The notes below the pieces were generated by a model that ran no database searches, had not been told where the DNA came from, and saw only the letters and a program-made list of their open reading frames with translations. Both the position numbers and the translations under genes were made by a program. From NCBI GenBank assembly GCA_963729195.1, contig CAVSNF010000025.1:192287-256286 (forward strand): a stretch of DNA of 64,000 bases, read 5' to 3'. Shown here one piece after another: positions 1 through 64,000 of the stretch; within the stretch, counting starts at the first letter, position 1, and the number at the start of each line of letters is the position of its first letter. This stretch comes from an uncultured Actinomycetes bacterium. GTDB lineage: Bacteria; Actinomycetota; Thermoleophilia; Gaiellales; JAICJC01.

Positions 1-354
1 GTCGAACAGATGGATCTTGGTGTAGCTGCCGATCCGGTTGCCGTCGCGGTCGTACACGATCTCGACGTTGCCGACCCGCTCGCCGGCTTCGATCGCGATC
101 GAGCCGCCGATCAGGTTGACGCGATGCTCGCGCGCCCACCCGGCCATCGCCTCGACCGTCTCGCCGGAGTCGATCCGTTCGGCTTCGCGGCGCATGCCGT
201 CGCCGTCCACCCAGGCGTTCCACTTCTCGGGCAGGAGGATCACGTCGGCGCCTCGGCCGGCGGCCTCGGCCACCAGCGGTGCCATGTCGCGCACGCTGTC
301 GCTCTTCTCGGGGCGGGCGGCAAACTGGATGCAGGCGGCGCGGACGATGGTCAC
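1..354 (-). CDS. Carbon-nitrogen hydrolase (nitrilase superfamily), N-terminal part; gene continues past the window start
   Basis: Not in the ORF track because it runs off the edge. My translation from GTG 354..352 gives VTIVRAACIQFAARPEKS...ADVILLPEKWNAW...GERVGNVEIVYDRDGNRIGSYTKIHLFD. GTGA overlap with the upstream stop at 351..353. Confidence 0.7.
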   Translation of the reverse strand, partial: MTIVRAACIQFAARPEKSDSVRDMAPLVAEAAGRGADVILLPEKWNAWVDGDGMRREAERIDSGETVEAMAGWAREHRVNLIGGSIAIEAGERVGNVEIVYDRDGNRIGSYTKIHLFD

Positions 355-1125
355 GGTTGAAGCCTAGTCTCGTCTTCTTGGTCGATGACCGCGGCGAACG
401 CGATGGCACACGCCACGAACAGGATCGCGGCCTGCTCGACTGCCATCGTGATCGCCCCCACCTCCTGGTCACGCAGCGCCGAGAATCCCCACAGCTTGGG
501 TGTGTCCAGGTAGAAGTCGTACACCGGCGATTGGGCCAGCGCGAGCACCAGTGACAGTGGGGATGCGGCGAAGAACGCGATCACGAGGTATCCCAGCCGG
601 GCCGGCGGCCGCATCCGCCCGGGAGACAGCACCGCCCACCAGAACACCAGCCCGGCGAGCACGAAGATCACGTGCTCGACGCCCAGCGCCCAGTGGTGTC
701 GCAGCGCGTAGTCGTAGTACGCCGGGACATGCAGGCCGTACCAGGCGGCCAGCCAGAAGACCAGCGCGAACACCGGGTTGGTGGCGGCCCGCACCAGGGT
801 GTGACGCTCGGCCATCGCGAACATCGCCGGGAGTCAGTCCCAGCACCAGAAGCGGCGGCGCCCAGTCGGCAATGATCACGTTTTGGAGCAGGTGAAAGCT
901 GACCATCGACGTCAGCGCCAGATGCTCGATCGGGGAGAGCAGCGCAACAGCGATCAGTCCCAGTCCGGCGGCGAAGGCGGCGATCCGATACCACGGCGTG
1001 GGCTCGCCCGCGGCGGCCCAAGCGCGCGCACCACCAGCACGTAGTCGACGCGCCACGATCGCGATCGCGAGCATCCACTCCCAGTCGAACACGAACTCCC
1101 ACGGGTGAATAACGGTGCCTGGCAC
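351..1125 (-). CDS. Cytochrome c oxidase assembly factor CtaG-like membrane protein (caa3_CtaG family), frame broken once
   Basis: The N-terminal part is in ORF 469..1125 (...SPIEHLALTSMVSFHLLQNVIIADWAPPLLVLGLTP). The C-terminal part is in ORF 351..824 (MFAMAERHTLV...HHWALGVEHVIFVLAGLVFWWAVLSP). Frames join at the GGG run 829..831 (one extra base). The first ATG (1125) lies inside the palindromic repeat, so the start is uncertain. Confidence 0.6.
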
Positions 1126-1137
1126 CGTTATTCACCC
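1103..1137. repeat. Palindromic repeat, copy 1 (perfect 17+1+17)
   Basis: GGGTGAATAACGGTGCC-T-GGCACCGTTATTCACCC. The same core recurs at 29448, 40443 and 63353. It contains the clpS stop codon (1132..1134). Confidence 0.95.
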
Positions 1138-1437
1138 CGAGCTCGAGAGGGGGGCGAGCGTGAGGCCGAAGCCTTGCAGTTGCTCGTGGTAGTGCTCGGC
1201 CTGCTCCTTCTGTCCCGACCACACGACCGCGCGACCGGCTGTGTGGATGGTGTTGGCGAGATCCATGCCGCGTTCGAAGGTCACTCCGGGGATCGTGCGG
1301 GCAAGTGCGAAGGCGACGCCGTCGAAGGTGTTGTGGTTGTCGTTCAGCACCACCACCAGCCACGGGCGGTCGCTGCCGCTGCCGGGATCGCCGGAGCGGG
1401 GTCGCTGCTTTCGCTCGGGCGGCGCGACGGTGGACAT
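1132..1437 (-). CDS. clpS: ATP-dependent Clp protease adaptor ClpS
   Basis: Internal ATG of ORF 1132..1812 gives 101 aa: [10 protein letters not shown]...WLVVVLNDNHNTFDGVAFALARTIPGVTFERGMDLANTIHTAGRAVVWSGQKEQAEHY. ATGA overlap with the upstream gene. Confidence 0.85.
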   Translation of the reverse strand: MSTVAPPERKQRPRSGDPGSGSDRPWLVVVLNDNHNTFDGVAFALARTIPGVTFERGMDLANTIHTAGRAVVWSGQKEQAEHYHEQLQGFGLTLAPLSSSG

Positions 1438-2804
1438 CAGGTGGTCAGCTCCACCGTCGCAGTCTGCAACAGCCGCTTGGCCTCGCGCACCCCGGTGCTC
1501 ATCGCACCGTCGGCGTAGCCCATGCGCGTGACGGTTGTGCCCTCTCCCGCGAACAGCAGCCGGCCGTGGGCCGGCTCGGCCAGGGTGCGGATGTCGGCCG
1601 AACTCGAGCCCAGCGCGAGGGCGGTGTACGCCCCGCGGGTGTAGGGGTCGGCGCCCCAGGACGAGACCGCGACCACGTCGGGCTCGGGACAGGGCGCCCC
1701 GGTCACCTCCGACATCAACTCGAGCACCCAGGCCGCCGTTTCCTCGGGCGACGACTGGTCGAACCGTTCGATGGCGCTGCGAAAGACGAACGCCACCAGC
1801 GTCGGGCCACAACCGAACGCGTCCATCCCGAAGAGCGCCACCGACGACCCCTCGCGGTCACGTGGGAAGACGCTCACGTGGGTGATTCCCGCGTCTCGCC
1901 AGAACGGGCGCTGAAAGCGAAGCGCGATCTTCTCGAAGCGGCCAAACCCCAGCCGGTCGATCGACGCCAGCCGCTCTGACTCGAGCGGCGGCGAGAACTC
2001 GACGTCGCGATGTTTGAGCACCCCCAGCGGCAGCGTCACGATCGCGTGTGACCCCTCGTACACGCTGCCGTCGGCTGTGGTCACCGAGACTCCTTCGGGC
2101 GCGATCATGACGGCGGTCACCGGCGTGTTCAGCCGCACGTCCACGTCGGATGCCATCGCCGCTGTCACCCAGCCCAGCCCACCGACCGGCATGTCGCCCA
2201 GGTAGTCGCCGTCGTAGTCGATCACCTCGGCGTTCGTAACCGCCGGCTGCTGCTCCAGAAACCCCGTGGTGTCGGCCTCGTTGAAGAACTTCAGGGCCGA
2301 GTACAGACGTCTCGCCTGGCCGGGCTCGAGCCCGGCCTCGTTCAGATACAGCTCGACCGCGTCGGCCAGCGATGCCTGTGGGCCGAGCCGCGCGCTCAGC
2401 TCGGGCTGAGCCGCGGGGAACCCCTCCAGCATGTGTCCGACCACCTCGTCGTACTCGGCGTCGGTCAAGAGCCGCTGTTCGGCCAGGTCGAAGATCGACA
2501 TGTCGTCCAGGAAGTTGCCCGGGCGGCAGGCGACCTCCGCCTGGGAGGCGAAGTCGCGCAGCGGGTTTCCGATCGGCGTGTGGATCCAGGAGCCGCCCAT
2601 GTCGATCGGCGAGCCGCCCACGTCGACTGTGTGCAGCCGCCCGCCGATGCGATCGCGGGCTTCGAGCACGACCGTCTCCACGCCGGCGGCGGTGAGCGCA
2701 TTGGCTGCGGTCAGTCCGGCCATGCCGGCGCCGATCACGATCACCCGCTCGACCGCCCCGGTAGCCGCTGCGGGTACACCCGGGTCGCCGCCGCCGTAGC
2801 TCAT
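1437..2804 (-). CDS. Flavin-containing amine oxidase (polyamine/putrescine oxidase-like)
   Basis: ORF 1437..2816. FAD motif [17 protein letters not shown]...[10 protein letters not shown]. Preferred start is ATG 2804 (MSYGGG), which forms an ATGA overlap with the hyuB-like stop. Confidence 0.85.
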
Positions 2805-4288
2805 GCCTTCCCCCATCCCCCACCGCCGGGCGTACGAATCTCCAGCACGTCCCCGGCGCGGAGATCGAGTGAGACCTTGGCCGGCAGCCGCGCGCCGTTC
2901 AGCAGGTTGCGCCCGGCCGCCCCTGCTTCACCACCGGCCATTCCCTGCGGGGCGGTGCCGGCGGCGTTCGGTCATGAGGCCGAGTGTGCAATCAGAGAGC
3001 ACGCGGTACACCCTAACCACCCCGTCACCTCCGTGGTGATATCCGCCACCCCCGGAGCGGCGGCGCAACGCGTAGCGCTCGATTCGCAGCGGGTACTCCC
3101 GCTCCAGCGCCTCGATCGGCGTATTCAGGGTGTTCGACATGGCCACGTGCACGGCCGAGGGCCCATCGCCGGTGGGCGAGGCCCCCTGACCGCCGCCCAG
3201 CGTCTCGTAGTACGTGAACCCGGACGTGCCGAAGGTGACGTTGTTCATGGTGCCCTGGCCGTCGGCGCGGGTGTCGATCAGCTCCCCGAACGCGCGCGTG
3301 ACCACGTCCACGATCCGGCTGGAGGTCTCGGTGTTGCCGGCCACCACGCCTGCCGGCGGTCGCGCGTTCACCAGCGAGCCCACCGGCGCGGTCACGGTCA
3401 CCGGCTCGAAGGCGCCGCCCGAGGCGGGGATGTCGGGATCGCACAGCGCCCGCACAACGAAGTACACCGCCGAGCGGGTGACGGTGATCGGGCAGTTGAC
3501 GTTTCCGGGCTGCTGGTCGGCGGTGCCGGTGAAGTCGACCGAGACGCGGTCGCCGCGGATCTCGACGGTCGCGTGGATGGGGATGTCGGCGCGGGTGATG
3601 CCGTCGCCCTCGATCACGTCGTGGGCGCTGCCGCGGCCGTCGGGGAGGCCGGCCAGCGCGGCACGGATGCGCCGCTCGGAGTAGCGGTAGAGCTCGTCCA
3701 TGCCCCGCTCGAGCTGGGCGTGACCGTGCCGCTCGGCCAGCTCGCGCAGCCGCCGTGCCCCCAGCTCCTGAGAGGCGATCTGGGCGCGCAGATCGGCCAG
3801 CCGCTGATGCGGCCGGCGCATGTTTGCCACCAGCACTCTCAGCAGGTCGTCGGTGAGCCGCACCGGCGGGATCACCACTCCCTCCTGGATCAGCTCGCGC
3901 GCGCCGGCCGGCATGCTGGCCGGCTGCATCCCGCCGACGTCGGCGTGGTGGGCACGGGAGACGACGAAGCCGAGGTCGTCGACCCGCGAGACGAGCGTGA
4001 TATCGGGCAGGTGGGTGCCGCCGGTGTAGGGGTCGTTGAGGATGAAGTGCTCGCCCGGGCGGGGGTCGAGCGCGCGGCACGCGGCCACGGCGTCGGGCAT
4101 CGCGCCCAGGTGCACCGGGATGTGCTCGGCCTGGGCGACCATGCGCCCGCCGGCGTCGAAGATGGCCGTGGAGCAGTCGCGGCGCTCCTTGATGTTGGCC
4201 GAGTGGGCTGCGCGCACCAGCGCCGCGCCCATCTCCTCGGCCACGCCCGAGAGCGCCGCCGACATCACTCGCAGGGTGGCCGGATCAG

Positions 4289-4292
<4 letters not shown>
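2801..4292 (-). CDS. Hydantoinase B/oxoprolinase family protein (HyuB-like), frame broken near the C-terminus
   Basis: ORF 2928..4349 from internal ATG 4292 ([22 protein letters not shown]...HIPVHLGAM). The last ~45 aa ([22 protein letters not shown]...[13 protein letters not shown]) lie in another frame down to TGA 2801..2803. Frames join at the GGGG run 2949..2952. Confidence 0.8.
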
Positions 4293-6137
<1,845 letters not shown>

Positions 6138-6179
6138 GCGAGAGAGTATGGTGGACGGCCCGTGGGTGACGAGCAGGCA

Positions 6180-7388
6180 ATGGTTGTGATCTTTGTGGCG
6201 GCCACATTGGCGCCACTGCTGGGTGGCCTGGTGTTCGGTCCCAGGGTGCCGCCGGTGGTGATCGAGATCGTGATCGGCATCCTGATCGGGCCGAAGGTGC
6301 TCGACTTGGCCGACGAGACCACCGTGGTCGCCTTCTTCTCGACCCTGGGCCTCTCGTTTCTGTTCTTCATGGCCGGCATGGAGATCGACTTCGAGCGGAT
6401 TCAGGGATCGCCGGTGACGCTGGCGCTGGTGACGTGGTTTACGTCGATCGCGATCGGCTTATCACTGGGCACGATCCTCCAAGGGGCGGGTGTGGTGCTG
6501 TCGTCGCTGCTGGTCGGGGTGGCGCTGACCACCACGGCGCTGGGGACGTTGATGCCGATCCTGCGTGATAACGACGAGCTGTCGACGCCGTTCGGAGGGC
6601 TGGTGATGGGAGCGGGCGCGGTGGGCGAGTTCGGGCCGATCGTGCTCGTCTCGACACTGCTCTCCTCCGGCAGCCTGGCCTCGTCGGTGGGTGCGATCCT
6701 GACGTTCGCCGCGCTTGCGATGGCGATCGGGGTAACGGCCCTGAAGCTGCACCCGCCCAACGTGATGCGCGTGGTCGGCCGCTCGATGCATACCAGCGCG
6801 CAGCTGCCGATCCGGCTGACGGTGTGCCTGATCGTGGTGCTGGTGTTCCTGACCGCGCACGTCGGCCTGGATGCGGTGCTGGGAGCGTTCGCCGCGGGTG
6901 TGATCGTGTCGCTGGCGACCGGTAAAGACCGGGAGGAGCTCGATCACAAGCTGGATGCGATCGCCTTCGGGGTGTTCATCCCGATCTTCTTCGTGGTCAC
7001 CGGAGTCACGTTCAACCTGACGGCGCTCGGCAGCGCACCGGCGCTGTGGCGGCTGCCGCTGTTCCTGGCCATGTTCTGGGTCGCCCGCGGCCTGCCGGCC
7101 CTCTTCTACTACCGCCAGGCGCTGCCCAAGCTGGCCGATCGGATCGACTTTTCGCTCTTGACCGCGACCCAGCTGCCGCTGGTGGTCGCGATCGCAGAGA
7201 TCGGCCTGGCCACACATCGGATGCGCCCGTATACGGCCTCGGCGCTGATCGGCGCCGGCATGATCAGCGTGCTGCTGTTTCCGATGGTGGCCGAGGGTCG
7301 CCGCCGCAGCCGCCGCGGCGCCGGTTCTAGCGGTCCCGGGGACGCCGCCGCAGCGGTCGCCGCCGACTCACCTGCTTCGACGGCTTAG
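6180..7388 (+). CDS. Cation:proton antiporter (Na+/H+ exchanger, CPA-type)
   Basis: Internal ATG 6180 of ORF 5640..7388. MVVIFVAATLAPLLGG... is polytopic with 10 or more hydrophobic segments. The upstream part of the ORF is antisense to hyuA. Confidence 0.75.
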   Translation: MVVIFVAATLAPLLGGLVFGPRVPPVVIEIVIGILIGPKVLDLADETTVVAFFSTLGLSFLFFMAGMEIDFERIQGSPVTLALVTWFTSIAIGLSLGTILQGAGVVLSSLLVGVALTTTALGTLMPILRDNDELSTPFGGLVMGAGAVGEFGPIVLVSTLLSSGSLASSVGAILTFAALAMAIGVTALKLHPPNVMRVVGRSMHTSAQLPIRLTVCLIVVLVFLTAHVGLDAVLGAFAAGVIVSLATGKDREELDHKLDAIAFGVFIPIFFVVTGVTFNLTALGSAPALWRLPLFLAMFWVARGLPALFYYRQALPKLADRIDFSLLTATQLPLVVAIAEIGLATHRMRPYTASALIGAGMISVLLFPMVAEGRRRSRRGAGSSGPGDAAAAVAADSPASTA

Positions 7389-8658
7389 ACGACGCCGGTC
7401 GCCGCTGCATGGGTACGCGCACCCGCGGCAGGGCGGCCCGCCTGGCCGGCCTGCTGTGGGCAACATTGACCGGCTCCGGCATGTCGCGCATCGTCGGCAG
7501 CAGGATCACGGCGCCGACCAGCGTGATGCCGGCCGCGACCAGGTAGGTGCCCTGGGCGCCGAAGACGGCGATCAGCGGCGCGCCCAGCGCGAAGGATGCC
7601 GCCATCGCGCCCAGGACGACGGCGTCGAGAGCTGCGGATACGCGTGACTGAATGATGTTGGGAGTACGGCGCTGGATGATGTTCTGCGCGGCCACGGTGC
7701 CCAGCGAGTCGAACAGGCCGGCGATCATCATGCCGACCAGCACCGGCCAGAACACCGGCGCCAGGCCGACCACGGCGAATCCGCCCGCGATCGCGACGCT
7801 GCCGACGACGACGGCCGGCTGCTCGAACCGGCGCAGCACGTAGCGGCCCGCCAAGAGCGCGCCGATCACGCCGCCGCCGTCCCAGGCAACGGCGATCAGG
7901 CCGTACCCGAGCGACCCCACATGGAACTGGTTTGCGAGCGTCACCTCGGCCACGATCACGGGGCCGATACCGACCATCACCAGCGCCCAGGCGACCGTCA
8001 GCCGGCGCATGTAGCGGTCAGCCATCAGCTGCCGGTAGCCGTCCAGGCGACCGCCCACCGACTCGTCGCGATTGTGCGACTGCAGCCGCTCGTGCACGCC
8101 GATCATGAGCGCGGATGCGGCCAGCATGATCACGCCCGAGACGACGAACACGCCGGCCGGGCTGATCACGGCCAACAGCATGCCGCCGATACCCGGGCCG
8201 AGCATGAACCCAGCGCTCTTGAAGACGCCCAGAAGGCTATTGGCGCGGCCCAGGTCGTCCTCGGCCACGAGGTTTGGCACAGCACCCTGAACAGCCGCTC
8301 CCAGGGCTCCCTGGGTGGCCGCGGCAGCGACCATCATGGCGATCACCAGATCGACCAGGCCGACGCCGACCAGGCCGGCACAGGCGAAGAACGCGGCACC
8401 GGCGAATCCGGCCGAGATCATGACCACCAGGCGGCGGTCGTGGCGATCGCCCATGTGCCCGGTCCACGGCGAAACCGCCGTCGACACTCCGAAGATCGCG
8501 AGCATCGCGGCCGACACCCACCATGAGGAGTGGGTGGACTCGAACACAACCCAGATCAGTGCCGTGGTGGCCGCTCCGCGGCCGGCCAGCGACAGCCCCT
8601 GGCTGATGGCCAGGCGGCGGACTGCGGGGCTGATTGGGGTGTTCAATGTGGTGGTCAT
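7327..8658 (-). CDS. MFS transporter
   Basis: ORF 7327..8712, preferred ATG 8658 (MTTTLNTP...). About 12 TM segments and a basic C-terminal tail. Its 3' end overlaps the antiporter 3' end by 62 nt. Confidence 0.75.
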   Translation of the reverse strand: MTTTLNTPISPAVRRLAISQGLSLAGRGAATTALIWVVFESTHSSWWVSAAMLAIFGVSTAVSPWTGHMGDRHDRRLVVMISAGFAGAAFFACAGLVGVGLVDLVIAMMVAAAATQGALGAAVQGAVPNLVAEDDLGRANSLLGVFKSAGFMLGPGIGGMLLAVISPAGVFVVSGVIMLAASALMIGVHERLQSHNRDESVGGRLDGYRQLMADRYMRRLTVAWALVMVGIGPVIVAEVTLANQFHVGSLGYGLIAVAWDGGGVIGALLAGRYVLRRFEQPAVVVGSVAIAGGFAVVGLAPVFWPVLVGMMIAGLFDSLGTVAAQNIIQRRTPNIIQSRVSAALDAVVLGAMAASFALGAPLIAVFGAQGTYLVAAGITLVGAVILLPTMRDMPEPVNVAHSRPARRAALPRVRVPMQRRPASSKPSKQVSRRRPLRRRPRDR

Positions 8659-8829
8659 GCCAATTTTCTGTTTCGGGCAGGGGTTTACAGCGCCCCCTGT
8701 GATGATCGGCAAAGGCCGCTATCTGTATTAACGCCCACCGGGTCGCCCGGATTCCCGGTTCAGATCAGCGTAGCGCGGCCTCTGCCACCTGCGCAAAGGG
8801 GAGGCGCGGGTGCCCAAATGCGGCCGGCC

Positions 8830-9715
8830 TCACGCCTCCGGGTCGGCGACAGACACCGTGAAATGGTCAAACCGCGCTTCCAGCAGCGGGCCGTCGAGCA
8901 CGTCGCGACCCTTCACCAGTGGCACCTCTCCGGCCGCGACCGCACCGATCCCCTGGGCGAACTCGCGCAGCAGCCCCGGCTCGGCCACCGGGCGCGGATA
9001 GTGGTGGAAGAGGGCCACGTCGACCGCATCCTCCAGCTCGGCCAGCCGCTCGGCCGACTGCGCCAGCGCCGTCGATATCGGAGTCGGGGAAATGCGCATA
9101 GATCGGCCCGGCGTTGACGGTGTCTCCGCCGAACAGGACGCCCGCGTGCTCGTCCAGAAGACAGATACCGTCAGGACTATGCCCGGGTGCGAAGATGACA
9201 GTGAGCTCCCGGCCGCCGAGGTCGACGCGGTCGCCGTCCACCAGCGTGCGGGTGGCGGTCGTGCCGGGGATCGCCCAGCCGGCGCGATCGAATCCCGGAG
9301 GCAGCGGCCGGGGGTCGCTCTCGGGAGTGAGCAGCCAGAAGTACTCCCAGTCAAGCCGGCGGTAGGTCTCGGCCGCGGCCAGCTGACGATCGACGTAGCC
9401 GAGATAGGCCTGGAGTAGCTCACTCGGCACCGGCTGCTCGATCAGCGGTGCTCCCAGCTCATGGATCGCGATCTCCGAAAACTCGTGATTGCCGCCAATG
9501 TGATCGAAGTGGGAGTGGGTGTTGACCACCATCACCGGCAGCGGCGTCAGGCTCTCGGCAACCGGTCGGATCGGAAGCACCCCCATACCCGTGTCCAGGA
9601 TCGCCGCGCGCTCGTCGCCGGCCACCAGCCAGGTGTACACGTGCTGCGGCTCGGCGATCAGCCACACCCCGGGGGCTACCGGCCGCGTGTAGAACCAGTC
9701 GCCGGCGGCGCTCAC
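8830..9715 (-). CDS. MBL-fold metallo-hydrolase, frame broken once
   Basis: ORF 8867..9760 carries the HxHxDH motif (VVNTHSHFDHIGGN). The C-terminus continues in ORF 8830..9423 (...STALAQSAERLAELEDAVDVALFHHYPRPV...). Frames join at the GGGG run 9085..9088. GTG 9715 forms a GTGA overlap with the upstream stop. Confidence 0.75.
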
Positions 9716-10749
9716 GCCGGCTTCCCCGGGATCGCACTCAGCGAGCGGCTCGCGCCCCACGCCCCGATCGCGCTGCGATAAAGCAAACGCAGATACACGA
9801 ACGTCTCGACGTGGGCGATCTCGGGGATCTCGCCGATGCCATGCTCGAGCGCCTGCAGAAGCTCTGCCTGGTCACGGCAGACGAGCTCGGCCATCAGGTC
9901 GTAGCGGCCGGCGGGGATCACCACGTAGTCGATCCCCGGAACCTTTGAGAGCAGCTCCGCCGCATCCTCCAACCGGACTCCCTCGTTGACCTTGATGCCG
10001 AGCCACGCCATCGCCTCGAAGCCCAGCGTGGCGGGATTGCCGACGGCGATCACCTGCAGCGCGTTTTGTTCGAGCAGCCGCGCCACCCGGGTGGAGACGA
10101 CCCGCTCGGACACGCCCAGGTTGCGGGCGATCCGCCGAAACGGCGCCCGGCCGTCGCGCTGCAGCTCGTCGATCAACTCGATGTCGAGCGCATCGAACGA
10201 GCACGCCCCCTCGCTCTGCACTCCCCCGCGGGCGCCGTCCAGCGACCACTGAAACTGCTGGCGGATCAGGTTCAGGTACACGAACGTCTCGGTGCGCTGC
10301 ACGCCCGGGATGGCGCGCACCGTGCGCAGCAGCGTGTACAGCTCAGAGGACGAGCGACAGGCCGCCTCGGCCAGCACGTTGAACCCGCCGGCAGTCTGCA
10401 CCACGTAGTCGAACCCGGCCATGCCGACCAGCGTCTCGGCCACAGCGGCTGCCTGCCCGCCGCGCACGTTCAGCCCGACCAGCGCCATCGAGTCGATCCC
10501 CAGCACCTGTGGATCGGCGATGGCGGTGATCGAGAACACTCCCGACCCGGTTAGCCTGGCCACGCGCTTTCGCACGTGCGCCTCGGACACTCCCAGCTTG
10601 TCGGCAAGCGCCACGAACGGCACCCGCCCGTCCTTCTGCAGCTCCTGAAACAATCGGCGATCGAACGCGCTCAGCGTCGACCGGCCGCGGCCGTCGAGGC
10701 CGCCGACGGGCTCAGGCTGTGAGGAGTTGCGAGGAGAGTTCTTCGCCAT
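9712..10749 (-). CDS. Lrp/AsnC-family protein with two complete HTH+ligand-domain modules in one chain
   Basis: ORF 9712..10758. Two repeats of the AsnC HTH: LFQELQKDGRVPFVALADKLGVSEAHVRKRVARL and LIDELQRDGRAPFRRIARNLGVSERVVSTRVARL. Each is followed by a RAM-like domain. Confidence 0.8.
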   Translation of the reverse strand: MAKNSPRNSSQPEPVGGLDGRGRSTLSAFDRRLFQELQKDGRVPFVALADKLGVSEAHVRKRVARLTGSGVFSITAIADPQVLGIDSMALVGLNVRGGQAAAVAETLVGMAGFDYVVQTAGGFNVLAEAACRSSSELYTLLRTVRAIPGVQRTETFVYLNLIRQQFQWSLDGARGGVQSEGACSFDALDIELIDELQRDGRAPFRRIARNLGVSERVVSTRVARLLEQNALQVIAVGNPATLGFEAMAWLGIKVNEGVRLEDAAELLSKVPGIDYVVIPAGRYDLMAELVCRDQAELLQALEHGIGEIPEIAHVETFVYLRLLYRSAIGAWGASRSLSAIPGKPA

Positions 10750-11639
10750 TGATATCAATCACCGCGGTCCGCAGTATGCCTTCGCCGTACTCGCTTCCCG
10801 GGTTGATGGCCAACGTGCGACCCAACTCGCGGATCCCGGCCGACTCGTGGATGTGGCCGTGCAGCGACAGCACCGGCCCATATCGCTGCAGCGCGGCCGC
10901 CACCGCCGTCGACCCCGCCGAGATCTCGGCGCCGGTGACGGGTTTGGGCGGATTGAAGCTGGTGTCGAGCTTGGGACAGCGATCGAGCCCCGACCCGTAC
11001 GGCGGCACATGCAGGTTGAAGATCGAACGCGACTCGCCGTCCAGCCGCACTGCCATCACGTCGATCCGCTCGGCCAGCTCCTCCTCGGTCACGTCGCGCG
11101 GGCATTGCCACGGAGTGGGATTGCCGTACCCGGTGGAGATCATCTGCAGGCCGGGGGCGATCTCGAGCACCTGGCCCTCGGCGTTTGTGATCCACGGCGA
11201 CTCGTCCAGAATCGCCTCGATCGAGAAGTAGTCGTCGTTTCCGCCGGTCACGTACAGCGGGATCCCGAGCGGCTCCAAGCGCTCCGCGGCTCGACGCATC
11301 CAGTCGGCCACCTGCTGCTGGCACTCCTGTTCGAAGCGGCGTTCGACGAGCGCCGGGTCGGCTTCCATCGCAGCCAGCTCATCGGGCGTGACGACCACCG
11401 GGTAGTGGCCGAGGTTGCGAATCCGCGAGCGCACCTCGTCGAGCTCCTGCTCGGTCTCGAAGGTGAGCTGCTCGTCCAGGATGGTGACCGAGTACCGTCG
11501 ACCCGTGGTTCGTGATCGGCGCGAGTCGTTTGCCGGTGAGGTCGCCGCCGAGGATGGCCACGGTCGCCTCGTACACGGTGACCGCGTTCAGGAACTTGCG
11601 AAACACCAGGTCGGAGCCGTGCAGGTCGGTAGCGAACAT
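10712..11639 (-). CDS. Metallophosphoesterase, frame broken once
   Basis: N-terminus in ORF 11379..11690 (ATG 11639: MFATDLHGSDLVF...ILGGDLTGK). The rest is in ORF 10712..11434 (...YVTGGNDDY...SLHGHIHES). Frames join at the CCC run 11500..11502. Confidence 0.75.
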
Positions 11640-11703
11640 GATCCGCTGCCGACCTGCACGTGTGTTCTTCTTGCGGCCCCCGAACCTCACCTATGCCCCC
11701 GTC

Positions 11704-12717
11704 CTAGACCCGGCCGGTACCGTTGGGGTTGGCGCGCACTCCAAGGGCGTCCATCGCCAGTCGCACGGCGACCCGAGCCGCTTTATTGGCGGGATCATAG
11801 ACCGACGAGCACTCGGTGATCACGTAGGCGTCCACGCCTTCCTTGACGAATGCGCGGATCATCTTGATCACCTCACGCGGCGACAGCCCACCGCACTCGG
11901 GGGTGGTGATCCCCGTGGTGAAGCCCTGATCCATGACGTCCAGATCGGTGTGCAGCACCACGCCGTCGGTGCCGTCCCAGGCGATGTCCAGGATCCGCTC
12001 CACCGTCTTTTCGATGCCCCACTCGTCGATATCCCAGATCGTGATCATCTGGATGCCGGTGCGATCCACATACTCGCGCTCCTTGCGCGGGTTGAGCGGC
12101 CCGTTGATCCCGACCAGCGCCAGGTTCTTGGGGTCCATCAGCTCCGCGGCGCGACTCACCGGACAGGCGTGGTTGAGACGCTCACCGGCGACGTCCTCGG
12201 CGGTATCCATATGCGAGTCCATCTGGATGTAGCCCATCTTGCCGTTGATCAGCTTGCTCATCGCACTGGTGACCGGGATCGGGCACGAGTCGTCCCCGCC
12301 GAAGATGATCGGAAAGGCTCCCGCCTCGACGATCTCGGTGATGCACCGCTCGGCCCGCTCGAACGTGCGCGCCGCGTTGCCCGGCACGATCGCAACGTCA
12401 CCGCAGTCGGTCAGGTTGAGCTCATCGAACAGGTCGACCTGATACTCACCGTGATAGGAGAGATAGTGCTCGGTCGCCCGCCGGATCGAACGCGGGCCGT
12501 AGCTTGCACCCGGCCGGCACGTGTTGGTGTGCTCCCAGGGAAGGCCCAGCACCGCTGCCTTGACGCCGGCCGCCTGGAGATCTTCCTTGACCGGAGGAAT
12601 CACCTGCGCACCGAGGAAGGTCGAGATCCCCGAGATCAGCGAGTTGGGGAAGTCGTCCTCGCCTTCCAGCCGCCCATACGTGTGGTAATACCGTCCGATA
12701 TCGGGAGTTGTTGCCAT
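11704..12717 (-). CDS. Agmatinase/arginase (ureohydrolase) family protein
   Basis: ORF 11704..12717. Mn-site motifs FGGDDSCP, QMDSHMDT, HTDLDVMD and ECGGLSPREV. Confidence 0.85.
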   Translation of the reverse strand: MATTPDIGRYYHTYGRLEGEDDFPNSLISGISTFLGAQVIPPVKEDLQAAGVKAAVLGLPWEHTNTCRPGASYGPRSIRRATEHYLSYHGEYQVDLFDELNLTDCGDVAIVPGNAARTFERAERCITEIVEAGAFPIIFGGDDSCPIPVTSAMSKLINGKMGYIQMDSHMDTAEDVAGERLNHACPVSRAAELMDPKNLALVGINGPLNPRKEREYVDRTGIQMITIWDIDEWGIEKTVERILDIAWDGTDGVVLHTDLDVMDQGFTTGITTPECGGLSPREVIKMIRAFVKEGVDAYVITECSSVYDPANKAARVAVRLAMDALGVRANPNGTGRV

Positions 12718-12769
12718 GGTTCGTGCTCCTTTTCGAGAATGGTGTCAGTGCAGGTGAGTACGCGGTCGA

Positions 12770-14398
12770 TCAGTCCGGTGGGACGTAGCGGTAGGCCAGC
12801 GACGTATCGACTCCCTGCGAACGGCGATACATCAGCATCAGCACGTACACCACGATCCCGGTGACGAACGCACCGCCGATCGTCAGCCGCGCGTCGGTCG
12901 AGGTCAGGCCCAGCGCCGAGTTCGTCAGGGCAATCCACACGAGCAATCCGCTGAAGAGGCCGGCCGCGGCGCCGGCGAGGGTGATCAGCGGCAGCCCCGC
13001 AACGCGATAACGGGCGGCCGGAGACGCGTCGTAGATCTCCTTGGAACGGAACGGGAACACCGTCGCCGCCAGGCAGGTGACGCCGACCACGAGGCAGCTG
13101 GTGATCACACCGCCGACCAGGATGATCGTCTCCCAGTCGGGCTTGTAGGCGAACACCGCCGCGACCACCAGGGCGAGCGCGCTCCACAGGGTCGCGGCCT
13201 TGATCGGAGTGTGGGTGCGCGGCGAGACGTCCGAGAAGAAGCTCGGCAGCGAGCCGTCGAGACCCATCGCCATCATCACCCGAGAGGCGTTCAGGAACAC
13301 CACGTTGGCGATCCCGAACCCACCGCAGATGAAGCCGACCGCGACCAGGATCGTCGACAGCCAGTTGTCGGAGAGCATCGCCACGAACACACTCACGTTG
13401 GGTGAGTACACCGGAGCGATGCCGCCGGAGTTGTACGCGAATGCGAACTGGTTGAGAAACTCGCCGCCCGCGATGTGCTGCAGCAGCACGAACGGGAGCG
13501 CCAGGAGCACGATCGCGACCAGGATTCCCGGGAGCAGGAAGGCGTAGAACAGCCTCCACATGTTGCGGGCGCCCTTGACCTCACCCAACAGCCCCTGGGC
13601 GGCGAACATGGTGTACGGGATGATGCCGGCCAGCACCGCCATCCAGATCACCGTGTGGGTGAAACTGAAGGATGTCGCGTGGTATCCGGCCTTGGTCGCC
13701 GCATCGGTAACGGTGCCGGTCGTGATCTTCGAGGACGCGTTGTAGGCGTCGAACTTTGCGGCGAAGTCAGTGTTGATGTTGATCAGCTCGACCACCAGGA
13801 TGGTGACCGCACCGATCAGGATTCCCGGGACGAGCACGTAGCGCTGCAGCGGCCGGTAGACGCGCAGGCCGAACACCGTCAGCGCCCAGCATGCGAGCAC
13901 CACGATCGCCGACACCACGAAGATCCCGTTCTCGCCGACCAGCCAGTTCTCGAACCCCGTCCACCCGGCTTTCTCGGATATCGGGACGAGCCCGAAGAAG
14001 GTGACCACGAACGCTCCGGAGGCGGGGAACGCAAGCCAGAAGAGCAGCTGGCAGGCCCACGGCACGACGAACCCGATCGCGGGATGCAGCGAGCGGCTTT
14101 CGAAGAGGTAGTCGCCGCCGGCCCGCGGCATCGCCGATCCCATGGCGGCGTACACGAAGTACACGACCACGGCGTAGATCAGCGAGAACAGGATCAGCAG
14201 GAAGATGCTGATGCCGGGTGAGACGAACTGTGGTGTCGGGAAGAGATACACCAGGCCGAACGCACCGCCGGTCGAGAACACTCCGTACCAGGCGATGTCG
14301 GCCAGCGAGAAGTCGCGCACCAATCCTGACGATTGACGCGAGAACAACCCGGCCCCTCCGACACCCGCAGTACTTCCACCCACCGTCGACTCGGCCAT
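12770..14398 (-). CDS. APC-family amino acid/polyamine permease
   Basis: ORF 12770..14398, 542 aa, 12 or more TM segments. The N-terminal motif AMGSAMPRAGGDYLF is typical of APC transporters. Confidence 0.8.
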   Translation of the reverse strand: MAESTVGGSTAGVGGAGLFSRQSSGLVRDFSLADIAWYGVFSTGGAFGLVYLFPTPQFVSPGISIFLLILFSLIYAVVVYFVYAAMGSAMPRAGGDYLFESRSLHPAIGFVVPWACQLLFWLAFPASGAFVVTFFGLVPISEKAGWTGFENWLVGENGIFVVSAIVVLACWALTVFGLRVYRPLQRYVLVPGILIGAVTILVVELININTDFAAKFDAYNASSKITTGTVTDAATKAGYHATSFSFTHTVIWMAVLAGIIPYTMFAAQGLLGEVKGARNMWRLFYAFLLPGILVAIVLLALPFVLLQHIAGGEFLNQFAFAYNSGGIAPVYSPNVSVFVAMLSDNWLSTILVAVGFICGGFGIANVVFLNASRVMMAMGLDGSLPSFFSDVSPRTHTPIKAATLWSALALVVAAVFAYKPDWETIILVGGVITSCLVVGVTCLAATVFPFRSKEIYDASPAARYRVAGLPLITLAGAAAGLFSGLLVWIALTNSALGLTSTDARLTIGGAFVTGIVVYVLMLMYRRSQGVDTSLAYRYVPPD

Positions 14399-14480
14399 AG
14401 TTCAGCTCCCTTGAGATCGTCCAGCAACGATTCGTACTATTTAGCCGCATCACGGACGAGCCAGTCGTCCGGACTGCAAA

Positions 14481-14509
14481 GTCATAGCAGTTGTCGTTCG
14501 CTGAGTCAA
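14481..14509 (-). promoter_or_regulatory. Candidate sigma-70-type promoter of the permease-agmatinase operon
   Basis: Minus strand reads TTGACT (14509..14504), 17 nt, TATGAC (14486..14481), about 75 nt upstream of ATG 14398. The leader contains the hairpin GGACGA-CTGGC-TCGTCC and SD AAGGGAG. Confidence 0.35.
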
Positions 14510-14620
14510 CGGTTTGGACGATTTGACGCACTGCGACGCTGCGTATGATGGGGTGTTCGCCCCAACCCGCGCGGAGAAGTTCGGATCGTGAGAACCCGGA
14601 CGCGCGAGCCGCCCGGACGA

Positions 14621-15991
14621 TCAGCGCAGCGCGGCCTCAGCCACCGCCGCAAACGAGAGGCAATCGGCCTCTCGCCAGGGCAGAGCCGCGATCTGAAGGC
14701 CCACCGGCATCCCCGCTGAGTCGGTGCCGCAGGGCACGGTGATCGCCGGCCATCCGAGGGCATTGAAGACGTCGGTCATCGCGCACATGGCGACGCCCAC
14801 GTCGGTGTCCTCACCGCCGAACACCACATCTGACACGCCGATCTTGGGCGGCGTGAAGGCCTGGGTGGGAGTCACGATCACGTCGATACCCGCCGCCTCG
14901 ACCCGTTCTCGGGTGCGGGCCTGGTAGTCGAGCAGTGCCATCGACCAGCCGGCCGCCTCGACCGCGGTCATCGACTCGGCAGCGGCCAGGTAGTGCACCA
15001 CGTCCTCGCCCAGCTGATCGCGCCGCGCCGGCCAGTGCTCAGCCAATGCCGCGGCCTGCTCGGCGTCGTAGAAGCTGAACCGATCCGGCCCTTTCATCGG
15101 CCACTGCATGTCGATCTCGGTCACGATCGCGCCGGCGTCGGCGAGGATGCCGACGGCGGCTCGCACCGGAGCGACGATATCGGCTGCGGAGTGTTCGAAG
15201 AAGAACTGCTCGGCCACCGCCACGGTCATGCCGCGCACGCTCTCGCTGAGCGCGTCGCGGTAGCGCTCGACCGGCACCGGCTGGGTGCGGGGATCACGCG
15301 CCGAAGGGCCCGCCATCACTTCCAGCGAGAGCGCGCAGTCGCGCACCGATCGCGCCATCGGGCCGCAGTGGTCAAGCGAGATGCAGAGCGGATGGATCCC
15401 GGCCAGGCTGACCCGGCCGAAGGTCGGCTTGAGCCCGACGATGCCACAGCACGACGCCGGGCAGCGGATCGAGCCGCCGGTGTCGGTGCCGGGTGCCAGC
15501 GGCACCATCCCGGCGGCCACGGCGGCACCCGAGCCGCCGCTGGAGCCGCCCGGCACGCGGGTGGGGTCGTGCGGGTTTCGGCACCCGCCGAAGTGCGGAT
15601 TCTGGGTGGTGGTGCTCCACGCGAACTCGTGCGTTGCGAGCTTGGCCACGCAAACTGCCCCGGCGGCGGTGTGGCGCGCGACCACGTCGGCGTCGCGCTC
15701 GGGCACGTGATCGGCGTAGATGGCGCTGCCGTAGGTGGTGCGGATCCCGGCGGTGTCGATCAGGTCCTTCCACCCCACCGGCACTCCGGCCAGCGGCCCC
15801 GGGTCGCGGCCTGCGGCCAGCGCAGCGTCGACCGCTGCCGCCTCGGCCAGCGCGCGCTCACGGGTGACCACCCACACCGCTCCCAGCGTGTCGGCCTCCA
15901 GCCGCGCGAGCGACTGCTCGGCGATCTCCACCGCGGAGGCCTCGCCGGTGCGCACGGCGGCGGCGATTTCCCAGGCGTCGTGGTCGATCAG
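14621..15991 (-). CDS. Amidase (amidase-signature family, GatA-like)
   Basis: ORF 14621..16456. AS motif GGSSGGSGAAVAAG...GTDTGGSIRCPA. The family-like sequence begins near IAELIDHDAWEIAAAV. The only nearby in-frame candidate start is CTG 15991, overlapping the upstream TGA, so the start is uncertain. Confidence 0.8.
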   Translation of the reverse strand: MIDHDAWEIAAAVRTGEASAVEIAEQSLARLEADTLGAVWVVTRERALAEAAAVDAALAAGRDPGPLAGVPVGWKDLIDTAGIRTTYGSAIYADHVPERDADVVARHTAAGAVCVAKLATHEFAWSTTTQNPHFGGCRNPHDPTRVPGGSSGGSGAAVAAGMVPLAPGTDTGGSIRCPASCCGIVGLKPTFGRVSLAGIHPLCISLDHCGPMARSVRDCALSLEVMAGPSARDPRTQPVPVERYRDALSESVRGMTVAVAEQFFFEHSAADIVAPVRAAVGILADAGAIVTEIDMQWPMKGPDRFSFYDAEQAAALAEHWPARRDQLGEDVVHYLAAAESMTAVEAAGWSMALLDYQARTRERVEAAGIDVIVTPTQAFTPPKIGVSDVVFGGEDTDVGVAMCAMTDVFNALGWPAITVPCGTDSAGMPVGLQIAALPWREADCLSFAAVAEAALR

Positions 15992-17014
15992 CTCGGCGAT
16001 TGCGCCAACCTCCCCACCCGAAACCGCTCCGCCTCGACCGGCAGCGGCCGCCCCTGCGCCAGGTCGGCCACCAGCCGGCCCAGCAGCGGCCCGAATTTGA
16101 ATGCGTGGCCCGAGTCGCCTCCGCAGACGATCACTCCGTCGATCGTGTCCAGGATGAAGTCGTTGTCGGGTGTGATCGTGTACAGGCAGGCCTCCGAGTG
16201 CACCGGCTCGGGGTCGAGGCCGGGGAAGCGTTCGCGCACGTACTCGACCAGCCGAGCGGTGATCTCGGGCAGCACCGGCCGGTCGGGGCGATCGGGATCC
16301 CACTCGCCGCGCACCTCGTGCTCGGCCACCTTGTACCCCACTCCGGGAGTCACCAGCGCATAGGAGCCGGGGTGGCCGCCGCTGCCGAGATCGACCACCG
16401 CGGGCCGATCGTCCGGCGCGCCGCGGAAGTACGAGACCTGTTCGATCCGGCTCCACAGCGGCAACTCAAACAGCTGCCGAAGCCACGGCCCGGCGCACAC
16501 CGCGACCACGTCGGCATCGAGTTCCCGAGGATCGTCGATGCGGCTTTGCTCGCGTACGTCGATGCCGATGGCGAGGGTGCGCAGCGCGTCGTCGGCCATG
16601 ACTGCACCGGCGTCTGCGTCGAGCAGCACCGGGCCGGTGAAGCGGGCCTCGGGAAACATCTGCTGGGCCTCGGCCGGTTCGAGCCACTGCCCCGGCTCGC
16701 CCGCTTCCGCCATGGCATCCCCCAGGCGACGGACGCTGGGCCGTCCGAGCAAGCAGGCCGTTGGTGTGGAGCAGCGTCGGGTCGAGTGCCCGCCACTCGG
16801 CGTTGGCGCGCACCGCCAATCGCACGTAGCCGGGGTCGTCGTAGGCCCGCCGAAAGATGCGTGATCGCCCGGGCGATGAGCCCAGTGGCGTGCCGACTCG
16901 ATGCTGCTCGTGGACGGTCACCGAGAATCCATCCTCGGCAAGGGCGCGAGCGGCGCTCAGGCCGATGATTCCGGCCCCGACGACGACCGCAGAGCTATGC
17001 GGCTTTGGCGGCAA
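15988..17014 (-). CDS. FAD-dependent oxidoreductase (sarcosine/glycine/D-amino-acid oxidase-like), frame broken once
   Basis: N-terminus in ORF 16466..17089 (TTG 17014: PPKPHSSAVVVGAGIIGLSAARALAEDG). The rest is in ORF 15988..16752. Frames join near 16750. Confidence 0.75.
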
Positions 17015-17324
17015 CCACCTGGGCGAGCTCGCCCGACGTGTACAGCTCGGTGATGATGTCGCAGCCGCCCACCAGCTCGCCGTCCACAAACAGCTGAGGG
17101 ATGGTCGGCCAGTTGGAGTGCGCCGAGAGCACCTGGCGGATGCGCGGGTCGGGCAGGATGTCCATCGCCGCGTAGTCGGCGCCGACCTCGTCCAGGCAGC
17201 GCACCGTCTGGGCGGAGAAGCCGCATCGCGGCTGGTCGGGGGTGCCCTTCATGAACAGCATCACCCGGTTTTCACCGATCGCCTTGAGTAGCTCTTCGCG
17301 AATCTGTTCCTCGGTCACGATCAC
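16995..17324 (-). CDS. Monothiol glutaredoxin (Grx4 family, CGFS active site)
   Basis: ORF 16995..17324: ...VMLFMKGTPDQPRCGFSAQTVRCL...WPTIPQLFVDGELVGGCDI. Confidence 0.9.
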   Translation of the reverse strand: MIVTEEQIREELLKAIGENRVMLFMKGTPDQPRCGFSAQTVRCLDEVGADYAAMDILPDPRIRQVLSAHSNWPTIPQLFVDGELVGGCDIITELYTSGELAQVVAAKAA

Positions 17325-17551
17325 GAGCCGGCCTCCGTTTTGATCTTGAGAGCGTGAATACTGCCATCGTCGAGCAGGTGCTGCACCGGGGCGTACACCA
17401 GCTTGTGCTGGTTGATCAGCGACACGCCCTCGAACTGGGGCGAGCGCACATACGCCGACAGGTGATCGCCGCCGCCGAAGTCGGTGACGGTCACGACACC
17501 ACCGGGGAACGCCTGTTGCAGGAGATCCTGCACCTGGTCCTGAAGCACCAT
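17321..17551 (-). CDS. BolA family protein
   Basis: ORF 17321..17584, preferred ATG 17551 (MVLQDQVQDLLQQAFPGG...GDHLSAYVRSPQFEGVSLINQHKLVY...IHALKIKT). GTGA overlap with the grx start. Confidence 0.8.
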   Translation of the reverse strand: MVLQDQVQDLLQQAFPGGVVTVTDFGGGDHLSAYVRSPQFEGVSLINQHKLVYAPVQHLLDDGSIHALKIKTEAGS

Positions 17552-17655
17552 GTGAAGAAGATTAGCGTGATGCCCTCGCCGCACATCCGGCTCACAAGTG
17601 CCGCGGTAGAATTGGTGTCACCCTCGTGGTACAGCGCCTTGAAGGAGGGCGCCAA

Positions 17656-18321
17656 ATGACATACCTGATCGTATTTCTCGTGGTTCCTCTGGTGTTGGGT
17701 CTGGGTGCGCAGGCGTGGGTCAAGCGCTCGTTCGCAGACGGCTCCAAGATCCAGGCCTCGTCCGGCATGACCGGTGCCCAGGTGAGCCAGCGCATGCTGG
17801 ACGCAAGCGGCATCCATGACGTGTCGGTGGAGGGCATCTCCGGATCACTGAGCGACCACTATGACCCTCGTTCCAAGACCATGCGACTGTCCGAGCCGGT
17901 CGGAGGCTCAAACTCCGTGGCGGCTGTGGCCGTCGCGGCGCACGAGACCGGCCACGCGATCCAGGACGCCCATCACGAAGCGGGCTTCCGCTTCCGCGGC
18001 GCGCTGGTGCCGGCCGTCGGATTCGCCTCCAACGCCTGGATGCCCCTGGTGTTCCTGGGGTTCATCTTCCAGACGACAGGGTTCTTCCTGATCGGCGCGA
18101 TCCTGTTTGCCGCGATCGTGCTGTTCCAGCTGGTGACCCTGCCGGTGGAGTTCGGCGCCAGCAAGAAGGCGATGGGCCTGCTCACCTCACAGGGCGTGAT
18201 CTCCCAGCAGCAGGTGCCGGTCGCCCGCAAGGTGCTGACCGCTGCCGCGATGACCTACGTGGTCGCCGCGCTGATCTCGATCATGCAGTTCGCCTGGCTC
18301 GTGGCTCAGAGCCGCAGGTAG
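17656..18321 (+). CDS. Membrane zinc metallopeptidase (YugP-like, HExxH)
   Basis: ORF 17626..18321, ATG 17656 (MTYLIVFLVV...). Carries HETGHAIQ plus C-terminal TM segments. Confidence 0.75.
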   Translation: MTYLIVFLVVPLVLGLGAQAWVKRSFADGSKIQASSGMTGAQVSQRMLDASGIHDVSVEGISGSLSDHYDPRSKTMRLSEPVGGSNSVAAVAVAAHETGHAIQDAHHEAGFRFRGALVPAVGFASNAWMPLVFLGFIFQTTGFFLIGAILFAAIVLFQLVTLPVEFGASKKAMGLLTSQGVISQQQVPVARKVLTAAAMTYVVAALISIMQFAWLVAQSRR

Positions 18322-18322
18322 C

Positions 18323-19264
18323 TTGACGCTTCCAATCTCACCGCCGCTCGCGCCCGCACTTGCGCGAGCGGCGGCCGAGCTTCCGGCCGGCGACGGCTGG
18401 CTGTTTGAGCGCAAGTGGGACGGGTTTCGCACGATCGTCTTCGTCGACGGCGACGAGGTGTTCGTGCAGTCGCGAAACGGCAAGCCGATGAGCCGCTACT
18501 TCCCCGAGCTGCGGTTCCCGCTGGGCCGCTACGTGCTGGACGGCGAGCTGGTGATCCGAGACGACGACGGCGAGGAGATGTTCGAGGCGCTGCAGGAGCG
18601 CATCCACCCGGCCAAGTCGCGAGTCGACATGCTGGCCGAGAAGACGCCCGCGACCTTCATCGCCTTCGATCTGCTCGCCGACGGCGACGAGGCGCTGCTG
18701 GACACCCCCTTCTCCCAGCGACGGTCGCGGCTGGAGGCGCTCGCCCCCGAGGGCATCGAGCTGACGCCGCTGGGTGACCGCGACGCCGCCGAGGGCTGGC
18801 TGCAGACCGCCGAGGGTGCGATGGCCAAGCGCGCCGACGCGCTGTATGTGCCGGGCAAGCGCGACGGCATGTTCAAGATCAAGCGGGTGCGCACGATCGA
18901 CACCGTGATCGTGGGCTGGCGGCCGGGCAAGGCCGAGGGCACCGTCGGCTCGCTGATCCTGGGCCTGTACGACCCGGAGGGCGAGCTGCGGGTGGTCGGC
19001 CACACGTCGGCCTTCAGCGCCAAGCGGGCGCGCGAGCTGGTGGATGAGCTGGCCGAATACGAGAGTGGCGAGAGCGGCACCGCGGCCCCCAGCCGCTGGA
19101 CTGCCGACCGCGATCTGGAGTGGCGATCGCTTCGCCCCGAGCTGGTGGTGGAGGTCAGCTTCGACCACAAGAGCGGTCACAGGATCCGCCACGGCGCAAA
19201 GCTCCTACGCTTCCGCACAGACCGTGAGCCGGCAAGCTGCCACATCTCCCAGCTCGAAAGCTGA
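18323..19264 (+). CDS. ATP-dependent DNA ligase (adenylation + OB domains only)
   Basis: ORF 18323..19264. Motif I is ERKWDGFR (KxDG). Also has AMAKRADALYVPGKR and a C-terminal OB-like region. The TTG start is 1 nt after the peptidase stop. Confidence 0.85.
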   Translation: MTLPISPPLAPALARAAAELPAGDGWLFERKWDGFRTIVFVDGDEVFVQSRNGKPMSRYFPELRFPLGRYVLDGELVIRDDDGEEMFEALQERIHPAKSRVDMLAEKTPATFIAFDLLADGDEALLDTPFSQRRSRLEALAPEGIELTPLGDRDAAEGWLQTAEGAMAKRADALYVPGKRDGMFKIKRVRTIDTVIVGWRPGKAEGTVGSLILGLYDPEGELRVVGHTSAFSAKRARELVDELAEYESGESGTAAPSRWTADRDLEWRSLRPELVVEVSFDHKSGHRIRHGAKLLRFRTDREPASCHISQLES

Positions 19265-19283
19265 TTCCGCCTTCGCCGTAACC

Positions 19284-19959
19284 GTGGCGGCGGTGTCGCA
19301 TCGCTACGGCGACTTGGAGGTGCTGCGCGACGTCTCGCTGGACGTCGCGCCCGGTGAGGTGGTGGGAATCGTCGGCCCCAGCGGATGCGGCAAGTCGACG
19401 CTCTTGAGCCTGATCGCCGGGCTCGAGCCGCCCACCCAGGGCACGGTGACCGCAGCCGACGGCGCCCTGATGCCCCAGCGCGACCTGGTGATGCCGTGGC
19501 GAGACGCGCTCGGAAACGCCTCGATCGCGCTCGAGAACGCCGGGGTCGGCCGGTCGCAGGCGCGGGCCCGGGCGCGCGAGCTGTTCGCGCGCTTTGATCT
19601 CGACCAGTTCGAGCGGGCGCGCAGCTGGGAGCTCTCCGGCGGGATGCGACAGCGGGTGGCGTTCATCCGCACGCTGCTGGCCGAAAAGCCGCTGCTCGCT
19701 GCTGGATGAGCCGTTCGCCTCACTCGATGCGATCACCCGGATCGAGCTGCAGGACTGGCTGGTGGAGGCGCTGGCGCAGGAGCCGCGGACGGTGGTGATG
19801 GTCTCGCACGACATCGAGGAGGCGCTGGTGGTGTGCGACCGCGTGATCGTGCTCTCGGCCCGCCCCGGCCGCCGGGTGATGGAGACGCCCGGCCGGATGA
19901 CGCGCGACTCGCCCGAGCTGGGAGCCGCCCGCGCCCGGGTCTTGGAGGCGCTGCGATGA
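19284..19959 (+). CDS. ABC transporter ATP-binding protein (nitrate/sulfonate/taurine type; ThiZ-like), frame broken once
   Basis: Walker A GPSGCGKST and signature LSGGMRQR are in ORF 19044..19709. Walker B LLLDEPFASLDA is in ORF 19594..19959. Frames join near 19698. GTG 19284 lies 20 nt after the ligase stop. Confidence 0.8.
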
Positions 19960-20701
19960 GGCGGTTCGGCTGGGTGATCGTGCTGATCGCGGTGTTTGCG
20001 CTGTGGCAGGCGTGGGTGGATCTGCGAGGCGTCCCCGACTACCTGCTTGCCCGCGCCCACCGACGTGGCCACGACGCTGTGGGACGAGCGCTCGAGCCTC
20101 TTCTCCGACGCGGTGCACACGTTCGCAGAGATGCTGGCGGGCTTTGCCGTGGCGATCGTCTCGGGGCTGGCAGTCGCGACGCTGATGCATCGCTGGCAGA
20201 CGCTTCGCCGCGCGCTCTATCCGCTCTTGACCGCGACCCAGAGCATCCCGCTGGTGGCGCTGGCGCCGCTGCTGGTCGTCTACCTCGGCTTCGGGCTGGC
20301 ACCGAAGCTGGTGATCATCGCGCTGGTGTGTTTCTTTCCGATCACGGTGGGTGCGGTGGACGGGTTCGAGGGAGTCGATCCCGAGTACCGCCGGATGATG
20401 CGCACCCTGCATGCCTCCGACGTCGGCCATCTTTCGCCGGGTCGAGTTCCCCGCGGCGCTGCCGTCGATCTTCTCCGGCGCGCGGGTGGCGGCCTCCTAC
20501 ACCGCCATCGCCGCGCTCTTTGCCGAGTTCGTGGGCTCCTCCGCCGGCCTCGGCTTCACCATCCGCCAGGCCGACGACCAGTTCGACACCGCCCTGATCG
20601 GGGCCGCAGTGCTGCTCTTGGCGCTGCTCGCGCTGATCCTCTTCTGGGGGGTCGGCCTGGTGCAGCGGGTGGTCGCGCCCTGGTCGCGCCAGCCGCGGTA
20701 G
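19956..20701 (+). CDS. ABC transporter permease (BPD_transp_1; ThiX-like), frame broken twice
   Basis: Three frames are involved: ATG 19956 MRRFGWVIVLIAVFALWQAW, then 19996-frame ...LPAPTDVATTLWDE...PLLVVYLGFG..., then 20411-frame ...AIFRRVEFPAALPSIFSG... Frames join near 20049 and 20425. ATGA overlap with the ATPase. Confidence 0.75.
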
Positions 20702-20714
20702 GGTTCGCGCGTCC

Positions 20715-21902
20715 CTACGCGCGCATCATCGCTGCGGGCTCGACCCGGGTCGCGCGGATTGCGGGGAGGCCGGCAGCGAGCATCGCAGCTGCAAGCGAAA
20801 CTGCTGCGCCGACCATTGCAGCGGTCACGGGGTATGTGGGGACGCTCGCAGGCAGCTGAACGATCTGGCCTGCGACGAAGAGGCTGTAGAGGAGGTAGCT
20901 CGTCGCCACCGCGACGGCGACGGCGGTCACGCCGATGATCGCCGATTCGAGCAGCATCAGCGTTGCGATTCCGGCTTTCGTGGCGCCAAGTGCACGCCTG
21001 AGCGTCAGCTCCTCGGAGCGTTCGCGGACCGTCGCAAACCCGATGTTCAGGATACCGAGCACGGCGATCGCAAGCATGAGCACTGAGATCGTCTCGGTGC
21101 CGGTCTTGACCTTGTCGACCAGGTCGGCGACCGCAGCACCGCCGTCGCTTCGAGCCACGCTCGGGGAATACCGGCCGGTCAGTCCGGTGAGGGTGGAGCC
21201 GTCGCGGGCCGCACGTGTGATTCCGGCCAGATCATGTTCCTCGCCATGCACCCTGAGGGCCGCCGAGTTGTCCACCCGCCGCCCGAGTACCTCGGGTATC
21301 CGCAGTCTCGGGTCGGCGAGGTCTGCAAACGCGTCCGGCGAGGCCGCATCGTCGATCACGCCGACAACTCGAAAGACCTGTTCGGGGGTGCTCTCTCCCC
21401 ACCAGCAGCGGATGAACAAGGGGTGTCCGAGCGCGTCGTCAGCCGCGCGGTTGAGGACCAGCGCAGGCACCGCGTCCATCGCGTCGGCGGTCCGAAGCCA
21501 TCGTCCGGAAGTAACGTCACGCGTCACCACTCCCGAGCCCGCGATGAGGCTCATGCCCGCCGCCACCGGGCTACCGCCGGATTCGATCGTCACCCCACCC
21601 GACTGATAGACGATGTCGACGGCCGCACCGGGCGGAGCGAGGTGTTGGACGCGCGCGATCGCCCCCTCAGGGCTCTGTTCCAGGAGCTGATCGGGGTCGA
21701 TCGCCACCTCGACCGTCGCGACCAGCCCACCGTTCAGGTCGAAGCTCTGGCGCTGGTAATCGCCGAACAGCTGGCTGCCCACAGTCGCCACGAGTATGGA
21801 AACCGTCGCCACGACGATGCTTACCCCGGTGAGCGCCGACCGCCATGGACGTGCCCGGACGCCCTGCAGCGCCGCGCGTAAGACAAAAAGCGAAGCCATC
21901 AC
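20715..21902 (-). CDS. MacB/FtsX-type ABC permease with a large extracytoplasmic domain
   Basis: ORF 20715..21902. TM1, then a ~230-aa ectodomain, then three C-terminal TM segments with an FtsX-type motif (LTLRRALGATKAGI). Confidence 0.8.
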   Translation of the reverse strand: MMASLFVLRAALQGVRARPWRSALTGVSIVVATVSILVATVGSQLFGDYQRQSFDLNGGLVATVEVAIDPDQLLEQSPEGAIARVQHLAPPGAAVDIVYQSGGVTIESGGSPVAAGMSLIAGSGVVTRDVTSGRWLRTADAMDAVPALVLNRAADDALGHPLFIRCWWGESTPEQVFRVVGVIDDAASPDAFADLADPRLRIPEVLGRRVDNSAALRVHGEEHDLAGITRAARDGSTLTGLTGRYSPSVARSDGGAAVADLVDKVKTGTETISVLMLAIAVLGILNIGFATVRERSEELTLRRALGATKAGIATLMLLESAIIGVTAVAVAVATSYLLYSLFVAGQIVQLPASVPTYPVTAAMVGAAVSLAAAMLAAGLPAIRATRVEPAAMMRA

Positions 21903-22582
21903 AAGGCTTCTCGCACCGATCCGCGCTCGATATGGATGCAGGTCGAGAGCGCCTCTGCGACCTGGGCGTCGTGGGTGGCGACGATCACCGTGGCGCCCGC
22001 GGCCACGCTCGCCGAAACCAGCAGGCCCACCACGTGCTCAGCCGTCTCCTCGTCGAGCGCACCCGACGGCTCGTCTGCCAGAAGGTAGCGGGGTCGCTTA
22101 ACAAGCGCACGAGCGATCGCGACCCGCTGCTGCTCCCCGCCCGAGAGCGCTGATGGCAGATGTGCTGCGCGGTGGTCGAGCCCAACTTCGGTGAGGATTG
22201 CGCCCACGGTTGAGCGGCGGGTGCGCCACCCCCATGACGTCCCCGCCTGATCGAGACCAAGCTCGACGTTCTCGAAGGCCGTTAGGTGTGAGACGAGATA
22301 GAAGCGCTGGAAAACGAAGCCAAACGTCTGCCCGCGCAGGCGACTCGCGCCGCGATCGGTGAGCCCGGCGACGTCCGAGCCATCGACACGATAGAGGCCC
22401 CCATCGGGCCGCTCGAGCAGTCCAAGGATGCTCAAAAGCGTGCTCTTGCCCGAGCCCGAGCGACCCATCACAGCGTAGGTACAGCCGTCCTCGAATCTCG
22501 CCGTGACTCCGCGCAGAACGGTGACCGGAGTGCCGCTCGGGCCCGTGAATGACTTCTCCAAACCAACCAGCTCGAGCACCAC
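21899..22582 (-). CDS. MacB/LolD-type ABC ATP-binding protein
   Basis: ORF 21899..22582. Walker A GRSGSGKST, signature LSGGEQQRVAIARAL, Walker B YLLADEPSGALD. Confidence 0.9.
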   Translation of the reverse strand: MVLELVGLEKSFTGPSGTPVTVLRGVTARFEDGCTYAVMGRSGSGKSTLLSILGLLERPDGGLYRVDGSDVAGLTDRGASRLRGQTFGFVFQRFYLVSHLTAFENVELGLDQAGTSWGWRTRRSTVGAILTEVGLDHRAAHLPSALSGGEQQRVAIARALVKRPRYLLADEPSGALDEETAEHVVGLLVSASVAAGATVIVATHDAQVAEALSTCIHIERGSVREAL

Positions 22583-23241
22583 TTACTCGCCTTCGGGCGA
22601 ATTGAATCCCGGCAACACCGGGGCCGGCAGCTGCACCAATTCCCCACTATGCAGGCCCGAGGTGATCTCGATATTGCTACCGTCTGTCGCCCCAAGGCCA
22701 ACCGTGACAATCGACGTCCCACCACCCGCGCCAACCACCGTCACTTGGCCCTTCTGAACGCTCCCCGCCACCGCTTCTATGGGTAAAACCAAAACGCCGA
22801 CGCGACCGCGAAGCGTGACCGCGACCGTGCCAGGCTGACCGACTACCGCCGCGCTACCCCGCGGCAGGGTGCAGCGCACCACGCCCCGGGGCGGGCGGCG
22901 CGACCCGCCGGCCCGGGCACTTGCAGCTCGACACACGCCTGCGGCCCGGGACCGCCTTGCAGCTGGGCCTGCACCGCGTGCACACCGTGCGCGAACCGGT
23001 ACATCGACGCCGGACTAACATTGGCCACCACGACCGGGCGCCCGTGATCCACCGACGCAACCACGCCCGGGAACGAGATGGTCGGGGTGATCGCGCCCCG
23101 CTCAACTCGCACGCGTTGCGGCGAGGCACCACCGTATCCCGCAACGCTGGTCGAACTGTGACCGGTGAAGACCCACACCGAGGCAGCAGCCACGCCCATC
23201 AGCGCGACAGTGAGGAGCACATAGAGGATCCTCACCGCCAA
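22583..23241 (-). CDS. Membrane-anchored periplasmic adaptor (HlyD/MacA-like, short, no coiled-coil hairpin), frame broken once
   Basis: N-terminus in ORF 22843..23241 (TM ILYVLLTVALMGVAAASVWVF). C-terminus in ORF 22583..22936 (...GTVAVTLRGRVGVLVLPIEAV...ITSGLHSGELV). Frames join near 22900. The family call is by pattern only. Confidence 0.55.
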
Positions 23242-23274
23242 ATCCGATCATGTGTGGCAGCTGCGCGGCCCTTG

Positions 23275-23757
23275 CTAGCCAACGCAGTTGGCCTTGGCAT
23301 AACGGAGGAACGGTTGGTCGTTTCCGTGGGCGAGAGCTCTGATGTAAGCGCCGATCCGATCCCGTTCGAGAACATCCGCGAAATCGGGACTCGTGAGCGT
23401 CTTGAGAGCCAACGCAGCTCGGGCCGGGTGCGATGAGTGATCCGCCACCCAGATGCGACCCCACTCACACTCCCAGCGACCGTCGACGTGCGCGATTGCC
23501 GATTCCGACGCCGCGTTGGTCGCGTCGATGCTCGGATTAAACCTGAAGGCTGGTGGAGATCCCGGCCAGGTAAGCCGACTCGACTCGCCCCGCCACGCAT
23601 CCGCATACTTCTGAGCGGGCGACCTGGCATCCCAAAACAGAAGCGACATGCCGGCACGATGCACACCCACCACCATGAGCCCGCACAAGGCCCCCACCAC
23701 AATGGCGAGCAGCACAATCACCGATCGCCGGACGCCGCCACCTCGAGCAGCGCCCAC
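23275..23757 (-). CDS. Hypothetical single-pass membrane protein with a Trp-rich ectodomain
   Basis: ORF 23275..23805. GTG 23757 lies 2 nt after the upstream TGA. Basic N-terminus followed by TM VIVLLAIVVGALCGLMVVGV. Third-codon G/C is visibly lower than in neighbouring genes. No family recognised. Confidence 0.5.
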   Translation of the reverse strand: MGAARGGGVRRSVIVLLAIVVGALCGLMVVGVHRAGMSLLFWDARSPAQKYADAWRGESSRLTWPGSPPAFRFNPSIDATNAASESAIAHVDGRWECEWGRIWVADHSSHPARAALALKTLTSPDFADVLERDRIGAYIRALAHGNDQPFLRYAKANCVG

Positions 23758-23758
23758 A

Positions 23759-24184
23759 TCATTTCGTGACATTGCCAATGTCCCCGCCGAACTTCGTGTC
23801 ACCAAAGCTCGGCACGCCCGCGTCGGTCATCGCCTCGACCTTGACCGTAGTGGTAGCCAGAACGTTGCTGGCAAGCACTATCGTCTTGGGTAGCGCAGCG
23901 CAGGAGGCCACGGTGGCCGCGTGCGATACCGTTCCTCGCTTTTGAAACAAGAGTCGCAGGTACAAATGCCTGGTCGCACCGCAATCGATGTTGTTGCGGA
24001 GCGTGAACCGGACATCACCGGTCGCCTGGATCGTGCAAGTGCCAGACCCACAGTTGTTCGTGTGCCAGACGTTGGCATTGTTGTCGACGTCACCCGACAG
24101 TGAACGCAGCGCTCCCCACCCGGTTCCAGCAGCCGAAACCAGCATCAACGCCGTAATCCCAGTCACCCAAAGACACCTTCGCAT
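23759..24184 (-). CDS. Hypothetical secreted protein (Sec signal peptide, 4 Cys, Asn/Thr-rich, beta-rich)
   Basis: ORF 23759..24184. Signal-like MRRCLWVTGITALMLVSAAGTGWGA. The mature part contains NNCGSGTC, IDCGATR and VASCAAL. Codon usage is atypical. No family recognised. Confidence 0.5.
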   Translation of the reverse strand: MRRCLWVTGITALMLVSAAGTGWGALRSLSGDVDNNANVWHTNNCGSGTCTIQATGDVRFTLRNNIDCGATRHLYLRLLFQKRGTVSHAATVASCAALPKTIVLASNVLATTTVKVEAMTDAGVPSFGDTKFGGDIGNVTK

Positions 24185-24403
24185 TGCTCCAAAACCCTCC
24201 GAGTATTGTTTTGAGTAGCTGATCGGTGGGAAAAGCTACCTCGAAGATGTCATAAGCGCAAGTTTCAGTAGATCACATTAAACTATTCGCAACAAAGCAG
24301 GTTCAGCGTCATGGCTCTGACTGAACACGCCGCTCGGCGAGCAGCACGGAGTTCGTATGGGGAACGTGTCGCGCTAGCCGCGGTAGGGTTCGTCCATAAC
24401 CGT

Positions 24404-24491
24404 TTGCCGGGGAGTCCCACCGGGGCTGAGAGGGCGCACATGCGCCGACCCGCGAACCTGATCTGGGTAATGCCAGCGAAGGGATGCAGCG
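24404..24491 (+). promoter_or_regulatory. TPP (THI-box) riboswitch
   Basis: GGGGAGTCCCACCGGGGCTGAGAGGGCGCACATGCGCCGACCCGCGAACCTGATCTGGGTAATGCCAGCGAAGGGA matches the conserved CUGAGA...ACCUGAUCUGGnUAAUnCCAGCGnAGGGA core. It ends at the SD/ATG of the downstream gene. Confidence 0.9.
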
Positions 24492-25478
24492 ATGCCACAC
24501 CGTGTTCTCGTCCTCCTCCTCGTGGGACTCGCCGCGCTCGCGGCGGGCTGCGGAGGCTCCTCCAGCAGCTCAACCACAAACAACCTGAACCCGGGCCCTG
24601 CCAACGTCAAGCTGGCGCTCGACTGGTACCCCAACCCCGACCATGTCGGCATCTTTGCGGGCATCGAGCGCGGTGACTTCGCCGGACGCGGCATGCAGCT
24701 GACGCTGGTGGCGCCGTCGGATGTGTCTGACCCGATCAAGCTGGTGGCCGCCAAGCGGGTCGATCTGGGCGTGTCGTACGAGCCGGAGGTGTTCTTCGCC
24801 GCCGAGAAGCACATCCCGGTGGTCGCGGTGGCGGCCCTGGTGCCGACTGCGCTCAACTCGATCATCGCCCGGACCGACCGCGGCATCCACCAGATCACCG
24901 ACCTGCGCGGCAAGACGATCGGCGTGGACGGAAGCGCATCCACCACCGCCTACGTCAAGACGATGCTCCAGACGTCAGGCGTCCCGATCGACTCGGTGCA
25001 CCTGGTGACGGTGGGATTCAACCTGGTGCCGGCGCTGCTCTCGGGCAGGGTCGATGCGATCGCCGGCGGCTTCCAAAACATCGAGGGGATCGACATCCGC
25101 GCGCACGGGGTGGCGACCACCGTGTTTCCCGTCGACCACTACGGCGTGCCCAGCTACGACGAGCTGGTGATCATCGCCAATCGCGACCGGATGCAGTCAG
25201 ACGCCAATTATCGCGACGAGGTGCGGGCATTCGTGACCGGATTGACCACGGCCACCAGCTGGGCGCGAAATCATCCCGCCGCGGCGGTTGCGATCATGCG
25301 CAAACAGAGTTCTCGTGACTACCGCGGCCAGATCGCCAAAAGCGTGCCGGCGACCCTCAAGCTACTGCAGACCTCGCGGCTTGACCCGGCGGCCTGGAGG
25401 GCGTTTGGCACGTGGATGTGGAGCCACGGCCTGCTGGATGTGAAGCCCGACGGAGCGGCGCTCGTAACACAGCCATAA
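24492..25478 (+). CDS. NMT1/THI5-type ABC substrate-binding lipoprotein (ThiY-like, thiamine-precursor binding)
   Basis: ORF 24492..25478. Lipobox LAALAAGCGG. LALDWYPNPDHVGIF is typical of the NMT1/THI5 fold. Sits directly downstream of the TPP riboswitch. Confidence 0.8.
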   Translation: MPHRVLVLLLVGLAALAAGCGGSSSSSTTNNLNPGPANVKLALDWYPNPDHVGIFAGIERGDFAGRGMQLTLVAPSDVSDPIKLVAAKRVDLGVSYEPEVFFAAEKHIPVVAVAALVPTALNSIIARTDRGIHQITDLRGKTIGVDGSASTTAYVKTMLQTSGVPIDSVHLVTVGFNLVPALLSGRVDAIAGGFQNIEGIDIRAHGVATTVFPVDHYGVPSYDELVIIANRDRMQSDANYRDEVRAFVTGLTTATSWARNHPAAAVAIMRKQSSRDYRGQIAKSVPATLKLLQTSRLDPAAWRAFGTWMWSHGLLDVKPDGAALVTQP

Positions 25479-25487
25479 GATTCGGGT

Positions 25488-26042
25488 ATGCCCGATTCTC
25501 CATCGCTCAAGGGCCACCTGCTGATCGCGGCCCCGTCCCTGCTTGACCCCAACTTTCACCGGTCGGTGGTGCTGATCTTGGAGCACACCGCCGAGGGGGC
25601 GCTGGGCGTGGTCTTGAACCGCCCCAGCGGGGTGTCGGCGGCCGACGCGGTGCCCGACCTGTCCGAGGTTGTGGAGGAGCACGACGAGGTGTTTGTGGGC
25701 GGCCCGGTGCAGCCCCAGGCGGTGATCGCGCTGGCCGAGTACAGCGAGCCGCTGAACGACGATTCGAGCCTGGTGGGGCCGATCGCTCCGATCGACATGG
25801 GCGAGGATATCGAGGAGATGCTCGACGGCGTCGCCCGGGTGCGGCTGTTTGCGGGCTATGCGGGCTGGAGCGAGGGCCAGCTGGATGGAGAGCTCGACGA
25901 GGAGGCCTGGTTCACCGAGCCGGCGCTACCCGGCGACGTCTTCTCCGACGACAGCGCCACCCTCTGGAACCGGGTGCTGGCCCGAAAGGGCGCCCGCTAC
26001 CGGTTGGTGGCCTCGATGCCCGAGGATCCCAGCCTCAACTGA
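25488..26042 (+). CDS. YqgE/AlgH family protein (UPF0301)
   Basis: ORF 25488..26042: LKGHLLIAAPSLLDPNFHRSVVLILEHTAEGALGVVLNRP...VFVGGPV...LFAGYAGWSEGQLDGEL. Confidence 0.85.
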   Translation: MPDSPSLKGHLLIAAPSLLDPNFHRSVVLILEHTAEGALGVVLNRPSGVSAADAVPDLSEVVEEHDEVFVGGPVQPQAVIALAEYSEPLNDDSSLVGPIAPIDMGEDIEEMLDGVARVRLFAGYAGWSEGQLDGELDEEAWFTEPALPGDVFSDDSATLWNRVLARKGARYRLVASMPEDPSLN

Positions 26043-26718
26043 TGTGCTCGAAGTAGCGGATCGCGGCCAGGCCGATGGTGCGCGTTGACCACAGGTTGTA
26101 GGTGGCGGCGATACCGATGCCGAGGACAGGGATCTCGCGGCCGATGATCACGTGCGCCCGGCGCCGGGCCAGCCGCGATGCGACCTGCGTGGCCAGCTTG
26201 CGGTTGACGCGGGCCGCCAGCACGTCGATCGACGCCGAATCGAACTCCGATAGCGGAATCTTCTCGCCGGCCAGGCTGACCGTGCCCGACCGCCGGCCCA
26301 GCTTGACCACGCCGGCGTCCACGCCGAGTGCCATCAGCACGTCCAACCTGCGGGCCTCGTGGTCGGACATCGGCCGGTCGTACAGGTGGGCGATCACCAG
26401 CACCAGCTCGATCTGAGCTGCGGTCAGGTAGGCCAGGTCGCCGAGTGCGGCGGTCACCTCGGCGGTGGTACCCGGCCCGGGAATGACCGCGGGGATCGCG
26501 CTGACCGCGCCCGAGCCGGCCAGGTGAAACGCCTTTCGGCCCATCGCCACGCGGGCGAGCTTTGCCCGGCCGAGGTGTGGGTGTTTGCGACGGAGCTTCT
26601 CGGCCGACCGCTCGATGGCGGGGCCGCGGCGGTTGATCACAGTGCGCAGAGCGGTCTCGGTGGCGCGCGAAAGCGACGCCGCCAGCCGATCGACCACCAC
26701 ATCCAGAGAGCGGCGCAT
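26035..26718 (-). CDS. Hypothetical protein (possibly EcsC-like)
   Basis: ORF 26035..26766. ATG 26718 is preferred because it avoids overlap with the divergent aminotransferase start. Function unclear. Confidence 0.4.
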   Translation of the reverse strand: MRRSLDVVVDRLAASLSRATETALRTVINRRGPAIERSAEKLRRKHPHLGRAKLARVAMGRKAFHLAGSGAVSAIPAVIPGPGTTAEVTAALGDLAYLTAAQIELVLVIAHLYDRPMSDHEARRLDVLMALGVDAGVVKLGRRSGTVSLAGEKIPLSEFDSASIDVLAARVNRKLATQVASRLARRRAHVIIGREIPVLGIGIAATYNLWSTRTIGLAAIRYFEHIS

Positions 26719-26751
26719 GCGCAGAACCCTACTGACTAGTGTCTGGCGGCT

Positions 26752-27963
26752 ATGCAGATCGTGCAATCACGCAAGCTCTCAAACGTCGCCTACGACGTGC
26801 GCGGCCCTGTGCTCGAGGAGGCCATGCGGCTGGAGGCCGATGGCCACCGGATCCTCAAGCTGAACATCGGAAATCCGGCTCCCTTTGGTTTCGAGGGGCC
26901 GAGCGATCTGCTGCGAGACGTCGTCGAAAACCTGCCCTCCGCGGTCGGCTACGGCGACTCACGCGGCCTGGTGGCGGCTCGCGAGGCGATCGTCGCCGAC
27001 TACCGCACCCGCGGCGTCGAGGACATCGACGTCGCCGACGTCTACATCGGAAACGGCGTGTCGGAGCTGATCCAGATGTCGCTGCAGGCGCTGCTCGACG
27101 ACGGCGACGAGGTGCTGATTCCCGCGCCCGACTATCCGCTGTGGACTGCGGTCACATCGCTCTGCGGCGGGCGTCCGGTCTACTACCGCTGCGACGAGCA
27201 GGCCGGCTGGATCCCTGATCTGGCTGACATTGAGGCCAAGATCACGCCGCGCACCCGGGCGGTGGTCGTGATCAACCCCAACAATCCGACCGGGGCGGTC
27301 TACCCGGCGGCGGTGCTGGCAGGCATCGCCGGTATCGCCGAGCGTCACGGATTGGTGTTGTTTTCCGACGAGATCTATGACCGCATCCTCTACGACGACG
27401 CCGAGCATGTGGTCACCGCGGCGATCGCACCCGACGTCTTGTGCGTGACCATGAGTGGGCTCTCCAAGTCGAGCCGGGTGGCGGGATTTCGCTGCGGCTG
27501 GGCGGTGGTGTCGGGGCCGCGGAAGCAGGCTCAGAGCTACTTGGAAGGGCTGACGGTGCTCGCCAACATGCGGCTTTGCCCCAACGTCCCGGCCCAGTAT
27601 GCGATCGCAGCGGCGCTGCAGAGCCCCGAGGCGATCGAACGGCTGGTGCTGCCCGGCGGACGGCTGGCCGAGCAGCGAGACCGCGCCTGGGAGCTTCTGA
27701 CCGCGATCCCGGGCGTGTCGTGTGCAAAGCCGATGGGCGCGCTCTATGCATTCCCGCGGATCGACCCAACGGTGGTGCCGATCGCCGACGACGAGCGGAT
27801 GGCGCTCGACCTGCTGCGCAGCGAGAAGATCCTGATCGCCCACGGCTCGGCCTTCAACATCCCCACCACCGACCACTTCCGGCTGGTGACGCTGCCCAAC
27901 GTCGACGACCTCGAGGACGCGATCACCCGCATCGGCGGGTTCCTCGGCGGCTACTCCCAGTAG
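26752..27963 (+). CDS. Pyridoxal-phosphate-dependent aminotransferase, class I/II (AlaA-like)
   Basis: ORF 26752..27963: KLNIGNPAPFGF, INPNNPTGAVY, SGLSKSSRVAGFRCGW (PLP lysine context). Confidence 0.9.
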   Translation: MQIVQSRKLSNVAYDVRGPVLEEAMRLEADGHRILKLNIGNPAPFGFEGPSDLLRDVVENLPSAVGYGDSRGLVAAREAIVADYRTRGVEDIDVADVYIGNGVSELIQMSLQALLDDGDEVLIPAPDYPLWTAVTSLCGGRPVYYRCDEQAGWIPDLADIEAKITPRTRAVVVINPNNPTGAVYPAAVLAGIAGIAERHGLVLFSDEIYDRILYDDAEHVVTAAIAPDVLCVTMSGLSKSSRVAGFRCGWAVVSGPRKQAQSYLEGLTVLANMRLCPNVPAQYAIAAALQSPEAIERLVLPGGRLAEQRDRAWELLTAIPGVSCAKPMGALYAFPRIDPTVVPIADDERMALDLLRSEKILIAHGSAFNIPTTDHFRLVTLPNVDDLEDAITRIGGFLGGYSQ

Positions 27964-27966
27964 CAC

Positions 27967-28704
27967 TCAGTCCGTCCGCCGCCTCAACGTCACCGCCCCC
28001 AGCGCAAGCGACGCCACCGTGAACACGATCACCGCCGCCACATCCCAGGCAAATCGCGAGCCCAGAGGCGCCGGATTGGTGGTACGGGCGAGGGCGTCGT
28101 AGGCGTAGGTCAGCGGCAGCGCGAACGACACCCAGTAGAGCAACTCAGCCATCTCGTCGCGGGCGATAAAGAGCCCGCACAGAAGCAGCTGGGGAAAGAT
28201 GAACGCCGGCATGAACTGCACCGCTTGAAACTCGGTGCGCGCAAACGCGCTTACGAACAGCCCCAGCGCCATTCCCAGCAGCGCGTTTGCGATCGCGAGC
28301 AGTCCCACCAGCCAGGCTCCGTGGGCGGCGTTCAGGCCCAGCAACAGGAACCCGACCAGGCACACCACGATCGCCTGGATCGCCGCCAACACGCCAAACG
28401 CGAGGCCGTAGCCTGCCAGCAGGTCGAGCTTCCCCATCGGCAGCGTCATCAGCCGCTCGAGCGTGCCGGTGGTGCGCTCCCGCAGCATCGCGATCGACGT
28501 CAGCAAAAACATGATGATGAACGGGAAGAGCCCGCACATGGGCGCGCCGATCGCCTGGAACGTGCTCGGCTGTCCGTCGAACACAAACTTGAGCAGCGTC
28601 AGCAGCGCCACCGGCACCACCAGCAGCATCGCGATCGTGCGAGGGTCGCGGCGGATCTGCCACAGCACCCGCTGGGCGATCGCGAAGGTGATGTGCGGAC
28701 TCAC
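27967..28704 (-). CDS. ABC-2 type transporter permease
   Basis: ORF 27967..28704, 6 TM segments. 4-nt overlap with the ATPase gene. Confidence 0.8.
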   Translation of the reverse strand: MSPHITFAIAQRVLWQIRRDPRTIAMLLVVPVALLTLLKFVFDGQPSTFQAIGAPMCGLFPFIIMFLLTSIAMLRERTTGTLERLMTLPMGKLDLLAGYGLAFGVLAAIQAIVVCLVGFLLLGLNAAHGAWLVGLLAIANALLGMALGLFVSAFARTEFQAVQFMPAFIFPQLLLCGLFIARDEMAELLYWVSFALPLTYAYDALARTTNPAPLGSRFAWDVAAVIVFTVASLALGAVTLRRRTD

Positions 28705-29411
28705 GTCGGAGCCTGCTCGATCACTTTCAGAAACGCCCGGCCCATATCCGCCTCGCCGGTCTCAGCGCGAAGCTCGGCCGGGGTGGTCTGGCGCAGCAGA
28801 GCGCCGTCTCGCATCAAGAGCAGGGTGTGACACTCAGAGGCCTCATCCATCACGTGGCTCGACACCAGCAGCGTGGTGCCTCCCGCCGCCAGCTCGTGAA
28901 ACGTCTGCCACAGCTCGGCACGCAGCACCGGGTCGAGGCCGACGGTGGGCTCGTCCAACACCAGCACCTCGGGTCGGCCGAGCAACGCGGTTGCAAGCGA
29001 CACACGCGAGCGCTGGCCGCCAGAGAGCGCTCCGGCCACGCGCCCCTCGAAGCCGCCCAGGCCAACTGTCTCGATCACGTCGGCGATCCGCGTCCGATCG
29101 ACACCGACCACCGCCGCGAAGAACCGGAGGTTTTCCTCCACGCTGAGATCTCCGTACACCGAAGGCGCCTGGGTGACATAGCCAATCCGCCGGCGAAGGG
29201 CGGGAGATCCTGCAGGCTCACCCAGCACCGTGACCGTGCCCGACGCAACGATCTGGACGCCGACGATCGAGCGCATCAGCGTCGACTTGCCACAGCCGCT
29301 GGGACCGAGCAGGCCGGTGACCGATCCTGCGCTGACATCGAGCGTCACCCCCGTCAGTACCGGGCGCCCGCCACGCTCGACGTGCAGGTCGCTGATGGCG
29401 ATCGCCGTCAC
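28701..29411 (-). CDS. ABC transporter ATP-binding protein (DrrA-like)
   Basis: ORF 28701..29411. Walker A GPSGCGKST, signature LSGGQRSRVSLA, Walker B LVLDEPTVGLD. Confidence 0.9.
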   Translation of the reverse strand: MTAIAISDLHVERGGRPVLTGVTLDVSAGSVTGLLGPSGCGKSTLMRSIVGVQIVASGTVTVLGEPAGSPALRRRIGYVTQAPSVYGDLSVEENLRFFAAVVGVDRTRIADVIETVGLGGFEGRVAGALSGGQRSRVSLATALLGRPEVLVLDEPTVGLDPVLRAELWQTFHELAAGGTTLLVSSHVMDEASECHTLLLMRDGALLRQTTPAELRAETGEADMGRAFLKVIEQAPT

Positions 29412-29447
29412 CCCGCCATCCTACGCAACACGCCGCTCGCGGCAGGT

Positions 29448-29478
29448 GGTGAATACCGGTGCCTGGCACCGTTATTCA
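29448..29478. repeat. Palindromic repeat, copy 2 (one arm mismatch)
   Basis: GTGAATACCGGTGCC-T-GGCACCGTTATTCAC. Lies in the divergent region between the ABC ATPase (GTG 29411) and the DedA gene. Confidence 0.9.
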
Positions 29479-29503
29479 CACCCCATCCACTACCTTCCCA
29501 GGC

Positions 29504-30133
29504 GTGATCCTGACCCTCCTCTCCCTCACAGACGCCTTCGACTCACTCGCAAACCTCGTCTCCGACTCTCCCTGGACGTATGCGCTGGTGCTCGGCCTGG
29601 CGGCACTCGACGTGCTGTTTCCGGTGGTGCCGAGCGAGACGGCGGTGATCCTCGCGGGGGTGCTGGCCGGTACCGGCCATCTCAGCATCGAACTGGTGCT
29701 GATCTCGGCGGCCGTGGGAGCGTTCATCGGCGACAACTCGGGGTACTGGGTGGGCCGCACCGCCGGCAACAGCCGGATTGGCCAGCGCTTGCTCACCGGC
29801 GATCGCAAGAAACAGATCGACAAGGCCCAGGCTCAGATCGAGGTACGCGGCGGGTACTTCATCATCATCGGCCGGTTCGTGCCCGGTGGCCGTACCGTGG
29901 TGGTGCTGGCCTGCGGTCTGCTCAAGATGCGCTGGGCGCGATTCATGGCATTCGACGCAGTCGCGGCGGTGATCTGGGCGCTGCAAGCAGGACTGGCGGG
30001 CTACTTCGGCGGCCGCGCCTTCGAGGACAACCCGTGGCTGGGGCTGCTGGTCGGCGTTGCCATCGCGACGGTGCTGATCGGCTCGGCGGAGGGCTGGCGG
30101 CGAGTGCGGGCGTGGAGGGCGCGGCGGAGCTGA
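29504..30133 (+). CDS. DedA/SNARE-associated family membrane protein
   Basis: ORF 29459..30133: VPSETAVILAGVLAG...GDNSGYWVGR...GRFVPGGRTVV. GTG 29504 is preferred. The alternative start 29459 lies inside the palindrome. Confidence 0.8.
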   Translation: MILTLLSLTDAFDSLANLVSDSPWTYALVLGLAALDVLFPVVPSETAVILAGVLAGTGHLSIELVLISAAVGAFIGDNSGYWVGRTAGNSRIGQRLLTGDRKKQIDKAQAQIEVRGGYFIIIGRFVPGGRTVVVLACGLLKMRWARFMAFDAVAAVIWALQAGLAGYFGGRAFEDNPWLGLLVGVAIATVLIGSAEGWRRVRAWRARRS

Positions 30134-30149
30134 CCGCCGGGAAAGCCGT

Positions 30150-30828
30150 CTAGCTCGAGTGCGCGGGCTCGGCTCGATGGATCGCTTCGATCAGCTGTTC
30201 GCGATCCATCACGATCAGATCCTTCATCGGAACGCCGAGTTCCTTGGCCATGTCGAAGAGCGCCTGGCGGGGGAGGTCAGCCAGCGGATCGTGATCCTCG
30301 GACGACGGGTGCATCCACCGTGTCGGGCTCAGACACCTCGACTGCGGCGGCTCGGCCACCATCTCCATCTCCTGCGTCTCGGCCACCGCCTCTTCCTCAG
30401 ACCTCACAGCCTCGACTCTGACGAGCTCGCGGGGCGGCTCCGCAGCTGGTGGTCGGCTGGGGCTCGGCCTCGAGGTCGATCTCGTCCACGTCGAATGCAC
30501 CCTGGCCACTGAACACGCGGTAGGCGAGCTCGCCTTCCCACTCGGCTTCGGCGTTCCACTCGTCGTCGTCTTCGGCGGGCTCCTCAGGCTCGTCGGCGGG
30601 CGCTTCGACTTCCTCGGCCTCTTCAGCCTCGGCGACCGGCGAGACGTCGGGCTCGGGCTCGAGGCTCTCCGACGCCTCCGCCACCGGCTCTGCGACCTTG
30701 GTTGCCTCAACGTCCTCACCCAGGACAACCTCGGGCGCCGCGTTCTCAAGCAGCCGGGCCGCGAAGATGCCGGCGCATATGGCTGCAAGTAGGACGAGCA
30801 AAAATGGCGGTTGGCTACGTGGCTTCAT
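30150..30828 (-). CDS. Hypothetical membrane-anchored acidic protein with a C-terminal Rho_N-like helix motif, frame broken once
   Basis: ATG 30828 (MKPRSQPPFLLVLLAAICAGIFAA) plus a Glu/Pro/Ala-rich region in ORF 30397..30936. The C-terminus is in ORF 30150..30788 (...LPRQALFDMAKELGVPMKDLIVMDREQLIEAI). Frames join at the GGGG run 30431..30434. Confidence 0.5.
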
Positions 30829-30943
30829 CAAAGTTCCGACCCGGACCCTGCGCATCGAGTTTAGCGCACAGACGGAGTCCCGCGAGGGCTGCGGCACGAC
30901 ACCCTCCGCCGTGACCACAGCCCCCGCGCTTCTCACCTCTCCA

Positions 30944-31017
30944 TCGGGGCGCCGAGATTTGAACTCGGGACCTCACCGACCCGAACGGTGCGCGCTACCA
31001 GGCTGCGCCACGCCCCG
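30944..31017 (-). tRNA. tRNA-Pro (anticodon CGG)
   Basis: Hand-folded cloverleaf: CGGGGCG-TG-GCGC-AGCCTGGTA-GCGC-G-CACCG-TTCGGGT-CGGTG-AGGTC-CCGAG-TTCAAAT-CTCGG-CGCCCCG-A. 74 nt, CCA not encoded. Confidence 0.9.
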
Positions 31018-31028
31018 GAGATCGCGGA

Positions 31029-31334
31029 TTATCGCACAGGAGGTTCGCCGGACCCGCCATCGGCGGCGGCGCGGCGGGCGTCTCGGTCGCGGCGTGCGCA
31101 GAAGGCGTCAAACGCCATCATCCGGCGAAGCCAGTCGTTCTGGGCCTCGACCTCGATGTCGTACAGCAGCCGGTCGAGTTCGAACCTGGCCACAGCGGCG
31201 TCGAGCATCGCTTCGATCCGGGGACGCAGGCCACGCATGTGCACGTGATCGAACGACGAGCGGTCGATCCGCTCATCGTCGAGGGGTACCTCGTAGCCAG
31301 CAAGACGCTGGCCGAGCGAGCTCGCGGCCTTCAT
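31029..31334 (-). CDS. Hypothetical protein (101 aa)
   Basis: Internal ATG 31334 of ORF 31029..31469 (MKAASSLGQRLAGYEVPLDDERIDR...). Third positions are G/C-rich. No family recognised. Confidence 0.4.
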   Translation of the reverse strand: MKAASSLGQRLAGYEVPLDDERIDRSSFDHVHMRGLRPRIEAMLDAAVARFELDRLLYDIEVEAQNDWLRRMMAFDAFCARRDRDARRAAADGGSGEPPVR

Positions 31335-31411
31335 GGGGCGACTATGAACGGCTGCGCGATCGGCGTCTAGGGGTGGCGGGCAGGTCCACCCGTTCGGGTA
31401 GGGTGGTTCGG

Positions 31412-32170
31412 ATGGCCGACCGCGACGCGATTGTCGCCTTTTTGGACTCCCACCTCGATGTCCACGCATACCCGGACTACCTGCCGGTGGGTCTGCAGGT
31501 GCCGGGTGCGAGCGAGGTCAGCCGGGTTGCCACCGGCGTCTCGTCCTCGCTCGAGCTGTTTCGCCGAGCCGGCGAGGCCGGCGCCCAGATGCTGATCGTC
31601 CACCACGGCCTCTTCTGGAACAGCGACCCGCGCCGGATCGGGCCGCGCCAGAAAGAACGGCTGCGGAGCCTCTTTGACAGCGACCTGTCGCTGGTCGCCT
31701 ACCACCTGGCGCTCGACGCCCACCCCCAGGACGGAAATAACGCGCTCATCTGCAACGCACTGGAACTCGGCGACCTGCACGGCTTCGGAGGCAGTGGCGA
31801 GCGCACCATCGGCTTCATCGGTACAGCAGAACCGTCGATCTCGCCCGACCGCCTGCTCGCCCGCGTGCGCGCGAACATCAACCCCGATCCGATCGCCTTC
31901 CTGCACGGCCCCGAGCGAATCCGCAGGGTCGCGGTCGTCTCCGGCGGCGCCGCCGACCTGGTCGACGAGGCCGCCGATGCCGGCGCCGACGCGTTCATCA
32001 CCGGGGAGCCGAACGAGCCCGCGATGGCCCGCGCGCAGGAGGCCGGGATCCACTTTGTCGCCGCCGGCCACTACGCCACCGAGGTGTTCGGGGTGAAGGC
32101 TCTGGGAGAGTTGGTGTCACGCCAATTTGGGGTCGAGCACCGCTTCATCGACATCCCCAACCGGGTCTAA
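31412..32170 (+). CDS. Nif3-like dinuclear metal centre protein (YbgI/GTP cyclohydrolase 1 type 2 family)
   Basis: Internal ATG 31412 of ORF 30698..32170: MADRDAIVAFLDSHLDV...MLIVHHGLFW...LVAYHLALDAH...AAGHYATE. Confidence 0.85.
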   Translation: MADRDAIVAFLDSHLDVHAYPDYLPVGLQVPGASEVSRVATGVSSSLELFRRAGEAGAQMLIVHHGLFWNSDPRRIGPRQKERLRSLFDSDLSLVAYHLALDAHPQDGNNALICNALELGDLHGFGGSGERTIGFIGTAEPSISPDRLLARVRANINPDPIAFLHGPERIRRVAVVSGGAADLVDEAADAGADAFITGEPNEPAMARAQEAGIHFVAAGHYATEVFGVKALGELVSRQFGVEHRFIDIPNRV

Positions 32171-32177
32171 GCCAATG

Positions 32178-32206
32178 TTGACGCCGTCCGCCCAAGTGGG
32201 TAGTCT
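32178..32206 (+). promoter_or_regulatory. Candidate sigma-70-type promoter
   Basis: TTGACG (32178..32183), 17 nt, TAGTCT (32201..32206), directly after the Nif3-like stop codon. Confidence 0.4.
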
Positions 32207-32212
32207 GTGAGC

Positions 32213-32310
32213 ATGATTACTGAAGCGGAGACGGCCTGACATTGGACGATTTCCGCTCACTGATGTCGGGAAGCTGAAGCCCACTGAGCAAGCGCTCGGT
32301 GGGTTTTTTC
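32213..32310 (+). ncRNA. Candidate ~95-nt leader RNA or small RNA ending in a canonical terminator
   Basis: Bounded by the promoter-like boxes and the terminator. Internal stem 32224..32231 / 32250..57. Repeated CTGAAGC and CACTGA motifs. No known RNA family recognised. Confidence 0.35.
32280..32309 (+). terminator. Canonical intrinsic terminator (10-bp stem, tetraloop, T6)
   Basis: CCCACTGAGC-AAGC-GCTCGGTGGG followed by TTTTTT. One G-U pair in the stem. Confidence 0.7.
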
Positions 32311-32333
32311 GTTCTCACACAGAAGGGAGAAGC

Positions 32334-32495
32334 ATGGCAAACCACCTGACGCCCGAAGAACTGTCCAAGGAGATGGGGATCAAGCGCGACGAGGTCATCC
32401 GGCTTTGTCACGAGCAGGCCGTCCCCATCTACCACGGCAAGATCGACAAGTTCCTGTTCTCCACCGTAGTCCAGGAGACGACCGTCTCGGGCTAG
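32334..32495 (+). CDS. Small (53 aa) helix-turn-helix-like protein (excisionase/BldC-like pattern); not in the ORF track
   Basis: My translation: MANHLTPEELSKEMGIKRDEVIRLCHEQAVPIYHGKIDKFLFSTVVQETTVSG. SD GGGAGA lies 5 nt upstream. Nearly all third codon positions are G/C. Confidence 0.6.
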   Translation: MANHLTPEELSKEMGIKRDEVIRLCHEQAVPIYHGKIDKFLFSTVVQETTVSG

Positions 32496-32555
32496 GCAGG
32501 GCCCAGCCGACGGTTCTCCCACGCGACGACCGCACCGTCGCGTAATCTGGAAAGT

Positions 32556-33813
32556 ATGCACCGCGCTGCAGTCGTAACGGTCGCCATGTTCCTGGCGGCC
32601 GCAGTCCCCCACGCCGGTGCAGCGACCCTCAACCAGACGATCAACGGCTGGATCGCGCACTCCGCCTTCTCGGGGGCGCGCACCACGCTTTTGGTGTACG
32701 ACCGAAACACCAACCGGTTCGTGGCCGCCCACAAGGCCAGCGTGGTCTTGAAGCCCGGCTCCAACATGAAGCTTCTGACCACGGCCACGGCGCTCTTTCG
32801 GTACGGCACCGCCACCCGCCTCAGCACCCAGGTGATGACCGGCGGGTCGCTCGTCAAACGGCACCCTGCACGGCAACCTGTGGCTGGTCGGCGGCGGCGA
32901 CCCGTCGTTCTCCACCGGCACCTTCTCGAGCAAAGCCTGGGGCGGATCCTCAGGCCGCACCGACCAGCTCGCCCAGGCGGTCAAGGCCGCCGGCATCACC
33001 AAGGTCACCGGCCGCATCATCGGCGACGAGAGCCGCTTTGACAGCCGCCGCACCGCGCCCTACTGGAAACCCGACTACTGGCGCGACTGTCCTCCCATCT
33101 CGGCGCTCTCGGTCAACATGGACCTGTGGACGTACGGCGCCCCCGAAGCCGCTCCCAACCCGGCGCTGCACGCCGCCCGGGTGTTTCGCACCTCCCTGAT
33201 CGGCGCCGGAGTCAAGGTCGCCGGCGGATCGGGCGCCGCCACCCGGCCCAGCACCGTGCACGTGGTGGCAACCGAGCAGTCGCCGACGATGGCGCGGCTG
33301 ATGCGCCAGATGGACCGAAACTCGGTCAACTACTACGCCGAGGTGCTGCTCAAAGACCTGGCCGTGCGCGGCGGGCGCAAGGGCACCACCGCAAACGGCG
33401 TGCACGCCGTTCGAAACGCGATCCACGACCTGGGCCTGAGCTTCAAGACCGCGCGGATCTACGACGGCTCGGGACTCTCCACCGGCGATCGCCTGTCGGC
33501 CGCACAGATCGTCGGTCTACTGCGAGCGATCTCGGCCAAGCCGTGGGCCGCCTCCTTCCGCGGGGCCCTGCCCCAGGCCGGCGTCAATGGCACCCTCAGA
33601 CACCGCATGCGCACCGGCAGAGCCCACCGAAACGTGGTCGCAAAGACCGGCACGCTCAACGACGCCTCGGCCCTGTCGGGCTACGTCAACGCCGCCAACG
33701 GGCATCGCATCCTGTTCTCGATGATCATGAACCGCCCCGCGATGAACGTGCTGGCGGCACACAAGCTGCAAGATCGCATCTGCCAGCTGCTGGCCAGCTC
33801 GCCCGCGGCCTGA
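32556..33813 (+). CDS. D-alanyl-D-alanine carboxypeptidase/endopeptidase (PBP4, peptidase S13), frame broken once
   Basis: Signal peptide plus KPGSNMKLLTTATAL (SxxK) in ORF 32556..33041. The rest is in frame with ORF 33118..33813 (...DGSGLSTGDRLSA...AKTGTLNDASALSGY). Frames join at the AAA run 32856..32858. Confidence 0.8.
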
Positions 33814-33817
33814 GCCC

Positions 33818-36511
<2,694 letters not shown>

Positions 36512-36573
36512 CACCGAGAATGCTAGTTGAGTGGGTTGAAATCCAATGCGGGCGGATCGCCGTATCTCCCAGC

Positions 36574-37071
36574 ATGAAAACCCCAACCCGCATCAGCCGC
36601 TCGCTCACCCTCGCTCTCGCAGTCGGCGCATTGGCGCTGATGCTGGCAGCGTGCGGTTCGAGCTCGAGCTCAGACACCACAAGCTCAGCCGCTCCCGCAG
36701 GATCGACCGCCGCGAGCGGCGGCACCACCGTCCCGGTCACGCTCAAAGACTTCTCGATCACGATGCCGAAGATGGCGCTGGCGCCGGGCACCTACACGTT
36801 CGACGTCACCGACAACGGGCCGTCGTCCCACAACCTCACCATCAACGGCCCCGGAGTCTCGAATCAGGCGACGTCGACCTTCGCGTCGGGCACCCAGACG
36901 CTGACCGTGACGCTGAAAGACGGCACCTATGACTTCTACTGCTCCGTGCCCGGCCACAAGGCCGCGGGCATGGACGTCAAGGTGACGGTCGGATCCGGCG
37001 GCGGTGCGGCTGCGACCACCACCGAGGACAACGGCGGCGGATCCAGCTCGAGCGGCGGCGGCTGGTCATAG
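36574..37071 (+). CDS. Cupredoxin-like (type-1 copper) lipoprotein
   Basis: ATG 36574 of ORF 36520..37071. Lipobox LMLAACGS. Copper ligand pattern SSHNL...YCSVPGHKAAGM. Confidence 0.75.
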   Translation: MKTPTRISRSLTLALAVGALALMLAACGSSSSSDTTSSAAPAGSTAASGGTTVPVTLKDFSITMPKMALAPGTYTFDVTDNGPSSHNLTINGPGVSNQATSTFASGTQTLTVTLKDGTYDFYCSVPGHKAAGMDVKVTVGSGGGAAATTTEDNGGGSSSSGGGWS

Positions 37072-37151
37072 GCACAGGGGTTTCGCGCCCCGTCTACCTC
37101 GGGTTTGCCCTCGCCTCCATCGGAGGGCCGCTCGCACTGATCGCGCTGCTC

Positions 37152-38234
37152 GTGCCCGACGCGGTGGGCGACGATGCGATCGCCTCCGCCGGGCTGGTGG
37201 TGGCCGCCGGATCACTGCTGTTCGTGCCGGGGCTTCTGGTGTGGTACCGCTACTCGGAGCGGATCGCAAGCGACGGCGGCCTGTATGAGTTCGTCCACCA
37301 GGCCGCCGGCCCTCGCTGGGCCACGATCCAGGCCTGCTTTTGGATCGTCAGCTACTTCCTGTACCTGCCCTCCACGATCACCCAGGTGGTGTACGACATC
37401 GTGCCGGTGGCCTTCCCCGGCGTGGAGCCGTACCGGGCGTGGCTCCAGATCCTGCTGCCGGTGGTGATCATCCTGGGGCTGGTGTTGGTGGAGCGCTGGG
37501 TGCTGGTGACGCTGGGACTGGTGGCGGTGGTGCAGATCCTGGTGGTGATCGTGCTCGGATTTGCGATCCTCAGCCACGCCGGGTCGGTCAGCTCGTCGCT
37601 GGGGACGCACAGCTCCGGCCTGCAGCTGCCGCGCGGAGCCGCCAACGTGGCGCTGCTCTTCACCTGCGCCAGCCTGCCGCTGTTCCTCGGCGGCGAGGTC
37701 GAGGGCGGATCGCGCACCATCCGCCGCACGCTGGTGATCTCGGTGGCGGCGGTGGCAGGGATCCTGCTGTTCGCCGCAGTCGGCCTGAACCAGTTTGCCC
37801 AGTCCCAGATCGCCCTGCTGGAGACGCCCGGCTACACCGTGGCCGAGATCGTCTCCGGACACCGCCTGGCGGTGATCGTGATGGCCGTGGCCGCCGCCAG
37901 CGTGGTGAGCGTGATCGTGGCCGAATACGTCGCACTCACCCGGGTGGTGCGAGCCGTCACCGGCATCGACCTGCGCCGCGGCGCGCTCGCCATCGGCGGC
38001 CTCTTCCTGCTCGGCGCGGCGCTGGCGCTGATCGACCCCGACGAGGTGTACGAACACGCCCTCACCGGCTCGCTGGTGGCGCTCTACATCTCCCAGGCGA
38101 TGGTGTTTGCGGTGTATCCGATGTATGCCCAAAAACAGGGCCGGCGCTCGCCCACCGACATCGGCATCGCCGTGATCGCCACCGGGCTGATGGTGTTTGG
38201 ACTGTACGTGGCCGTCACCCAGGCGGGATCGTAG
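37152..38234 (+). CDS. APC-superfamily-like permease, N-terminus unresolved
   Basis: ORF 37152..38234. The same frame stays open and membrane-protein-like upstream to ~37074 (GTGVSRPVYLGFALASIGGPLALIALL) without an ATG/GTG/TTG. Confidence 0.6.
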   Translation: MPDAVGDDAIASAGLVVAAGSLLFVPGLLVWYRYSERIASDGGLYEFVHQAAGPRWATIQACFWIVSYFLYLPSTITQVVYDIVPVAFPGVEPYRAWLQILLPVVIILGLVLVERWVLVTLGLVAVVQILVVIVLGFAILSHAGSVSSSLGTHSSGLQLPRGAANVALLFTCASLPLFLGGEVEGGSRTIRRTLVISVAAVAGILLFAAVGLNQFAQSQIALLETPGYTVAEIVSGHRLAVIVMAVAAASVVSVIVAEYVALTRVVRAVTGIDLRRGALAIGGLFLLGAALALIDPDEVYEHALTGSLVALYISQAMVFAVYPMYAQKQGRRSPTDIGIAVIATGLMVFGLYVAVTQAGS

Positions 38235-38257
38235 GGGTCAAGCTAGGCTTCCCGGGG

Positions 38258-38761
38258 ATGGCAGCACTCGACGACGGATATGTGATCCCCGAGGGGGCCA
38301 AGATCGGCCACGTCCACCTGAAGGTGGCCGATATCGACCGCTCGCTCGACTTCTACTGCGGCATCCTCGGCTTCGAGCTGCAGGCGCGGATGGGGCCGGC
38401 GGCGGCGTTCATCAGCGCCGGCGGCTATCACCACCACATCGGCCTGAACACGTGGCAGTCGCGTGGCGGCTCACCGCCCCCACCGGGCACCACCGGCCTC
38501 TTCCACACCGCCGTGCTCTACCCCACCCGGCGCGAGCTTGCGATCGCGCTCACGCGTCTGCGGGATGCCGACTGGCCGCTGACCGGCGCCAGCGACCACG
38601 GCGTCAGCGAGGCGCTCTACCTGAACGACCCCGACCAGAACGGCGTGGAACTCTACTGGGACCGGCCGCGCGACCAGTGGCCCCAGCCGGACGAGCACGA
38701 CAACATCCCGCTGGTCTCAGACCCGCTCGACCTGGCCGACCTGCTGCGCGAAGCCGAGTAG
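38258..38761 (+). CDS. VOC/glyoxalase-family protein (extradiol dioxygenase-like)
   Basis: Internal ATG 38258 of ORF 37340..38761: IGHVHLKVADIDRSLDFYCGILGFEL...GGYHHHIGLNTW...GVELYWD. Confidence 0.8.
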   Translation: MAALDDGYVIPEGAKIGHVHLKVADIDRSLDFYCGILGFELQARMGPAAAFISAGGYHHHIGLNTWQSRGGSPPPPGTTGLFHTAVLYPTRRELAIALTRLRDADWPLTGASDHGVSEALYLNDPDQNGVELYWDRPRDQWPQPDEHDNIPLVSDPLDLADLLREAE

Positions 38762-38790
38762 CTTCGGATCCTGGCGGGGTTCGGCCTCGC

Positions 38791-38839
38791 TTGACCGATC
38801 GTATTCAACCTGATAGTTTAGAACTCTCCGGTTGAATAC
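38791..38839 (+). promoter_or_regulatory. Candidate promoter with an overlapping inverted repeat (likely ArsR operator)
   Basis: TTGACC (38791..96), 17 nt, TAGTTT (38814..19). Inverted repeat GTATTCAACC (38801..10) / GGTTGAATAC (38830..39). SD AAGGAG at 38840. Confidence 0.45.
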
Positions 38840-38849
38840 AAGGAGCTCG

Positions 38850-39204
38850 ATGCCCACCGACCAACTCAGCAGAACGTTTGCGGCCCTCGCCGACCCGACC
38901 AGGCGGGCGATGCTCACTCGCCTCTCGGAGGGCGAGGCCACGGTCGGCCAGCTGGCCGCCCCCTTCGACATGTCGCTTCGCGGCGGTCTCCAAGCACCTG
39001 CGGGTGCTCGAGCACGCCGGGCTGGTCAGCCGGGGCCGAGACGCCCAGTACCGGCCGGCCCACCTCGAGGCGCGGCCGCTGGCCGCGGCATCCGAGTGGA
39101 TCGGCGACTACGCCCGCTTCTGGGCCGGCAGCGCCGACGCACTCGGCAGCTACCTGGAAACGCTTCAGCAGCCCACCACACCCAAGGAGAACAGCAATGA
39201 CTGA
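38850..39204 (+). CDS. ArsR/SmtB-family transcriptional regulator, frame broken once
   Basis: ATG 38850 MPTDQLSRTFAALADPTRRAMLTRLSEGEATVGQLA in ORF 38832. Continues as AVSKHLRVLEHAGLVSRGRDAQ in ORF 38878..39204. Frames join near 38979. Confidence 0.8.
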
Positions 39205-39649
39205 CGGACTGACCATCACCCGCACCTTCGCGGCGCCACGCGAGCTCGTGTGGGCCGCCTGGACGCGACCCGAGCACTTCTCGGTGTGGTTTGGCACCGA
39301 GGCCCTGGCCGTGCCGCTGGAGACGCTCTCGATGGACGTACGCGTCGGCGGGGCATGGCACGCGGTCATGCACCTCCCCGACGGCGGCACGATCGACTGG
39401 CACGGTGAGTACACCGAGGTCGACCCGCCCGCGCGGCTGGCCCTGACGATGAGCGACGTCGCCGCCAGCGACGCCTACGAGCCCGTCACCGTTGACCTGG
39501 TGGAGGTCGACGGCGGTACCGAGATGACGCTCACCCAGACCGGCGGCCACCTCACCAAGGAGCAGTACGCCCAGACGGTGATCGGCTACAACGGCTTCTT
39601 CGACGACATGGAGAAGCTGCTCGCCGCGGAGATCGAGCTGTCCCGATAA
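39197..39649 (+). CDS. SRPBCC/AHSA1-family (activator of Hsp90 ATPase homolog-like) protein
   Basis: ORF 39197..39649: ITRTFAAPRELVWAAWTRPEHFSVWFG... Typical partner of ArsR genes. 8-nt overlap with the ArsR gene. Confidence 0.8.
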   Translation: MTDGLTITRTFAAPRELVWAAWTRPEHFSVWFGTEALAVPLETLSMDVRVGGAWHAVMHLPDGGTIDWHGEYTEVDPPARLALTMSDVAASDAYEPVTVDLVEVDGGTEMTLTQTGGHLTKEQYAQTVIGYNGFFDDMEKLLAAEIELSR

Positions 39650-40430
39650 CTACTCGGCCTCGAGCGACCAGGCCGCGATCTCTGCGATGGCCGACTGGCT
39701 GGTGAGATCGAGGTGCACCGGCGTGACCGAGATCAGGCCGCGCGCGATCGCCTCGAAGTCGGTGCCCTCCTCGTCGTGATAGGAAGGGTCGTCGCCGTAG
39801 ATGCTGTAGCGGCGGCGGCCCTCGGAGTCTGACTCGAGCTCCAATCGGTCGCGGTAGATGCGCCGGCCCAGCCGCCCCACCGCGACGCCCTTGAGCGGCG
39901 GCGGGGGGACGTTCACGTTCAGGATCGTGCGCGGCGGCAGGCCGCGGCTTGCGACCTGCTTCCACCAGGCTTCGCAGAAACCTCGCCGCCGGCTCGAAGT
40001 CGTACAGCTCGCGGCGCTTGAAGTCGACCTTCTGATCGACGCTCTGCTGCGAGATGGCGATCCCCGGGATGCCGAGCACGATGCCCTCGAAGGCGGCCGC
40101 GACGGTGCCCGAATAGGTGACGTCGTCGCCCAGGTTGACGCCGTAGTTGATGCCCGAGACGATCAGGTCGGGCCGCTCGCCGACCAGGCCCAGGTCGGCG
40201 AACCGGACGCAGTCGACCGGCGTGCCGTCGGTGGCATAGCCGATGCTGCCGTCGCGCAGCTCGACCTCGGTGATCGTCAACGAGCGGGTGATCGTGATCG
40301 CCCGGCCGATCGCGCTGCGATTGGAATCGGGCGCGATCACCGCCACCTCGGCGATCTCGTCCAGCGCCAGCTTGGCCTCGTACAGGCCCCGCGACGTGAT
40401 CCCATCATCATTGGTCAGGAGAATCTTCAT
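39650..40430 (-). CDS. surE: 5'/3'-nucleotidase SurE, frame broken once
   Basis: MKILLTNDDGITSRGL...SGINYGVNLGDDVTYSGTVAAA in ORF 39552..40430. C-terminus (LNVNVPPPPLKG...) in ORF 39650..39916. Frames join near 39945. Confidence 0.85.
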
Positions 40431-40442
40431 GCCACGGCTGTC

Positions 40443-40474
40443 GTGAATAAAAGGTGCCTGGCACCTTTATTCAT
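40443..40474. repeat. Palindromic repeat, copy 3 (diverged, with a compensatory change)
   Basis: GTGAATAAAAGGTGCC-T-GGCACCTTTATTCAT. Contains the truA TAA stop (40467..40469). Lies 12 nt upstream of the surE start codon. Confidence 0.85.
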
Positions 40475-41159
40475 ACCCCACGGTGAGGAGGGTGAGGCCG
40501 TGGGGCGGGGCGGTGCGGCCGGCGGCGGAGCGGGGCGCGCCGGCGGCCAGGCGCAGGAACAGGTCGGGGTCGGGCCGCTCCAGCATCGTCCCCATCACCA
40601 CCCGCACCATGTGGCGCAGAAACGAGTCGGCGGTGATGTGGAACTCGAGCCGGTCATCCACCCTGCGCCACTCCGCCTCATACACGGTGCGCTCGAAGTA
40701 GGTGTGCTTGGTCTCGCTGGGCGTAAACGCGCTGAAGTCGTGCTTTCCCACCAGCGCCGCGGCGCACGCCGACAGCACGTCCAGGTCGATCCGGTGGGGA
40801 TGGTGAAGCTCGAACCGGCGGCGCAGCGGATCGGCCACCCGGCCCGGGTTGATGCGATAGACGTAGCTGCGCGAGCGGGCCTGCGCGCGAGCGTCGAAGC
40901 CCGGCGCCTCGGCCACCGCGGTGACCGCCACGTCGGGCGGCAGCCGCGAGCTGATCGCCTGGGCCGGCAACAGCCGCGGCAACGCCACCGAGACGACGTT
41001 TGCGGCAGCGTGCACGCCCTTGTCGGTGCGCCCCGCGACCGACAACTCCGCCGGCTCGACGGCCAGCGCCTCGGCCAGCACGCCGCAGACAGTCCGCAAC
41101 CCCGGCTGCACCGCCCACCCGGAGAACTCGGTGCCGTCGTAGGCGACGGTCAGCCGCAG
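40467..41159 (-). CDS. truA: tRNA pseudouridine(38-40) synthase TruA
   Basis: ORF 40467..41225: RLTVAYDGTEFSGW...GRTDKGVHA. The family N-terminus begins at CTG 41159, just after the rplQ stop. The only canonical start (ATG 41225) would overlap rplQ by 65 nt. Confidence 0.85.
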   Translation of the reverse strand: MRLTVAYDGTEFSGWAVQPGLRTVCGVLAEALAVEPAELSVAGRTDKGVHAAANVVSVALPRLLPAQAISSRLPPDVAVTAVAEAPGFDARAQARSRSYVYRINPGRVADPLRRRFELHHPHRIDLDVLSACAAALVGKHDFSAFTPSETKHTYFERTVYEAEWRRVDDRLEFHITADSFLRHMVRVVMGTMLERPDPDLFLRLAAGAPRSAAGRTAPPHGLTLLTVGYE

Positions 41160-41160
41160 A

Positions 41161-41529
41161 TCAAGGCTGGTGGTCGACGAACTCCAAGTACACCATCGGG
41201 GCGGCGTCGCCCTGACGGGGGCCAAGCTTGACGATGCGGGTGTAGCCGCCGGGCCGCTCCGTGAACCGGGGAGCGACCTGGTGGAACAGGTTGTGAACCG
41301 CGTCCTTGGAACGCAGGAAGGCGACCGCCTGACGCTGGGCCTGCACGTCGGTTGCGTCCTTGCGCGCCAGCGTGATCAGCTTCTCGGCGATCGGCCGCAG
41401 CTCCTTGGCCTTGGCCTCGGTGGTGCGAATCCGGCCATGCTCGAACAAGGCGCCCGCCATGTTCGAGAAGAGCGCCTTGCGGTGCGAGGCGTCGCGGCCC
41501 AGCTTCCGTCCTTTGCGCTGATGCCTCAC
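41161..41529 (-). CDS. rplQ: 50S ribosomal protein L17
   Basis: ORF track: [24 protein letters not shown]... Confidence 0.95.
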
Positions 41530-42473
41530 TCAGACCCCTTCAAGTTGAGCCCGTGAGTGGCCAGCGTCTCCTTCACCTCTTCGATCGACTTCTTACCGAA
41601 GTTGGGGATGGCGGCCAGCTCGGCCTCGCTCTTGGCCAGCAGGTCGCCGATCGTCTCGATGCCGACGCGCTTGAGGCAGTTGTAGCTGCGCACACCCAGC
41701 TCGAGCTCCTCGATCAGGATGTTCTCCATCCCATGGGCGCTGGGAGCAGCCGCCTCGGCGCCGGTCGTCTCCGGCCGCAAGGCCAGATCGGCAGCGTCGA
41801 TATCGGTGAAGATCGACAGGTACTTGATCAGCAGCTCAGCCGCATCCTTGACCGCGTCCTTGGGCGTCATCGAGCCGTCGGTGGTGATCTGCAGCTTGAG
41901 CTTGTCGAAGTCGGTGCGCTGACCGACGCGAGCCGGGTCAACGTCGTACTGGACACGCCGAACAGGCGAGAAGATCGAGTCGACCGGGATCACGCCGATG
42001 GTGGTCTCGGGGCCCTTGTTGCCCTCGGCCGGCACGTAGCCGCGGCCGCGGGCGATGGTCAGCGTCATCTCGAACCGAGCACCCTCGGCCAGATGGCAGA
42101 TGACCAGGTCGGGATTGAGGATCTCGAGATCGGCCGGGGCCTCGATGTCAGAGGCCTTGACCGTGCCGGGACCGTCCTTCTGCACCTGCACCTCGACCTC
42201 GCCCGACTCGCCGTGCAGGCGGCAGATGAGGCCCTTGAGGTTGAGGATGACATCGATCACGTCCTCGCGCACGCCGGGCACCGACGTGAACTCGTGGGCG
42301 ACGCCTTCGATCTTGACCGACGTGACGGCGGCCCCCTCAAGTGACGACAGGAGCACCCGCCTCAGGCTATTGCCGAAGGTGTAGCCGAAGCCGCGATCAA
42401 GCGGCTCGACGACGAAGGTGCCGATCGTCTGATCAGCATCTTCGGAGGTGATCTTGGGAATGAAATCAAGCAT
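41526..42473 (-). CDS. rpoA: DNA-directed RNA polymerase subunit alpha
   Basis: ORF track, 315 aa: ...[30 protein letters not shown]... Confidence 0.95.
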
Positions 42474-42539
42474 GTGTGCGGACTCGCTTCTGTCGGAACA
42501 CGCGCCCCCGGGCCGATCCCGGGCGGCGTGAATATCGGA

Positions 42540-43160
42540 TCACTTGCTGTAGTACTCGACGATCAGCTGCTCCTGCACCGGAGTGTCGATGTCGACCCGG
42601 TCCGGCAGTCGCAGCACCACGCCGGTGAGATTGTCGTGATCGGCCTGAAGCCACGGGGCAACCGACGCCGTCAGGTCGGTGGCGTCGGTCACGACGCTCT
42701 TGGCGGGAGACCCCACCCGCAGACTGATCACGTCTTCCGGTGCCACCTGGTAGGAGGGAATGTTGACCTTCTTGCCGTTGACCACGAAATGGTTATGCCG
42801 CACCAGCTGGCGGGCCTGGGTGCGCGACGCCGCAAAGCCCAGCCGGTAGACGACGTTGTCGAGCCGCATCTCAAGCATCCGCAGGAAGTTCTCGCCGGTG
42901 ATCCCGCTGCGCTTGGAAGACTTCTCGTAGTAGGTGCGAAACTGGCTCTCGAGCACACCGTAGTAGCGGCGCATCTTCTGCTTCTCGCGCAGCTGCAAGA
43001 GGTACTCGGACTGCTTGATGCGGCCGCGGCCGTGCTCACCGGGCGGATAGGCCCGGCGCTCGATCGCGCACTTCTCGGTGAGGCAGCGCTCACCCTTCAA
43101 GAACAGCTTCATGTTCTCGCGCCGGCACTGCTTGCACTTGGGGGCGATCATCCGGGCCAT
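42540..43160 (-). CDS. rpsD: 30S ribosomal protein S4
   Basis: Internal ATG 43160 of ORF 42540..43421: [26 protein letters not shown]... One-nt overlap (TAATG) with rpsK. Confidence 0.95.
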
Positions 43161-43567
43161 TAGACGCGCCGTCGCTTTCGCTGTCGCACGCCGTTGTGTG
43201 CCTGAGGGGTGACGTCCTTGACACCGAGAATCTCCAGCCCCGCCGCCTGCAGCGAGCGGATCGCCGTCTCGCGCCCCGAACCGGGCCCCTTGACGAACAC
43301 CTCGACCTTCTGCAGACCGTGCTCCATGCCCTCGCGCGCAGCCGCGTCGGCGGTCACCTGAGCGGCGAACGGCGTCGACTTGCGCGAGCCCTTGAAGCCC
43401 ACCGCGCCGGCGCTCTTCCACACGATCACTCCGCCGTCCTTATCGGTCAGCGCGACAAGGGTGTTGTTGAACGACGTCTTGATGTGCGCCTGGCCGATGG
43501 CGATGTTTTTGCGGGCCTTGCGGCGTACCCGTCCTCGGGTGCCGCCTCTGCGTGGTGCTGGAGGCAT
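43160..43567 (-). CDS. rpsK: 30S ribosomal protein S11
   Basis: ORF track: ...[21 protein letters not shown]... Confidence 0.95.
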
Positions 43568-43582
43568 TCAGTCCTTTCCTGA

Positions 43583-43957
43583 CTACTTCTTGGCGCGCTG
43601 CTTACCGACGGTCTTCTTGGGCCCCTTACGGGTTCGCGCGTTGGTCTTCGTGCGCTGTCCATGCACGGGCAGACCACGGCGATGCCTCAGACCGCGGTAA
43701 CAACCGATTTCCATAAGTCGCTTGATGTTCTGGGAGCGCTCCCGGCGCAGGTCACCTTCGACCATCAGCTCGGAGTCGATGTGATTGCGCAGGCGGGCGA
43801 CCTCTTCTTCGGTCAGGTCGCGCACCTTGGTGTCGGGGTTGAGGTCGAGCTCCTTCAAAACTTTGTTGGACGTCGAACGACCAATCCCGAAGATGTAGGT
43901 GAGACCGATCTCCACCCGCTTTTCACGGGGAATGTTGACGCCGGCGATGCGCGCCAT
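43583..43957 (-). CDS. rpsM: 30S ribosomal protein S13
   Basis: ORF track: [26 protein letters not shown]... Confidence 0.95.
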
Positions 43958-44070
43958 CAGCCCTGCCTCTGCTTATGCCGAGGGTTGGTGCAGATGACCA
44001 GCACGTTGCCGTGGCGGCGGATGATGCGGCACTTTTCACACATGCGACGTACGCTCGGTCGAACCTTCAA
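43957..44070 (-). CDS. rpmJ: 50S ribosomal protein L36 (37 aa); not in the ORF track
   Basis: My translation from TTG 44070: (M)[40 protein letters not shown] overlap with rpsM. SD GGAGG upstream. Confidence 0.9.
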
Positions 44071-44146
44071 CGAGGGGCCTCCGATTGAAAGGATGATCGC
44101 CCACGGGGCACGCCAAAGCGGCCCGCGCGAGCAGCGAAGAACTCTA

Positions 44147-44920
44147 TCATTGACCGCTCGTTTCCTGCACCGGTACCCGTCGAGTCAGCACCCGGGGACC
44201 GTTCTTGGTGATGGCCACGGTGTGCTCGCAATGAGCCGCCAGGCTGCCGTCGCGGGTGTAGATCGCCCAGCCGTCGTCGCCGCCCTCAACGTCGTAGTCG
44301 CCCACCGTGATCATCGGCTCGATCGCAAACACCATGCCCTCGGCCAGCTTGGGGCCGCGGCCGGGAGGGCCGTAGTTGGGGATCTGCGGCTCCTCATGCA
44401 TGGTTCGGCCGACGCCGTGGCCGACCAGCGTGCGCACCACGCCGAAGCCGCGCTCTTCCACCACGGATTGCACCGCGTGGGAGATATCGCCCAAGCGGTT
44501 ACCGGCGCGGCACTGCTCGATGGCCGCCTCCAGCCCCGCATAGCAGGCGTCGATCAGGTCGTTGGCCTCAGGCGTGCCCTCGCCGATGGTGATGGTGATG
44601 GCCGAGTCGGCCACGAAGCCGTCCAGGGTCACCCCCACGTCGAGCGAGAGCAGATCGCCGGGCTTGAGCGCGTAGGGGCCGGGGATGCCGTGCACCACCA
44701 TCGCGTTTGGCGATGCGCAGATCGATCCGGGGAACCCCCGGAAGCCCTTGAACGACGGTACTCCACCGCGGCTGCGGATGTGGGCCTCGGCCAGCTCGTC
44801 CAGTGCCAGCAGCGTCACGCCCGGCTGGGCTTCGCGCTCGAGCAGGGTGAGCGTCTCGGCCACCACCTCGCCGGCTCGGGCCATCGTCTCGACCTCGCGG
44901 TCTGACTTGCGAATGATCAT
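44147..44920 (-). CDS. map: Type I methionyl aminopeptidase
   Basis: Internal ATG 44920 of ORF 44147..45052: [17 protein letters not shown]...HGIPG...DVGV...HGVG... ATGA overlap with adk. Confidence 0.95.
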
Positions 44921-45582
44921 CCGTTCCTCAGCTTCAACACGATCGCGTCGACCTCGGTGGCCACCTGATCGGCGGGCTTTCCGGCATCGACGTCGGTCAC
45001 CAGGCCCCGCTCGCGGTAGTAGCTGAGCACCGGAGCGGCCGCCTCGACCCACTGCTTCTGATAGCGCGATCGGATCACCTCGGGCTTGTCATCCTCGCGC
45101 TGGTACAGCTCAGAGCCGTCGATGTCGCACACACCGGGCGTGGTCGGCGGCTTGGACTCGAGGTGGTAGACATGCTCGGCCTCGCGGCAGACGGCGCGAC
45201 CTGACAACCGCGAGACCAGCTGCTCCAGCTCAACGTCGAATGCCAGCACCTGAGAGATCCCGCGATGCAGCCCTTGGAGCATCTCGTCCAGCGACGCGGC
45301 CTGGGCCTCGGTGCGGGGAAAGCCGTCCAGCAGAAACCCATGAGAGGTGTCGTCGTGCTCCAGCCGGTCGCGGATCAGCCCGATCATGACGTCGTCGGGC
45401 ACCAGATCGCCGCGAGCCATGATCTCCTTGGCCTGAAGACCGAGCGGGGTACCCGCCCGCACCGCAGAGCGCAGGATGTCGCCGGTGGCGATGTGATCCA
45501 TCTCGAGCTGGTCCACCAGCCGCTGTGCCTGAGTGCCCTTGCCCGCTCCCGGCGGCCCCATGAGAATCAAGTCGAGCGGCAT
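44917..45582 (-). CDS. adk: Adenylate kinase
   Basis: ORF track: LILMGPPGAGKGTQAQRL...FLLDGFPRT. Confidence 0.95.
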   Translation of the reverse strand: MPLDLILMGPPGAGKGTQAQRLVDQLEMDHIATGDILRSAVRAGTPLGLQAKEIMARGDLVPDDVMIGLIRDRLEHDDTSHGFLLDGFPRTEAQAASLDEMLQGLHRGISQVLAFDVELEQLVSRLSGRAVCREAEHVYHLESKPPTTPGVCDIDGSELYQREDDKPEVIRSRYQKQWVEAAAPVLSYYRERGLVTDVDAGKPADQVATEVDAIVLKLRNG

Positions 45583-45586
45583 GTAA

Positions 45587-46869
45587 CTACTTCAAGAAGC
45601 CCTGATAGGAACGCTGAGCCAGCTGCGCCTCGATCTGGCGCATGGTGTCGATGGCAACGCCCACGACGATCAGCACCGTGGTGCCGCCCAGCGCCCGCGA
45701 GGTCGCCTGTGAGAACCCGCCGTAGCGGATGAAGAGCGACGGCAGCACCGCCACCGCGGCCAGGAACGCGCCGCCGGCCACGGTCAGCCGCACCAGCACC
45801 GACTCCAAATACTGGGCCGTGGGTCTGCCCGGACGGATGCCGGGAATGAAACCTCCGGCCTTCTTCAGGTTGTCGGCCTGCTCGATCGAGTTGAACACCA
45901 CCGCCACGTAGAAGAACGTGAAGGCAAAGATCAAGAAGCGCCTCTCCCAGCAGGAACGGCCAGCCGCCGGGTGAGAAGAACGCCGCCATATCGTGGGCCA
46001 CGTTGAACGGCATCAGCTGGGCAATCGTGGCCGGGAAGGCCATGATGGCAGCGGCGAAGATCACCGGGATCACGCCCGCCATGTTGATCCGCAGCGGCAG
46101 GTAGGTCGACCCGCCGGAGGTCATCCGGCGACCCACCATGCGCTTGGCGTACTGGATCGGGATCTTGCGGATGCCCTCCTGCACGTACACCACCGCCAGC
46201 ACGATCAAGAAGATCACGACCGGCAGAGACAGCTTCTCGAAGCTCGAGCCGTTCCACCAAGCGTTGATGGCCGCCGGTGCGCTGGTCAGGATCGAGGCGA
46301 AGATCAGCAGCGACATGCCGTTGCCGATGCCGCGCTGGGTGACCAGCTCGCCCATCCACATCAGCATGGTGGCGCCCACCGTGAGCGTCATGGTCACCAG
46401 AATCACGTTGCCGGTGTTGAAGGTCACCAGGCTGCCGGTGGTGCCGGAGGTGCCCAGCGCGCCCGAGTGGAACGCATAGGTGTAGCCCAGCCCCTGCAGC
46501 GCCGCCAGGGCGACGGTCAGATAGCGGGTGTACTGCGTGATCCGGCGCTGGCCGAGCTCGCCTTCCTTCTGCAGCGCCTGGAGGTTGGTCGACACCGGCG
46601 TCAGCACCTGCAGGATGATCGAGGCCGTGATGTAGGGCATGATCCCCAGCGCAAACAGGCTCAGCCGCGACAACCCGCCGCCGGAGAACACCGACAGCAG
46701 GCTGTAGATCCCGCCCTGGTTGGCCAGCGAGCTGGCCAGCGCCGAGGAGTCGACGCCCGGAGAGGGGATGAAGCTGCCGAACCGGTAGACAGCCAAGAAT
46801 GAACGCCGTGAACAGCAGCTTCGTGCGAAGCTCGGGCGTTCTCCATGCATTGACGAGTGTTGCCAGCAT
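45587..46869 (-). CDS. secY: Preprotein translocase subunit SecY, frame broken twice
   Basis: Three frames: ATG 46869 MLATLVNAWRTPELRTKLLFTAFIL; 46850-frame AVYRFGSFIPSPGVD...MAGVIPVIFA...; 45587..45934 IFAFTFFYVAVVFN...GGFIPGIRPGRPT... Frames join near 46793 and 45935. Confidence 0.9.
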
Positions 46870-46878
46870 CAGGCCTGC

Positions 46879-47532
46879 CTAGGAAGCGTCGGGGTCAGTC
46901 TCAGCCTCGGATTCGGGTGCGTCCGCCTCGGATACGGGCGGCGCCTCGACTTCGGTTTCGGGCTCGGGATCGGGCTGGGCGGCGGCCGGCGCAGTCGCGG
47001 CCGGCTGCTCGTCGGAAGCGGTCGGGGGACCGCCGAACGGGATCACCGTGGCAGTGCCGCCGGCGCCCTCGATCAGCTCGATCGCGTGCTTGGAGAACTT
47101 GTGGGCGCGCACCGTCAGCTTCTTGTCCAGCTCGCCGGAGCCGAGGATCTTGATCGGGTGGCGCAGGTGCTTGATCACGCCGGCGGCCTTCAGCAGCTCG
47201 GGGGTGACCTCCACGCCTGCGTCGAACCGCTCCAGGTCGCGCACGTTCACGGGGATCGTGTGCGTACGAAACGGCCCCATCGGCATCGACTTCTTGTGGT
47301 TGGGCCCACGCAGCTTGCCCAGGCGCATGTAGAGCGGCATCTGGCCGCCCTCAAAGCCGGGACGCATGTTGTGGCTGCCCGAGCGGGACTTCTGGCCCTT
47401 CTGACCGCGGCCGGAGGTCTTGCCCGTGCCAGAGCCCGCGCCGCGCCCGACGCGCTTGCGGGGGCGATGGCTGCCTTCAGCCGGCTTCAGTTCGTGCAGC
47501 GTCAGTCCGGGTGTGGTGTCTTCGGGGCTCAC
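46879..47532 (-). CDS. rplO: 50S ribosomal protein L15 with a ~70-aa acidic Pro/Ala/Glu C-terminal tail
   Basis: ORF track, 217 aa: ...RVGRGAGSGTGKTSGRGQKGQKSRSG... Tail: PPTASDEQPAATAPAAAQPDPEPETEVEAPP... Confidence 0.9.
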   Translation of the reverse strand: MSPEDTTPGLTLHELKPAEGSHRPRKRVGRGAGSGTGKTSGRGQKGQKSRSGSHNMRPGFEGGQMPLYMRLGKLRGPNHKKSMPMGPFRTHTIPVNVRDLERFDAGVEVTPELLKAAGVIKHLRHPIKILGSGELDKKLTVRAHKFSKHAIELIEGAGGTATVIPFGGPPTASDEQPAATAPAAAQPDPEPETEVEAPPVSEADAPESEAETDPDAS

Positions 47533-47714
47533 TCAGCCACTTCCTCAATGATGATCAGGTGATTGACCTTGCGCAGCATTCCCTGCAGCGCAGGCGAGTC
47601 CTCATGGGTGACGCTGGCCGAGATCCGGCGCAGACCGAGGGCGCGCATGGTGCCACGGTGCTCGGGTTTGGTGCGGATGGTTCCGCGTACCTGGGTGATC
47701 TTCAGCTTCGCCAT
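47529..47714 (-). CDS. rpmD: 50S ribosomal protein L30
   Basis: ORF track: [31 protein letters not shown]... Confidence 0.95.
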   Translation of the reverse strand: MAKLKITQVRGTIRTKPEHRGTMRALGLRRISASVTHEDSPALQGMLRKVNHLIIIEEVAE

Positions 47715-48643
47715 CAGGCTTCCTCTGCCTCCGCGGGAGCGTCTTCAGCCGCGGGAGCCTCTTCCTCAGCGGCGGGCGCGGCCTCTTCGGCGGCGGGCTC
47801 TTCAGCAGCGGGCTCTTCGGCGGGCTCCTCAGCAACCGGCTCCTCGGCGGGAGCTTCCTCCACGGCTGCCTCCTCGGCGGCGGGAGCCGGCTCTTCGACG
47901 GCCTCCGGCTCGGGAGCCGCAGCGGCCTCCTCCTCAACCACCTCAGGCGGAGCCGACGCCGCAGCGGCGGCCTTGGCGCGAGCCTTCTTGGAGAGCTTCT
48001 TGGCCGCGGGCGGGGCGGGCTTCACCTCGGGTCGGGCGGGCGCCTCGGCAACCACTGCCACAGCCGCCGCCTCGGCAGCAGCCTCAGCCTGGCCGCGCTC
48101 GGCGACCACCTCGGAGTGAGGCTTGATCACCTCGCGCACTTCCTTGCCGCGCAGCTTGGCCAGATCCTCCGGCCGCTTCAGGCCCTGGAGGCCGGCGACC
48201 GTCGCCATCAACAGGTTGATCGGGTTGGCCGTGCCCAGAGACTTGGCCAGGATGTCGCGAACTCCACCCAGCTCGAGCACCGCCCGCACGCCGGCGCCGG
48301 CGATCACGCCGGTACCCTCGGAAGCGGGCTTCAGCAGCACCTGACCGGCGCCGTAACGGCCCACGATCTGGTGGGTGATGGTGTTCTTGTATTTCGGGAT
48401 CTGGAACATGTTCTTCTTCGCGTCCTCGACGGCCTTGGAGATCGCCGACGGCACCTCGTTGGCCTTGCCGTAGCCGACGCCGACATGGTCGACCTCATCG
48501 CCCACGACCACCAGCGCGGTGAACGAGAACCGCCGGCCGCCCTTGACCACCTTGGCGACGCGGTTGATCTTGACCACGCGCTCCTGCAACTCGCGCCCAC
48601 CCTCGGGCTGCGGGCCTCGTGCTGTCTGAGAAGTTCGGGCCAA
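47714..48643 (-). CDS. rpsE: 30S ribosomal protein S5 with a ~140-aa Ala/Glu/Pro C-terminal tail
   Basis: ORF track, 309 aa: ...[27 protein letters not shown]... Tail: ...[33 protein letters not shown]... Confidence 0.9.
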
Positions 48644-48646
48644 GGG

Positions 48647-49000
48647 TTAAAACTCCAATCCAGATTCGCGGGCGGCCTCTGCAAGCGCCTTGACACGGCC
48701 GTGATACAGGTACCCGCCGCGGTCGAATACACAAGTCTTGACGCCGGCCGACTGGGCGCGCTCGCCCAGCAGCTTGCCGACGGCCGCGGGGGCATCCCCG
48801 CGCTTTACCTTGGCCAGATCCTTCTCCTGGCTGGAGGCCGCCGCGAGCGTGTGGCCGGCGGCGTCGTCGATCATCTGGGCAGCGATCCCGCGGTTGGAGC
48901 GGTAGACCGCCAGCCGCGGCCGATCGGCGGTGCCGGTGATCTTCTTTCGCACCCGCTGGTGCCGGCTCTTGCGCGCCTGTGCTTTTGTCTTGACCGCCAC
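48647..49000 (-). CDS. rplR: 50S ribosomal protein L18
   Basis: ORF track: ...[20 protein letters not shown]... Confidence 0.95.
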
Positions 49001-49533
49001 TATGCCCTCTTTCCGACCTTCAACTGAACGCGCTCGCCCTCATACCGGACGCCCTTGCCCTTGTACGGCTCGGGTGGCCGCCACTTACGAATCTGGGCCG
49101 CGATCTCACCGACCTGCTGCTTGGAGATGCCGCGCACGATCACCTGTGTGGGAGCCGGCACGTCGAAGGTGATTCCCTCCGGGGCCGAAACCTTGACCGG
49201 ATGGCTGAACCCCAGCTGCATCTCCAGGTCTGAGCCGCGCAACGCCGCGCGGTAGCCGACGCCCTGGATCTCGAGGCGGCGCTCATACCCATCGGTGACA
49301 CCGATCACCATGTTGGCGACCAGCGACCGAGTCAGCCCGTGCAACGCGCGATGATCGCTGCGATCGCTGGGCCGGCTGACGCGCAGCACACCGTCCTCGG
49401 CGACCACCGTGATGTCGGGCGAGATGCGCTCCTCGAGGGTGCCCTTGGGCCCCTTGACCGAGACGGTGCCGGGCCGGATGTCGACCTCGACACCGGCGGG
49501 CACTGGGATGGGTTTTCTACCGATACGACTCAT
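49000..49533 (-). CDS. rplF: 50S ribosomal protein L6
   Basis: ORF track: [19 protein letters not shown]... Confidence 0.95.
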
Positions 49534-49536
49534 GAT

Positions 49537-49932
49537 TCACCACACGTAGCACAGCACTTCGCCACCGACGCCCAGCTCCTGGGCAGTACGGCCGGTGACA
49601 ACGCCGTTTGAGGTCGAAAGAATTGCAACGCCCATGCCGCCCAACACGCGGTGGGGCCGATCCTTGCGGGCATACACACGCCGGCCGGGCTTGGAGATGC
49701 GCTTCAGACCCGAGATCACGCGCTCACGGCTGGAGCCGTATCGCAGCGTCACCACCAGGGTGTCGTGCACCTCGCCCTTGGACACGTTGTAGCCGTCGAT
49801 ATAGCCCTCCTCCTGGAGGATTCGGGCGATTTCCTTCTTCATCCCAGACGCGGGCATCTCGACACGCTCATGCAGCGCCTGGTTGGCGTTGCGAATCCGC
49901 GTCAGCATGTCCCCAATCGGGTCAGTAACCAT
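49537..49932 (-). CDS. rpsH: 30S ribosomal protein S8
   Basis: ORF track: [19 protein letters not shown]... Confidence 0.95.
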
Positions 49933-49941
49933 GACCGCTCC

Positions 49942-50127
49942 TCACCAGCTGCTCTTCGTCATGCCAGGAATCACGCCCTGGTGTGCAAGCTCGCGCAGAC
50001 AGATGCGACACACGCCGAACTTCCGGTAATAGGCACGCGAACGGCCGCAGCGGCCGCAGCGTGAATACGCGCGGGTCTTGTACTTCGCCGGCCTCGCCTG
50101 CTTGACTCTGAGTGCTTCCTTTGCCAT
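49942..50127 (-). CDS. rpsN: 30S ribosomal protein S14 type Z (zinc-binding)
   Basis: ORF track, 61 aa, with CGRCGR...CRICLRE. Confidence 0.95.
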
Positions 50128-50146
50128 CCGTCCTCGTTCCTCTTTC

Positions 50147-50707
50147 CTAGCCTGAGAAAGGCATTCCCAGGGCGCGCAGCAGCTCGCGTGCCTGCTCGTC
50201 GTCTGGAGCCGTGGTCGTAATCACGATGTTGAGCCCACGCACGTCGGTAACGTCGTCGTAGTTGATCTCGGGAAAGATCACCTGCTCGCGCACGCCCATG
50301 GCGAAGTTGCCACGGCCGTCGAACGAGCCCGGATTGATCCCCCGGAAGTCGCGGATTCGAGGCAGCGCGATCGTCATCAGACGATCCAAGAACTCATACA
50401 TGCGGTCGCCCCGCAGCGTCACCTTGCAGCCGATGGGCATGCCCTCACGCAGCTTGAAGCCTGCGATCGACTTGGTCGCGCGGGTGATCACCGGCCGCTG
50501 CCCGCTGATGATCGCGAGTTCCTCCTGGGCGCCGTCGAGCGCCTTGGAGTTCTCCTTGGCCTCGCCCACGCCCATGTTCAGGGTGACCTTGGTCACGCGC
50601 GGCACGGCCATCACCGACTTCAGCTCGAACCGCTCCATCAGCTGGTCGCGAACCTCGTCTTCATACCGGGTCTTGAGCCGGGGCGTGGGGACTTCGACTG
50701 TGCTCAT
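50147..50707 (-). CDS. rplE: 50S ribosomal protein L5
   Basis: ORF track: ...[15 protein letters not shown]... Confidence 0.95.
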
Positions 50708-51066
50708 TTATCGATGTCCTGCTTGCATTTGCGACAGACACGCACCTTGTTTCCGTCCTTCTCGTTGATCCGATAGCCGACCCGGGTGGGCTGTCCGCAG
50801 GCCGGGCAGACGAGCGCCACGTTGGCGACATACAGCGGCGCCTCGCGCTCGATCACACCGCCGGGGATCACTCCCTGGGTACCGCTGCTGCGCGGTGCCG
50901 GCCGCGGCTTGGTGTGCCGCTTGATCATGTTGACCTTCTCGACCACCAGCCGGCGCTTCTCGGGGATCACGCTCTGGACCGTGCCGCGCTTGCCGGCGTC
51001 CTTGCCGGTCAGCACCTGGACGGAATCCCCAGTTCGGATCTTGATCTTTACCTTGGCCTTGGCCAC
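50704..51066 (-). CDS. rplX: 50S ribosomal protein L24
   Basis: ORF 50704..51096. GTG 51066 ([27 protein letters not shown]) sits just after the rplN stop. Confidence 0.9.
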
Positions 51067-51067
51067 T

Positions 51068-51436
51068 TCAAAGCACCTCAGGAGCGAGAGAGACAATCTT
51101 CATGAAATTGCGTTCCCGCAACTCGCGCGCGACCGGCCCGAAGATGCGGGTGCCGCGAGGGTTGCGCTGAGCATCGATGATCACCGCCGCGTTCTCGTCA
51201 AAGGCGATGTAGGTACCGTCGTCGCGATGGTGTTGCTTGGTCGTACGCACCACCACCGCCGTGACCACCTCGCCCTTCTTGACGGTGCCGTTGGGGGTGG
51301 CCTGCTTGACGGTGCCCACGATGATATCTCCGACGCCCGCATAGCGGCGCCGGCTCCCCCCCTTGATGCGGATGCAAAGGAGCACGCGGGCGCCGGTGTT
51401 GTCGGCAACTCGCAGGCGGCTTTCCACCTGAATCAC
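51068..51436 (-). CDS. rplN: 50S ribosomal protein L14
   Basis: ORF track: [17 protein letters not shown]... Confidence 0.95.
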
Positions 51437-51723
51437 TTCGCCACCTCGACGATCTCGGCCATCCGCCAGCGCTTGGTCTTGCTGAGCGGTCGCGTCTCCA
51501 CCAGCCGCACCACATCTCCGGTCTTGGCGGCGCCCTCCTCGTCATGGGCGTGCAGCCGGATCGAGCGGCGCATGGTCTTCTTGTACTTGGGATGGGACTT
51601 GACCACGTCCACGCGCACGACGATCGTCTTATCCATCGCTGCGGACACGACCACGCCCCGGCGTTCCTTGCGCCGGCCGCGCTCTGCCTGCTCTGGGGCT
51701 TGGGTGTCTGGATCGGTGCTCAT
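51433..51723 (-). CDS. rpsQ: 30S ribosomal protein S17
   Basis: ORF track: ...[19 protein letters not shown]...HPKYKK... Confidence 0.95.
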
Positions 51724-51932
51724 ACGTCCTTCACGGTTCGATTGCGCTCGCCGCCGAGAGTCATCAGGCGAGCAATGTCGCGCTTCACTCGCGTGAGCGC
51801 GGCGGTGTTGTCAAGCGCGCCGGTGGCGTGCTGGAATCGCAGGTTGAACAGCTCTTGGCGGGTCTCGGCCAGCTTGCGGCCGAGCTCGTCTTCGGTCAGT
51901 TCACGGATTTCACTGGCCCTCAAAGAGATCAC
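51720..51932 (-). CDS. rpmC: 50S ribosomal protein L29
   Basis: ORF track: ...[16 protein letters not shown]... The start may be a few codons downstream, because it overlaps the rplP end by 23 nt. Confidence 0.9.
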
Positions 51933-52338
51933 CTTCTCGAGAGACGAACTTGGTCTTGATCGGAAGCTTCATCGCCGCCAGCCGGATGGCGTCGCGGGCG
52001 AGCGGCTCGGGTACGCCGGCCAGCTCGAACATGACCCGCCCGGGCTTGACCACGGCCACCCAGCCCTCGGGTGAGCCCTTGCCCTTGCCCATGCGCGTCT
52101 CGGCCGGCTTCTTGGTCACCGACTTGTCCGGGAACACGGTGATCCACACCTTGCCGCCGCGCTTGATCTTGCGGGTCATCGCGATACGGGCGGCCTCGAT
52201 CTGGCGGTTGGTGACCCAACCGGTCTCGAGCGCCTTGAGACCGTACTCGCCGAACTGCACGCGGGTATGGCCCTTGGCCAGCCCTCGCCGCCGGCCGCGA
52301 TGCACCTTGCGGAACTTGGTTCGCTTGGGGAGCAGCAC
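51910..52338 (-). CDS. rplP: 50S ribosomal protein L16
   Basis: ORF track: [19 protein letters not shown]... Confidence 0.95.
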
Positions 52339-53387
52339 TACGACTCACCCCCGGTGCTCTCGGGAGCCGCGGCCTCGGGGCAGCAGCCTCGGGCGCAGCT
52401 CTCGGGAGCCGCGGTCTCGGGTGCGGCCGTCTCGGGCGCCGCAGTCTCGGGAGCTGCAGCTTCGGGCGTCGTGGTCTCGGGTGCGGGAGCGTCCTGGGCC
52501 GGTCGTGAAGGTCGCCGGCGTCCGCCGCCGCCGCCACCCTGGCCGCCGCCGCCGCCGCCACCGCCGCCGCCCTGACCACCGGGTCCGCCGCCACCGGGAC
52601 GATTGCGACCGCGGCCGCGACCGCCGCCTCCGCCGCCCTCTCGCCGGCCGGGCCGCGAGGGGCCGAGCTGCTCCATCTCGCCGGGCAGAGCGCCGCGGCG
52701 ACGCCGGCGCGAGTCGACCTCACCCAGGCGGGTTGACTGACCGTCGCGCTCAAAGCCCTCGGGCATGATCTCGCCCTTGTTGATCCAGACCTTGACGCCG
52801 ATCCGGCCGAAGGTGGTCTTGGCCTCGGTGAAGCCGTAATCGATGTCGGCCCGCAACGTGTGCAGGGGCACCCGGCCTTCGCTGTAGGTCTCAGAGCGAC
52901 TCATCTCCGAGCCGCCCAGCCGGCCTCCGCAGCGCACCTTGACGCCCTGGGCGCCGGAGCGCATCGAGGACGACAGCGAACGCTTCATGGCGCGGCGAAA
53001 CGACACGCGGTTTTGGAGCTGCTCGGCGATCGACTGCGCCACCAGCCGGGCATCCAGCTCGGGGCGCTTGATCTCGGTGATGTTGACCTGCACAGCCTTG
53101 CCGGTCATGTCGTGCAGCTCGCGCCGCAGGGCGTCGACCTCGGCACCGGACTTGCCGATCACGATCCCCGGGCGGGCGGTGTAGATGTCGACCGTGATCT
53201 TCTGCTTGTCCTTGCGGATATGGATGTCGGAGAGACCCGCATGCGACAGCTTGGTGTTGATGTGGTCGCGGATCTGGTAGTCCTCGCGAAGGTACTGGGC
53301 AAAGTCCTTGTTGCTGGTAAACCAGTTGGACTTCCACGTGTGGATGATGCCGACGCGAAGGCCGCCGGGATGGACTTTGTGGCCCAT
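52338..53387 (-). CDS. rpsC: 30S ribosomal protein S3 with a ~130-aa Arg/Gly-rich and (A/T)AAPE-repeat C-terminal tail
   Basis: ORF track, 349 aa: [23 protein letters not shown]... Tail: [22 protein letters not shown]...[22 protein letters not shown]... Confidence 0.9.
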
Positions 53388-54113
53388 TAGCTGGAGGCCT
53401 CCTGATCGTCTTTGGTGTCGCTCGGCTGATCCTCGGCCTCGGCCTCGGGAGTCGGCTCAGTCTCTGGTTCGGGCGCGGGCTCTGCTTCGGGCTCGGCCTC
53501 GGGCTCTGCAGCCGGCTCGGGCTCTGCAGCCGGCTCGGCTTCGGCGGCCGCTTCGGCCTCGGGCTCTGCCTTGGGCTTCTTGGCGCGCGGCTTTCGCTTG
53601 GGCTTCGGCTTGGGAGCCTCCTCGACCACCGCCGCCTCCTCGGCAACGGCCTCGTCGAGCCGCTTCGACCTCGGGCTCGGGCTCGGGCGCGGGAGGCGGC
53701 GGAGCAGCAGCGGGCACGGCCGCCGGACGCGGCGCTCGGCGCTTGATCTCGCCGGGCTCGGCCACGGCCAGCGTGATGGTGATGTGGCAGGTGCGCTTCT
53801 CGATGCGGTTGACGCGGCCGCGGGCGCGGGGGCGCCAGCGCTTCAGCGTCGGCCCCTCATCGGCATAGGCCGCGGCGACCACCAGATCCTCCACGTCGTG
53901 ACCGTTGTTGTTCTCGGCGTTTGCGATCGCCGACGCCAGCACCTTGCCGGCATCGCGAGCAGCTGCGCGCGTGTGGAAAGCGAGGATGTCGCGAGCCTCC
54001 ACGGCCGACTTGCCGCGGATGTGCTCGAGCACCAGCCGCGCCTTGCGCGCGGAGGTGCGCACATAGCGGGCCTGTGCCTTGACGGTCTCGCGTTCGGGTG
54101 AAACTGTTGCCAT
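53387..54113 (-). CDS. rplV: 50S ribosomal protein L22 with a ~130-aa Pro/Glu/Ala/Lys C-terminal tail, frame broken once in the tail
   Basis: Core in ORF 53457..54113 (...[23 protein letters not shown]...). Tail continues in ORF 53387..53629 ([26 protein letters not shown]...). Frames join near 53660. TAATG overlap with rpsC. Confidence 0.85.
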
Positions 54114-54116
54114 CGG

Positions 54117-54401
54117 TTAGCGGCCCTTCAGCCGGGAGGTGCGGTCATTGCCGTGCCCGCGGTAGGTGCGAGTGGGCGCGAACTCGCCCAGCTTGTGCCC
54201 GACCATCGACTCCGACACGAACACAGGCACGTGCTTGCGGCCGTCGTGGACCGCGATCGTGTGCCCCACGAACTCTGGGAAGATGGTGGACGCGCGCGAC
54301 CAGGTCTTGAGCATGCGCTTCTGCTGGGTCTGATTCATTTCCTCGACCCGCTTCATCAGTTTGGGGTCGACGAAAGGCCCCTTCTTGCTCGATCGGCTCA
54401 T
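54117..54401 (-). CDS. rpsS: 30S ribosomal protein S19
   Basis: ORF track: [19 protein letters not shown]... Confidence 0.95.
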
Positions 54402-55240
54402 CGCTTCTTCCCCTTGCCTCGGCGCCGCGGCCTAACGATGTCCTGCGTCGAGGCCTTCTTCTTGTTCCGCGTGCGGAAGCCGAGAGTCGGCTTGCCCCAG
54501 GGCGTAACCGGATGGCTGCCCTTGTTCTTGCCCTCGCCGCCGCCGTGCGGATGGTCGACGGGGTTCATCACAGTTCCGCGCACCGTCGGGCGCTTGCCCT
54601 TCCAGCGCGAGCGCCCGGCCTTGCCGCCGGACTCGATCTCGTGCGTGACGTTTCCGAGCTGGCCGACGGTCGCGCGGCAGGTCTCATCGACCCGGCGCAT
54701 CTCGCCGGACGGCAGTCGCAGCAGCGCCTTGCCGCCCTCGCGGGCCACCAGCTGGGCCGAACCGCCCGCCGAGCGCACCATCTTGCCGCCCTGGCCGGGC
54801 CGCAGCTCGACGTTGTGGACGGTGGTGCCGGTGGGCATGCTGGACAGCGGCAACGCGTTGCCGGGGCGGATGTCGACGTTGGGGCCGGACTCGACCTTGG
54901 CGCCCACCCGCAGCCGCAGCGGCGCCAGGATGTAGCGCTTCTCGCCGTCGGCGTAGTGCAGAAGCGCGATTCGCGACGACCGGTTGGGGTCGTACTCGAT
55001 CGAGTGCACCTTGGCGGGAATCCCGTCCTTGGTGCGCTTGAAATCGATCAGGCGATAGCGGCGCTTGTGGCCGCCGCCGCGATGGCGCGTGGTGATGCGG
55101 CCGTTGACGTTACGCCCGCCGTGCTTGTGCAGCGGCGCGAGCAGCGTCTTCTCGGGCTCGGACTTGGTGATCTCGGAGAAGTCCGAGACCGTCATGAACC
55201 GACGCCCCGGCGATGTTGGTTTGAATTTTCTGACTGCCAT
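54398..55240 (-). CDS. rplB: 50S ribosomal protein L2
   Basis: ORF track, 280 aa: [21 protein letters not shown]... Confidence 0.95.
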
Positions 55241-55246
55241 CGCTGT

Positions 55247-55543
55247 CTAGACCCCCGGTCCGAACGCTTCGATGGTCTGGCCCTCGGCGATCGTGACGAC
55301 CGCCTTCTTCCAGCCCGGACGCGTACCGACGCTCGTGCCGCGGCGCTTGGGCTTGGCCTGAACCTTGATGATGTTGACCGCGATCACGTCGACGCCGAAG
55401 ACCTCTTCGACAGCCTGCCGAACCTGGGTCTTGTGCGCCGAGGCGAGCACCTTGAAGGTGTACTTGCGACGCTCGGCGATGAGCCCGTAGCTCTTCTCCG
55501 AGACGACCGGCGCGACCAACACACTGCGAGCCTCACCGTTCAC
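55247..55543 (-). CDS. rplW: 50S ribosomal protein L23
   Basis: GTG 55543 within ORF 55247..56167: [32 protein letters not shown]... GTGA overlap with rplD. Confidence 0.9.
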   Translation of the reverse strand: MNGEARSVLVAPVVSEKSYGLIAERRKYTFKVLASAHKTQVRQAVEEVFGVDVIAVNIIKVQAKPKRRGTSVGTRPGWKKAVVTIAEGQTIEAFGPGV

Positions 55544-56157
55544 GTCGCGCTCCCTTCCAGCGCCTTCAGCGCGGACTTGGTGATGGCCAGCCGGCGCGCC
55601 CAGACGACGTCTGCGACCTCGAGGCCGTTGACGTCGATCACGTGGGTGCGGTGGAGATTGCGGAACGAGCGGGCGGCGGCGTCCTCCTCGGAGGTGACCA
55701 CGACGACCAGCGGGCCGCGATCGTGCCAGTCGGCCACCAGCTCGGCCGCCTGCTTGGTCTTGGGCGCCTTGAAGGCAGCTCCGTCGAGCGCCGCCAACGT
55801 GCCTCCGGCAGCATGCGCCGAGAGGGCGATTTGCAGGGCTTTTTGATGCGCCTTGCGATTCACCTTGCCGGTGTAGTTGCGCGGGCTGGGGCCGAACACC
55901 ACGCCACCGCCGGTCCACTGCGGTGCGCGCGTGGTACCGGCGCGCGCTCGGCCGGTGCCCTTCTGGCGCCACGGCTTGGAACGACCGCCGGCAACCATGC
56001 CGCGGGTCTTGGTGGCGTGCGTGCCCTGACGGCGGGCGGCCAGCTCTGCGCGCACGACCTCGTGCACCAGACTGTCGTTGCGCTCGGCTCCGAAGGTGCC
56101 CGGGTCGAGCTTGGCCTTGGTGGTGGCGCCCAGTACGGGTGCGTTCAGCGCGGCCAT
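55540..56157 (-). CDS. rplD: 50S ribosomal protein L4
   Basis: ORF track, 205 aa: ...[32 protein letters not shown]... Confidence 0.95.
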
Positions 56158-56790
56158 CAGGAGTCACTCCGGATCTCGACCACGCCGCCGATCGCGCCGG
56201 GGACAGCGCCCTTGATCAGCAGCAGATTCTTCTCGGCGTCGACCTCGACCACCGACAGGCCCCGCTGGGTGACGCGCTCAGCTGCCCATGTGGCCCGCCA
56301 TCTTCATGCCCTTGAACACCCGCGCGGGATACGCCGCGGCACCAATCGATCCGGGAGCACGCACGTTGTGCGAGCCGTGCGACACGGGGCCGCGATGGAA
56401 GCGGTGGCGCTTGATCGTGCCGGCAAAGCCCTTGCCTTTGGACGTCCCCGACACCTTGACCTTGTCGCCGACCTCGAAGGCCTCGACCGTCACGCTCTCG
56501 CCGACGGCGAATCCCTCGACCCCGCGCAACTCGACCAGATGCTTGTGCGGGCCGACGCCCGCGGTCGCCAGGTGGCCGATCTCGGGCTTGGTGAGCTTGC
56601 GCGGCTTGACCTCGCCATAGGCGATCTGAACGGCGGTGTACCCGTCGACATCCTGGGTACGCACGGCCGCGACCGGGCACGGCCCCGCCTCGATCACCGT
56701 GACGGGAGTCACACGACCGGATTCCTCATCGAAGAGCTGGGTCATCCCGAGCTTGGTACCGATGATGCCTTTTGAAGCAAACTGGGCCAT
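56157..56790 (-). CDS. rplC: 50S ribosomal protein L3, frame broken once
   Basis: ATG 56790 [21 protein letters not shown]... in ORF 56278..56820. The last ~42 aa ([41 protein letters not shown]) are in another frame ending at TGA 56157. Frames join near 56285. Confidence 0.9.
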
Positions 56791-56794
56791 CGCG

Positions 56795-57103
56795 CTACAG
56801 CTTGATCTCGATGTCGACACCGGCCGGCAGATCGAGCCGCATCAGCGAATCGACCGTCTTGGGTGTCGGTTGGTGGATATCGATCAGCCGCTTGTGAGTG
56901 CGGATCTCGAAGTGCTCACGTGAGTCCTTGTCCTTGAAGGGACCGCGAATCACGCAGTACACGTTCTTTTCGGTAGGGAGAGGCACAGGGCCCGACACCG
57001 AAGCGCCGGACCGCTGGGCCGTCTCCACGATCGAGCGAGCCGACAGGTCGACCTGAGTATGGTCGTAGCCTTTCAGGCGTATGCGGATCTTTTGAGCTGC
57101 CAC
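56795..57103 (-). CDS. rpsJ: 30S ribosomal protein S10
   Basis: ORF track: [19 protein letters not shown]... Confidence 0.95.
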
Positions 57104-57137
57104 GATTTCAGTCGTTCCCGTCGATCGTTTACGAGGT

Positions 57138-58328
<1,191 letters not shown>

Positions 58329-58339
58329 TCGGGTCTCCT

Positions 58340-60448
58340 TTAGCCCTGTGCTTCCGTCAGCTTTTCTGCGATTGAGTGCGGCACTTCTGCGTAGTGAAGG
58401 AACTGCATCGTATAGGTGGCTCGCCCCTGGCTCATGGTGCGAACGTCAGTGGCGTAACCGAACATCTCCGCCAGCGGCACACGGGCTCGAATCACCTGTG
58501 CGTTGCCGCGTGGCTCCATGCCTTCGATCTGTCCTCGGCGCGAGTTGATGTTGCCGATGACGTCGCCCATGTACTCCTCGGGGGTGACCACTTCGACCGA
58601 CATGATCGGCTCCAGCAGTACCGGTTTGGCGCGCTTTGCGGCCTCTTTGAAGGCCATTGAGCCGGCGATCTTGAACGCCATCTCGGAGGAGTCGACGTCG
58701 TGGTAGGAACCGTCCACCAGCTGCACCTTGGCGTCGACCACCGGGAAGCCCGAGAGCACACCGGCGTTCATCGCCTCTTGGATGCCGGCGTCCACCGAGT
58801 TGATGTACTCGCGGGGGATGGCGCCGCCCACGATCTTGTTTTCGAACTCGTACCCGCCGCCCTGCTCGTTCGGCTCCAGGTTGATGACCGCGTGGCCGTA
58901 CTGGCCGCGACCGCCGGTCTGGCGCACGAACTTGCCGTGGATGCCGGTGACGGCGTTTCGAATCGTCTCGCGATAGGCCACCTGGGGGCGACCGACGTTG
59001 GCGTCGACCTTGAACTCGCGCATCAGCCGATCGACGATGATCTCGAGGTGCAGCTCGCCCATGCCGGCGATGATCGTCTGGCCGGTCTCCTCGTTGGTGC
59101 GCACGCGGAAGGTGGGATCCTCCTCGGCGAGGCGCTGGAGGGCGGTGGTGAGCTTGTCCTGGTCGGCCTTGGTCTTGGGCTCGACGGCCACGTCGATCAC
59201 CGGGTCGGGGAAGTCGATCGACTCCAGCAACACCGGATGGTTGGGATCACACAGCGTGTCGCCGGTGGTGGTCTGCTTCAGGCCGACGGCCGCGGCGATC
59301 GCGCCGGCGCCGATCTGCTCGACGTCCTCGCGGTGGTTTGCATGCATCTCGAGCAGCCGGCCGACGCGCTCCTTGCGGCCGGTCGATGCGTTCAGCAGGT
59401 ATGAGCCGGAGCCCAGCTTGCCGGAGTACACGCGGAAATAGGTGAGCTTGCCGACGAACGGGTCGGACATGACCTTGAAGGCCAGCGCCGAGAACGGCTC
59501 GCTGAGGTCGGCCTTGCGGGTGACATCGTGCCCGTCGGAGGGGTCGGTGGCGACCACCGGCTTCACGTCCAGCGGCGAAGGCAGATAGTCGATGACCGCG
59601 TCCAGCAACGGCTGCACGCCCTTGTTCTTGAAGGCAGAGCCGAGCAGCACCGGCGTGATGGTGTTGTCGAGCGTGGCCGCGCGGATGGCAGCGCGCAGCT
59701 GCGCCTCCTCGACCGGCTCGTCCTCGAGGAAGGCCACCATGATCTCTTCGTCGTGGTCGGCGACGGCCTCGATCATGGCGTGGCGACAGGCCTCGGCCTG
59801 CTCGCGCAGCTCCGCGGGGATCTCGTCCTCTTCCCATGACTGACCGAGCGGATCGACGTAGCGGATGCCCTTCATCGTGACCAGGTCGACGTGGCCCATG
59901 AACTGATCCTCGGCGCCGATCGGAATCTGCAGCGGCACGGCGTTTGCACCCAGCCGGTCGACCATGGTCGCGACCGCGTTGAAGAAGTCGGCGCCGGTGC
60001 GGTCCATCTTGTTGATGAACGCGATCCGCGGCACCTCATACTTGTCGGCCTGGCGCCAGACCGTCTCGGACTGCGGCTGAACGCCGGCAACCGAGTCGAA
60101 CAGCGCGACCGCGCCGTCCAAAACGCGCAGGCTGCGCTCGACCTCGACGGTAAAGTCCACGTGCCCGGGAGTGTCGATAATGTTGATGCGAGAATCACGC
60201 CAGAAACACGTGGTGGCAGCCGACGTGATCGTGATGCCACGCTCCTGCTCCTGCACCATCCAGTCCATGGTGGCGGCGCCCTCGTGCACCTCGCCCATCT
60301 TGTGGTTGCGGCCGGTGTAATACAGGATGCGCTCGGTAGTGGTGGTTTTCCCGGCATCGATGTGGGCCATGATGCCGATGTTCCGCACCCGGTCGAGCTC
60401 TTCCATCTTGGGCACGCGAGTGCCTGACTGTGTTTGGGTGACTGCCAC
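58340..60448 (-). CDS. fusA: Elongation factor G
   Basis: ORF 58340..60568. GTG 60448 (VAVTQTQSG...[18 protein letters not shown]) lies 14 nt after the rpsG stop, with a GGAG SD. The longer ORF would overlap rpsG. Confidence 0.95.
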
Positions 60449-60461
60449 GATTCCTCTACTC

Positions 60462-60932
60462 CTACCAGCGATAGTGCGCAAAGGCCTTGTTGGCCTGCGC
60501 CATCCGGTACATGTCGTCCTTTTTCTTGAACGCGCCGCCCTGCTGGTTGGTGGCATCGAGAATCTCACCAGCGAGCTTCTCGAAAGACTCCTTCTCGCGG
60601 CGCTGCCGCGCGAACTGGATCAACCAGCGCACTGCGAGCGTCCGGGCGCGGCGCTGCGGCACCTCGATCGGCACCTGATAGTTGGCACCGCCAACCCTGC
60701 GTGACCGAACCTCGAGCACCGGGGTGACCGACTTGACCGCACGCTCGAGCACCTCGACAGGGCTCTGGCCGGTCTTCTCGCCAACCGACTCCAATGCGCG
60801 GTAGACGATCTGCTCGGCCGTCGACTTCTTGCCGTCCAGCATCACACGGTTGATCACCTGTGTGACCAGCGTTGAGTCGTACACCGGGTCGCGCAACAGC
60901 GAGCGCGGGGTGATTTCTGCTCGTCGAGGCAT
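60462..60932 (-). CDS. rpsG: 30S ribosomal protein S7
   Basis: ORF track: [20 protein letters not shown]... Confidence 0.95.
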
Positions 60933-60939
60933 GCTGCGA

Positions 60940-61314
60940 TCAGCCTCCGGCCTTCTTGGCGCCGTACTTGGAGCGCGCCTGGCGACGATCGCCGACGCCG
61001 GAGGTATCCAGCGCCGCTCGAATCACCTTGTACCGCACACCGGGCAGGTCCTTGACGCGGCCGCCACGGATCAGCACCACCGAGTGCTCCTGCAGGTTGT
61101 GGCCGATGCCGGGGATGTACGCCGTCACTTCCATGTTGTTGGTGAGGCGGACGCGGCAGACCTTGCGCAGGGCTGAGTTCGGCTTCTTGGGCGTGATCGT
61201 GTAGACACGCGTGCAGACACCCCGCTTTTGGGGTGCACCGCGCAGGGCGGGCGTCTTGGTCTTTGTGGACGCCTTTACCCGGGGCTTGCGGACGAGCTGA
61301 TTAATCGTGGGCAT
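60940..61314 (-). CDS. rpsL: 30S ribosomal protein S12
   Basis: ORF track: [39 protein letters not shown]... Confidence 0.98.
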
Positions 61315-61380
61315 ACGGTTTTCGAGAACTCTCTGTTAGGACGCAGAAAGACACGGGCCGGGTTCCGGCCGCGACGGGGA

Positions 61381-61408
61381 ACTCTATCACGGCGCAAGAG
61401 CCGTGCAA
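61381..61408 (-). promoter_or_regulatory. Candidate promoter of the str operon
   Basis: Minus strand reads TTGCAC (61408..03), 16 nt, TAGAGT (61386..81), about 60 nt upstream of rpsL. The 11-mer TGATAGAGTTC is shared with the rpmJ upstream region. Confidence 0.3.
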
Positions 61409-61440
61409 GCCACACCGGAAAGGCTCTAGGCTCTGTCGGG

Positions 61441-63358
61441 ATGAGGCCCGCGCTGGTGTCCACAACTGCCCTGCTCACGGCCATATTTGTGGTTGGTGGA
61501 CAGGCTCTCGCGGCTGCCTCGGGGCCGCGGGCGGTGGTGCGGGTAAATCAGGTCGGATATCGCCCCGGGGACGCCAAACGGGCGGTGCTGATGTCCACGG
61601 TGTCCGAGGCCGGCGCCCGGTTTGCGGTGGTGAACGCGGCCGGGAAGACGATCTTGCGGGGTCGGGTCGGGGCGGCGCTGCCGGCCTGGAGCGGCCGCTA
61701 TCGGTTCGCGCGGGCGATCGACTTCAGCGCAGCGCGCGCCGTCGGCGGCGCCCATATCGTGGTCACCGGCCCGGCGGCCGCGGCTTCACCACGGTTTCGG
61801 ATCGGGACGAACGCCCTGCTCTACGCACCGCTGGTGCGAAACGCGGTGCGGTTCTACCAGTCCCAGCGGGACGGGCCGAACGTGATCGGAAGCGTGCTCG
61901 ACCGGCAACCCTCCCACGCTAACGACGCGCACGCGGCGATCACCGGCGCGCCGGTGTACCGGTACGACTCGCTCACCGGCGACCCGCCGCTCTTGGGCGG
62001 GACGCACGACGTCTCCGGCGGGTGGTTCGACGCGGGCGACTACATCAAGCTGGTGCACACGACGAGCTACACCGAGGCGGTGCTGCTGACGGCAGTTCGG
62101 GAGCATCCCCAGAAGCTCTCCCAGCCGAATCGGAATCTGCGAGCCGAGGCCCGCTTCGGGCTGGACTGGCTCAACAAGATGTGGGACGACTCCACTGGCA
62201 CGCTCTACTACCAGGTCGGAATCGGCGATGGCAACGGCTGCGGATCGATCTGCGGCGACCACGACATCTGGCGGCTGCCCCAGGTTGACGATACCTACGC
62301 GGGCAGCGACCCGCGGTTCAAGTACATCCGAAACCGCCCGGCGTTTCGGGCCGGCGCCGCCGGGCAGCTTGTCAGTCCCAACCTGGCGGGGCGGCTGGCC
62401 GCTGACTTTGCGCTCTGCTATCAGGTCTACCGCGACAGTAACCCCAGCTTCGCCGCCGACTGCCTGCGCTCGGCCGAGCACGTGTTCGGCCTGGCGCGCA
62501 CCTCGGGGATCCGCCGGCTGCGCACCGCCTCGCCGTATGACTACTACCCGGAGACGCAGTGGCGCGACGATCTCGAGTACGGGGCGGCGGAGCTGACGCT
62601 CGCGCTGCAGGCTGGGAATCTCCCAAGCGGCCTGGCCCACACCGACCCCATGTACTACCTGCGGCGGGCGAGCCATTGGGCGCAGCGGTACATGGCCTCC
62701 TCCGATCAGGACTCGCTGAACCTGTACGACGTGTCGGGAATCGCCCACGGGGAGCTGGCCGACGCGATTGTCGCCGCCGGGCATCCCGCCGGGTTGGAGA
62801 CGACGCGGGCAGCGCTGATCCGAAACCTGCGGTCAAAGTTGGCTGCGGGTGTCGCGACGTCAGCGTCCGACCCGTTCGGCTTCGGCGTCCAGTACGGCAC
62901 GTGGGACGAGACGCCGCACGCGCTCGGGTACGCGTACGAGGCCGGTGAGTACGACCGGCTCACCCACACCAACACCTACCAGGCCTTCGGCCGCCGTCAG
63001 GTGGATTGGGTGCTGGGCCGAAACGCGTGGGGATCGTCGTTCGTGGTCGGCGCCGGGCGGGTGTTCCCCAAGTGCATGCAGAGCCAGATCGCGAATCTGT
63101 CGGGCTCGCTCAACGGCCATGCCGCCGCTGCAACTGGGAGCGACCGTCGACGGCCCCAACCCCGCCGACGTCTTCACCGACCTGGGGTTACCCGGCGGAG
63201 CGCACAGCTGCCCGGCGGGAGGCGCCAACCGCTTCCGCCCGTTCGACGCCCGCGGCGCCCGCTACATGGACGACGCGCGGGCCTGGCCGAGCGTCGAGCC
63301 GACGCTCGACTACACGGCCCTGGGCGTGCTGCTCTTCGCAGACCGCGCGCTGGGGTGA
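61441..63358 (+). CDS. Glycoside hydrolase family 9 (endoglucanase-like) with an N-terminal Ig-like domain and signal peptide, frame broken once
   Basis: ATG 61441 of ORF 61228..63723: VRVNQVGY..., HDVSGGWFDAGDYIK, ...WRDDLEYGAAEL. The C-terminus (LQLGATVDGPNPADVF...DYTALGVLLFA) is in ORF 62849..63358. Frames join near 63127. The stop TGA lies inside the palindrome. Confidence 0.8.
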
Positions 63359-63385
63359 ATAACGGTGCCAGGCACCGTTATTCAC
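63353..63385. repeat. Palindromic repeat, copy 4 (perfect 16+1+16, opposite orientation)
   Basis: GGTGAATAACGGTGCC-A-GGCACCGTTATTCACC. Lies between convergent genes and holds the stop codons of both (TGA 63356..58, TAA 63378..80 on the minus strand). Confidence 0.95.
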
Positions 63386-63922
63386 CGCCTACGCCGGTAG
63401 GCCCGATGACCGCCATGGCCATAATCGCCGGGACAACACCCCATTCGGCTGAGAATGATCCCCACCCTGTGGCGGCGCTCAACGCCGTCACCACCACCAC
63501 TCCGGTGACGCCGCAAGCGGCGCCGATGGCCAAGGCCTCGAGGAGTGTCCGTGGATGCCCCACCAGTCTGCCCATTGGCAATCTAGCTACCCGGCGTGAC
63601 CGGTGGTCGAGTTTCGGAGGGCGTAGCGGATGGACATGCTGGCGCACGTGCCTTGCAGGCCGCCGACCAGCACAACCAGGGCGGCCATGCGCAGATCGAA
63701 TCCGACGTCCAGTGGGTGGGTAGCTGTACGAGCAGTGATCGCTCCCATACACACGAGCAGCAACCCCACCGAGAACACGCAGCGCAGTACGTCGCGGACC
63801 CTCATCCCACTCAGGGCTGACCAGGACGCACCGGACACCGAAGTCCGCCGTGAGGTTGTGCCAACTGCCTGGAGGTTCTGCCTGCCTCCCAAAGGAATCT
63901 CGAACACGTTCATCTCCTTCAT
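63378..63922 (-). CDS. Hypothetical polytopic membrane protein, frame broken once; start uncertain
   Basis: N-terminus in ORF 63587..63922. C-terminus in ORF 63378..63752 (...LLEALAIGAACGVTGVVVVTALSAATGW...AIMAMAVIGPTGVGGE). Frames join near 63588. No family recognised. Confidence 0.4.
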
Positions 63923-64000
63923 CGTCTCTTAGTACCGGATCTCCGTGAAGCTACAGCCCGTCGGCGTGACAGCGCCTCAGGTCGGTCGTCACCAGGAAGG

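Follow-up and report, generated by a model that had tools for sequence, protein, structure and literature searches.

The stretch of DNA analyzed in this study, 64 kb in length and referred to below as the window, comes from an uncultured Actinomycetes bacterium and carries four copies of one short palindrome. These copies raise the question of what kind of element they represent and how they came to lie where they do. In the initial annotation, three readings were offered: a terminator or 3'-stabilizing hairpin, a REP-type element mobilized by a RAYT-like transposase, and a dyad-symmetric protein binding site.

Four palindromes in the window

Copies 1, 2, and 4 were detected by pattern search (1104–1136, 29448–29480, and 63354–63386), and copy 3 was recognized by direct reading of the sequence. 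Shuffled windows gave 0 palindrome matches, compared to the four real copies in 64 kb. The heptamer GTGAATA was found 10 times in the window against an expectation of 1.06, with seven of the 10 occurrences inside palindromes. A search of the window for additional, degenerate copies yielded none. The palindromes and the genes that end inside them are as follows:

1103–1137, minus strand: palindrome copy 1, A subtype, linker C/G, perfect 17-nt arms, center T on the plus strand
1132–1440, minus strand: clpS (PF02617, 2.4e-13), stop codon TGA at 1132–1134 inside copy 1
29448–29480, minus strand: palindrome copy 2, linker CC/G, one internal C/T linker mismatch, outermost pair lost
40443–40474, minus strand: palindrome copy 3, B subtype, linker AA/TT, 1-nt bulge (AAAA vs. 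TTT)
40467–41225, minus strand: truA, Pfam domain reaching the last residue, stop codon TAA at 40467–40469 inside copy 3
62849–63358, plus strand: C-terminal frame of a GH9 gene, stop codon TGA at 63356–63358 inside copy 4
63354–63386, plus strand: palindrome copy 4, A subtype, perfect 16-nt arms, center A
63378–63752, minus strand: membrane-protein-like ORF, stop codon TAA at 63378–63380 inside copy 4

All four copies that had been annotated initially exist, with the end of copy 2 corrected from 29478 to 29480 and copy 4 shifted by one position. Copies 1 and 4 had been described as perfect, and their arms are indeed fully paired around one unpaired center base. The single arm mismatch attributed to copy 2 corresponds to the C/T pair within its linker, the loss of the outermost pair being an additional deviation. 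Likewise, the replacement of a C:G by an A:T pair in copy 3, which preserves pairing, was recovered together with the bulge. Since the orthologous element in locus L064 has the perfect AA/TT form, copy 3 is to be read as a B subtype element in which one nucleotide is missing through deletion or through a read error.

The flanking genes were assigned by Pfam to ClpS, Caa3_CtaG, ABC ATPase, DedA/VTT, TruA, SurE, and GH9, in agreement with the identities given initially. Copy 1 is located at the junction of two minus-strand genes, clpS and a Caa3_CtaG-like gene. Within about 20 nt past the element come a Shine-Dalgarno-like motif (GGGAG) and the GTG with which the next gene starts, and an orthologous copy is present in L101. 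Copy 2 occupies a rare head-to-head context, lying in the 92 nt that separate the divergent ABC ATPase (28701–29411, minus strand) and DedA/VTT (~29504–30133, plus strand) genes. Copy 3 lies at the truA/surE junction, with the ATG of surE 12 nt past the element. Copy 4 separates the convergent GH9 gene and the minus-strand ORF. At the orthologous site in L065 an element of another subtype (D-like, center T) was found, and the synteny between L065 and the window stops ~10 nt downstream of copy 4. The GH9 gene is frameshifted in the window and intact in L065.

The claim that the TGA and TAA of the arm serve as stop codons of four flanking genes holds for clpS, truA, the GH9 gene, and the ORF at 63378–63752. 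Within the window, the strand with A at the center is the sense strand of a co-directional flanking gene for all four copies.

A palindrome family at gene ends of uncultured Gaiellales

One genome per species, in 8-kb blocks, and the JGI metagenomes were scanned for the palindrome. This extension of the motif search beyond the window, which had been suggested initially, recovered it in at least 101 genome blocks, nearly all of which, among the matches listed, belong to MAGs of uncultured Actinomycetes, Thermoleophilia, or Gaiellales, and in at least 120 soil metagenome contigs with 71% GC. Overall, hundreds of copies are spread across Gaiellales genomes and soil metagenomes, with at least 32 in the sampled blocks of one MAG. 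In DNA unselected for the motif (the window and L103–L106), eight copies in 147 kb correspond to ~54 copies per Mb. The window is 93–95% identical to contigs of two MAGs of Actinomycetes/Thermoleophilia/Gaiellales type, and the homologues of TruA and of the RAYT described below bear Gaiellales names. No match to a 37-mer of the element was obtained in plasmid and phage collections, and Rfam gave no match at the elements at the gathering threshold and up to an E-value of 5. The four palindromes are members of a large, lineage-wide REP family in uncultured soil Gaiellales.

The consensus is a near-perfect palindrome of 29–33 bp composed of G-TGAATA, a linker of 1–3 nt, the core GGTGCC-W-GGCACC, the complementary linker, and TATTCA-C. 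The outer TGAATA box and the GGTGCCWGGCACC core are both conserved, with perfect dyad symmetry. The linker pair distinguishes five subtypes:

Subtype A: linker pair C/G, 29 nt
Subtype B: linker pair AA/TT, 31 nt
Subtype C: linker pair AT/AT, 31 nt
Subtype D: linker pair TT/AA, 31 nt
Subtype E: linker pair CC/GG, 31 nt

Counted from the center, Watson-Crick pairing amounts to 79–100% at positions 1–15, drops to 50% at position 16, and reaches the background of 28% by position 20. At both linker positions, three types of Watson-Crick pairs (CG, TA, and AT) occur in compensated form. The unpaired center base, A or T, is the sole constant mark of orientation. When copies are aligned in the center-A orientation, internal mismatches are skewed (27 C/A vs. 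6 A/C); together with the opposite center bases around the RAYT gene (see below), this skew indicates that the center base marks a real orientation.

An orientation-specific flank, either GGGG or a GTAG-like head, was absent in sets of 118 and 220 oriented copies, the flanks being mirror-symmetric. The GGGG run upstream of the center-A strand, which had been noted in the window, is consequently not a feature of the family. Terminal GTAG or CGTC tags were absent as well, and the outermost conserved bases in 220 copies are G-TGAATA and TATTCA-C. The family falls in the "untagged" category of REP-like families, which has been listed as an open one (PMC3733652).

Most copies, including the four in the window, are singlets, each of them a full palindrome. 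Doublets were found in nine loci, where an A subtype element is followed by a spacer of ~15–17 nt and a D or C subtype element at a pitch of ~45–49 bp, and L105 contains an inverted pair of an asymmetric variant. ORFs located between closely spaced copies were ordinary genes only.

The position of the copies relative to genes was determined by calling the flanking coding strands and frames from GC3 periodicity. The following counts refer to copies among the matches listed, in genome blocks and soil contigs:

Adjacent gene ends: 130 in genome blocks, 144 in soil contigs, 274 together
Stop on the TGA of the element: 41, 42, 83
Stop at the TAA position of the arm (TAG in a few variants): 26, 47, 73
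Stop 3–114 nt upstream of the element: 58, 51, 109
Read-through of the element: 5, 4, 9

The preference for gene ends is pronounced, as 265 of the 274 adjacent gene ends stop within or just upstream of an element, and the stop codon is inside the element for 156 of them (57%). Among the same matches, convergent junctions outnumber divergent ones by 79 to 11 (p = 8e-14). The coincidence of the center-A strand with the sense strand of the neighboring gene, strict in the window, is reduced to a weak bias in the family: for single upstream genes, the ratio is 65:41 (p = 0.025).

Read inwards, two of the three frames of each arm contain a stop codon (TGA or TAA), so that a gene on either side may end next to a copy or have its last codons replaced by it. 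The pair L041 and L060 shows how such overlaps can arise, since 7 nt are deleted in L041 relative to L060, which puts the TGA of the element in frame as the stop codon of the gene. The proteins that end in an element are intact rather than truncated; the Pfam domain of TruA extends to its last residue, and most Gaiellales TruA proteins share the final tyrosine of the window TruA.

Comparison of related loci revealed gain, loss, and replacement of copies. The truA-surE junction has no element in L103, L104, L105, and L106, the TruA proteins of which are 83, 76, 73, and 67% identical to that of the window, and in two of these loci the genes are joined by an ATGA stop/start overlap. Copy 3 of the window is thus a lineage-specific insertion into a formerly coupled junction. 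Conversely, L103 has a copy at the 3' end of surE, where the window has abutting convergent genes, and L104 has one at the 3' end of dedA. At the ligA/dacB junction, the window, L103, and L104 have no element, and L106 has a GC-only hairpin that shares the core; the junction is filled solely in L105, by the inverted pair of the asymmetric variant. Different subtypes occupy orthologous sites in two cases (copy 4 of the window vs. L065, and L027 vs. L049), which suggests that copies were replaced or that different members of doublets were lost. The three copies of the window for which an orthologous site was sampled (1, 3, and 4) are common to relatives of 93–95% identity, and there is accordingly no sign of very recent movement.

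RAYT genes flanked by the palindrome

No Y1 transposase was found by motif regex and phmmer in the window or in ~950 kb of element-containing blocks from the closest relatives. The phmmer queries were E. coli RayT and the TnpA proteins of IS200 and IS608, the latter two as approximate sequences. The search for a RAYT gene that had been recommended initially was successful in 11 related Gaiellales contigs, starting from one locus of the soil metagenome sample, which is a source separate from the genome blocks:

L146, 309–941: RAYT gene, 210 aa, motifs MPNHYHLL and YIALNPVRAGL

The protein matched Pfam Y1_Tnp (4.9e-10) and the NCBIfam equivalog NF047646, "REP-associated tyrosine transposase", with 95.7 bits (cut-off 80). 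Its sole match in the PDB was 4ER8, the E. coli TnpA-REP, at 23 bits, with both the HUH (HYH) and the YxxxNPV motifs aligned. In addition, a weak C-terminal match to a helix-turn-helix was obtained. One palindrome is located 36 nt ahead of the ATG of this gene, and a second one overlaps its stop codon (CGT GAA TAA).

Homologues with 50–98% identity were found in ten further loci (L227–L236), one of which belongs to a named Gaiellales MAG and three of which are on long MAG contigs. In all 11 loci, a palindrome precedes the RAYT ATG by 36–60 nt. The six full-length RAYT genes have a second palindrome over the stop codon with an inverted center base (A upstream, T downstream), and in L236, where both flanking copies are of an asymmetric variant, each is the exact reverse complement of the other. 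The shorter RAYT genes (148–197 aa) are without the helix-turn-helix and are followed by two cores in tandem rather than by a complete palindrome. The neighborhood is the same in 11 of 11 loci, with an M20 peptidase gene on one side and either metH or DUF4389-atpC-atpD on the other.

A RAYT gene bracketed by its own REPs in opposite orientation is the arrangement that defines REP/RAYT systems (PMC3116915, PMC5581495, PMC3479197). On this basis, the palindrome family together with the RAYT is classed as a REP/RAYT system. The syntenic RAYT locus (M20, metH, DUF4389, atpC) was absent from the window and the first 106 loci, and the link between RAYT and the window genome therefore rests on the identity of the palindrome family. 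The palindromes flanking RAYT mostly have the CC/GG linker, whereas the subtypes of the window have C/G and AA/TT; hybrids were found beside RAYT in L146 and L235.

The best explanation for the four copies, to which we assign a probability of about 0.85, is that they belong to a REP family of Gaiellales-type Actinomycetota which was dispersed by RAYT, persists at the 3' ends of genes, and, once transcribed, probably acts as a 3' hairpin. Of the initial readings, the REP element mobilized by a RAYT is thus the one supported, both by the hundreds of copies and by the palindrome-flanked RAYT genes. The association with RAYT suggests that this HUH/Y1 enzyme of the IS200/IS605 superfamily spread the family. 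Judging from the known biochemistry of Y1 enzymes, it would recognize the hairpin of the palindrome in single-stranded DNA, cut, and rejoin without target duplication, thereby moving or copying the bound hairpin. Copies persist where they do little harm, in intergenic positions and above all at gene 3' ends, and small deletions then join gene ends to the element.

Upon transcription, the element would form a hairpin of 14–17 bp with a GC-rich top and an A/U-rich base. Such a hairpin probably acts as a two-way 3' end that blocks 3' exonucleases, partly terminates transcription, or both. REPs of E. coli have a described role as 3'-end hairpins against 3' exonucleases and in partial termination. 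A function of the palindromes as terminators or mRNA stabilizers is what we infer from their position and fold and from the analogy to the E. coli REPs, and the terminator or 3'-hairpin reading of the initial annotation is plausible and compatible with their identity as REPs. The elements show no excess of G.U-type mismatches on the sense strand, so that covariation does not support a role at the RNA level.

The strongest competing explanation takes the palindromes for bidirectional intrinsic terminators that evolved in the host and resemble each other through selection or gene conversion, the link to RAYT being incidental. We consider this improbable, even though the location at 3' ends, the strong enrichment of convergent junctions, and the stability of the hairpins (71-nt contexts fold at -22 to -44 kcal/mol) would be expected from it. 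In its favor, TTATTCA or TTTTATTCA follows the GC-rich core whichever strand is read, and canonical terminators are otherwise no more frequent in the window than expected by chance. With the GC core alone as the stem, the layout is terminator-like, with a tail of UUAUUCA in the A subtype or UUUUAUUCA in the B subtype. However, the full stem is followed by CACC, a tail that is not U-rich, and for this reason a simple terminator scan of the window did not flag the elements. Furthermore, two copies of the window precede the following gene of an apparent operon by 12–20 nt, a position that speaks against strong termination at these sites, and truA-surE is translationally coupled by an ATGA overlap in relatives. 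Some copies even lie in divergent promoter regions (copy 2, and 11 in all among the matches listed). Finally, identical sequences of 29–33 bp at hundreds of unrelated sites, sorted into discrete subfamilies, speak for copying from master copies, and the same palindrome flanks RAYT in 11 of 11 loci.

A second alternative, that the palindrome is an operator for a dimeric regulator or nucleoid protein on double-stranded DNA, appears very unlikely. The perfect dyad symmetry with its conserved box and core would suit such a site, as would the C-terminal helix-turn-helix of the full-length RAYT. The distance between the outer boxes, however, differs by 2–4 bp between subfamilies, as the linker has 1–3 nt per side. 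A density of ~54 copies per Mb, mostly at gene ends (11 head-to-head vs. 79 tail-to-tail), is equally difficult to reconcile with an operator, and presence or absence varies between close relatives at housekeeping junctions. The variable linker, the high copy number, and the 3'-end location led us to reject the protein binding site of the initial annotation.

With a similarly slight chance, the element could be a MITE in which two terminal inverted repeats abut and which depends on a DDE transposase for its movement. A short, dispersed, palindromic, and non-coding repeat with presence/absence polymorphism resembles one. Direct repeats of k = 2–6 at the element borders were, however, at or below the permutation expectation, no target-site duplication of 2–6 bp was found at any offset, no DDE transposase was seen beside the copies, and the element brackets a Y1/RAYT gene instead. 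The missing target-site duplications, on the grounds of which a DDE-dependent MITE was rejected, fit the cut-and-rejoin model for RAYT. A sigma-54 promoter (TGGCAC-N5-TTCA) was discarded because the -12 GC is missing, the spacing is variable, and the host phylum, the Actinobacteria, to our knowledge lacks RpoN; for a SECIS element, a dif/Xer site, or an integron attC site, neither sequence nor context fits.

Relation to known REP systems and significance

The REP/RAYT reading can be compared to the REP/BIME elements with RayT of E. coli and the REPIN-RAYT systems of Pseudomonas (Bertels and Rainey, PMC3116915, PMC5581495; structure 4ER8, PMC3479197). In common with these are extragenic hairpin repeats of 20–40 bp in many copies, several subfamilies per genome, clusters or doublets, the proximity to gene ends, and the lack of target duplication. 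The RAYT proteins share the Y1 HUH and Tyr motifs, and their genes are bracketed by repeats in opposite orientation and keep to one chromosomal locus in related genomes, which hints at vertical inheritance. In contrast, the Gaiellales host belongs to an uncultured actinobacterial order, and its palindrome is nearly perfect, has no GTAG head, and is in most copies asymmetric at the center base only. The Gaiellales RAYT, at 210–242 aa with an added C-terminal helix-turn-helix, shows weak similarity to E. coli RayT (23 bits).

REP superfamilies tagged with GTAG or CGTC are likewise families of short stem-loop repeats, and flanking ORFs often take their stop codon (TAG) from the ends of these repeats (Di Nocera et al., 2013; PMC3733652). 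As stops supplied by REPs have already been reported there, the stop-codon behavior of the Gaiellales palindrome is not new in kind. It differs in that neither tag is present, that TGA or TAA is supplied, and that stops are contained in both arms because the palindrome is symmetric. With bidirectional intrinsic terminators, the family shares the symmetric layout of A-rich sequence, GC-rich stem, and T-rich sequence as well as the enrichment at convergent ends. Whereas such terminators evolved individually, the palindrome is one sequence copied to hundreds of sites and tied to a transposase, with a weak U-tract (UUAUUCA) in the main subtype. The likeness to IS200/IS605 elements consists in the Y1_Tnp superfamily, the recognition of a hairpin in single-stranded DNA, and the lack of target duplication; here, however, the bare hairpin moves rather than the gene, the transposase gene stays at one syntenic locus, and no TnpB partner was seen.

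A literature search for the sequence itself and for Gaiellales in combination with palindromes returned nothing relevant, and none of the papers searched links REP/RAYT to Actinobacteria. Apparently, REP/RAYT had not been described in Actinomycetota before. New are the host lineage, the near-perfect symmetry with stops in both arms, the lack of a GTAG or CGTC tag, and the longer RAYT with a helix-turn-helix. A more far-reaching interpretation can be put forward tentatively and is rather doubtful at present. It holds that this is the first characterized REP-RAYT partnership of Actinomycetota, old and vertically inherited in an actinobacterial order that is among the most abundant in soil, in which the REP became a fully symmetric two-arm stop cassette that the host uses as stop codon and two-way 3' hairpin at a large share of convergent gene pairs, and the RAYT gained a C-terminal helix-turn-helix.

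The Gaiellales REP/RAYT reveals no new kind of system. REP/RAYT has been studied almost exclusively in Proteobacteria, where it serves as a model of mobile DNA that persists over long times by vertical inheritance and of post-transcriptional control exerted through 3' hairpins, and the Gaiellales system extends it to another phylum and to a family abundant in soil metagenomes that has no cultured model. Practical uses are a rule for the annotation of gene ends in Gaiellales genomes and a marker for the binning of Gaiellales contigs. Moreover, the Gaiellales palindromes offer a natural setting for testing whether REPs are tolerated as parasites or have been recruited as terminators.

Terminators and structured RNAs in the window

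A single site, 32276-32307 (+), has the textbook form of an intrinsic terminator, with TTTTTTCGTT after a stem of 14 bp. Apart from this site, terminator-like sites across the window were no more common than in shuffled sequence. Only two Rfam hits in the window passed the threshold: a TPP riboswitch (24398-24502 (+), 66 bits) and a tRNA gene (30944-31017 (-)). Additionally, a model of CRISPR direct repeats matched 10671-10707 (+) weakly and below threshold (23.7 bits, E = 1.4), most likely by chance.

Split reading frames and the end of synteny

Three genes near copies of the palindrome are split:

351-1125: Caa3_CtaG-like gene, two frames
39552-40430: surE, two frames in the window; intact in the comparison locus L064 (L064 and L065 are 93-95% identical to the window)
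61228-63358: GH9 gene, two frames in the window; intact in L065

Indel errors in long reads, or recent pseudogene formation, probably account for these split frames. Copy 3, between truA and surE, contains a 1-nt bulge (TTT in the window versus TTTT in L064), and this too may be an error of that sort.

In the comparison of window positions 63395-64000 with L065 6200-8000, the similarity to this related MAG ends approximately 10 nt past copy 4, the palindrome at the GH9 3' end. Beyond that break come an indel of roughly 220 bp and unrelated sequence. In L065, three further palindromes, clustered at 7566-7723, close the variable stretch.

Palindrome variants and the RAYT locus

At the ligA/dacB junction of a relative (L105, 15277-15406), an asymmetric variant of the palindrome occurs as two inverted copies 31 nt apart, with the same outer arms and a broken core (GTGAATAGAAGGTGTCAGGCAGTTTCTATTCAC). 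The stop codons of ligA and dacB both lie inside this inverted pair, which is a REPIN-like doublet. The same junction of a more distant relative (L106, 16125-16165; assembly ERZ25039551) carries GGCCGGTGCCTGGCACCGGCC, a GC-only hairpin that has the core of the normal palindrome and no AT-rich arms. On another contig of this assembly (L235), a RAYT gene has a normal palindrome upstream.

The Gaiellales RAYT (L146 309-941; L227-L236) occupies a single conserved locus in the order M20 peptidase, RAYT, and metH or DUF4389-atpC-atpD. Full-length forms comprise 210-242 aa with a helix-turn-helix at the C-terminal end, which is absent from E. coli RayT. In a protein search, many more distant homologues showed HTH_23 or Sigma70_r4 matches alongside Y1_Tnp.

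Two tandem cores (GGTGCCTGGCACC, 7 nt, GGTGCCAGGCACC) that lack TGAATA arms were found 3' of short RAYT forms, with one instance elsewhere:

L231, 4458-4490: tandem cores
L232-L234, about 4543-4575: tandem cores
L235, 5534-5566: tandem cores
L100, 1384-1416: tandem cores

The palindrome core appears to act as an independent module.

Follow-up and report, generated by a model that had tools for sequence, protein, structure and literature searches.

A strain-variable five-gene islet in an uncultured Gaiellales actinobacterium, encoding a putative MacAB-like envelope pump and a small membrane-anchored partner

The five genes described here lie together on the minus strand of a 64,000-nucleotide stretch of DNA (the window) from an uncultured actinobacterium of the Gaiellales, and judged by their sequences they appear to be a variation on an envelope pump of a known kind, with a previously undescribed small membrane-anchored partner. 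Our preferred reading, to which we give a probability of about 0.4, is that they encode a four-component MacAB-like (type VII ABC) module for extrusion or self-protection together with a variable secreted client, a cargo or toxin, encoded by the first gene; the client step is the part that we infer. The role of MacA-like adaptors and MacB-type pumps in bacteria that have no outer membrane is an open question (PMC5985334), and the cassette offers a compact natural test case for it, with a minimal adaptor, a dedicated new partner and, in most instances, a gene in cis for a candidate client. Two unnamed families of proteins are added as well, and as a homologous five-gene set is found in cultured Streptomyces, both genetics and biochemistry should be feasible.

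A five-gene insertion beside a TPP riboswitch

The genes, here called g1 to g5, are co-directional and are real open reading frames, with the exception of g3, which is split in the window. The gap between g2 and g3 is 33 nt, g3 and g4 abut (TAA then GTG) and g4 and g5 overlap by 4 nt, in agreement with an earlier note made from the sequence, which had described five co-directional minus-strand genes with junctions ranging from a 4-nt overlap to a 33-nt gap. The tight junctions, and the fact that the whole block is a single insertion, give the cassette the character of a unit. It is also more than a chance arrangement, because the same gene order is found in distant genomes and all five genes are under purifying selection (dN/dS 0.17-0.49). 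The GC3 of the cassette is 0.70-0.79 and that of the flanking genes 0.83-0.95.

The insertion is 3,685 bp long (~3.7 kb) and is bounded by direct repeats of 25 nt, found in a repeat search (family D3). The left copy, GTCGCGCCAGCCGCGGTAGGGTTCG at 20683..20707, holds the last codons and the stop of a thiX-like permease gene, whilst the right copy at 24368..24392 is identical to it at 24/25 positions and ends 6 nt before a TPP riboswitch (24398-24502). Included in the insertion is a leader of 183 nt between the start of g1 and the right repeat (24185..24367, minus strand), which is presumed to be the promoter region, although a search of it for a consensus promoter found none. Two sibling genomes (L045 and L048) do not have the islet; in these thiZ-thiX-riboswitch-thiY are contiguous, the flanks are ~95% identical to the window, the 25-nt repeat is present as a single copy and the leader is missing along with the genes. 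The earlier note had recognised the five-gene cassette and overlooked that it is a strain-variable insertion, present in only some strains of the host, a soil actinobacterium. An EF-Tu cluster points to the Gaiellales as the order of this host. Horizontal mobility is the best reading of the islet, which shows that accessory islets free of a recombinase occur in the Gaiellales, an abundant uncultured soil lineage.

The pump genes and the interrupted adaptor

The permease is encoded by g5 (395 aa, 20715..21902, minus strand). Pfam FtsX matches residues 272-389 (E 3.4e-14) and hydropathy places TM1 at ~20-47 and TM2-4 at ~267-384, with an ectodomain of ~220 aa between TM1 and TM2 (~230 aa in the earlier note's description of an FtsX/MacB permease, which otherwise stands), this being the 4-TM FtsX-type bundle and large TM1-TM2 ectodomain of MacB or type VII ABC permeases. 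A profile built from the permease clade matches the MacB structure 5LIL over its full length, residues 5-385 with the ectodomain covered (E 1.5e-25), and its second-best match in the PDB is the permease Spr0695 (5XU1, E 5e-23). PF12704 (MacB_PCD), the Porter and Sabre core domain of the MacB periplasmic part, is not matched by g5 alone; the orthologue in the metagenome locus L014 passes with 28.8 bits against a cut-off of 27. A BceAB-type module, consisting of a 10-TM permease and a two-component system, was considered and rejected, as g5 has four TM segments and no kinase or regulator is encoded within the 3,685-bp insertion.

The product of g4 (227 aa, 21899..22582, minus strand) is an ABC ATPase of the MacB/LolD/FtsE type, matching ABC_tran in Pfam (E 3.8e-28) and, as top NCBIfam matches, the MacB NBD (4.5e-55), FtsE (6.4e-52) and LolD (6.5e-52), which bears out its previous assignment as a MacB/LolD-type ATPase. 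The equivalog cut-off is reached for none of these three, so g4 is not an orthologue of any named system.

The adaptor gene g3 (22583..23241, minus strand) was described in the earlier note as a short TM-anchored HlyD/MacA-like adaptor; that much is upheld, and what was overlooked is that it is not a single open reading frame. In the window it consists of two, in different frames, one for the N part (22843-23241, 132 aa) and one for the C part (22583-22936, 117 aa), the cause being a 1-nt deletion at ~22886, where the window reads CCCCGG-GGCG and the orthologue in the related contig L002 reads CCCCGGTGGCG. An N-terminal TM segment is predicted by hydropathy at residues 1-27, the C part matches TIGR01730 (RND_mfp, E 1.2e-5) and a profile of the adaptor clade matches the membrane-proximal region of MacA (3FPP E 1.9e-5; 3FPP and 5NIK_D E 2-3e-5), whilst a Pfam search at E <= 0.1 gave no match. 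The similarity is weak; with the TM segment it places g3 among the MacA-like adaptors, which are made up of a membrane anchor with beta-barrel and membrane-proximal domains, and together with the profile of the permease it supports the designation of the cassette as MacB-type. The intact orthologue in L002 has 219 aa, of which ~195 are extracytoplasmic, and by this size alone the protein would have no room for an alpha-helical coiled-coil hairpin of >=60 residues.

With its adaptor interrupted, the copy in the window may have no activity, provided that the loss of the base is not an error of the assembly. It is conceivable, and we think rather unlikely, that the cassette in this genome is a decaying remnant, horizontally acquired, disused and being lost, with no current function. 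The frameshift itself fits such a remnant, as the same split (125 + 99 aa) is found in a Logan contig separately assembled from the reads of run ERR11592903, and so do the window-specific frameshifts in the neighbouring thiZ and thiX, the sibling genomes without the islet and a ~1.5-kb internal deletion in the related contig L006, where g2 is fused to the ATPase C-terminus. However, both halves of g3 (dN/dS 0.17-0.31) and all the other genes are under purifying selection when compared with the L002 allele, therefore any inactivation would be very recent or an artefact of assembly. Intact adaptors of 212-219 aa are present in relatives from four other samples (L002, L003, L004 and L008, with 90% DNA identity), and contigs named contig_N (L001 and L008) have many single-base indels, with 19-60 gaps over 3.6-3.8 kb, pointing to error-prone long-read assemblies.

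The second gene and the variable first position

The gene g2 (23275-23772, minus strand) encodes a small extracytoplasmic protein anchored by one TM segment, with six Trp and with two Cys in the ectodomain. These properties agree with those given in the earlier note for a protein of 160 aa started by the GTG at 23757 (23275-23757); the start does not, as the ATG at 23772 is likelier, giving 165 aa and an overlap of 14 nt with g1. Homologues of g2 are lipoproteins from Streptomyces and a metagenome group, and hhalign relates these to the lineage of the window with a probability of 97.1% (E 5.4e-11). The alignments have in common the motifs WP, W-x-C-x-W, LGD/GND and a C-terminal Cys. Neither g1 nor g2 has a match in Pfam, NCBIfam, PADLOC or the PDB sequences, in agreement with the previous view of them as family-less, and g2 founds a family, so far without a name, of small, helical, two-cysteine proteins anchored by a lipid or a TM segment. 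The protein fits the family definition in full: a length of ~140-165 aa, a lipobox or TM anchor, the motifs, and a position directly upstream of a MacA-like adaptor that is presumably hairpin-less.

It is the link to the adaptor that makes g2 a likely subunit of the pump. The earlier note would have been contradicted had the genes never occurred beside MacB-type genes elsewhere, and six independent lineages, three Streptomyces genomes included, have a g2 homologue immediately upstream of the adaptor gene, although with only about seven lineages known the statistics of co-occurrence are thin. The g2 HMM finds matches solely beside adaptor genes that belong to a single clade. In an NJ tree of the adaptor C-terminal domains the loci that can be scored for a g2-like gene form one clade, which also takes in L018, a contig without upstream sequence that is near-identical to L019, and in the sister clade 0/12 informative loci have such a gene. 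Residues ~71-95 of g2 form a hypervariable loop with a dN/dS of 1.3, which is compatible with a fast-evolving binding surface.

A partner of this kind could also be read in another way, namely that the cassette is a mechanotransmission regulator that transports nothing, the motor switching the conformation of g2 and/or g1 by ATP and these then acting on the wall or surface, as FtsEX does with EnvC, PcsB, RipC and CwlO. By its fold the permease does fall into the MacB/FtsX/LolCE group, and in g2 the cassette has a dedicated extracytoplasmic partner, tethered to the membrane, whose core is conserved and whose loop is variable; FtsEX systems employ partners of this sort (PMC10694151, PMC10214136). 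We nevertheless regard this as very improbable, since the cassette has a MacA-like adaptor and FtsEX systems have none, no hydrolase, coiled-coil activator or catalytic domain was found in g1 or g2, and the equivalog cut-offs are far from reached (FtsE 176 against 264.9, FtsX_actino 20 against 250), such that identity as an FtsEX regulator was rejected. In addition, an islet that is missing from sibling strains cannot serve a core wall function.

The gene at the head of the cassette, g1 (141 aa, 23759..24184, minus strand), encodes a small protein with an N-terminal hydrophobic, signal-like segment, and after this segment the protein has 13% Thr, 8% Asn and four conserved cysteines (C45, C50, C68, C95), in agreement with the Asn/Thr-rich mature part and 4 Cys of the earlier note. 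A single-sequence AF2 model of g1 contains beta strands only, and the confidence of both AF2 models that were made (pLDDT 41 and 47) is too low for them to support any role. An exhaustive phmmer search found only two real relatives (P0002 and P0011, 50% identity), no family was found at E <= 1 in Pfam or NCBIfam, and there is no similarity to Lactococcin_972, SDP or any bacteriocin family. Within its lineage g1 has a dN/dS of 0.24, which is ordinary purifying and not diversifying selection.

Streptomyces sp. SID13031, S. tardus, S. sp. XM4193 and the metagenome loci L019 and L014 have their genes in the same order, with a small Sec protein first and a small lipoprotein second, followed by adaptor, ATPase and permease. 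The idea that g1 is a family kept across cassettes does not hold, as hhalign gives no demonstrable homology between g1 and the first-position proteins of other cassettes (E 0.02); there are three sequence-unrelated occupants of this position, and in L036, which has g2 and the pump genes, the first gene is missing.

These observations bear on a further possibility, that g2-g5 are a generic four-component MacAB-like efflux or "keep-away" system for detoxification of the envelope, directed against external antimicrobial peptides or lipid-II binders, in which g2 serves substrate capture or assembly and the proteins in the first position are promoter-sharing passengers or surface proteins. We think this possible, if on the unlikely side. 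Metagenomes of soil actinobacteria commonly contain the trio of adaptor, ATPase and permease with neither the first nor the second gene, L036 shows that the pump does not need the first gene, which counts against g1 as the client, and a strain-variable islet fits a resistance role too. Pumps of this type in Gram-positive bacteria, for example Spr0693-0695, do make their hosts resistant to antimicrobial peptides and to antibiotics (PMC5768738, PMC5985334). Yet in 5/6 lineages the first position is taken by a small protein with a Sec signal, much the same in size, closely linked and encoded on the same strand, which is unlikely for random passengers, and in the lineage of the window g1 and g2 overlap by 14 nt.

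The proposed module and its relation to known systems

Under the preferred reading, that of a MacAB-like module with a secreted client, the g4 ATPase and the g5 permease with its probably MacB-type ectodomain would be the motor and g3 the short membrane-anchored adaptor of the pump, with g2 as a dedicated, helical, disulfide-containing extracytoplasmic subunit tied to one adaptor clade, possibly with a role in substrate capture or assembly. By analogy with MacAB-STII, YknWXYZ-SDP and AS-48EFGH, mechanotransmission driven by ATP would take effect on the outer side of the membrane, and a Sec-delivered molecule would be expelled or kept off the bilayer. The likeliest client is the product of g1, a small Sec-exported four-cysteine protein predicted to be rich in beta strands, which differs by lineage as cargo and toxin genes do; the module might thus release a secreted competition factor, shield its producer from that factor, or both, with the toxicity of g1 and the direction of transport presumed. 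There are precedents for MacB-type systems that act from outside the membrane on disulfide-bonded peptides or proteins exported by Sec, such as STII, SDP and AS-48 (PMC5985334), as in the case of YknWXYZ (PMC4887032). The frameshift in g3 and the deletion in L006 suggest that the system is dispensable, which counts against this reading, as do the purifying selection on g1 and its lack of similarity to bacteriocin families. A bolder version, which we consider unlikely, is that g2 is a new class of subunit giving the hairpin-less MacABs of actinobacteria that have no outer membrane their substrate specificity, the first-position proteins are a new, polymorphic set of Sec-dependent toxins, and the islet is self-contained and exchanged horizontally as a toxin/pump-immunity module for competition, inserted with a 25-nt att-like duplication, its own recombinase missing.

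Amongst known systems, the lactococcin 972-type clusters have a similar head to the operon, with the gene for a small Sec-signal beta protein, in their case a Sec-dependent beta-sandwich bacteriocin, followed by a MacB/LolD-like ABC ATPase and a membrane protein for immunity or export. TIGR03608 (L_ocin_972_ABC) is among the top matches of g4 (E 2.7e-49), but at 167.5 bits it is below the cut-off of 254.85, and with g1 giving no Lactococcin_972 match the cassette was not assigned to this type. We know of no such cluster with an adaptor or a g2-like gene. FtsEX and LolCDE, members of the same fold that transport nothing or extract their substrate, share with the cassette a LolD/FtsE-like ATPase and an FtsX-type permease of 4 TM segments and a large ectodomain. 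They differ in that here every equivalog cut-off is missed by far and there is an adaptor, no match to a hydrolase activator or LolA-like carrier, and an accessory rather than core distribution.

The Gram-positive systems AS-48EFGH of Enterococcus faecalis and Spr0693-0694-0695 of Streptococcus pneumoniae combine an adaptor with a MacB-type ABC transporter, and serve in self-protection against an endogenous bacteriocin or in resistance to antimicrobial peptides (PMC5985334, PMC5768738). However, a g2-like subunit is missing from them, they have full-size adaptors with hairpins, and what they act on is a cyclic peptide or external drugs. With the Gram-negative MacAB-TolC, which exports STII and gives resistance to macrolides and peptides, the likeness is in the permease clade, which matches MacB 5GKO and 5NIK as well as 5LIL over the full length, in the membrane-proximal domain of the adaptor, which is closest to MacA (3FPP, 5NIK_D), and in the candidate client, as g1 would be a small Sec-exported protein with cysteines and STII is Sec-delivered and disulfide-bonded. 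Here, in contrast, ATPase and permease are encoded as two polypeptides, g2 is an extra subunit, and there is no TolC partner or sign of an outer-membrane duct, with g3 by its size probably too small for the alpha-hairpin that docks on TolC.

A parallel in gene order is YknWXYZ of Bacillus subtilis and B. amyloliquefaciens, a four-component MacB-type system that protects against the Sec-dependent toxin SDP (PMC4887032, PMC5985334). Both have a small accessory membrane protein, an anchored adaptor, a separate ATPase and a 4-TM MacB-type permease, in a bacterium without an established outer membrane, and action from the extracytoplasmic side has been proposed (PMC4887032, PMC5985334). The earlier note had the cassette mirror this system, and whilst the position of the genes bears this out, a kinship of g2 with YknW does not follow. 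YknW belongs to the Yip1 family of membrane proteins (PMC4887032), whereas g2 has a single anchor, a predicted helical ectodomain, no Yip1 similarity or Pfam or NCBIfam match, and homologues that are lipoproteins, and it was rejected as an accessory subunit of the YknW type. YknX is a full-size MacA-like adaptor and g3 has ~195 extracytoplasmic residues, and whereas sdpC lies outside the ykn operon, here the gene for the secreted protein is at the head of the operon itself.

A repeat-bounded islet of five genes

Four of the five genes that the earlier note had combined into a MacB-type cassette were recovered by ORF calling on the minus strand between 20715 and 24184: g1 (23759-24184, 141 aa), a small protein with a Sec signal; g2 (23275-23757), a small anchored protein; g4 (21899-22582), an ABC ATPase; and g5 (20715-21902), an FtsX-type permease. 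The cysteine and tryptophan counts and the composition given there agree with those recomputed from the proteins. These coordinates of g2 are for a GTG start; an in-frame ATG at 23772, the start picked by gene callers on related contigs, lengthens g2 to 165 aa, so that it overlaps g1 by 14 nt. A promoter and terminator scan of the cassette gave no informative signal.

Two sibling contigs, L045 (180 kb) and L048 (101 kb), whose LigC-like ligase shares at least 90% identity with that of the window, carry the order ligase, thiZ-like ATPase, thiX-like permease, NMT1/ThiY-like binding protein and DUF179 without the cassette. Window 18000-20706 aligns to L048 4671-7374 and window 24368-26500 to L048 7351-9481, both at 93-95% identity, with 24 nt of L048 matched by both flanks. 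A 25-nt direct repeat (20683-20707 and 24368-24392, 24/25 bases identical, spacing 3,685 nt) takes in the last thiX codons and the stop with its left copy, and its right copy is 6 nt upstream of a TPP riboswitch (24398-24502). The insert consists of the five genes and a 183-nt leader only, no recombinase was found in it, and GC3 is lower in the cassette (0.70-0.79) than in the flanking genes (0.83-0.95), within a window of high GC (about 0.65-0.70). As the sibling contigs are without the cassette and the repeat-bounded insert holds nothing beyond five genes and a leader, g1-g5 are accessory, and are gained, lost and inherited together.

The TPP riboswitch itself (plus strand; 66 bits, gathering score 54.3) directly precedes the NMT1/ThiY-like binding-protein gene (24492-25478, plus strand), and in the sibling genomes it has thiX on one side and thiY on the other, so that it is internal to the thiZ-thiX-thiY cluster and does not head it. 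The EF-Tu of the window falls in a 90%-identity cluster with 'MAG TPA: elongation factor Tu [Gaiellales bacterium]', which is indicative of a host in the Gaiellales, an order within Thermoleophilia, Actinomycetota. Ribosomal-protein, SecY, Adk, RpoA, EF-Tu and EF-G genes occupy 41500-60600 on the minus strand, with a tRNA at 30944-31017 (minus strand). Plasmid searches with a g2-family protein and with the adaptor gave no match.

The MacAB-like core and its broken adaptor

Within the cassette ABC_tran and FtsX are the sole families recognised by Pfam, and the top NCBIfam matches of g4 are the MacB NBD, FtsE and LolD, all below their own cut-offs. The hydropathy of g5 places a first TM segment at about residues 20-47, followed by some 220 residues of ectodomain and three further TM segments. 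Relatives of g5 are very few, one at 92% identity and the next a Streptomyces sp. SID13031 protein at 32%. Taken as a profile, the permease clade aligns along its whole length with solved MacB (5LIL, E 1.5e-25; 5GKO and 5NIK also) and matches S. pneumoniae Spr0695 (5XU1) too, and the permease orthologue at the related locus L014 passes Pfam MacB_PCD. The adaptor profile is closest to the membrane-proximal domain of MacA (3FPP and 5NIK_D, E about 2e-5), whilst the C-terminal adaptor ORF of the window matches TIGR01730 (E 1.2e-5). On these matches the cassette is a MacAB-like system in which ATPase and permease are separate and the adaptor is very short. Thus the MacB and MacA relationship proposed from the sequence holds; the intact single third gene proposed with it does not, g3 being split in the window between two ORFs that overlap and differ in frame (22843-23241 and 22583-22936, minus strand).

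In a base-by-base comparison with L002, a contig of 90% DNA identity, one T missing at about 22886 is the sole frame-breaking indel in the 3.4-kb coding block, and the adaptor is a single intact ORF of 212-219 aa in L002 and the related contigs L003, L004 and L008. The same split, into 125 and 99 aa, is found in a separately assembled Logan contig from the reads of run ERR11592903. The related ENA contigs differ mutually by many single-base indels, which together with their naming (contig_N) suggests that they are long-read assemblies. The frames of the neighbouring thiZ-like and thiX-like genes are broken at three more places, of which two could be pinned to +1 bases specific to the window. 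A rival reading is that the cassette is a decaying remnant in this genome; the two halves of g3 have dN/dS of 0.31 and 0.17 against L002, indicating purifying selection, and for this reason the g3 break is either very recent or an artefact. Programmed -1 frameshifting was rejected, as the site is without a canonical slippery heptamer and the relatives just carry one extra base.

The thiZ-like ATPase and thiX-like permease (19044-20701, plus strand) that are broken in the window are both unbroken gene calls in L045 and L048. In the ATPase of the window the Walker A and B motifs fall in different frames, at about 19600-19700, and the permease has one base more than the related contigs L001 and L008 at each of its breaks, 20046 and 20421; the breaks in the two genes are either real pseudogenes or assembly errors. 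In another relative, L006 (ERZ25039574 contig_22696, 6044-6568), a deletion of about 1.5 kb removes the adaptor and joins g2, as far as about residue 124, with the final 32 ATPase residues, the chimera being protein P0004.

The accessory protein and the variable first gene

The earlier note could place neither g1 nor g2 in a family, and this stands: first-position proteins, those in the slot that g1 occupies, and the g2 family have no match in Pfam, NCBIfam, PADLOC or PDB sequences, nor does PADLOC match g1, g2 or g3. A word-indexed search with g1 and g2 returned close relatives only, and a scan of genome contigs with the permease alone found no locus. With the permease alignment the same scan found three Streptomyces loci and one Anaerolineaceae locus only, and a metagenome scan with the adaptor alignment found 31 further loci. 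Streptomyces sp. SID13031 has the same architecture (a 138-aa signal-peptide protein, a 150-aa lipoprotein, a 264-aa lipoprotein adaptor, ATPase and permease), its adaptor being 41% identical to the intact Gaiellales adaptor, as do S. tardus and Streptomyces sp. XM4193, so that the co-occurrence across genomes proposed as a check on the cassette is borne out. Directly upstream in SID13031, on the same strand, is a 949-aa LuxR-family protein with AAA_16 and GerE domains (L007 2201-5050), a candidate regulator of the cassette.

Profile-profile comparison joins the g2 of the window lineage to the Streptomyces and metagenome lipoproteins (probability 97.1%, E 5.4e-11, 116 columns), the conserved features being WP, W-x-C-x-W, LGD/GND and a C-terminal Cys. 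Most lineages have a lipobox as the anchor, whereas the Gaiellales lineage has a TM helix. New matches of the g2-family HMM were found at loci L019, L014 and L036, each the ORF immediately upstream of the adaptor, and otherwise at already-known loci only. In a neighbour-joining tree of adaptor C-terminal domains the loci scorable for a g2-like gene group as one clade, which also takes in L018, a near-identical counterpart of L019 at a contig end without upstream sequence. The remaining 25 loci form the sister clade, and in 12 of these, each with at least 1.3 kb of upstream sequence, a g2-like ORF is absent in any frame. Since g2-like genes are confined to one adaptor clade and these 12 sister loci are without them, g2 is a partner dedicated to a single clade of MacA-like adaptors. 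An Inhibitor_I36 match of one of five members (E 0.0034) was taken as chance, and the AF2 model of g2 (two-sequence alignment, mean pLDDT 47) was unusable. The sister clade (L015-L017, L020-L035, L037-L044) comprises three-gene systems frequent in soil and rhizosphere metagenomes. In these the adaptor is a lipoprotein of about 330-390 aa and the FtsX permease is about 450-520 aa long, with an ATPase completing the set; upstream accessory genes are absent, and several of the permease ectodomains are Cys-rich.

The first position is variable. Exhaustive phmmer of g1 against 1.84 billion representatives found P0002 (partial, 84%), P0011 (50%, with a g2 homologue after it on a short contig of another study) and two marginal matches. 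Relatives of g1 occupy the position in the Gaiellales lineage and locus L013, a different family, 39% identical among themselves, in the Streptomyces genomes and L019, and yet another small signal-peptide protein in L014. In L036 the position is empty, with a VapBC-like pair upstream. These occupants bear on a rival reading, that of a general detoxification pump for which the first genes are passengers: the empty slot would sit easily with it, and the recurrence of small signal-peptide proteins in the slot speaks against it. The region of L036 (441-5168) upstream of the four-gene cassette looks like a defence-island neighbourhood, with a large AAA-ATPase protein having a TIR-like C-terminal region and, on the opposite strand, the VapBC-like (PIN toxin/antitoxin) pair.

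Homology of g1 to the Streptomyces first-position proteins is unproven (no BLAST match; hhalign E 0.02, probability 2%), with a suggestive W-H/Y-T/S-N ... G/A-T-G-x-V motif found in both. The library-wide match of g1 to repeat protein P0013 (E 1e-4) is a weak hint of an Ig-like beta-sandwich; a PKD identity was not adopted, the P0013 repeat being itself merely sub-threshold for PKD_4. Residues 32-71 of g1 (window 23980-24100) have a motif, W-H-T-x-N-C-G ... T-x-x-A-x-G-x-V-x-x-T-x-R ... C-G, common to both PKD-like repeat copies of P0013, an unrelated 348-aa metagenome protein (41% over 41 aa). The AF2 model of g1 (single sequence, mean pLDDT 41) was unusable.

Against the L002 allele dN/dS is 0.24 for g1, 0.49 for g2, 0.21 for g4 and 0.26 for g5. 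Residues 71-95 or so of g2 are almost wholly replaced (dN 0.8, dN/dS 1.3) between conserved flanks. Over this hypervariable loop (window 23490-23560) the two alleles are unalignable, with net indels of 3 nt. Synonymous divergence is higher in g1-g2 (0.30-0.39) than in g4-g5 (0.15-0.17), a difference that recombination at the islet's accessory end might explain.

A possible extrusion machine and its likeness to known systems

Proteins of the MacB type offer substrates no path through the membrane and work by mechanotransmission at its outer face; MacAB-TolC expels STII, which is Sec-delivered and disulfide-bonded, YknWXYZ protects against the Sec-dependent SDP, probably from outside the membrane, and AS-48EFGH gives protection against an endogenous bacteriocin (PMC5985334, PMC4887032). 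By analogy, g2-g5 would be a four-component extrusion machine, and its client would be what the variable first gene encodes, a Sec-exported product with four cysteines. The comparisons establish gene content, homology, linkage, clade restriction, insertion status and selection; from these and the analogy we infer what the client is, whether it is toxic and what part g2 plays.

A further rival is an FtsEX-like regulator of extracytoplasmic partners; FtsE is among the sub-threshold matches of g4, and the cassette falls outside FtsEX when tested for membership, as it does for the Lcn972 clusters, LolCDE and BceAB. The likeness to YknWXYZ drawn in the earlier note survives as a type of module and fails as membership, as g2 is not Yip1-like. 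The extrusion machine would work like MacAB or a YknWXYZ-type module. It is a MacAB-like pump, of a known kind, that varies from the known systems in combining a minimal adaptor, a new accessory-protein family and a variable secreted first gene on a recombinase-free islet.

What the first reader, a model, noticed from the sequence alone, without database searches (positions are those of the whole stretch)
32178..32495. Promoter, ~95-nt leader and strong canonical terminator immediately upstream of an unlisted 53-aa HTH-like ORF: candidate attenuator, riboswitch or sRNA
Directly after the Nif3-like stop come TTGACG-17 nt-TAGTCT promoter boxes. These are followed by a ~95-nt segment containing a stem (32224-31/32250-57). 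It ends in a textbook L-shaped terminator, CCCACTGAGC-AAGC-GCTCGGTGGG-TTTTTT (32280-32309), which is rare-looking in this GC-rich window.

Only 24 nt later a GGGAGA SD and ATG 32334 open a 53-aa ORF, MANHLTPEELSKEMGIKRDEVIRLCHEQAVPIYHGKIDKFLF... It has near-perfect G/C third positions and a pattern like HTH_17/excisionase/BldC-type proteins.

There is no room for a separate promoter, so the ORF must be expressed by terminator read-through. Segments resembling the terminator's left arm recur upstream (CTGAAGC at 32220 and 32274; CACTGA at 32258 and 32282). That arrangement is what an antiterminator/terminator switch would need. I recognised no known riboswitch class.
Basis: seen in the sequence. 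Interest (0 to 1): 0.6.

Follow-up and report, generated by a model that had tools for sequence, protein, structure and literature searches.

The report
Two-uORF leaderless attenuator before small HTH gene
The stretch is the 5' leader of a tiny DNA-binding-protein gene in soil Thermoleophilia: the RNA starts at an AUG, carries two back-to-back mini reading frames that end at the foot of a strong terminator, and probably lets the gene be transcribed only when a ribosome follows the polymerase closely.

Summary
Metatranscriptome contigs start exactly at 32213 and run through the terminator to about 32611.

32213 is the A of an ATG, so the RNA is leaderless for an 8-codon uORF1 (32213-32239). Its stop lies in a hairpin loop. 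Two bases later, TTG opens an 11-codon uORF2 (32242-32277), whose stop abuts the terminator base.

This layout is kept in about 90 Gaiellales/Thermoleophilia leaders of very different sequence:
- The start is ATG or GTG, and indels come in threes.
- The two uORFs join by stop/start overlap (NTGA, TGATG).
- The uORF2 stop interchanges TGA, TAA and TAG just before the stem.
- In one subgroup uORF2 runs through the terminator.

I found no antiterminator, Rfam family or riboswitch-like core.

Best reading (about 0.55): a ribosome-occlusion attenuator like E. coli pyrBI/pyrE. A ribosome loaded at the 5' end is passed from uORF1 to uORF2 and covers the terminator's 5' arm. Termination and translation themselves are not shown.

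The product is a class-specific, BldC/RacA/Xis-like winged-helix protein. This is a new variant of a known kind.

The parts
32178..32183 (+). -35 hexamer TTGACG
   Evidence: Read directly. TTGAC/TTGC-type hexamers are kept 17-18 nt upstream of the -10 in relatives.
32184..32189 (+). Conserved CCGTCC motif just 3' of the -35; possible operator or promoter-specific element, function unknown
   Evidence: The consensus 'cCGTC' reaches at least 80% in 46 non-redundant promoters. It is also seen in class-level relatives that lack the leader. The promoter pattern is unique in the window's own genome.
32201..32206 (+). -10 hexamer TAGTCT
   Evidence: Read directly. TAnnnT is kept in all relatives, 6-9 nt upstream of the uORF1 start codon.
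32213..32213 (+). Transcription start, which is the A of the uORF1 ATG (leaderless)
   Evidence: In X8 a contig (depth 49) has an Illumina adapter directly before 32213. Contigs in X27 and X46 begin exactly at 32213. The site lies 7 nt after the -10.
32213..32239 (+). uORF1, 8 codons (MITEAETA), stop TGA at 32237-39
   Evidence: A -10 box, then ATG/GTG, then a 7-12 codon ORF occurs in 91 of 97 distinct leaders, against 0 of 97 reverse complements and 1.2% of shuffles. Length classes are 8, 9, 10 and 11 codons, so indels come in threes. Stops are TGA 41, TAG 3, TAA 2.
32227..32230 (+). SD-like GGAG inside uORF1, 11 nt upstream of the uORF2 start
   Evidence: An SD-like 4-mer lies 4-14 nt upstream of the uORF2 start in 38 of 43 non-redundant leaders, against 20% at control positions.
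32216..32264 (+). Long hairpin P0/P1. The 5' strand is uORF1, the apical loop (32237-43) holds the uORF1 stop and the first bases of the uORF2 start, and the 3' strand is uORF2
   Evidence: Folds. The uORF1 stop falls in an apical loop in 37 of 46 non-redundant leaders, against 16% of all positions. Helix sequences differ between clades.
32242..32277 (+). uORF2, TTG start, 11 codons (MDDFRSLMSGS), stop TGA at 32275-77 abutting the terminator base
   Evidence: An NTG start lies within -1 to +5 of the uORF1 stop in 43 of 46 leaders, against 14.5%. The uORF2 frame ends 0-12 nt before the stem in 24 of 43, runs through it in 17 of 43 and stops early in 1 of 43. The other two frames give 4 of 86 abutting and 36 of 86 early. 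Stops are TGA 11, TAG 7, TAA 6.
32276..32309 (+). Intrinsic terminator: core stem 32280-89/32294-303, loop AAGC, U-run 32304-09
   Evidence: Scan and the RNAalifold consensus. All 46 non-redundant leaders have at least 4 T in the 8 nt after the stem. The median stem is 12 bp at -21 kcal/mol.
32325..32329 (+). Shine-Dalgarno GGGAG of the main gene
   Evidence: Read directly. GGAG/GGAGG is kept upstream of the main ATG in all relatives.
32334..32495 (+). 53-aa winged-HTH protein gene (BldC/RacA/Xis-like fold), restricted to Thermoleophilia
   Evidence: ORF and 1434 homologues. It occurs in 23 of 401 genomes of the phylum, all in the same class. The AF2 model has pLDDT 90.9. Foldseek top hits are RacA, BldC, Par and Xis.
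32578..32611 (+). Hairpin in the 3' UTR (32578-32601) and the mRNA 3' end at about 32611, inside the start of the S13 peptidase gene
   Evidence: In X25 a contig ends at 32611 followed by adapter. Contigs in X6 and X8 end at 32612. Fold.

Best explanation
The region is the 5' leader of the small gene's own, apparently monocistronic mRNA (32213 to about 32611). It most likely works as a ribosome-occlusion (coupling) transcription attenuator built from two tandem micro-ORFs.

Proposed sequence of events:
1. Transcription starts at the A of an ATG, so a 70S ribosome can load on the 5' end as soon as it emerges.
2. The ribosome translates uORF1 (8 codons) and thereby unzips hairpin P0/P1.
3. It terminates in the hairpin loop and re-initiates 2 nt further on at the TTG of uORF2. 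In relatives the junction is an overlapping NTGA or TGATG. The GGAG inside uORF1 serves as the Shine-Dalgarno.
4. It translates the 3' strand of the hairpin and reaches the uORF2 stop at the foot of the terminator. There its mRNA channel covers most of the terminator's 5' arm.
5. If this happens while RNA polymerase is still making the 3' arm and U-run, the hairpin cannot form and polymerase reads on into the HTH gene.
6. If no ribosome loads in time, or it lags, P0/P1 closes over the start region, the terminator forms and a ~97-nt RNA is released.

Shown here: the promoter and TSS, read-through mRNA, and conservation of both uORFs, of their junction, of the stop-to-terminator distance and of the U-run.

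Inferred: that the uORFs are translated, that the hairpin terminates in vivo, that the ribosome blocks it, and what physiological signal is read. Free-ribosome supply or translation rate is the obvious candidate, because the peptides are not conserved.
For: RNA evidence:
- The RNA 5' end lies exactly at the ATG.
- Contigs from 22 metatranscriptome runs cross the terminator, and almost none covers Nif3.

uORF1 is conserved as an ORF, not as a peptide:
- It is found in 91 of 97 leaders, against 0 of 97 reverse complements.
- Starts interchange between ATG and GTG, stops between TGA, TAG and TAA, and lengths are 8-11 codons.

uORF2:
- An NTG start lies next to or overlapping the uORF1 stop in 43 of 46 leaders, against 14.5% at control positions.
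- An SD-like 4-mer lies upstream in 38 of 43, against 20%.
- Only 1 of 43 has an early stop, against 36 of 86 in the other two frames.
- The stop abuts the stem in 24 of 43, against 4 of 86, and all three stop codons are used.
- The median distance from the first base of the stop to the first G/C pair is 3.5 nt, and the left arm ends 15 nt after it. That fits a ribosome footprint.

Gaiellaceae subgroup: uORF2 (38-47 codons) runs through the terminator. Leader lengths of 131-158 nt are all 2 mod 3.

Outgroup families: a single leaderless uORF of 11-27 codons ends 0-4 nt before the terminator.

Terminator: the U-run is kept in 46 of 46 leaders.

No alternative structure exists that could do the job instead.

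NUGA/URRUG termination-reinitiation and leaderless uORFs are established in Actinobacteria (10.1101/2022.06.01.494293; PMC4633059; 10.1101/834739).
Against: - No terminated ~97-nt RNA and no 3' end at 32304-10 was seen. Contigs of standard libraries would lose such a short RNA. In X27 the contig depth is equal on both sides of the terminator, 49.8 against 50.
- There are no ribosome-profiling or proteomic data for the uORFs.
- Whether transcription and translation are coupled in Actinobacteria is unsettled (10.1101/2022.06.01.494293, discussion).
- In 17 of 43 leaders the uORF2 frame simply stays open through the terminator, which 51% of other frames also do in this GC-rich DNA.
- Two leaders break the uORF1 frame (L097, L086).
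- P0/P1 is only moderately more stable than shuffles, with mean z -1.0.
- The window's own uORF2 uses TTG with an 11-nt SD spacing, which is not optimal.
- One depth-2 contig (X34) starts upstream, at 32170.
Confidence: 0.55

Rival explanations
1. The element is a constitutive, leaky terminator or 5'-UTR hairpin. The hairpin and U-run set a fixed ratio of short to long RNA, or mainly stabilise the mRNA. The uORFs are translated but serve only to protect the 5' end or to tune translation, and the ribosome has no control over termination.
For: Read-through transcripts are abundant in every metatranscriptome examined, and contig depth is equal on both sides of the terminator in X27. No antiterminator exists.
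Against: This does not explain why the uORF2 stop is held 0-12 nt from the stem in 24 of 43 leaders, against 4 of 86 in other frames. It also does not explain why the frame is otherwise kept open through the stem, with early stops in 1 of 43 against 36 of 86. Nor does it explain why single-uORF outgroups also end at the stem. A plain stabiliser needs no conserved U-run, yet the U-run is kept in 46 of 46.
Confidence: 0.22
2. The element is an independent small RNA, or a dual-function sRNA or micro-peptide gene of ~97 nt with its own promoter and terminator. Expression of the HTH gene by read-through is incidental.
For: The unit from promoter to terminator is complete and unique in the genome. 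The leader is structured (z -3.8).
Against: The unit is always placed 15-60 nt upstream of the same gene, with no room for another promoter. RNA contigs are continuous from 32213 into the ORF. The peptides are not conserved, and the RNA sequence outside start and stop codons and the terminator base is not conserved. Families f8 and f10 keep the gene but have no such RNA.
Confidence: 0.08
3. The element is a classical alternative-structure switch, either a riboswitch or a trp-type attenuator. In it an antiterminator competes with the terminator and is selected by a ligand or by stalling at particular codons.
For: The general layout is promoter, structured leader, terminator, gene.
Against: No Rfam family reaches threshold; the best hit is ctRNA_pGA1 at 18 bits against a cutoff of 45. 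Complementarity of the leader to the terminator's 5' arm is not above shuffles (mean z +0.57, none below -1.64 among 87 leaders). The probability that the terminator is formed is 0.7-1.0 under every masking tested. No amino acid is enriched in the peptides. P1 sequence and length vary freely.
Confidence: 0.05
4. The hairpin is simply the terminator of the upstream Nif3 gene, and the small ORF is unexpressed.
For: The hairpin lies 110 nt after the Nif3 stop.
Against: A promoter and a mapped RNA 5' end lie between Nif3 and the hairpin. The same leader follows unrelated upstream genes in other genomes. The ORF is transcribed and strongly conserved.
Confidence: 0.01

Closest known systems
E. coli pyrBI (pyrL leader) and rph-pyrE coupling attenuators
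   Same: An upstream ORF ends just before, or runs through, an intrinsic terminator. No antiterminator helix is needed: a ribosome that closely follows the polymerase physically prevents the hairpin. Moving the stop upstream (rph-1) raises termination.
   Different: Here the mRNA is leaderless. Two micro-ORFs are chained by termination-reinitiation inside a hairpin loop. No U-rich, UTP-sensitive pause region is evident. The regulated gene is a small DNA-binding protein, not a pyrimidine gene. The host is a Thermoleophilia actinobacterium.
Mycobacterial leaderless poly-Cys short-ORF attenuators, the 'Cys ribulon' (10.1101/834739)
   Same: An actinobacterial leaderless 5'-AUG micro-ORF serves as the sensory element that controls the downstream gene through ribosome position.
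   Different: Those ORFs sense cysteine through Cys codons and act on translation by unmasking an RBS. Here there are no enriched codons, the RNA element is an intrinsic terminator with a U-run, and a second coupled uORF is present.
Classical leader-peptide attenuators: trp, his and ilv, including Corynebacterium ilvB (PMC10272879, PMC11857589)
   Same: The order is promoter, short ORF, terminator, structural gene, and the mechanism is ribosome-dependent.
   Different: Those need regulatory codons and a 2:3 antiterminator. Both were tested here and not found.
NUGA/URRUG termination-reinitiation units and translated uORFs linked to conditional termination in M. tuberculosis (10.1101/2022.06.01.494293)
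   Same: Stop/start overlaps (NTGA in 26 and TGATG in 4 of 43 non-redundant leaders) hand ribosomes from one ORF to the next. Tight coupling is proposed there to suppress premature termination.
   Different: There the termination is mainly Rho-dependent and the ORFs are mostly full-length genes. Here the pair of ORFs is only 8-12 codons each and is aimed at a canonical intrinsic terminator.
BldC (Streptomyces), RacA (Bacillus), Xis/excisionase and the pSK1 Par DNA-binding domain, compared with the protein product
   Same: Small winged helix-turn-helix of MerR/excisionase type. Foldseek gives probability 0.8-0.92 and TM 0.60-0.66. The secondary structure is beta-H-H-beta-beta-H.
   Different: Sequence identity is only 14-19%. 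The Pfam HTH_17 score is 15 bits against a cutoff of 27. The protein has an invariant N-terminus, MANHLTPEE, and a PIYHGKIDK wing, and is confined to Thermoleophilia. DNA binding is not shown.

Membership tests
Leaderless mRNA | The RNA 5' end coincides with the start codon, or lies within 5 nt of it | tested here: met
   The adapter junction and contig starts lie at 32213, the A of the ATG. The start codon sits 6-9 nt after the -10 in 91 of 97 relatives.
Ribosome-mediated transcription attenuator (general) | A short ORF lies between the promoter and an intrinsic terminator that precedes the regulated gene | tested here: met
Ribosome-mediated transcription attenuator (general) | The uORF is actually translated, and termination responds to it | not testable with these tools
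   Only conservation of start, stop and frame supports this. No Ribo-seq or Term-seq data exist for these uncultured organisms.
Classical trp-type leader-peptide attenuator | An alternative antiterminator helix pairs with the terminator's 5' arm | tested here: not met
   Duplex energies are no better than shuffles (mean z +0.57). The terminator probability does not change under masking.
Classical trp-type leader-peptide attenuator | A run of regulatory codons for the sensed amino acid | tested here: not met
   The peptides are variable and no residue is enriched.
pyrBI/pyrE-type coupling attenuator | The leader ORF ends next to, or runs through, the terminator hairpin, so that a ribosome can occlude it | tested here: met
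   The stop lies 0-12 nt before the stem in 24 of 43 leaders and the frame runs through it in 17 of 43. The window's own stop, 32275-77, overlaps the stem base at 32276.
pyrBI/pyrE-type coupling attenuator | An NTP-sensitive pause region upstream of the terminator, and control of a pyrimidine gene | tested here: not met
   There is no U-rich tract before the stem, and the regulated gene is a wHTH protein. The element therefore works like this family but is not a member.
Riboswitch or other known cis-regulatory RNA family | A match to a curated covariance model, or a conserved ligand-binding core | tested here: not met
   Rfam 15 gives nothing above threshold in 31900-32800 or in the whole window, apart from TPP and a tRNA elsewhere. 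P1 sequence is not conserved across clades.
Intrinsic (Rho-independent) terminator | A GC-rich stem-loop directly followed by a U-run | tested here: met
   The core is 10-bp with a 4-nt loop and T6. This is kept in 46 of 46 non-redundant leaders. Termination activity itself was not measured.
Pfam HTH_17 / excisionase (TIGR01764) protein family | A sequence score at or above the curated cutoff | tested here: not met
   HTH_17 scores 15.1 bits against 27. TIGR01764 scores 12.6 against 28.8.
MerR/excisionase-type winged HTH fold (BldC, RacA, Xis) | Three-dimensional similarity to solved members | tested here: inconclusive
   The AF2 model has pLDDT 90.9. Foldseek top hits are RacA, BldC, Par and Xis with probability 0.8-0.92 and TM 0.60-0.66, but E-values are 0.2-1 because the protein is so short.

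The most novel reading that the evidence does not exclude
The leader is a 'ribosome relay' attenuator with no antiterminator. A 70S ribosome that loads on the 5'-terminal AUG of the nascent RNA is handed, by termination-reinitiation in a hairpin loop, to a second micro-ORF that parks it on the 5' arm of an intrinsic terminator. Transcription of a very highly expressed, class-specific BldC-like DNA-binding protein would then become a direct read-out of free-ribosome supply and of transcription-translation coupling throughout the Thermoleophilia. Together with similar single-uORF designs noted elsewhere in this scan (unchecked), it would point to a widespread, undescribed class of leaderless occlusion attenuators.
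Probability: 0.4. Interest if true: 0.72.

Novelty: new variant of a known kind. Interest (0 to 1): 0.6.

Why it matters
If the mechanism holds, three things follow.

First, it gives a compact and testable example of transcription-translation coupling used as a regulatory signal in Actinobacteria, where it is still debated whether such coupling exists.

Second, it shows that leaderless initiation and NUGA-type reinitiation can be combined into a terminator-blocking device that needs no alternative RNA fold. Structure-based attenuator and riboswitch finders would therefore miss it.

Third, it flags an unstudied 53-aa winged-helix protein, confined to Thermoleophilia and abundant in soil and rhizosphere metatranscriptomes, as a likely growth-state regulator or nucleoid protein in one of the commonest uncultured soil lineages.

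Tried and rejected
- **Rfam scans.** I scanned the region at E up to 10 and the whole window at gathering thresholds. The only hit was a sub-threshold ctRNA_pGA1 match that merely reflects the terminator.
- **Antiterminator search.** RNAduplex of the post-stop leader against the terminator's 5' arm, compared with shuffles, and partition-function folding with ribosome-like masks were both negative.
- **P1 covariation by RNAalifold.** On a 25-sequence family alignment only the terminator was recovered, because P1 shifts register by bulges between subclades. I used per-sequence folds and loop-position statistics instead.
- **Other copies in the genome.** A covariance model of the leader searched against the window's own genome found only this locus. 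It is therefore not a multi-copy regulon element.
- **Promoter motif search.** TTGACNNCRTCC...TANNNT matches only this site in the own genome. This gives no evidence for a regulon.
- **N-terminal extension of the main ORF.** The main frame is open back to 32217, but it has no ATG/GTG/TTG and long open frames are common in this GC-rich DNA. Rejected.
- **PDB sequence search with the protein profile** gave nothing significant.
- **Short terminated RNA or a 3' end at the U-run.** I looked in 22 RNA runs and saw none. The data are assembled contigs, so this is uninformative rather than negative.
- **The pyrimidine-attenuation review** could not be fetched, and two papers mentioning rph-pyrE gave no mechanistic passage. 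The pyrBI/pyrE comparison therefore rests on my own knowledge.
Full report
**1. The observation**

- The Nif3/DUF34 gene (PF01784, E 4e-59) stops at 32168-70.
- TTGACG (32178-83), a 17-nt spacer and TAGTCT (32201-06) follow.
- A canonical terminator, CCCACTGAGC-AAGC-GCTCGGTGGG-TTTTTT, occupies 32280-32309. The pattern scan extends the stem to 14 pairs, 32276-32307.
- GGGAG (32325-29) and ATG 32334 open a 53-codon ORF that ends at 32495.
- The leader folds markedly better than shuffles (-53.3 kcal/mol, z -3.8).

**2. The organism and the gene**

The ORF has 1434 homologues in the protein collection, almost all 53-57 aa, and the few that carry names are labelled Gaiellales. A genome-contig scan confirmed 432 loci, named Gaiellales, Gaiellaceae or Thermoleophilia MAGs.

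In a sample of 401 genomes of the phylum, the protein occurs in 23, all of the same class.

The 42-residue core is nearly invariant: MANHLTPEELSKExGxKREEVIRLCHExxVPIYHGKIDKxLF.

Pfam and NCBIfam give only sub-threshold HTH_17 and excisionase matches. AlphaFold2 gives a confident beta-helix-helix-beta-beta-helix model (pLDDT 90.9). Its best PDB neighbours are RacA, BldC, pSK1 Par and Xis proteins, with probability 0.8-0.92, TM 0.60-0.66 and E 0.2-1.

**3. RNA evidence**

Public soil, rhizosphere and plant metatranscriptomes hold this locus.
- In run X8, a 424-nt contig of depth 49 covers 32213-32612 and is preceded by 24 nt of Illumina adapter that ends directly at 32213.
- In X27 and X46, contigs begin exactly at 32213.
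- In X25, a contig ends at 32611 and runs into adapter.
- No RNA contig covers Nif3, except one depth-2 contig in X34 that starts at 32170.
- In all 22 runs examined, contigs that reach the leader cross the terminator.

Three conclusions follow. The promoter is real. The transcript starts 7 nt after the -10. The small gene is expressed by read-through, as a ~400-nt mRNA.

Illumina contigs show no indels against the window in 32213-32612.

Contigs cannot show a short terminated RNA. Depth is equal on the two sides of the terminator in X27, 49.8 against 50.

**4.

32213 is the A of an ATG. The RNA is thus leaderless for uORF1: ATG ATT ACT GAA GCG GAG ACG GCC TGA (32213-32239).

Among 97 distinct upstream regions from relatives, 91 have a TAnnnT box followed 5-9 nt later by ATG or GTG opening a 7-12 codon ORF. 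The same test finds 0 of 97 reverse complements and 1.2% of shuffles.

The peptide is not conserved (MITEAETA, MDVCEERA, MDLRRERA, MSYSATGRGA and others), but the ORF is:
- Starts interchange between ATG and GTG.
- Stops interchange between TGA, TAG and TAA (41, 3 and 2 in 46 non-redundant leaders).
- Clades differ by whole codons (8, 9, 10 and 11).

In 37 of 46 non-redundant leaders the stop lies in the apical loop of a hairpin, against 16% for positions in general. The helix sequence differs completely between clades.

Directly after that stop comes a second start. In the window it is TTG 32242, 2 nt after the TGA. In relatives it is ATG, GTG or TTG at +3 to +5, or overlapping as GTGA/TTGA (26 of 43) or TGATG (4 of 43).
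- It is present in 43 of 46 leaders, against 14.5% at control positions.
- An SD-like 4-mer lies 4-14 nt upstream, inside uORF1, in 38 of 43, against 20% at control positions.

The frame it opens is uORF2, 32242-32277 (MDDFRSLMSGS*). It has an early stop in only 1 of 43 leaders, against 36 of 86 for the other two frames. It ends 0-12 nt before the first paired base of the terminator in 24 of 43, against 4 of 86. Those stops use TGA, TAG and TAA 11, 7 and 6 times. The first base of the stop is a median 3.5 nt from the first G/C pair, and the 5' arm ends a median 15 nt after it.

In a Gaiellaceae subgroup, uORF2 (38-47 codons) runs through the terminator, the SD and the main ATG. It ends at the TGA formed by the invariant His-Leu-Thr codons (CAC CTG ACG). 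The leaders there are 131, 134, 137, 140, 143 and 158 nt long, all 2 mod 3.

In outgroup families of the class, two layouts occur (read by eye):
- A single leaderless uORF of 11-27 codons ends 0-4 nt before the terminator (L122, L125, L133).
- A coupled second uORF ends 6 nt before the terminator (L116) or at a TGATG with the main start (L119).

Families f8 and f10 keep the gene, but with a plain promoter and a short 5' UTR.

**5. No alternative fold**

- Rfam finds nothing.
- Complementarity between the leader and the terminator's 5' arm is not above shuffles (mean z +0.57, none of 87 below -1.64).
- With any part of the leader masked, the terminator stays formed, with pair probability 0.7-1.0.
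- RNAalifold on the family alignment recovers only the terminator. Its base (CCCAC/GTGGG) is invariant within the family and its top varies with compensation.
- All 46 non-redundant leaders keep at least 4 T in the 8 nt after the stem. That argues for termination rather than a mere structural hairpin.
- A covariance model of the leader finds only this locus in the genome.

**6. Mechanism**

The simplest reading of this anatomy is ribosome occlusion.
1. A 70S ribosome loads on the 5'-terminal AUG while the RNA is being made.
2. It unzips P0/P1 as it reads uORF1.
3. It terminates in the loop and re-initiates on uORF2.
4. It arrives at the foot of the terminator, or passes through it.
5. With the stop codon in its A site, the ribosome covers about 12 nt downstream (my own knowledge of footprint geometry). 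That is most of the 10-12-nt 5' arm.
6. Read-through follows if this happens before the polymerase has finished the U-run.

Without a ribosome, P0/P1 buries the region next to the AUG, the SD and the start of uORF2. The terminator then forms.

Because the peptides vary, the likely signal is general: ribosome availability or speed, meaning how tightly translation is coupled to transcription.

Translation of the uORFs, termination in vivo and the dependence of one on the other are all inferred.

**7. Comparison with known systems**

In function, the design is closest to the E. coli pyrBI and rph-pyrE attenuators (my own knowledge). There a leader ORF ending at, or running through, the terminator lets a closely following ribosome block the hairpin.

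It is not a member of that family. There is no NTP-sensitive pause tract and no pyrimidine gene.

Leaderless sensory micro-ORFs are known in mycobacteria, but those act on translation through Cys codons (10.1101/834739). NUGA/URRUG reinitiation and uORF-linked conditional termination are documented in M. tuberculosis, mostly Rho-dependent (10.1101/2022.06.01.494293).

I found no paper on Gaiellales leaders.

Earlier notes of this scan (e1-1346288, e1-5066198) describe single leaderless uORFs running into terminators in other phyla. They are unchecked and are not evidence here, but they suggest the principle may be widespread.

**8. Verdict**

The element is a new variant of ribosome-mediated attenuation, conserved across an under-studied class and supported by a mapped RNA 5' end, but it has no functional test. 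Interest is 0.6.

Noticed in passing
window 32184-32189, and the same position in L001-L133: A CCGTC(C/A) motif directly 3' of the -35 is kept in nearly all promoters of this gene. This includes class-level families that lack the uORF/terminator leader (TTGAGCCCGTCC, TTGACACGTC). The full promoter pattern occurs only once in the window's own genome. It may be an operator, perhaps for autoregulation, or a promoter-specific element.
   Followed up: partly
window 32578-32612: The small gene's mRNA has a sharp 3' end at about 32611. An adapter junction marks it in X25, and contigs in X6 and X8 end at 32612. The end lies 10 nt after a 9-bp GC hairpin with no U-run, inside the first codons of the downstream S13 peptidase gene (ATG 32556).
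   Followed up: partly
window 32556-33813: The D-Ala-D-Ala carboxypeptidase (Peptidase_S13) is split into two ORFs, 32556-33041 and 33118-33813. The cause is probably the single-base assembly errors already noted for this window, not a pseudogene.
   Followed up: no
window 32266-32271 (GGGAAG) and the equivalent in relatives: A second SD-like purine motif (GAGG, GGAG, GGGA) lies 4-18 nt upstream of the terminator, inside uORF2, in 31 of 46 non-redundant leaders. It might hold the ribosome at the uORF2 stop. This is unexplained.
   Followed up: partly
L056, L064, L065, L072, L075, L084, L090, L096, L105-L107: In a Gaiellaceae subgroup uORF2 is 38-47 codons long and runs through the terminator and the main start codon. 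It stops at a TGA created by the invariant His-Leu-Thr codons of the main gene. Leader lengths all keep the same frame.
   Followed up: yes
window 32420-32459: The conserved core of the small gene collects contigs from many related organisms in metatranscriptomes, with summed depth up to about 815 in X27. Flanking genes are not seen. The gene family appears to be among the highly transcribed genes of soil Gaiellales.
   Followed up: partly
L123, L128, L130, L131, L132 and window 31400-32170: The Nif3/DUF34 gene lies directly upstream of the small HTH gene in distant families of the class too, including those without the leader. The two genes are syntenic class-wide but are transcribed separately here.
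   Followed up: no
window 24398-24502 and 30944-31017: A TPP riboswitch (66 bits) on the + strand and a tRNA on the - strand are the only Rfam gathering-level hits in the window.
   Followed up: no
window 32170-32445 (run X34): One depth-2 RNA contig starts at 32170, upstream of the mapped TSS. It could be weak read-through from Nif3 or DNA carry-over.
   Followed up: no
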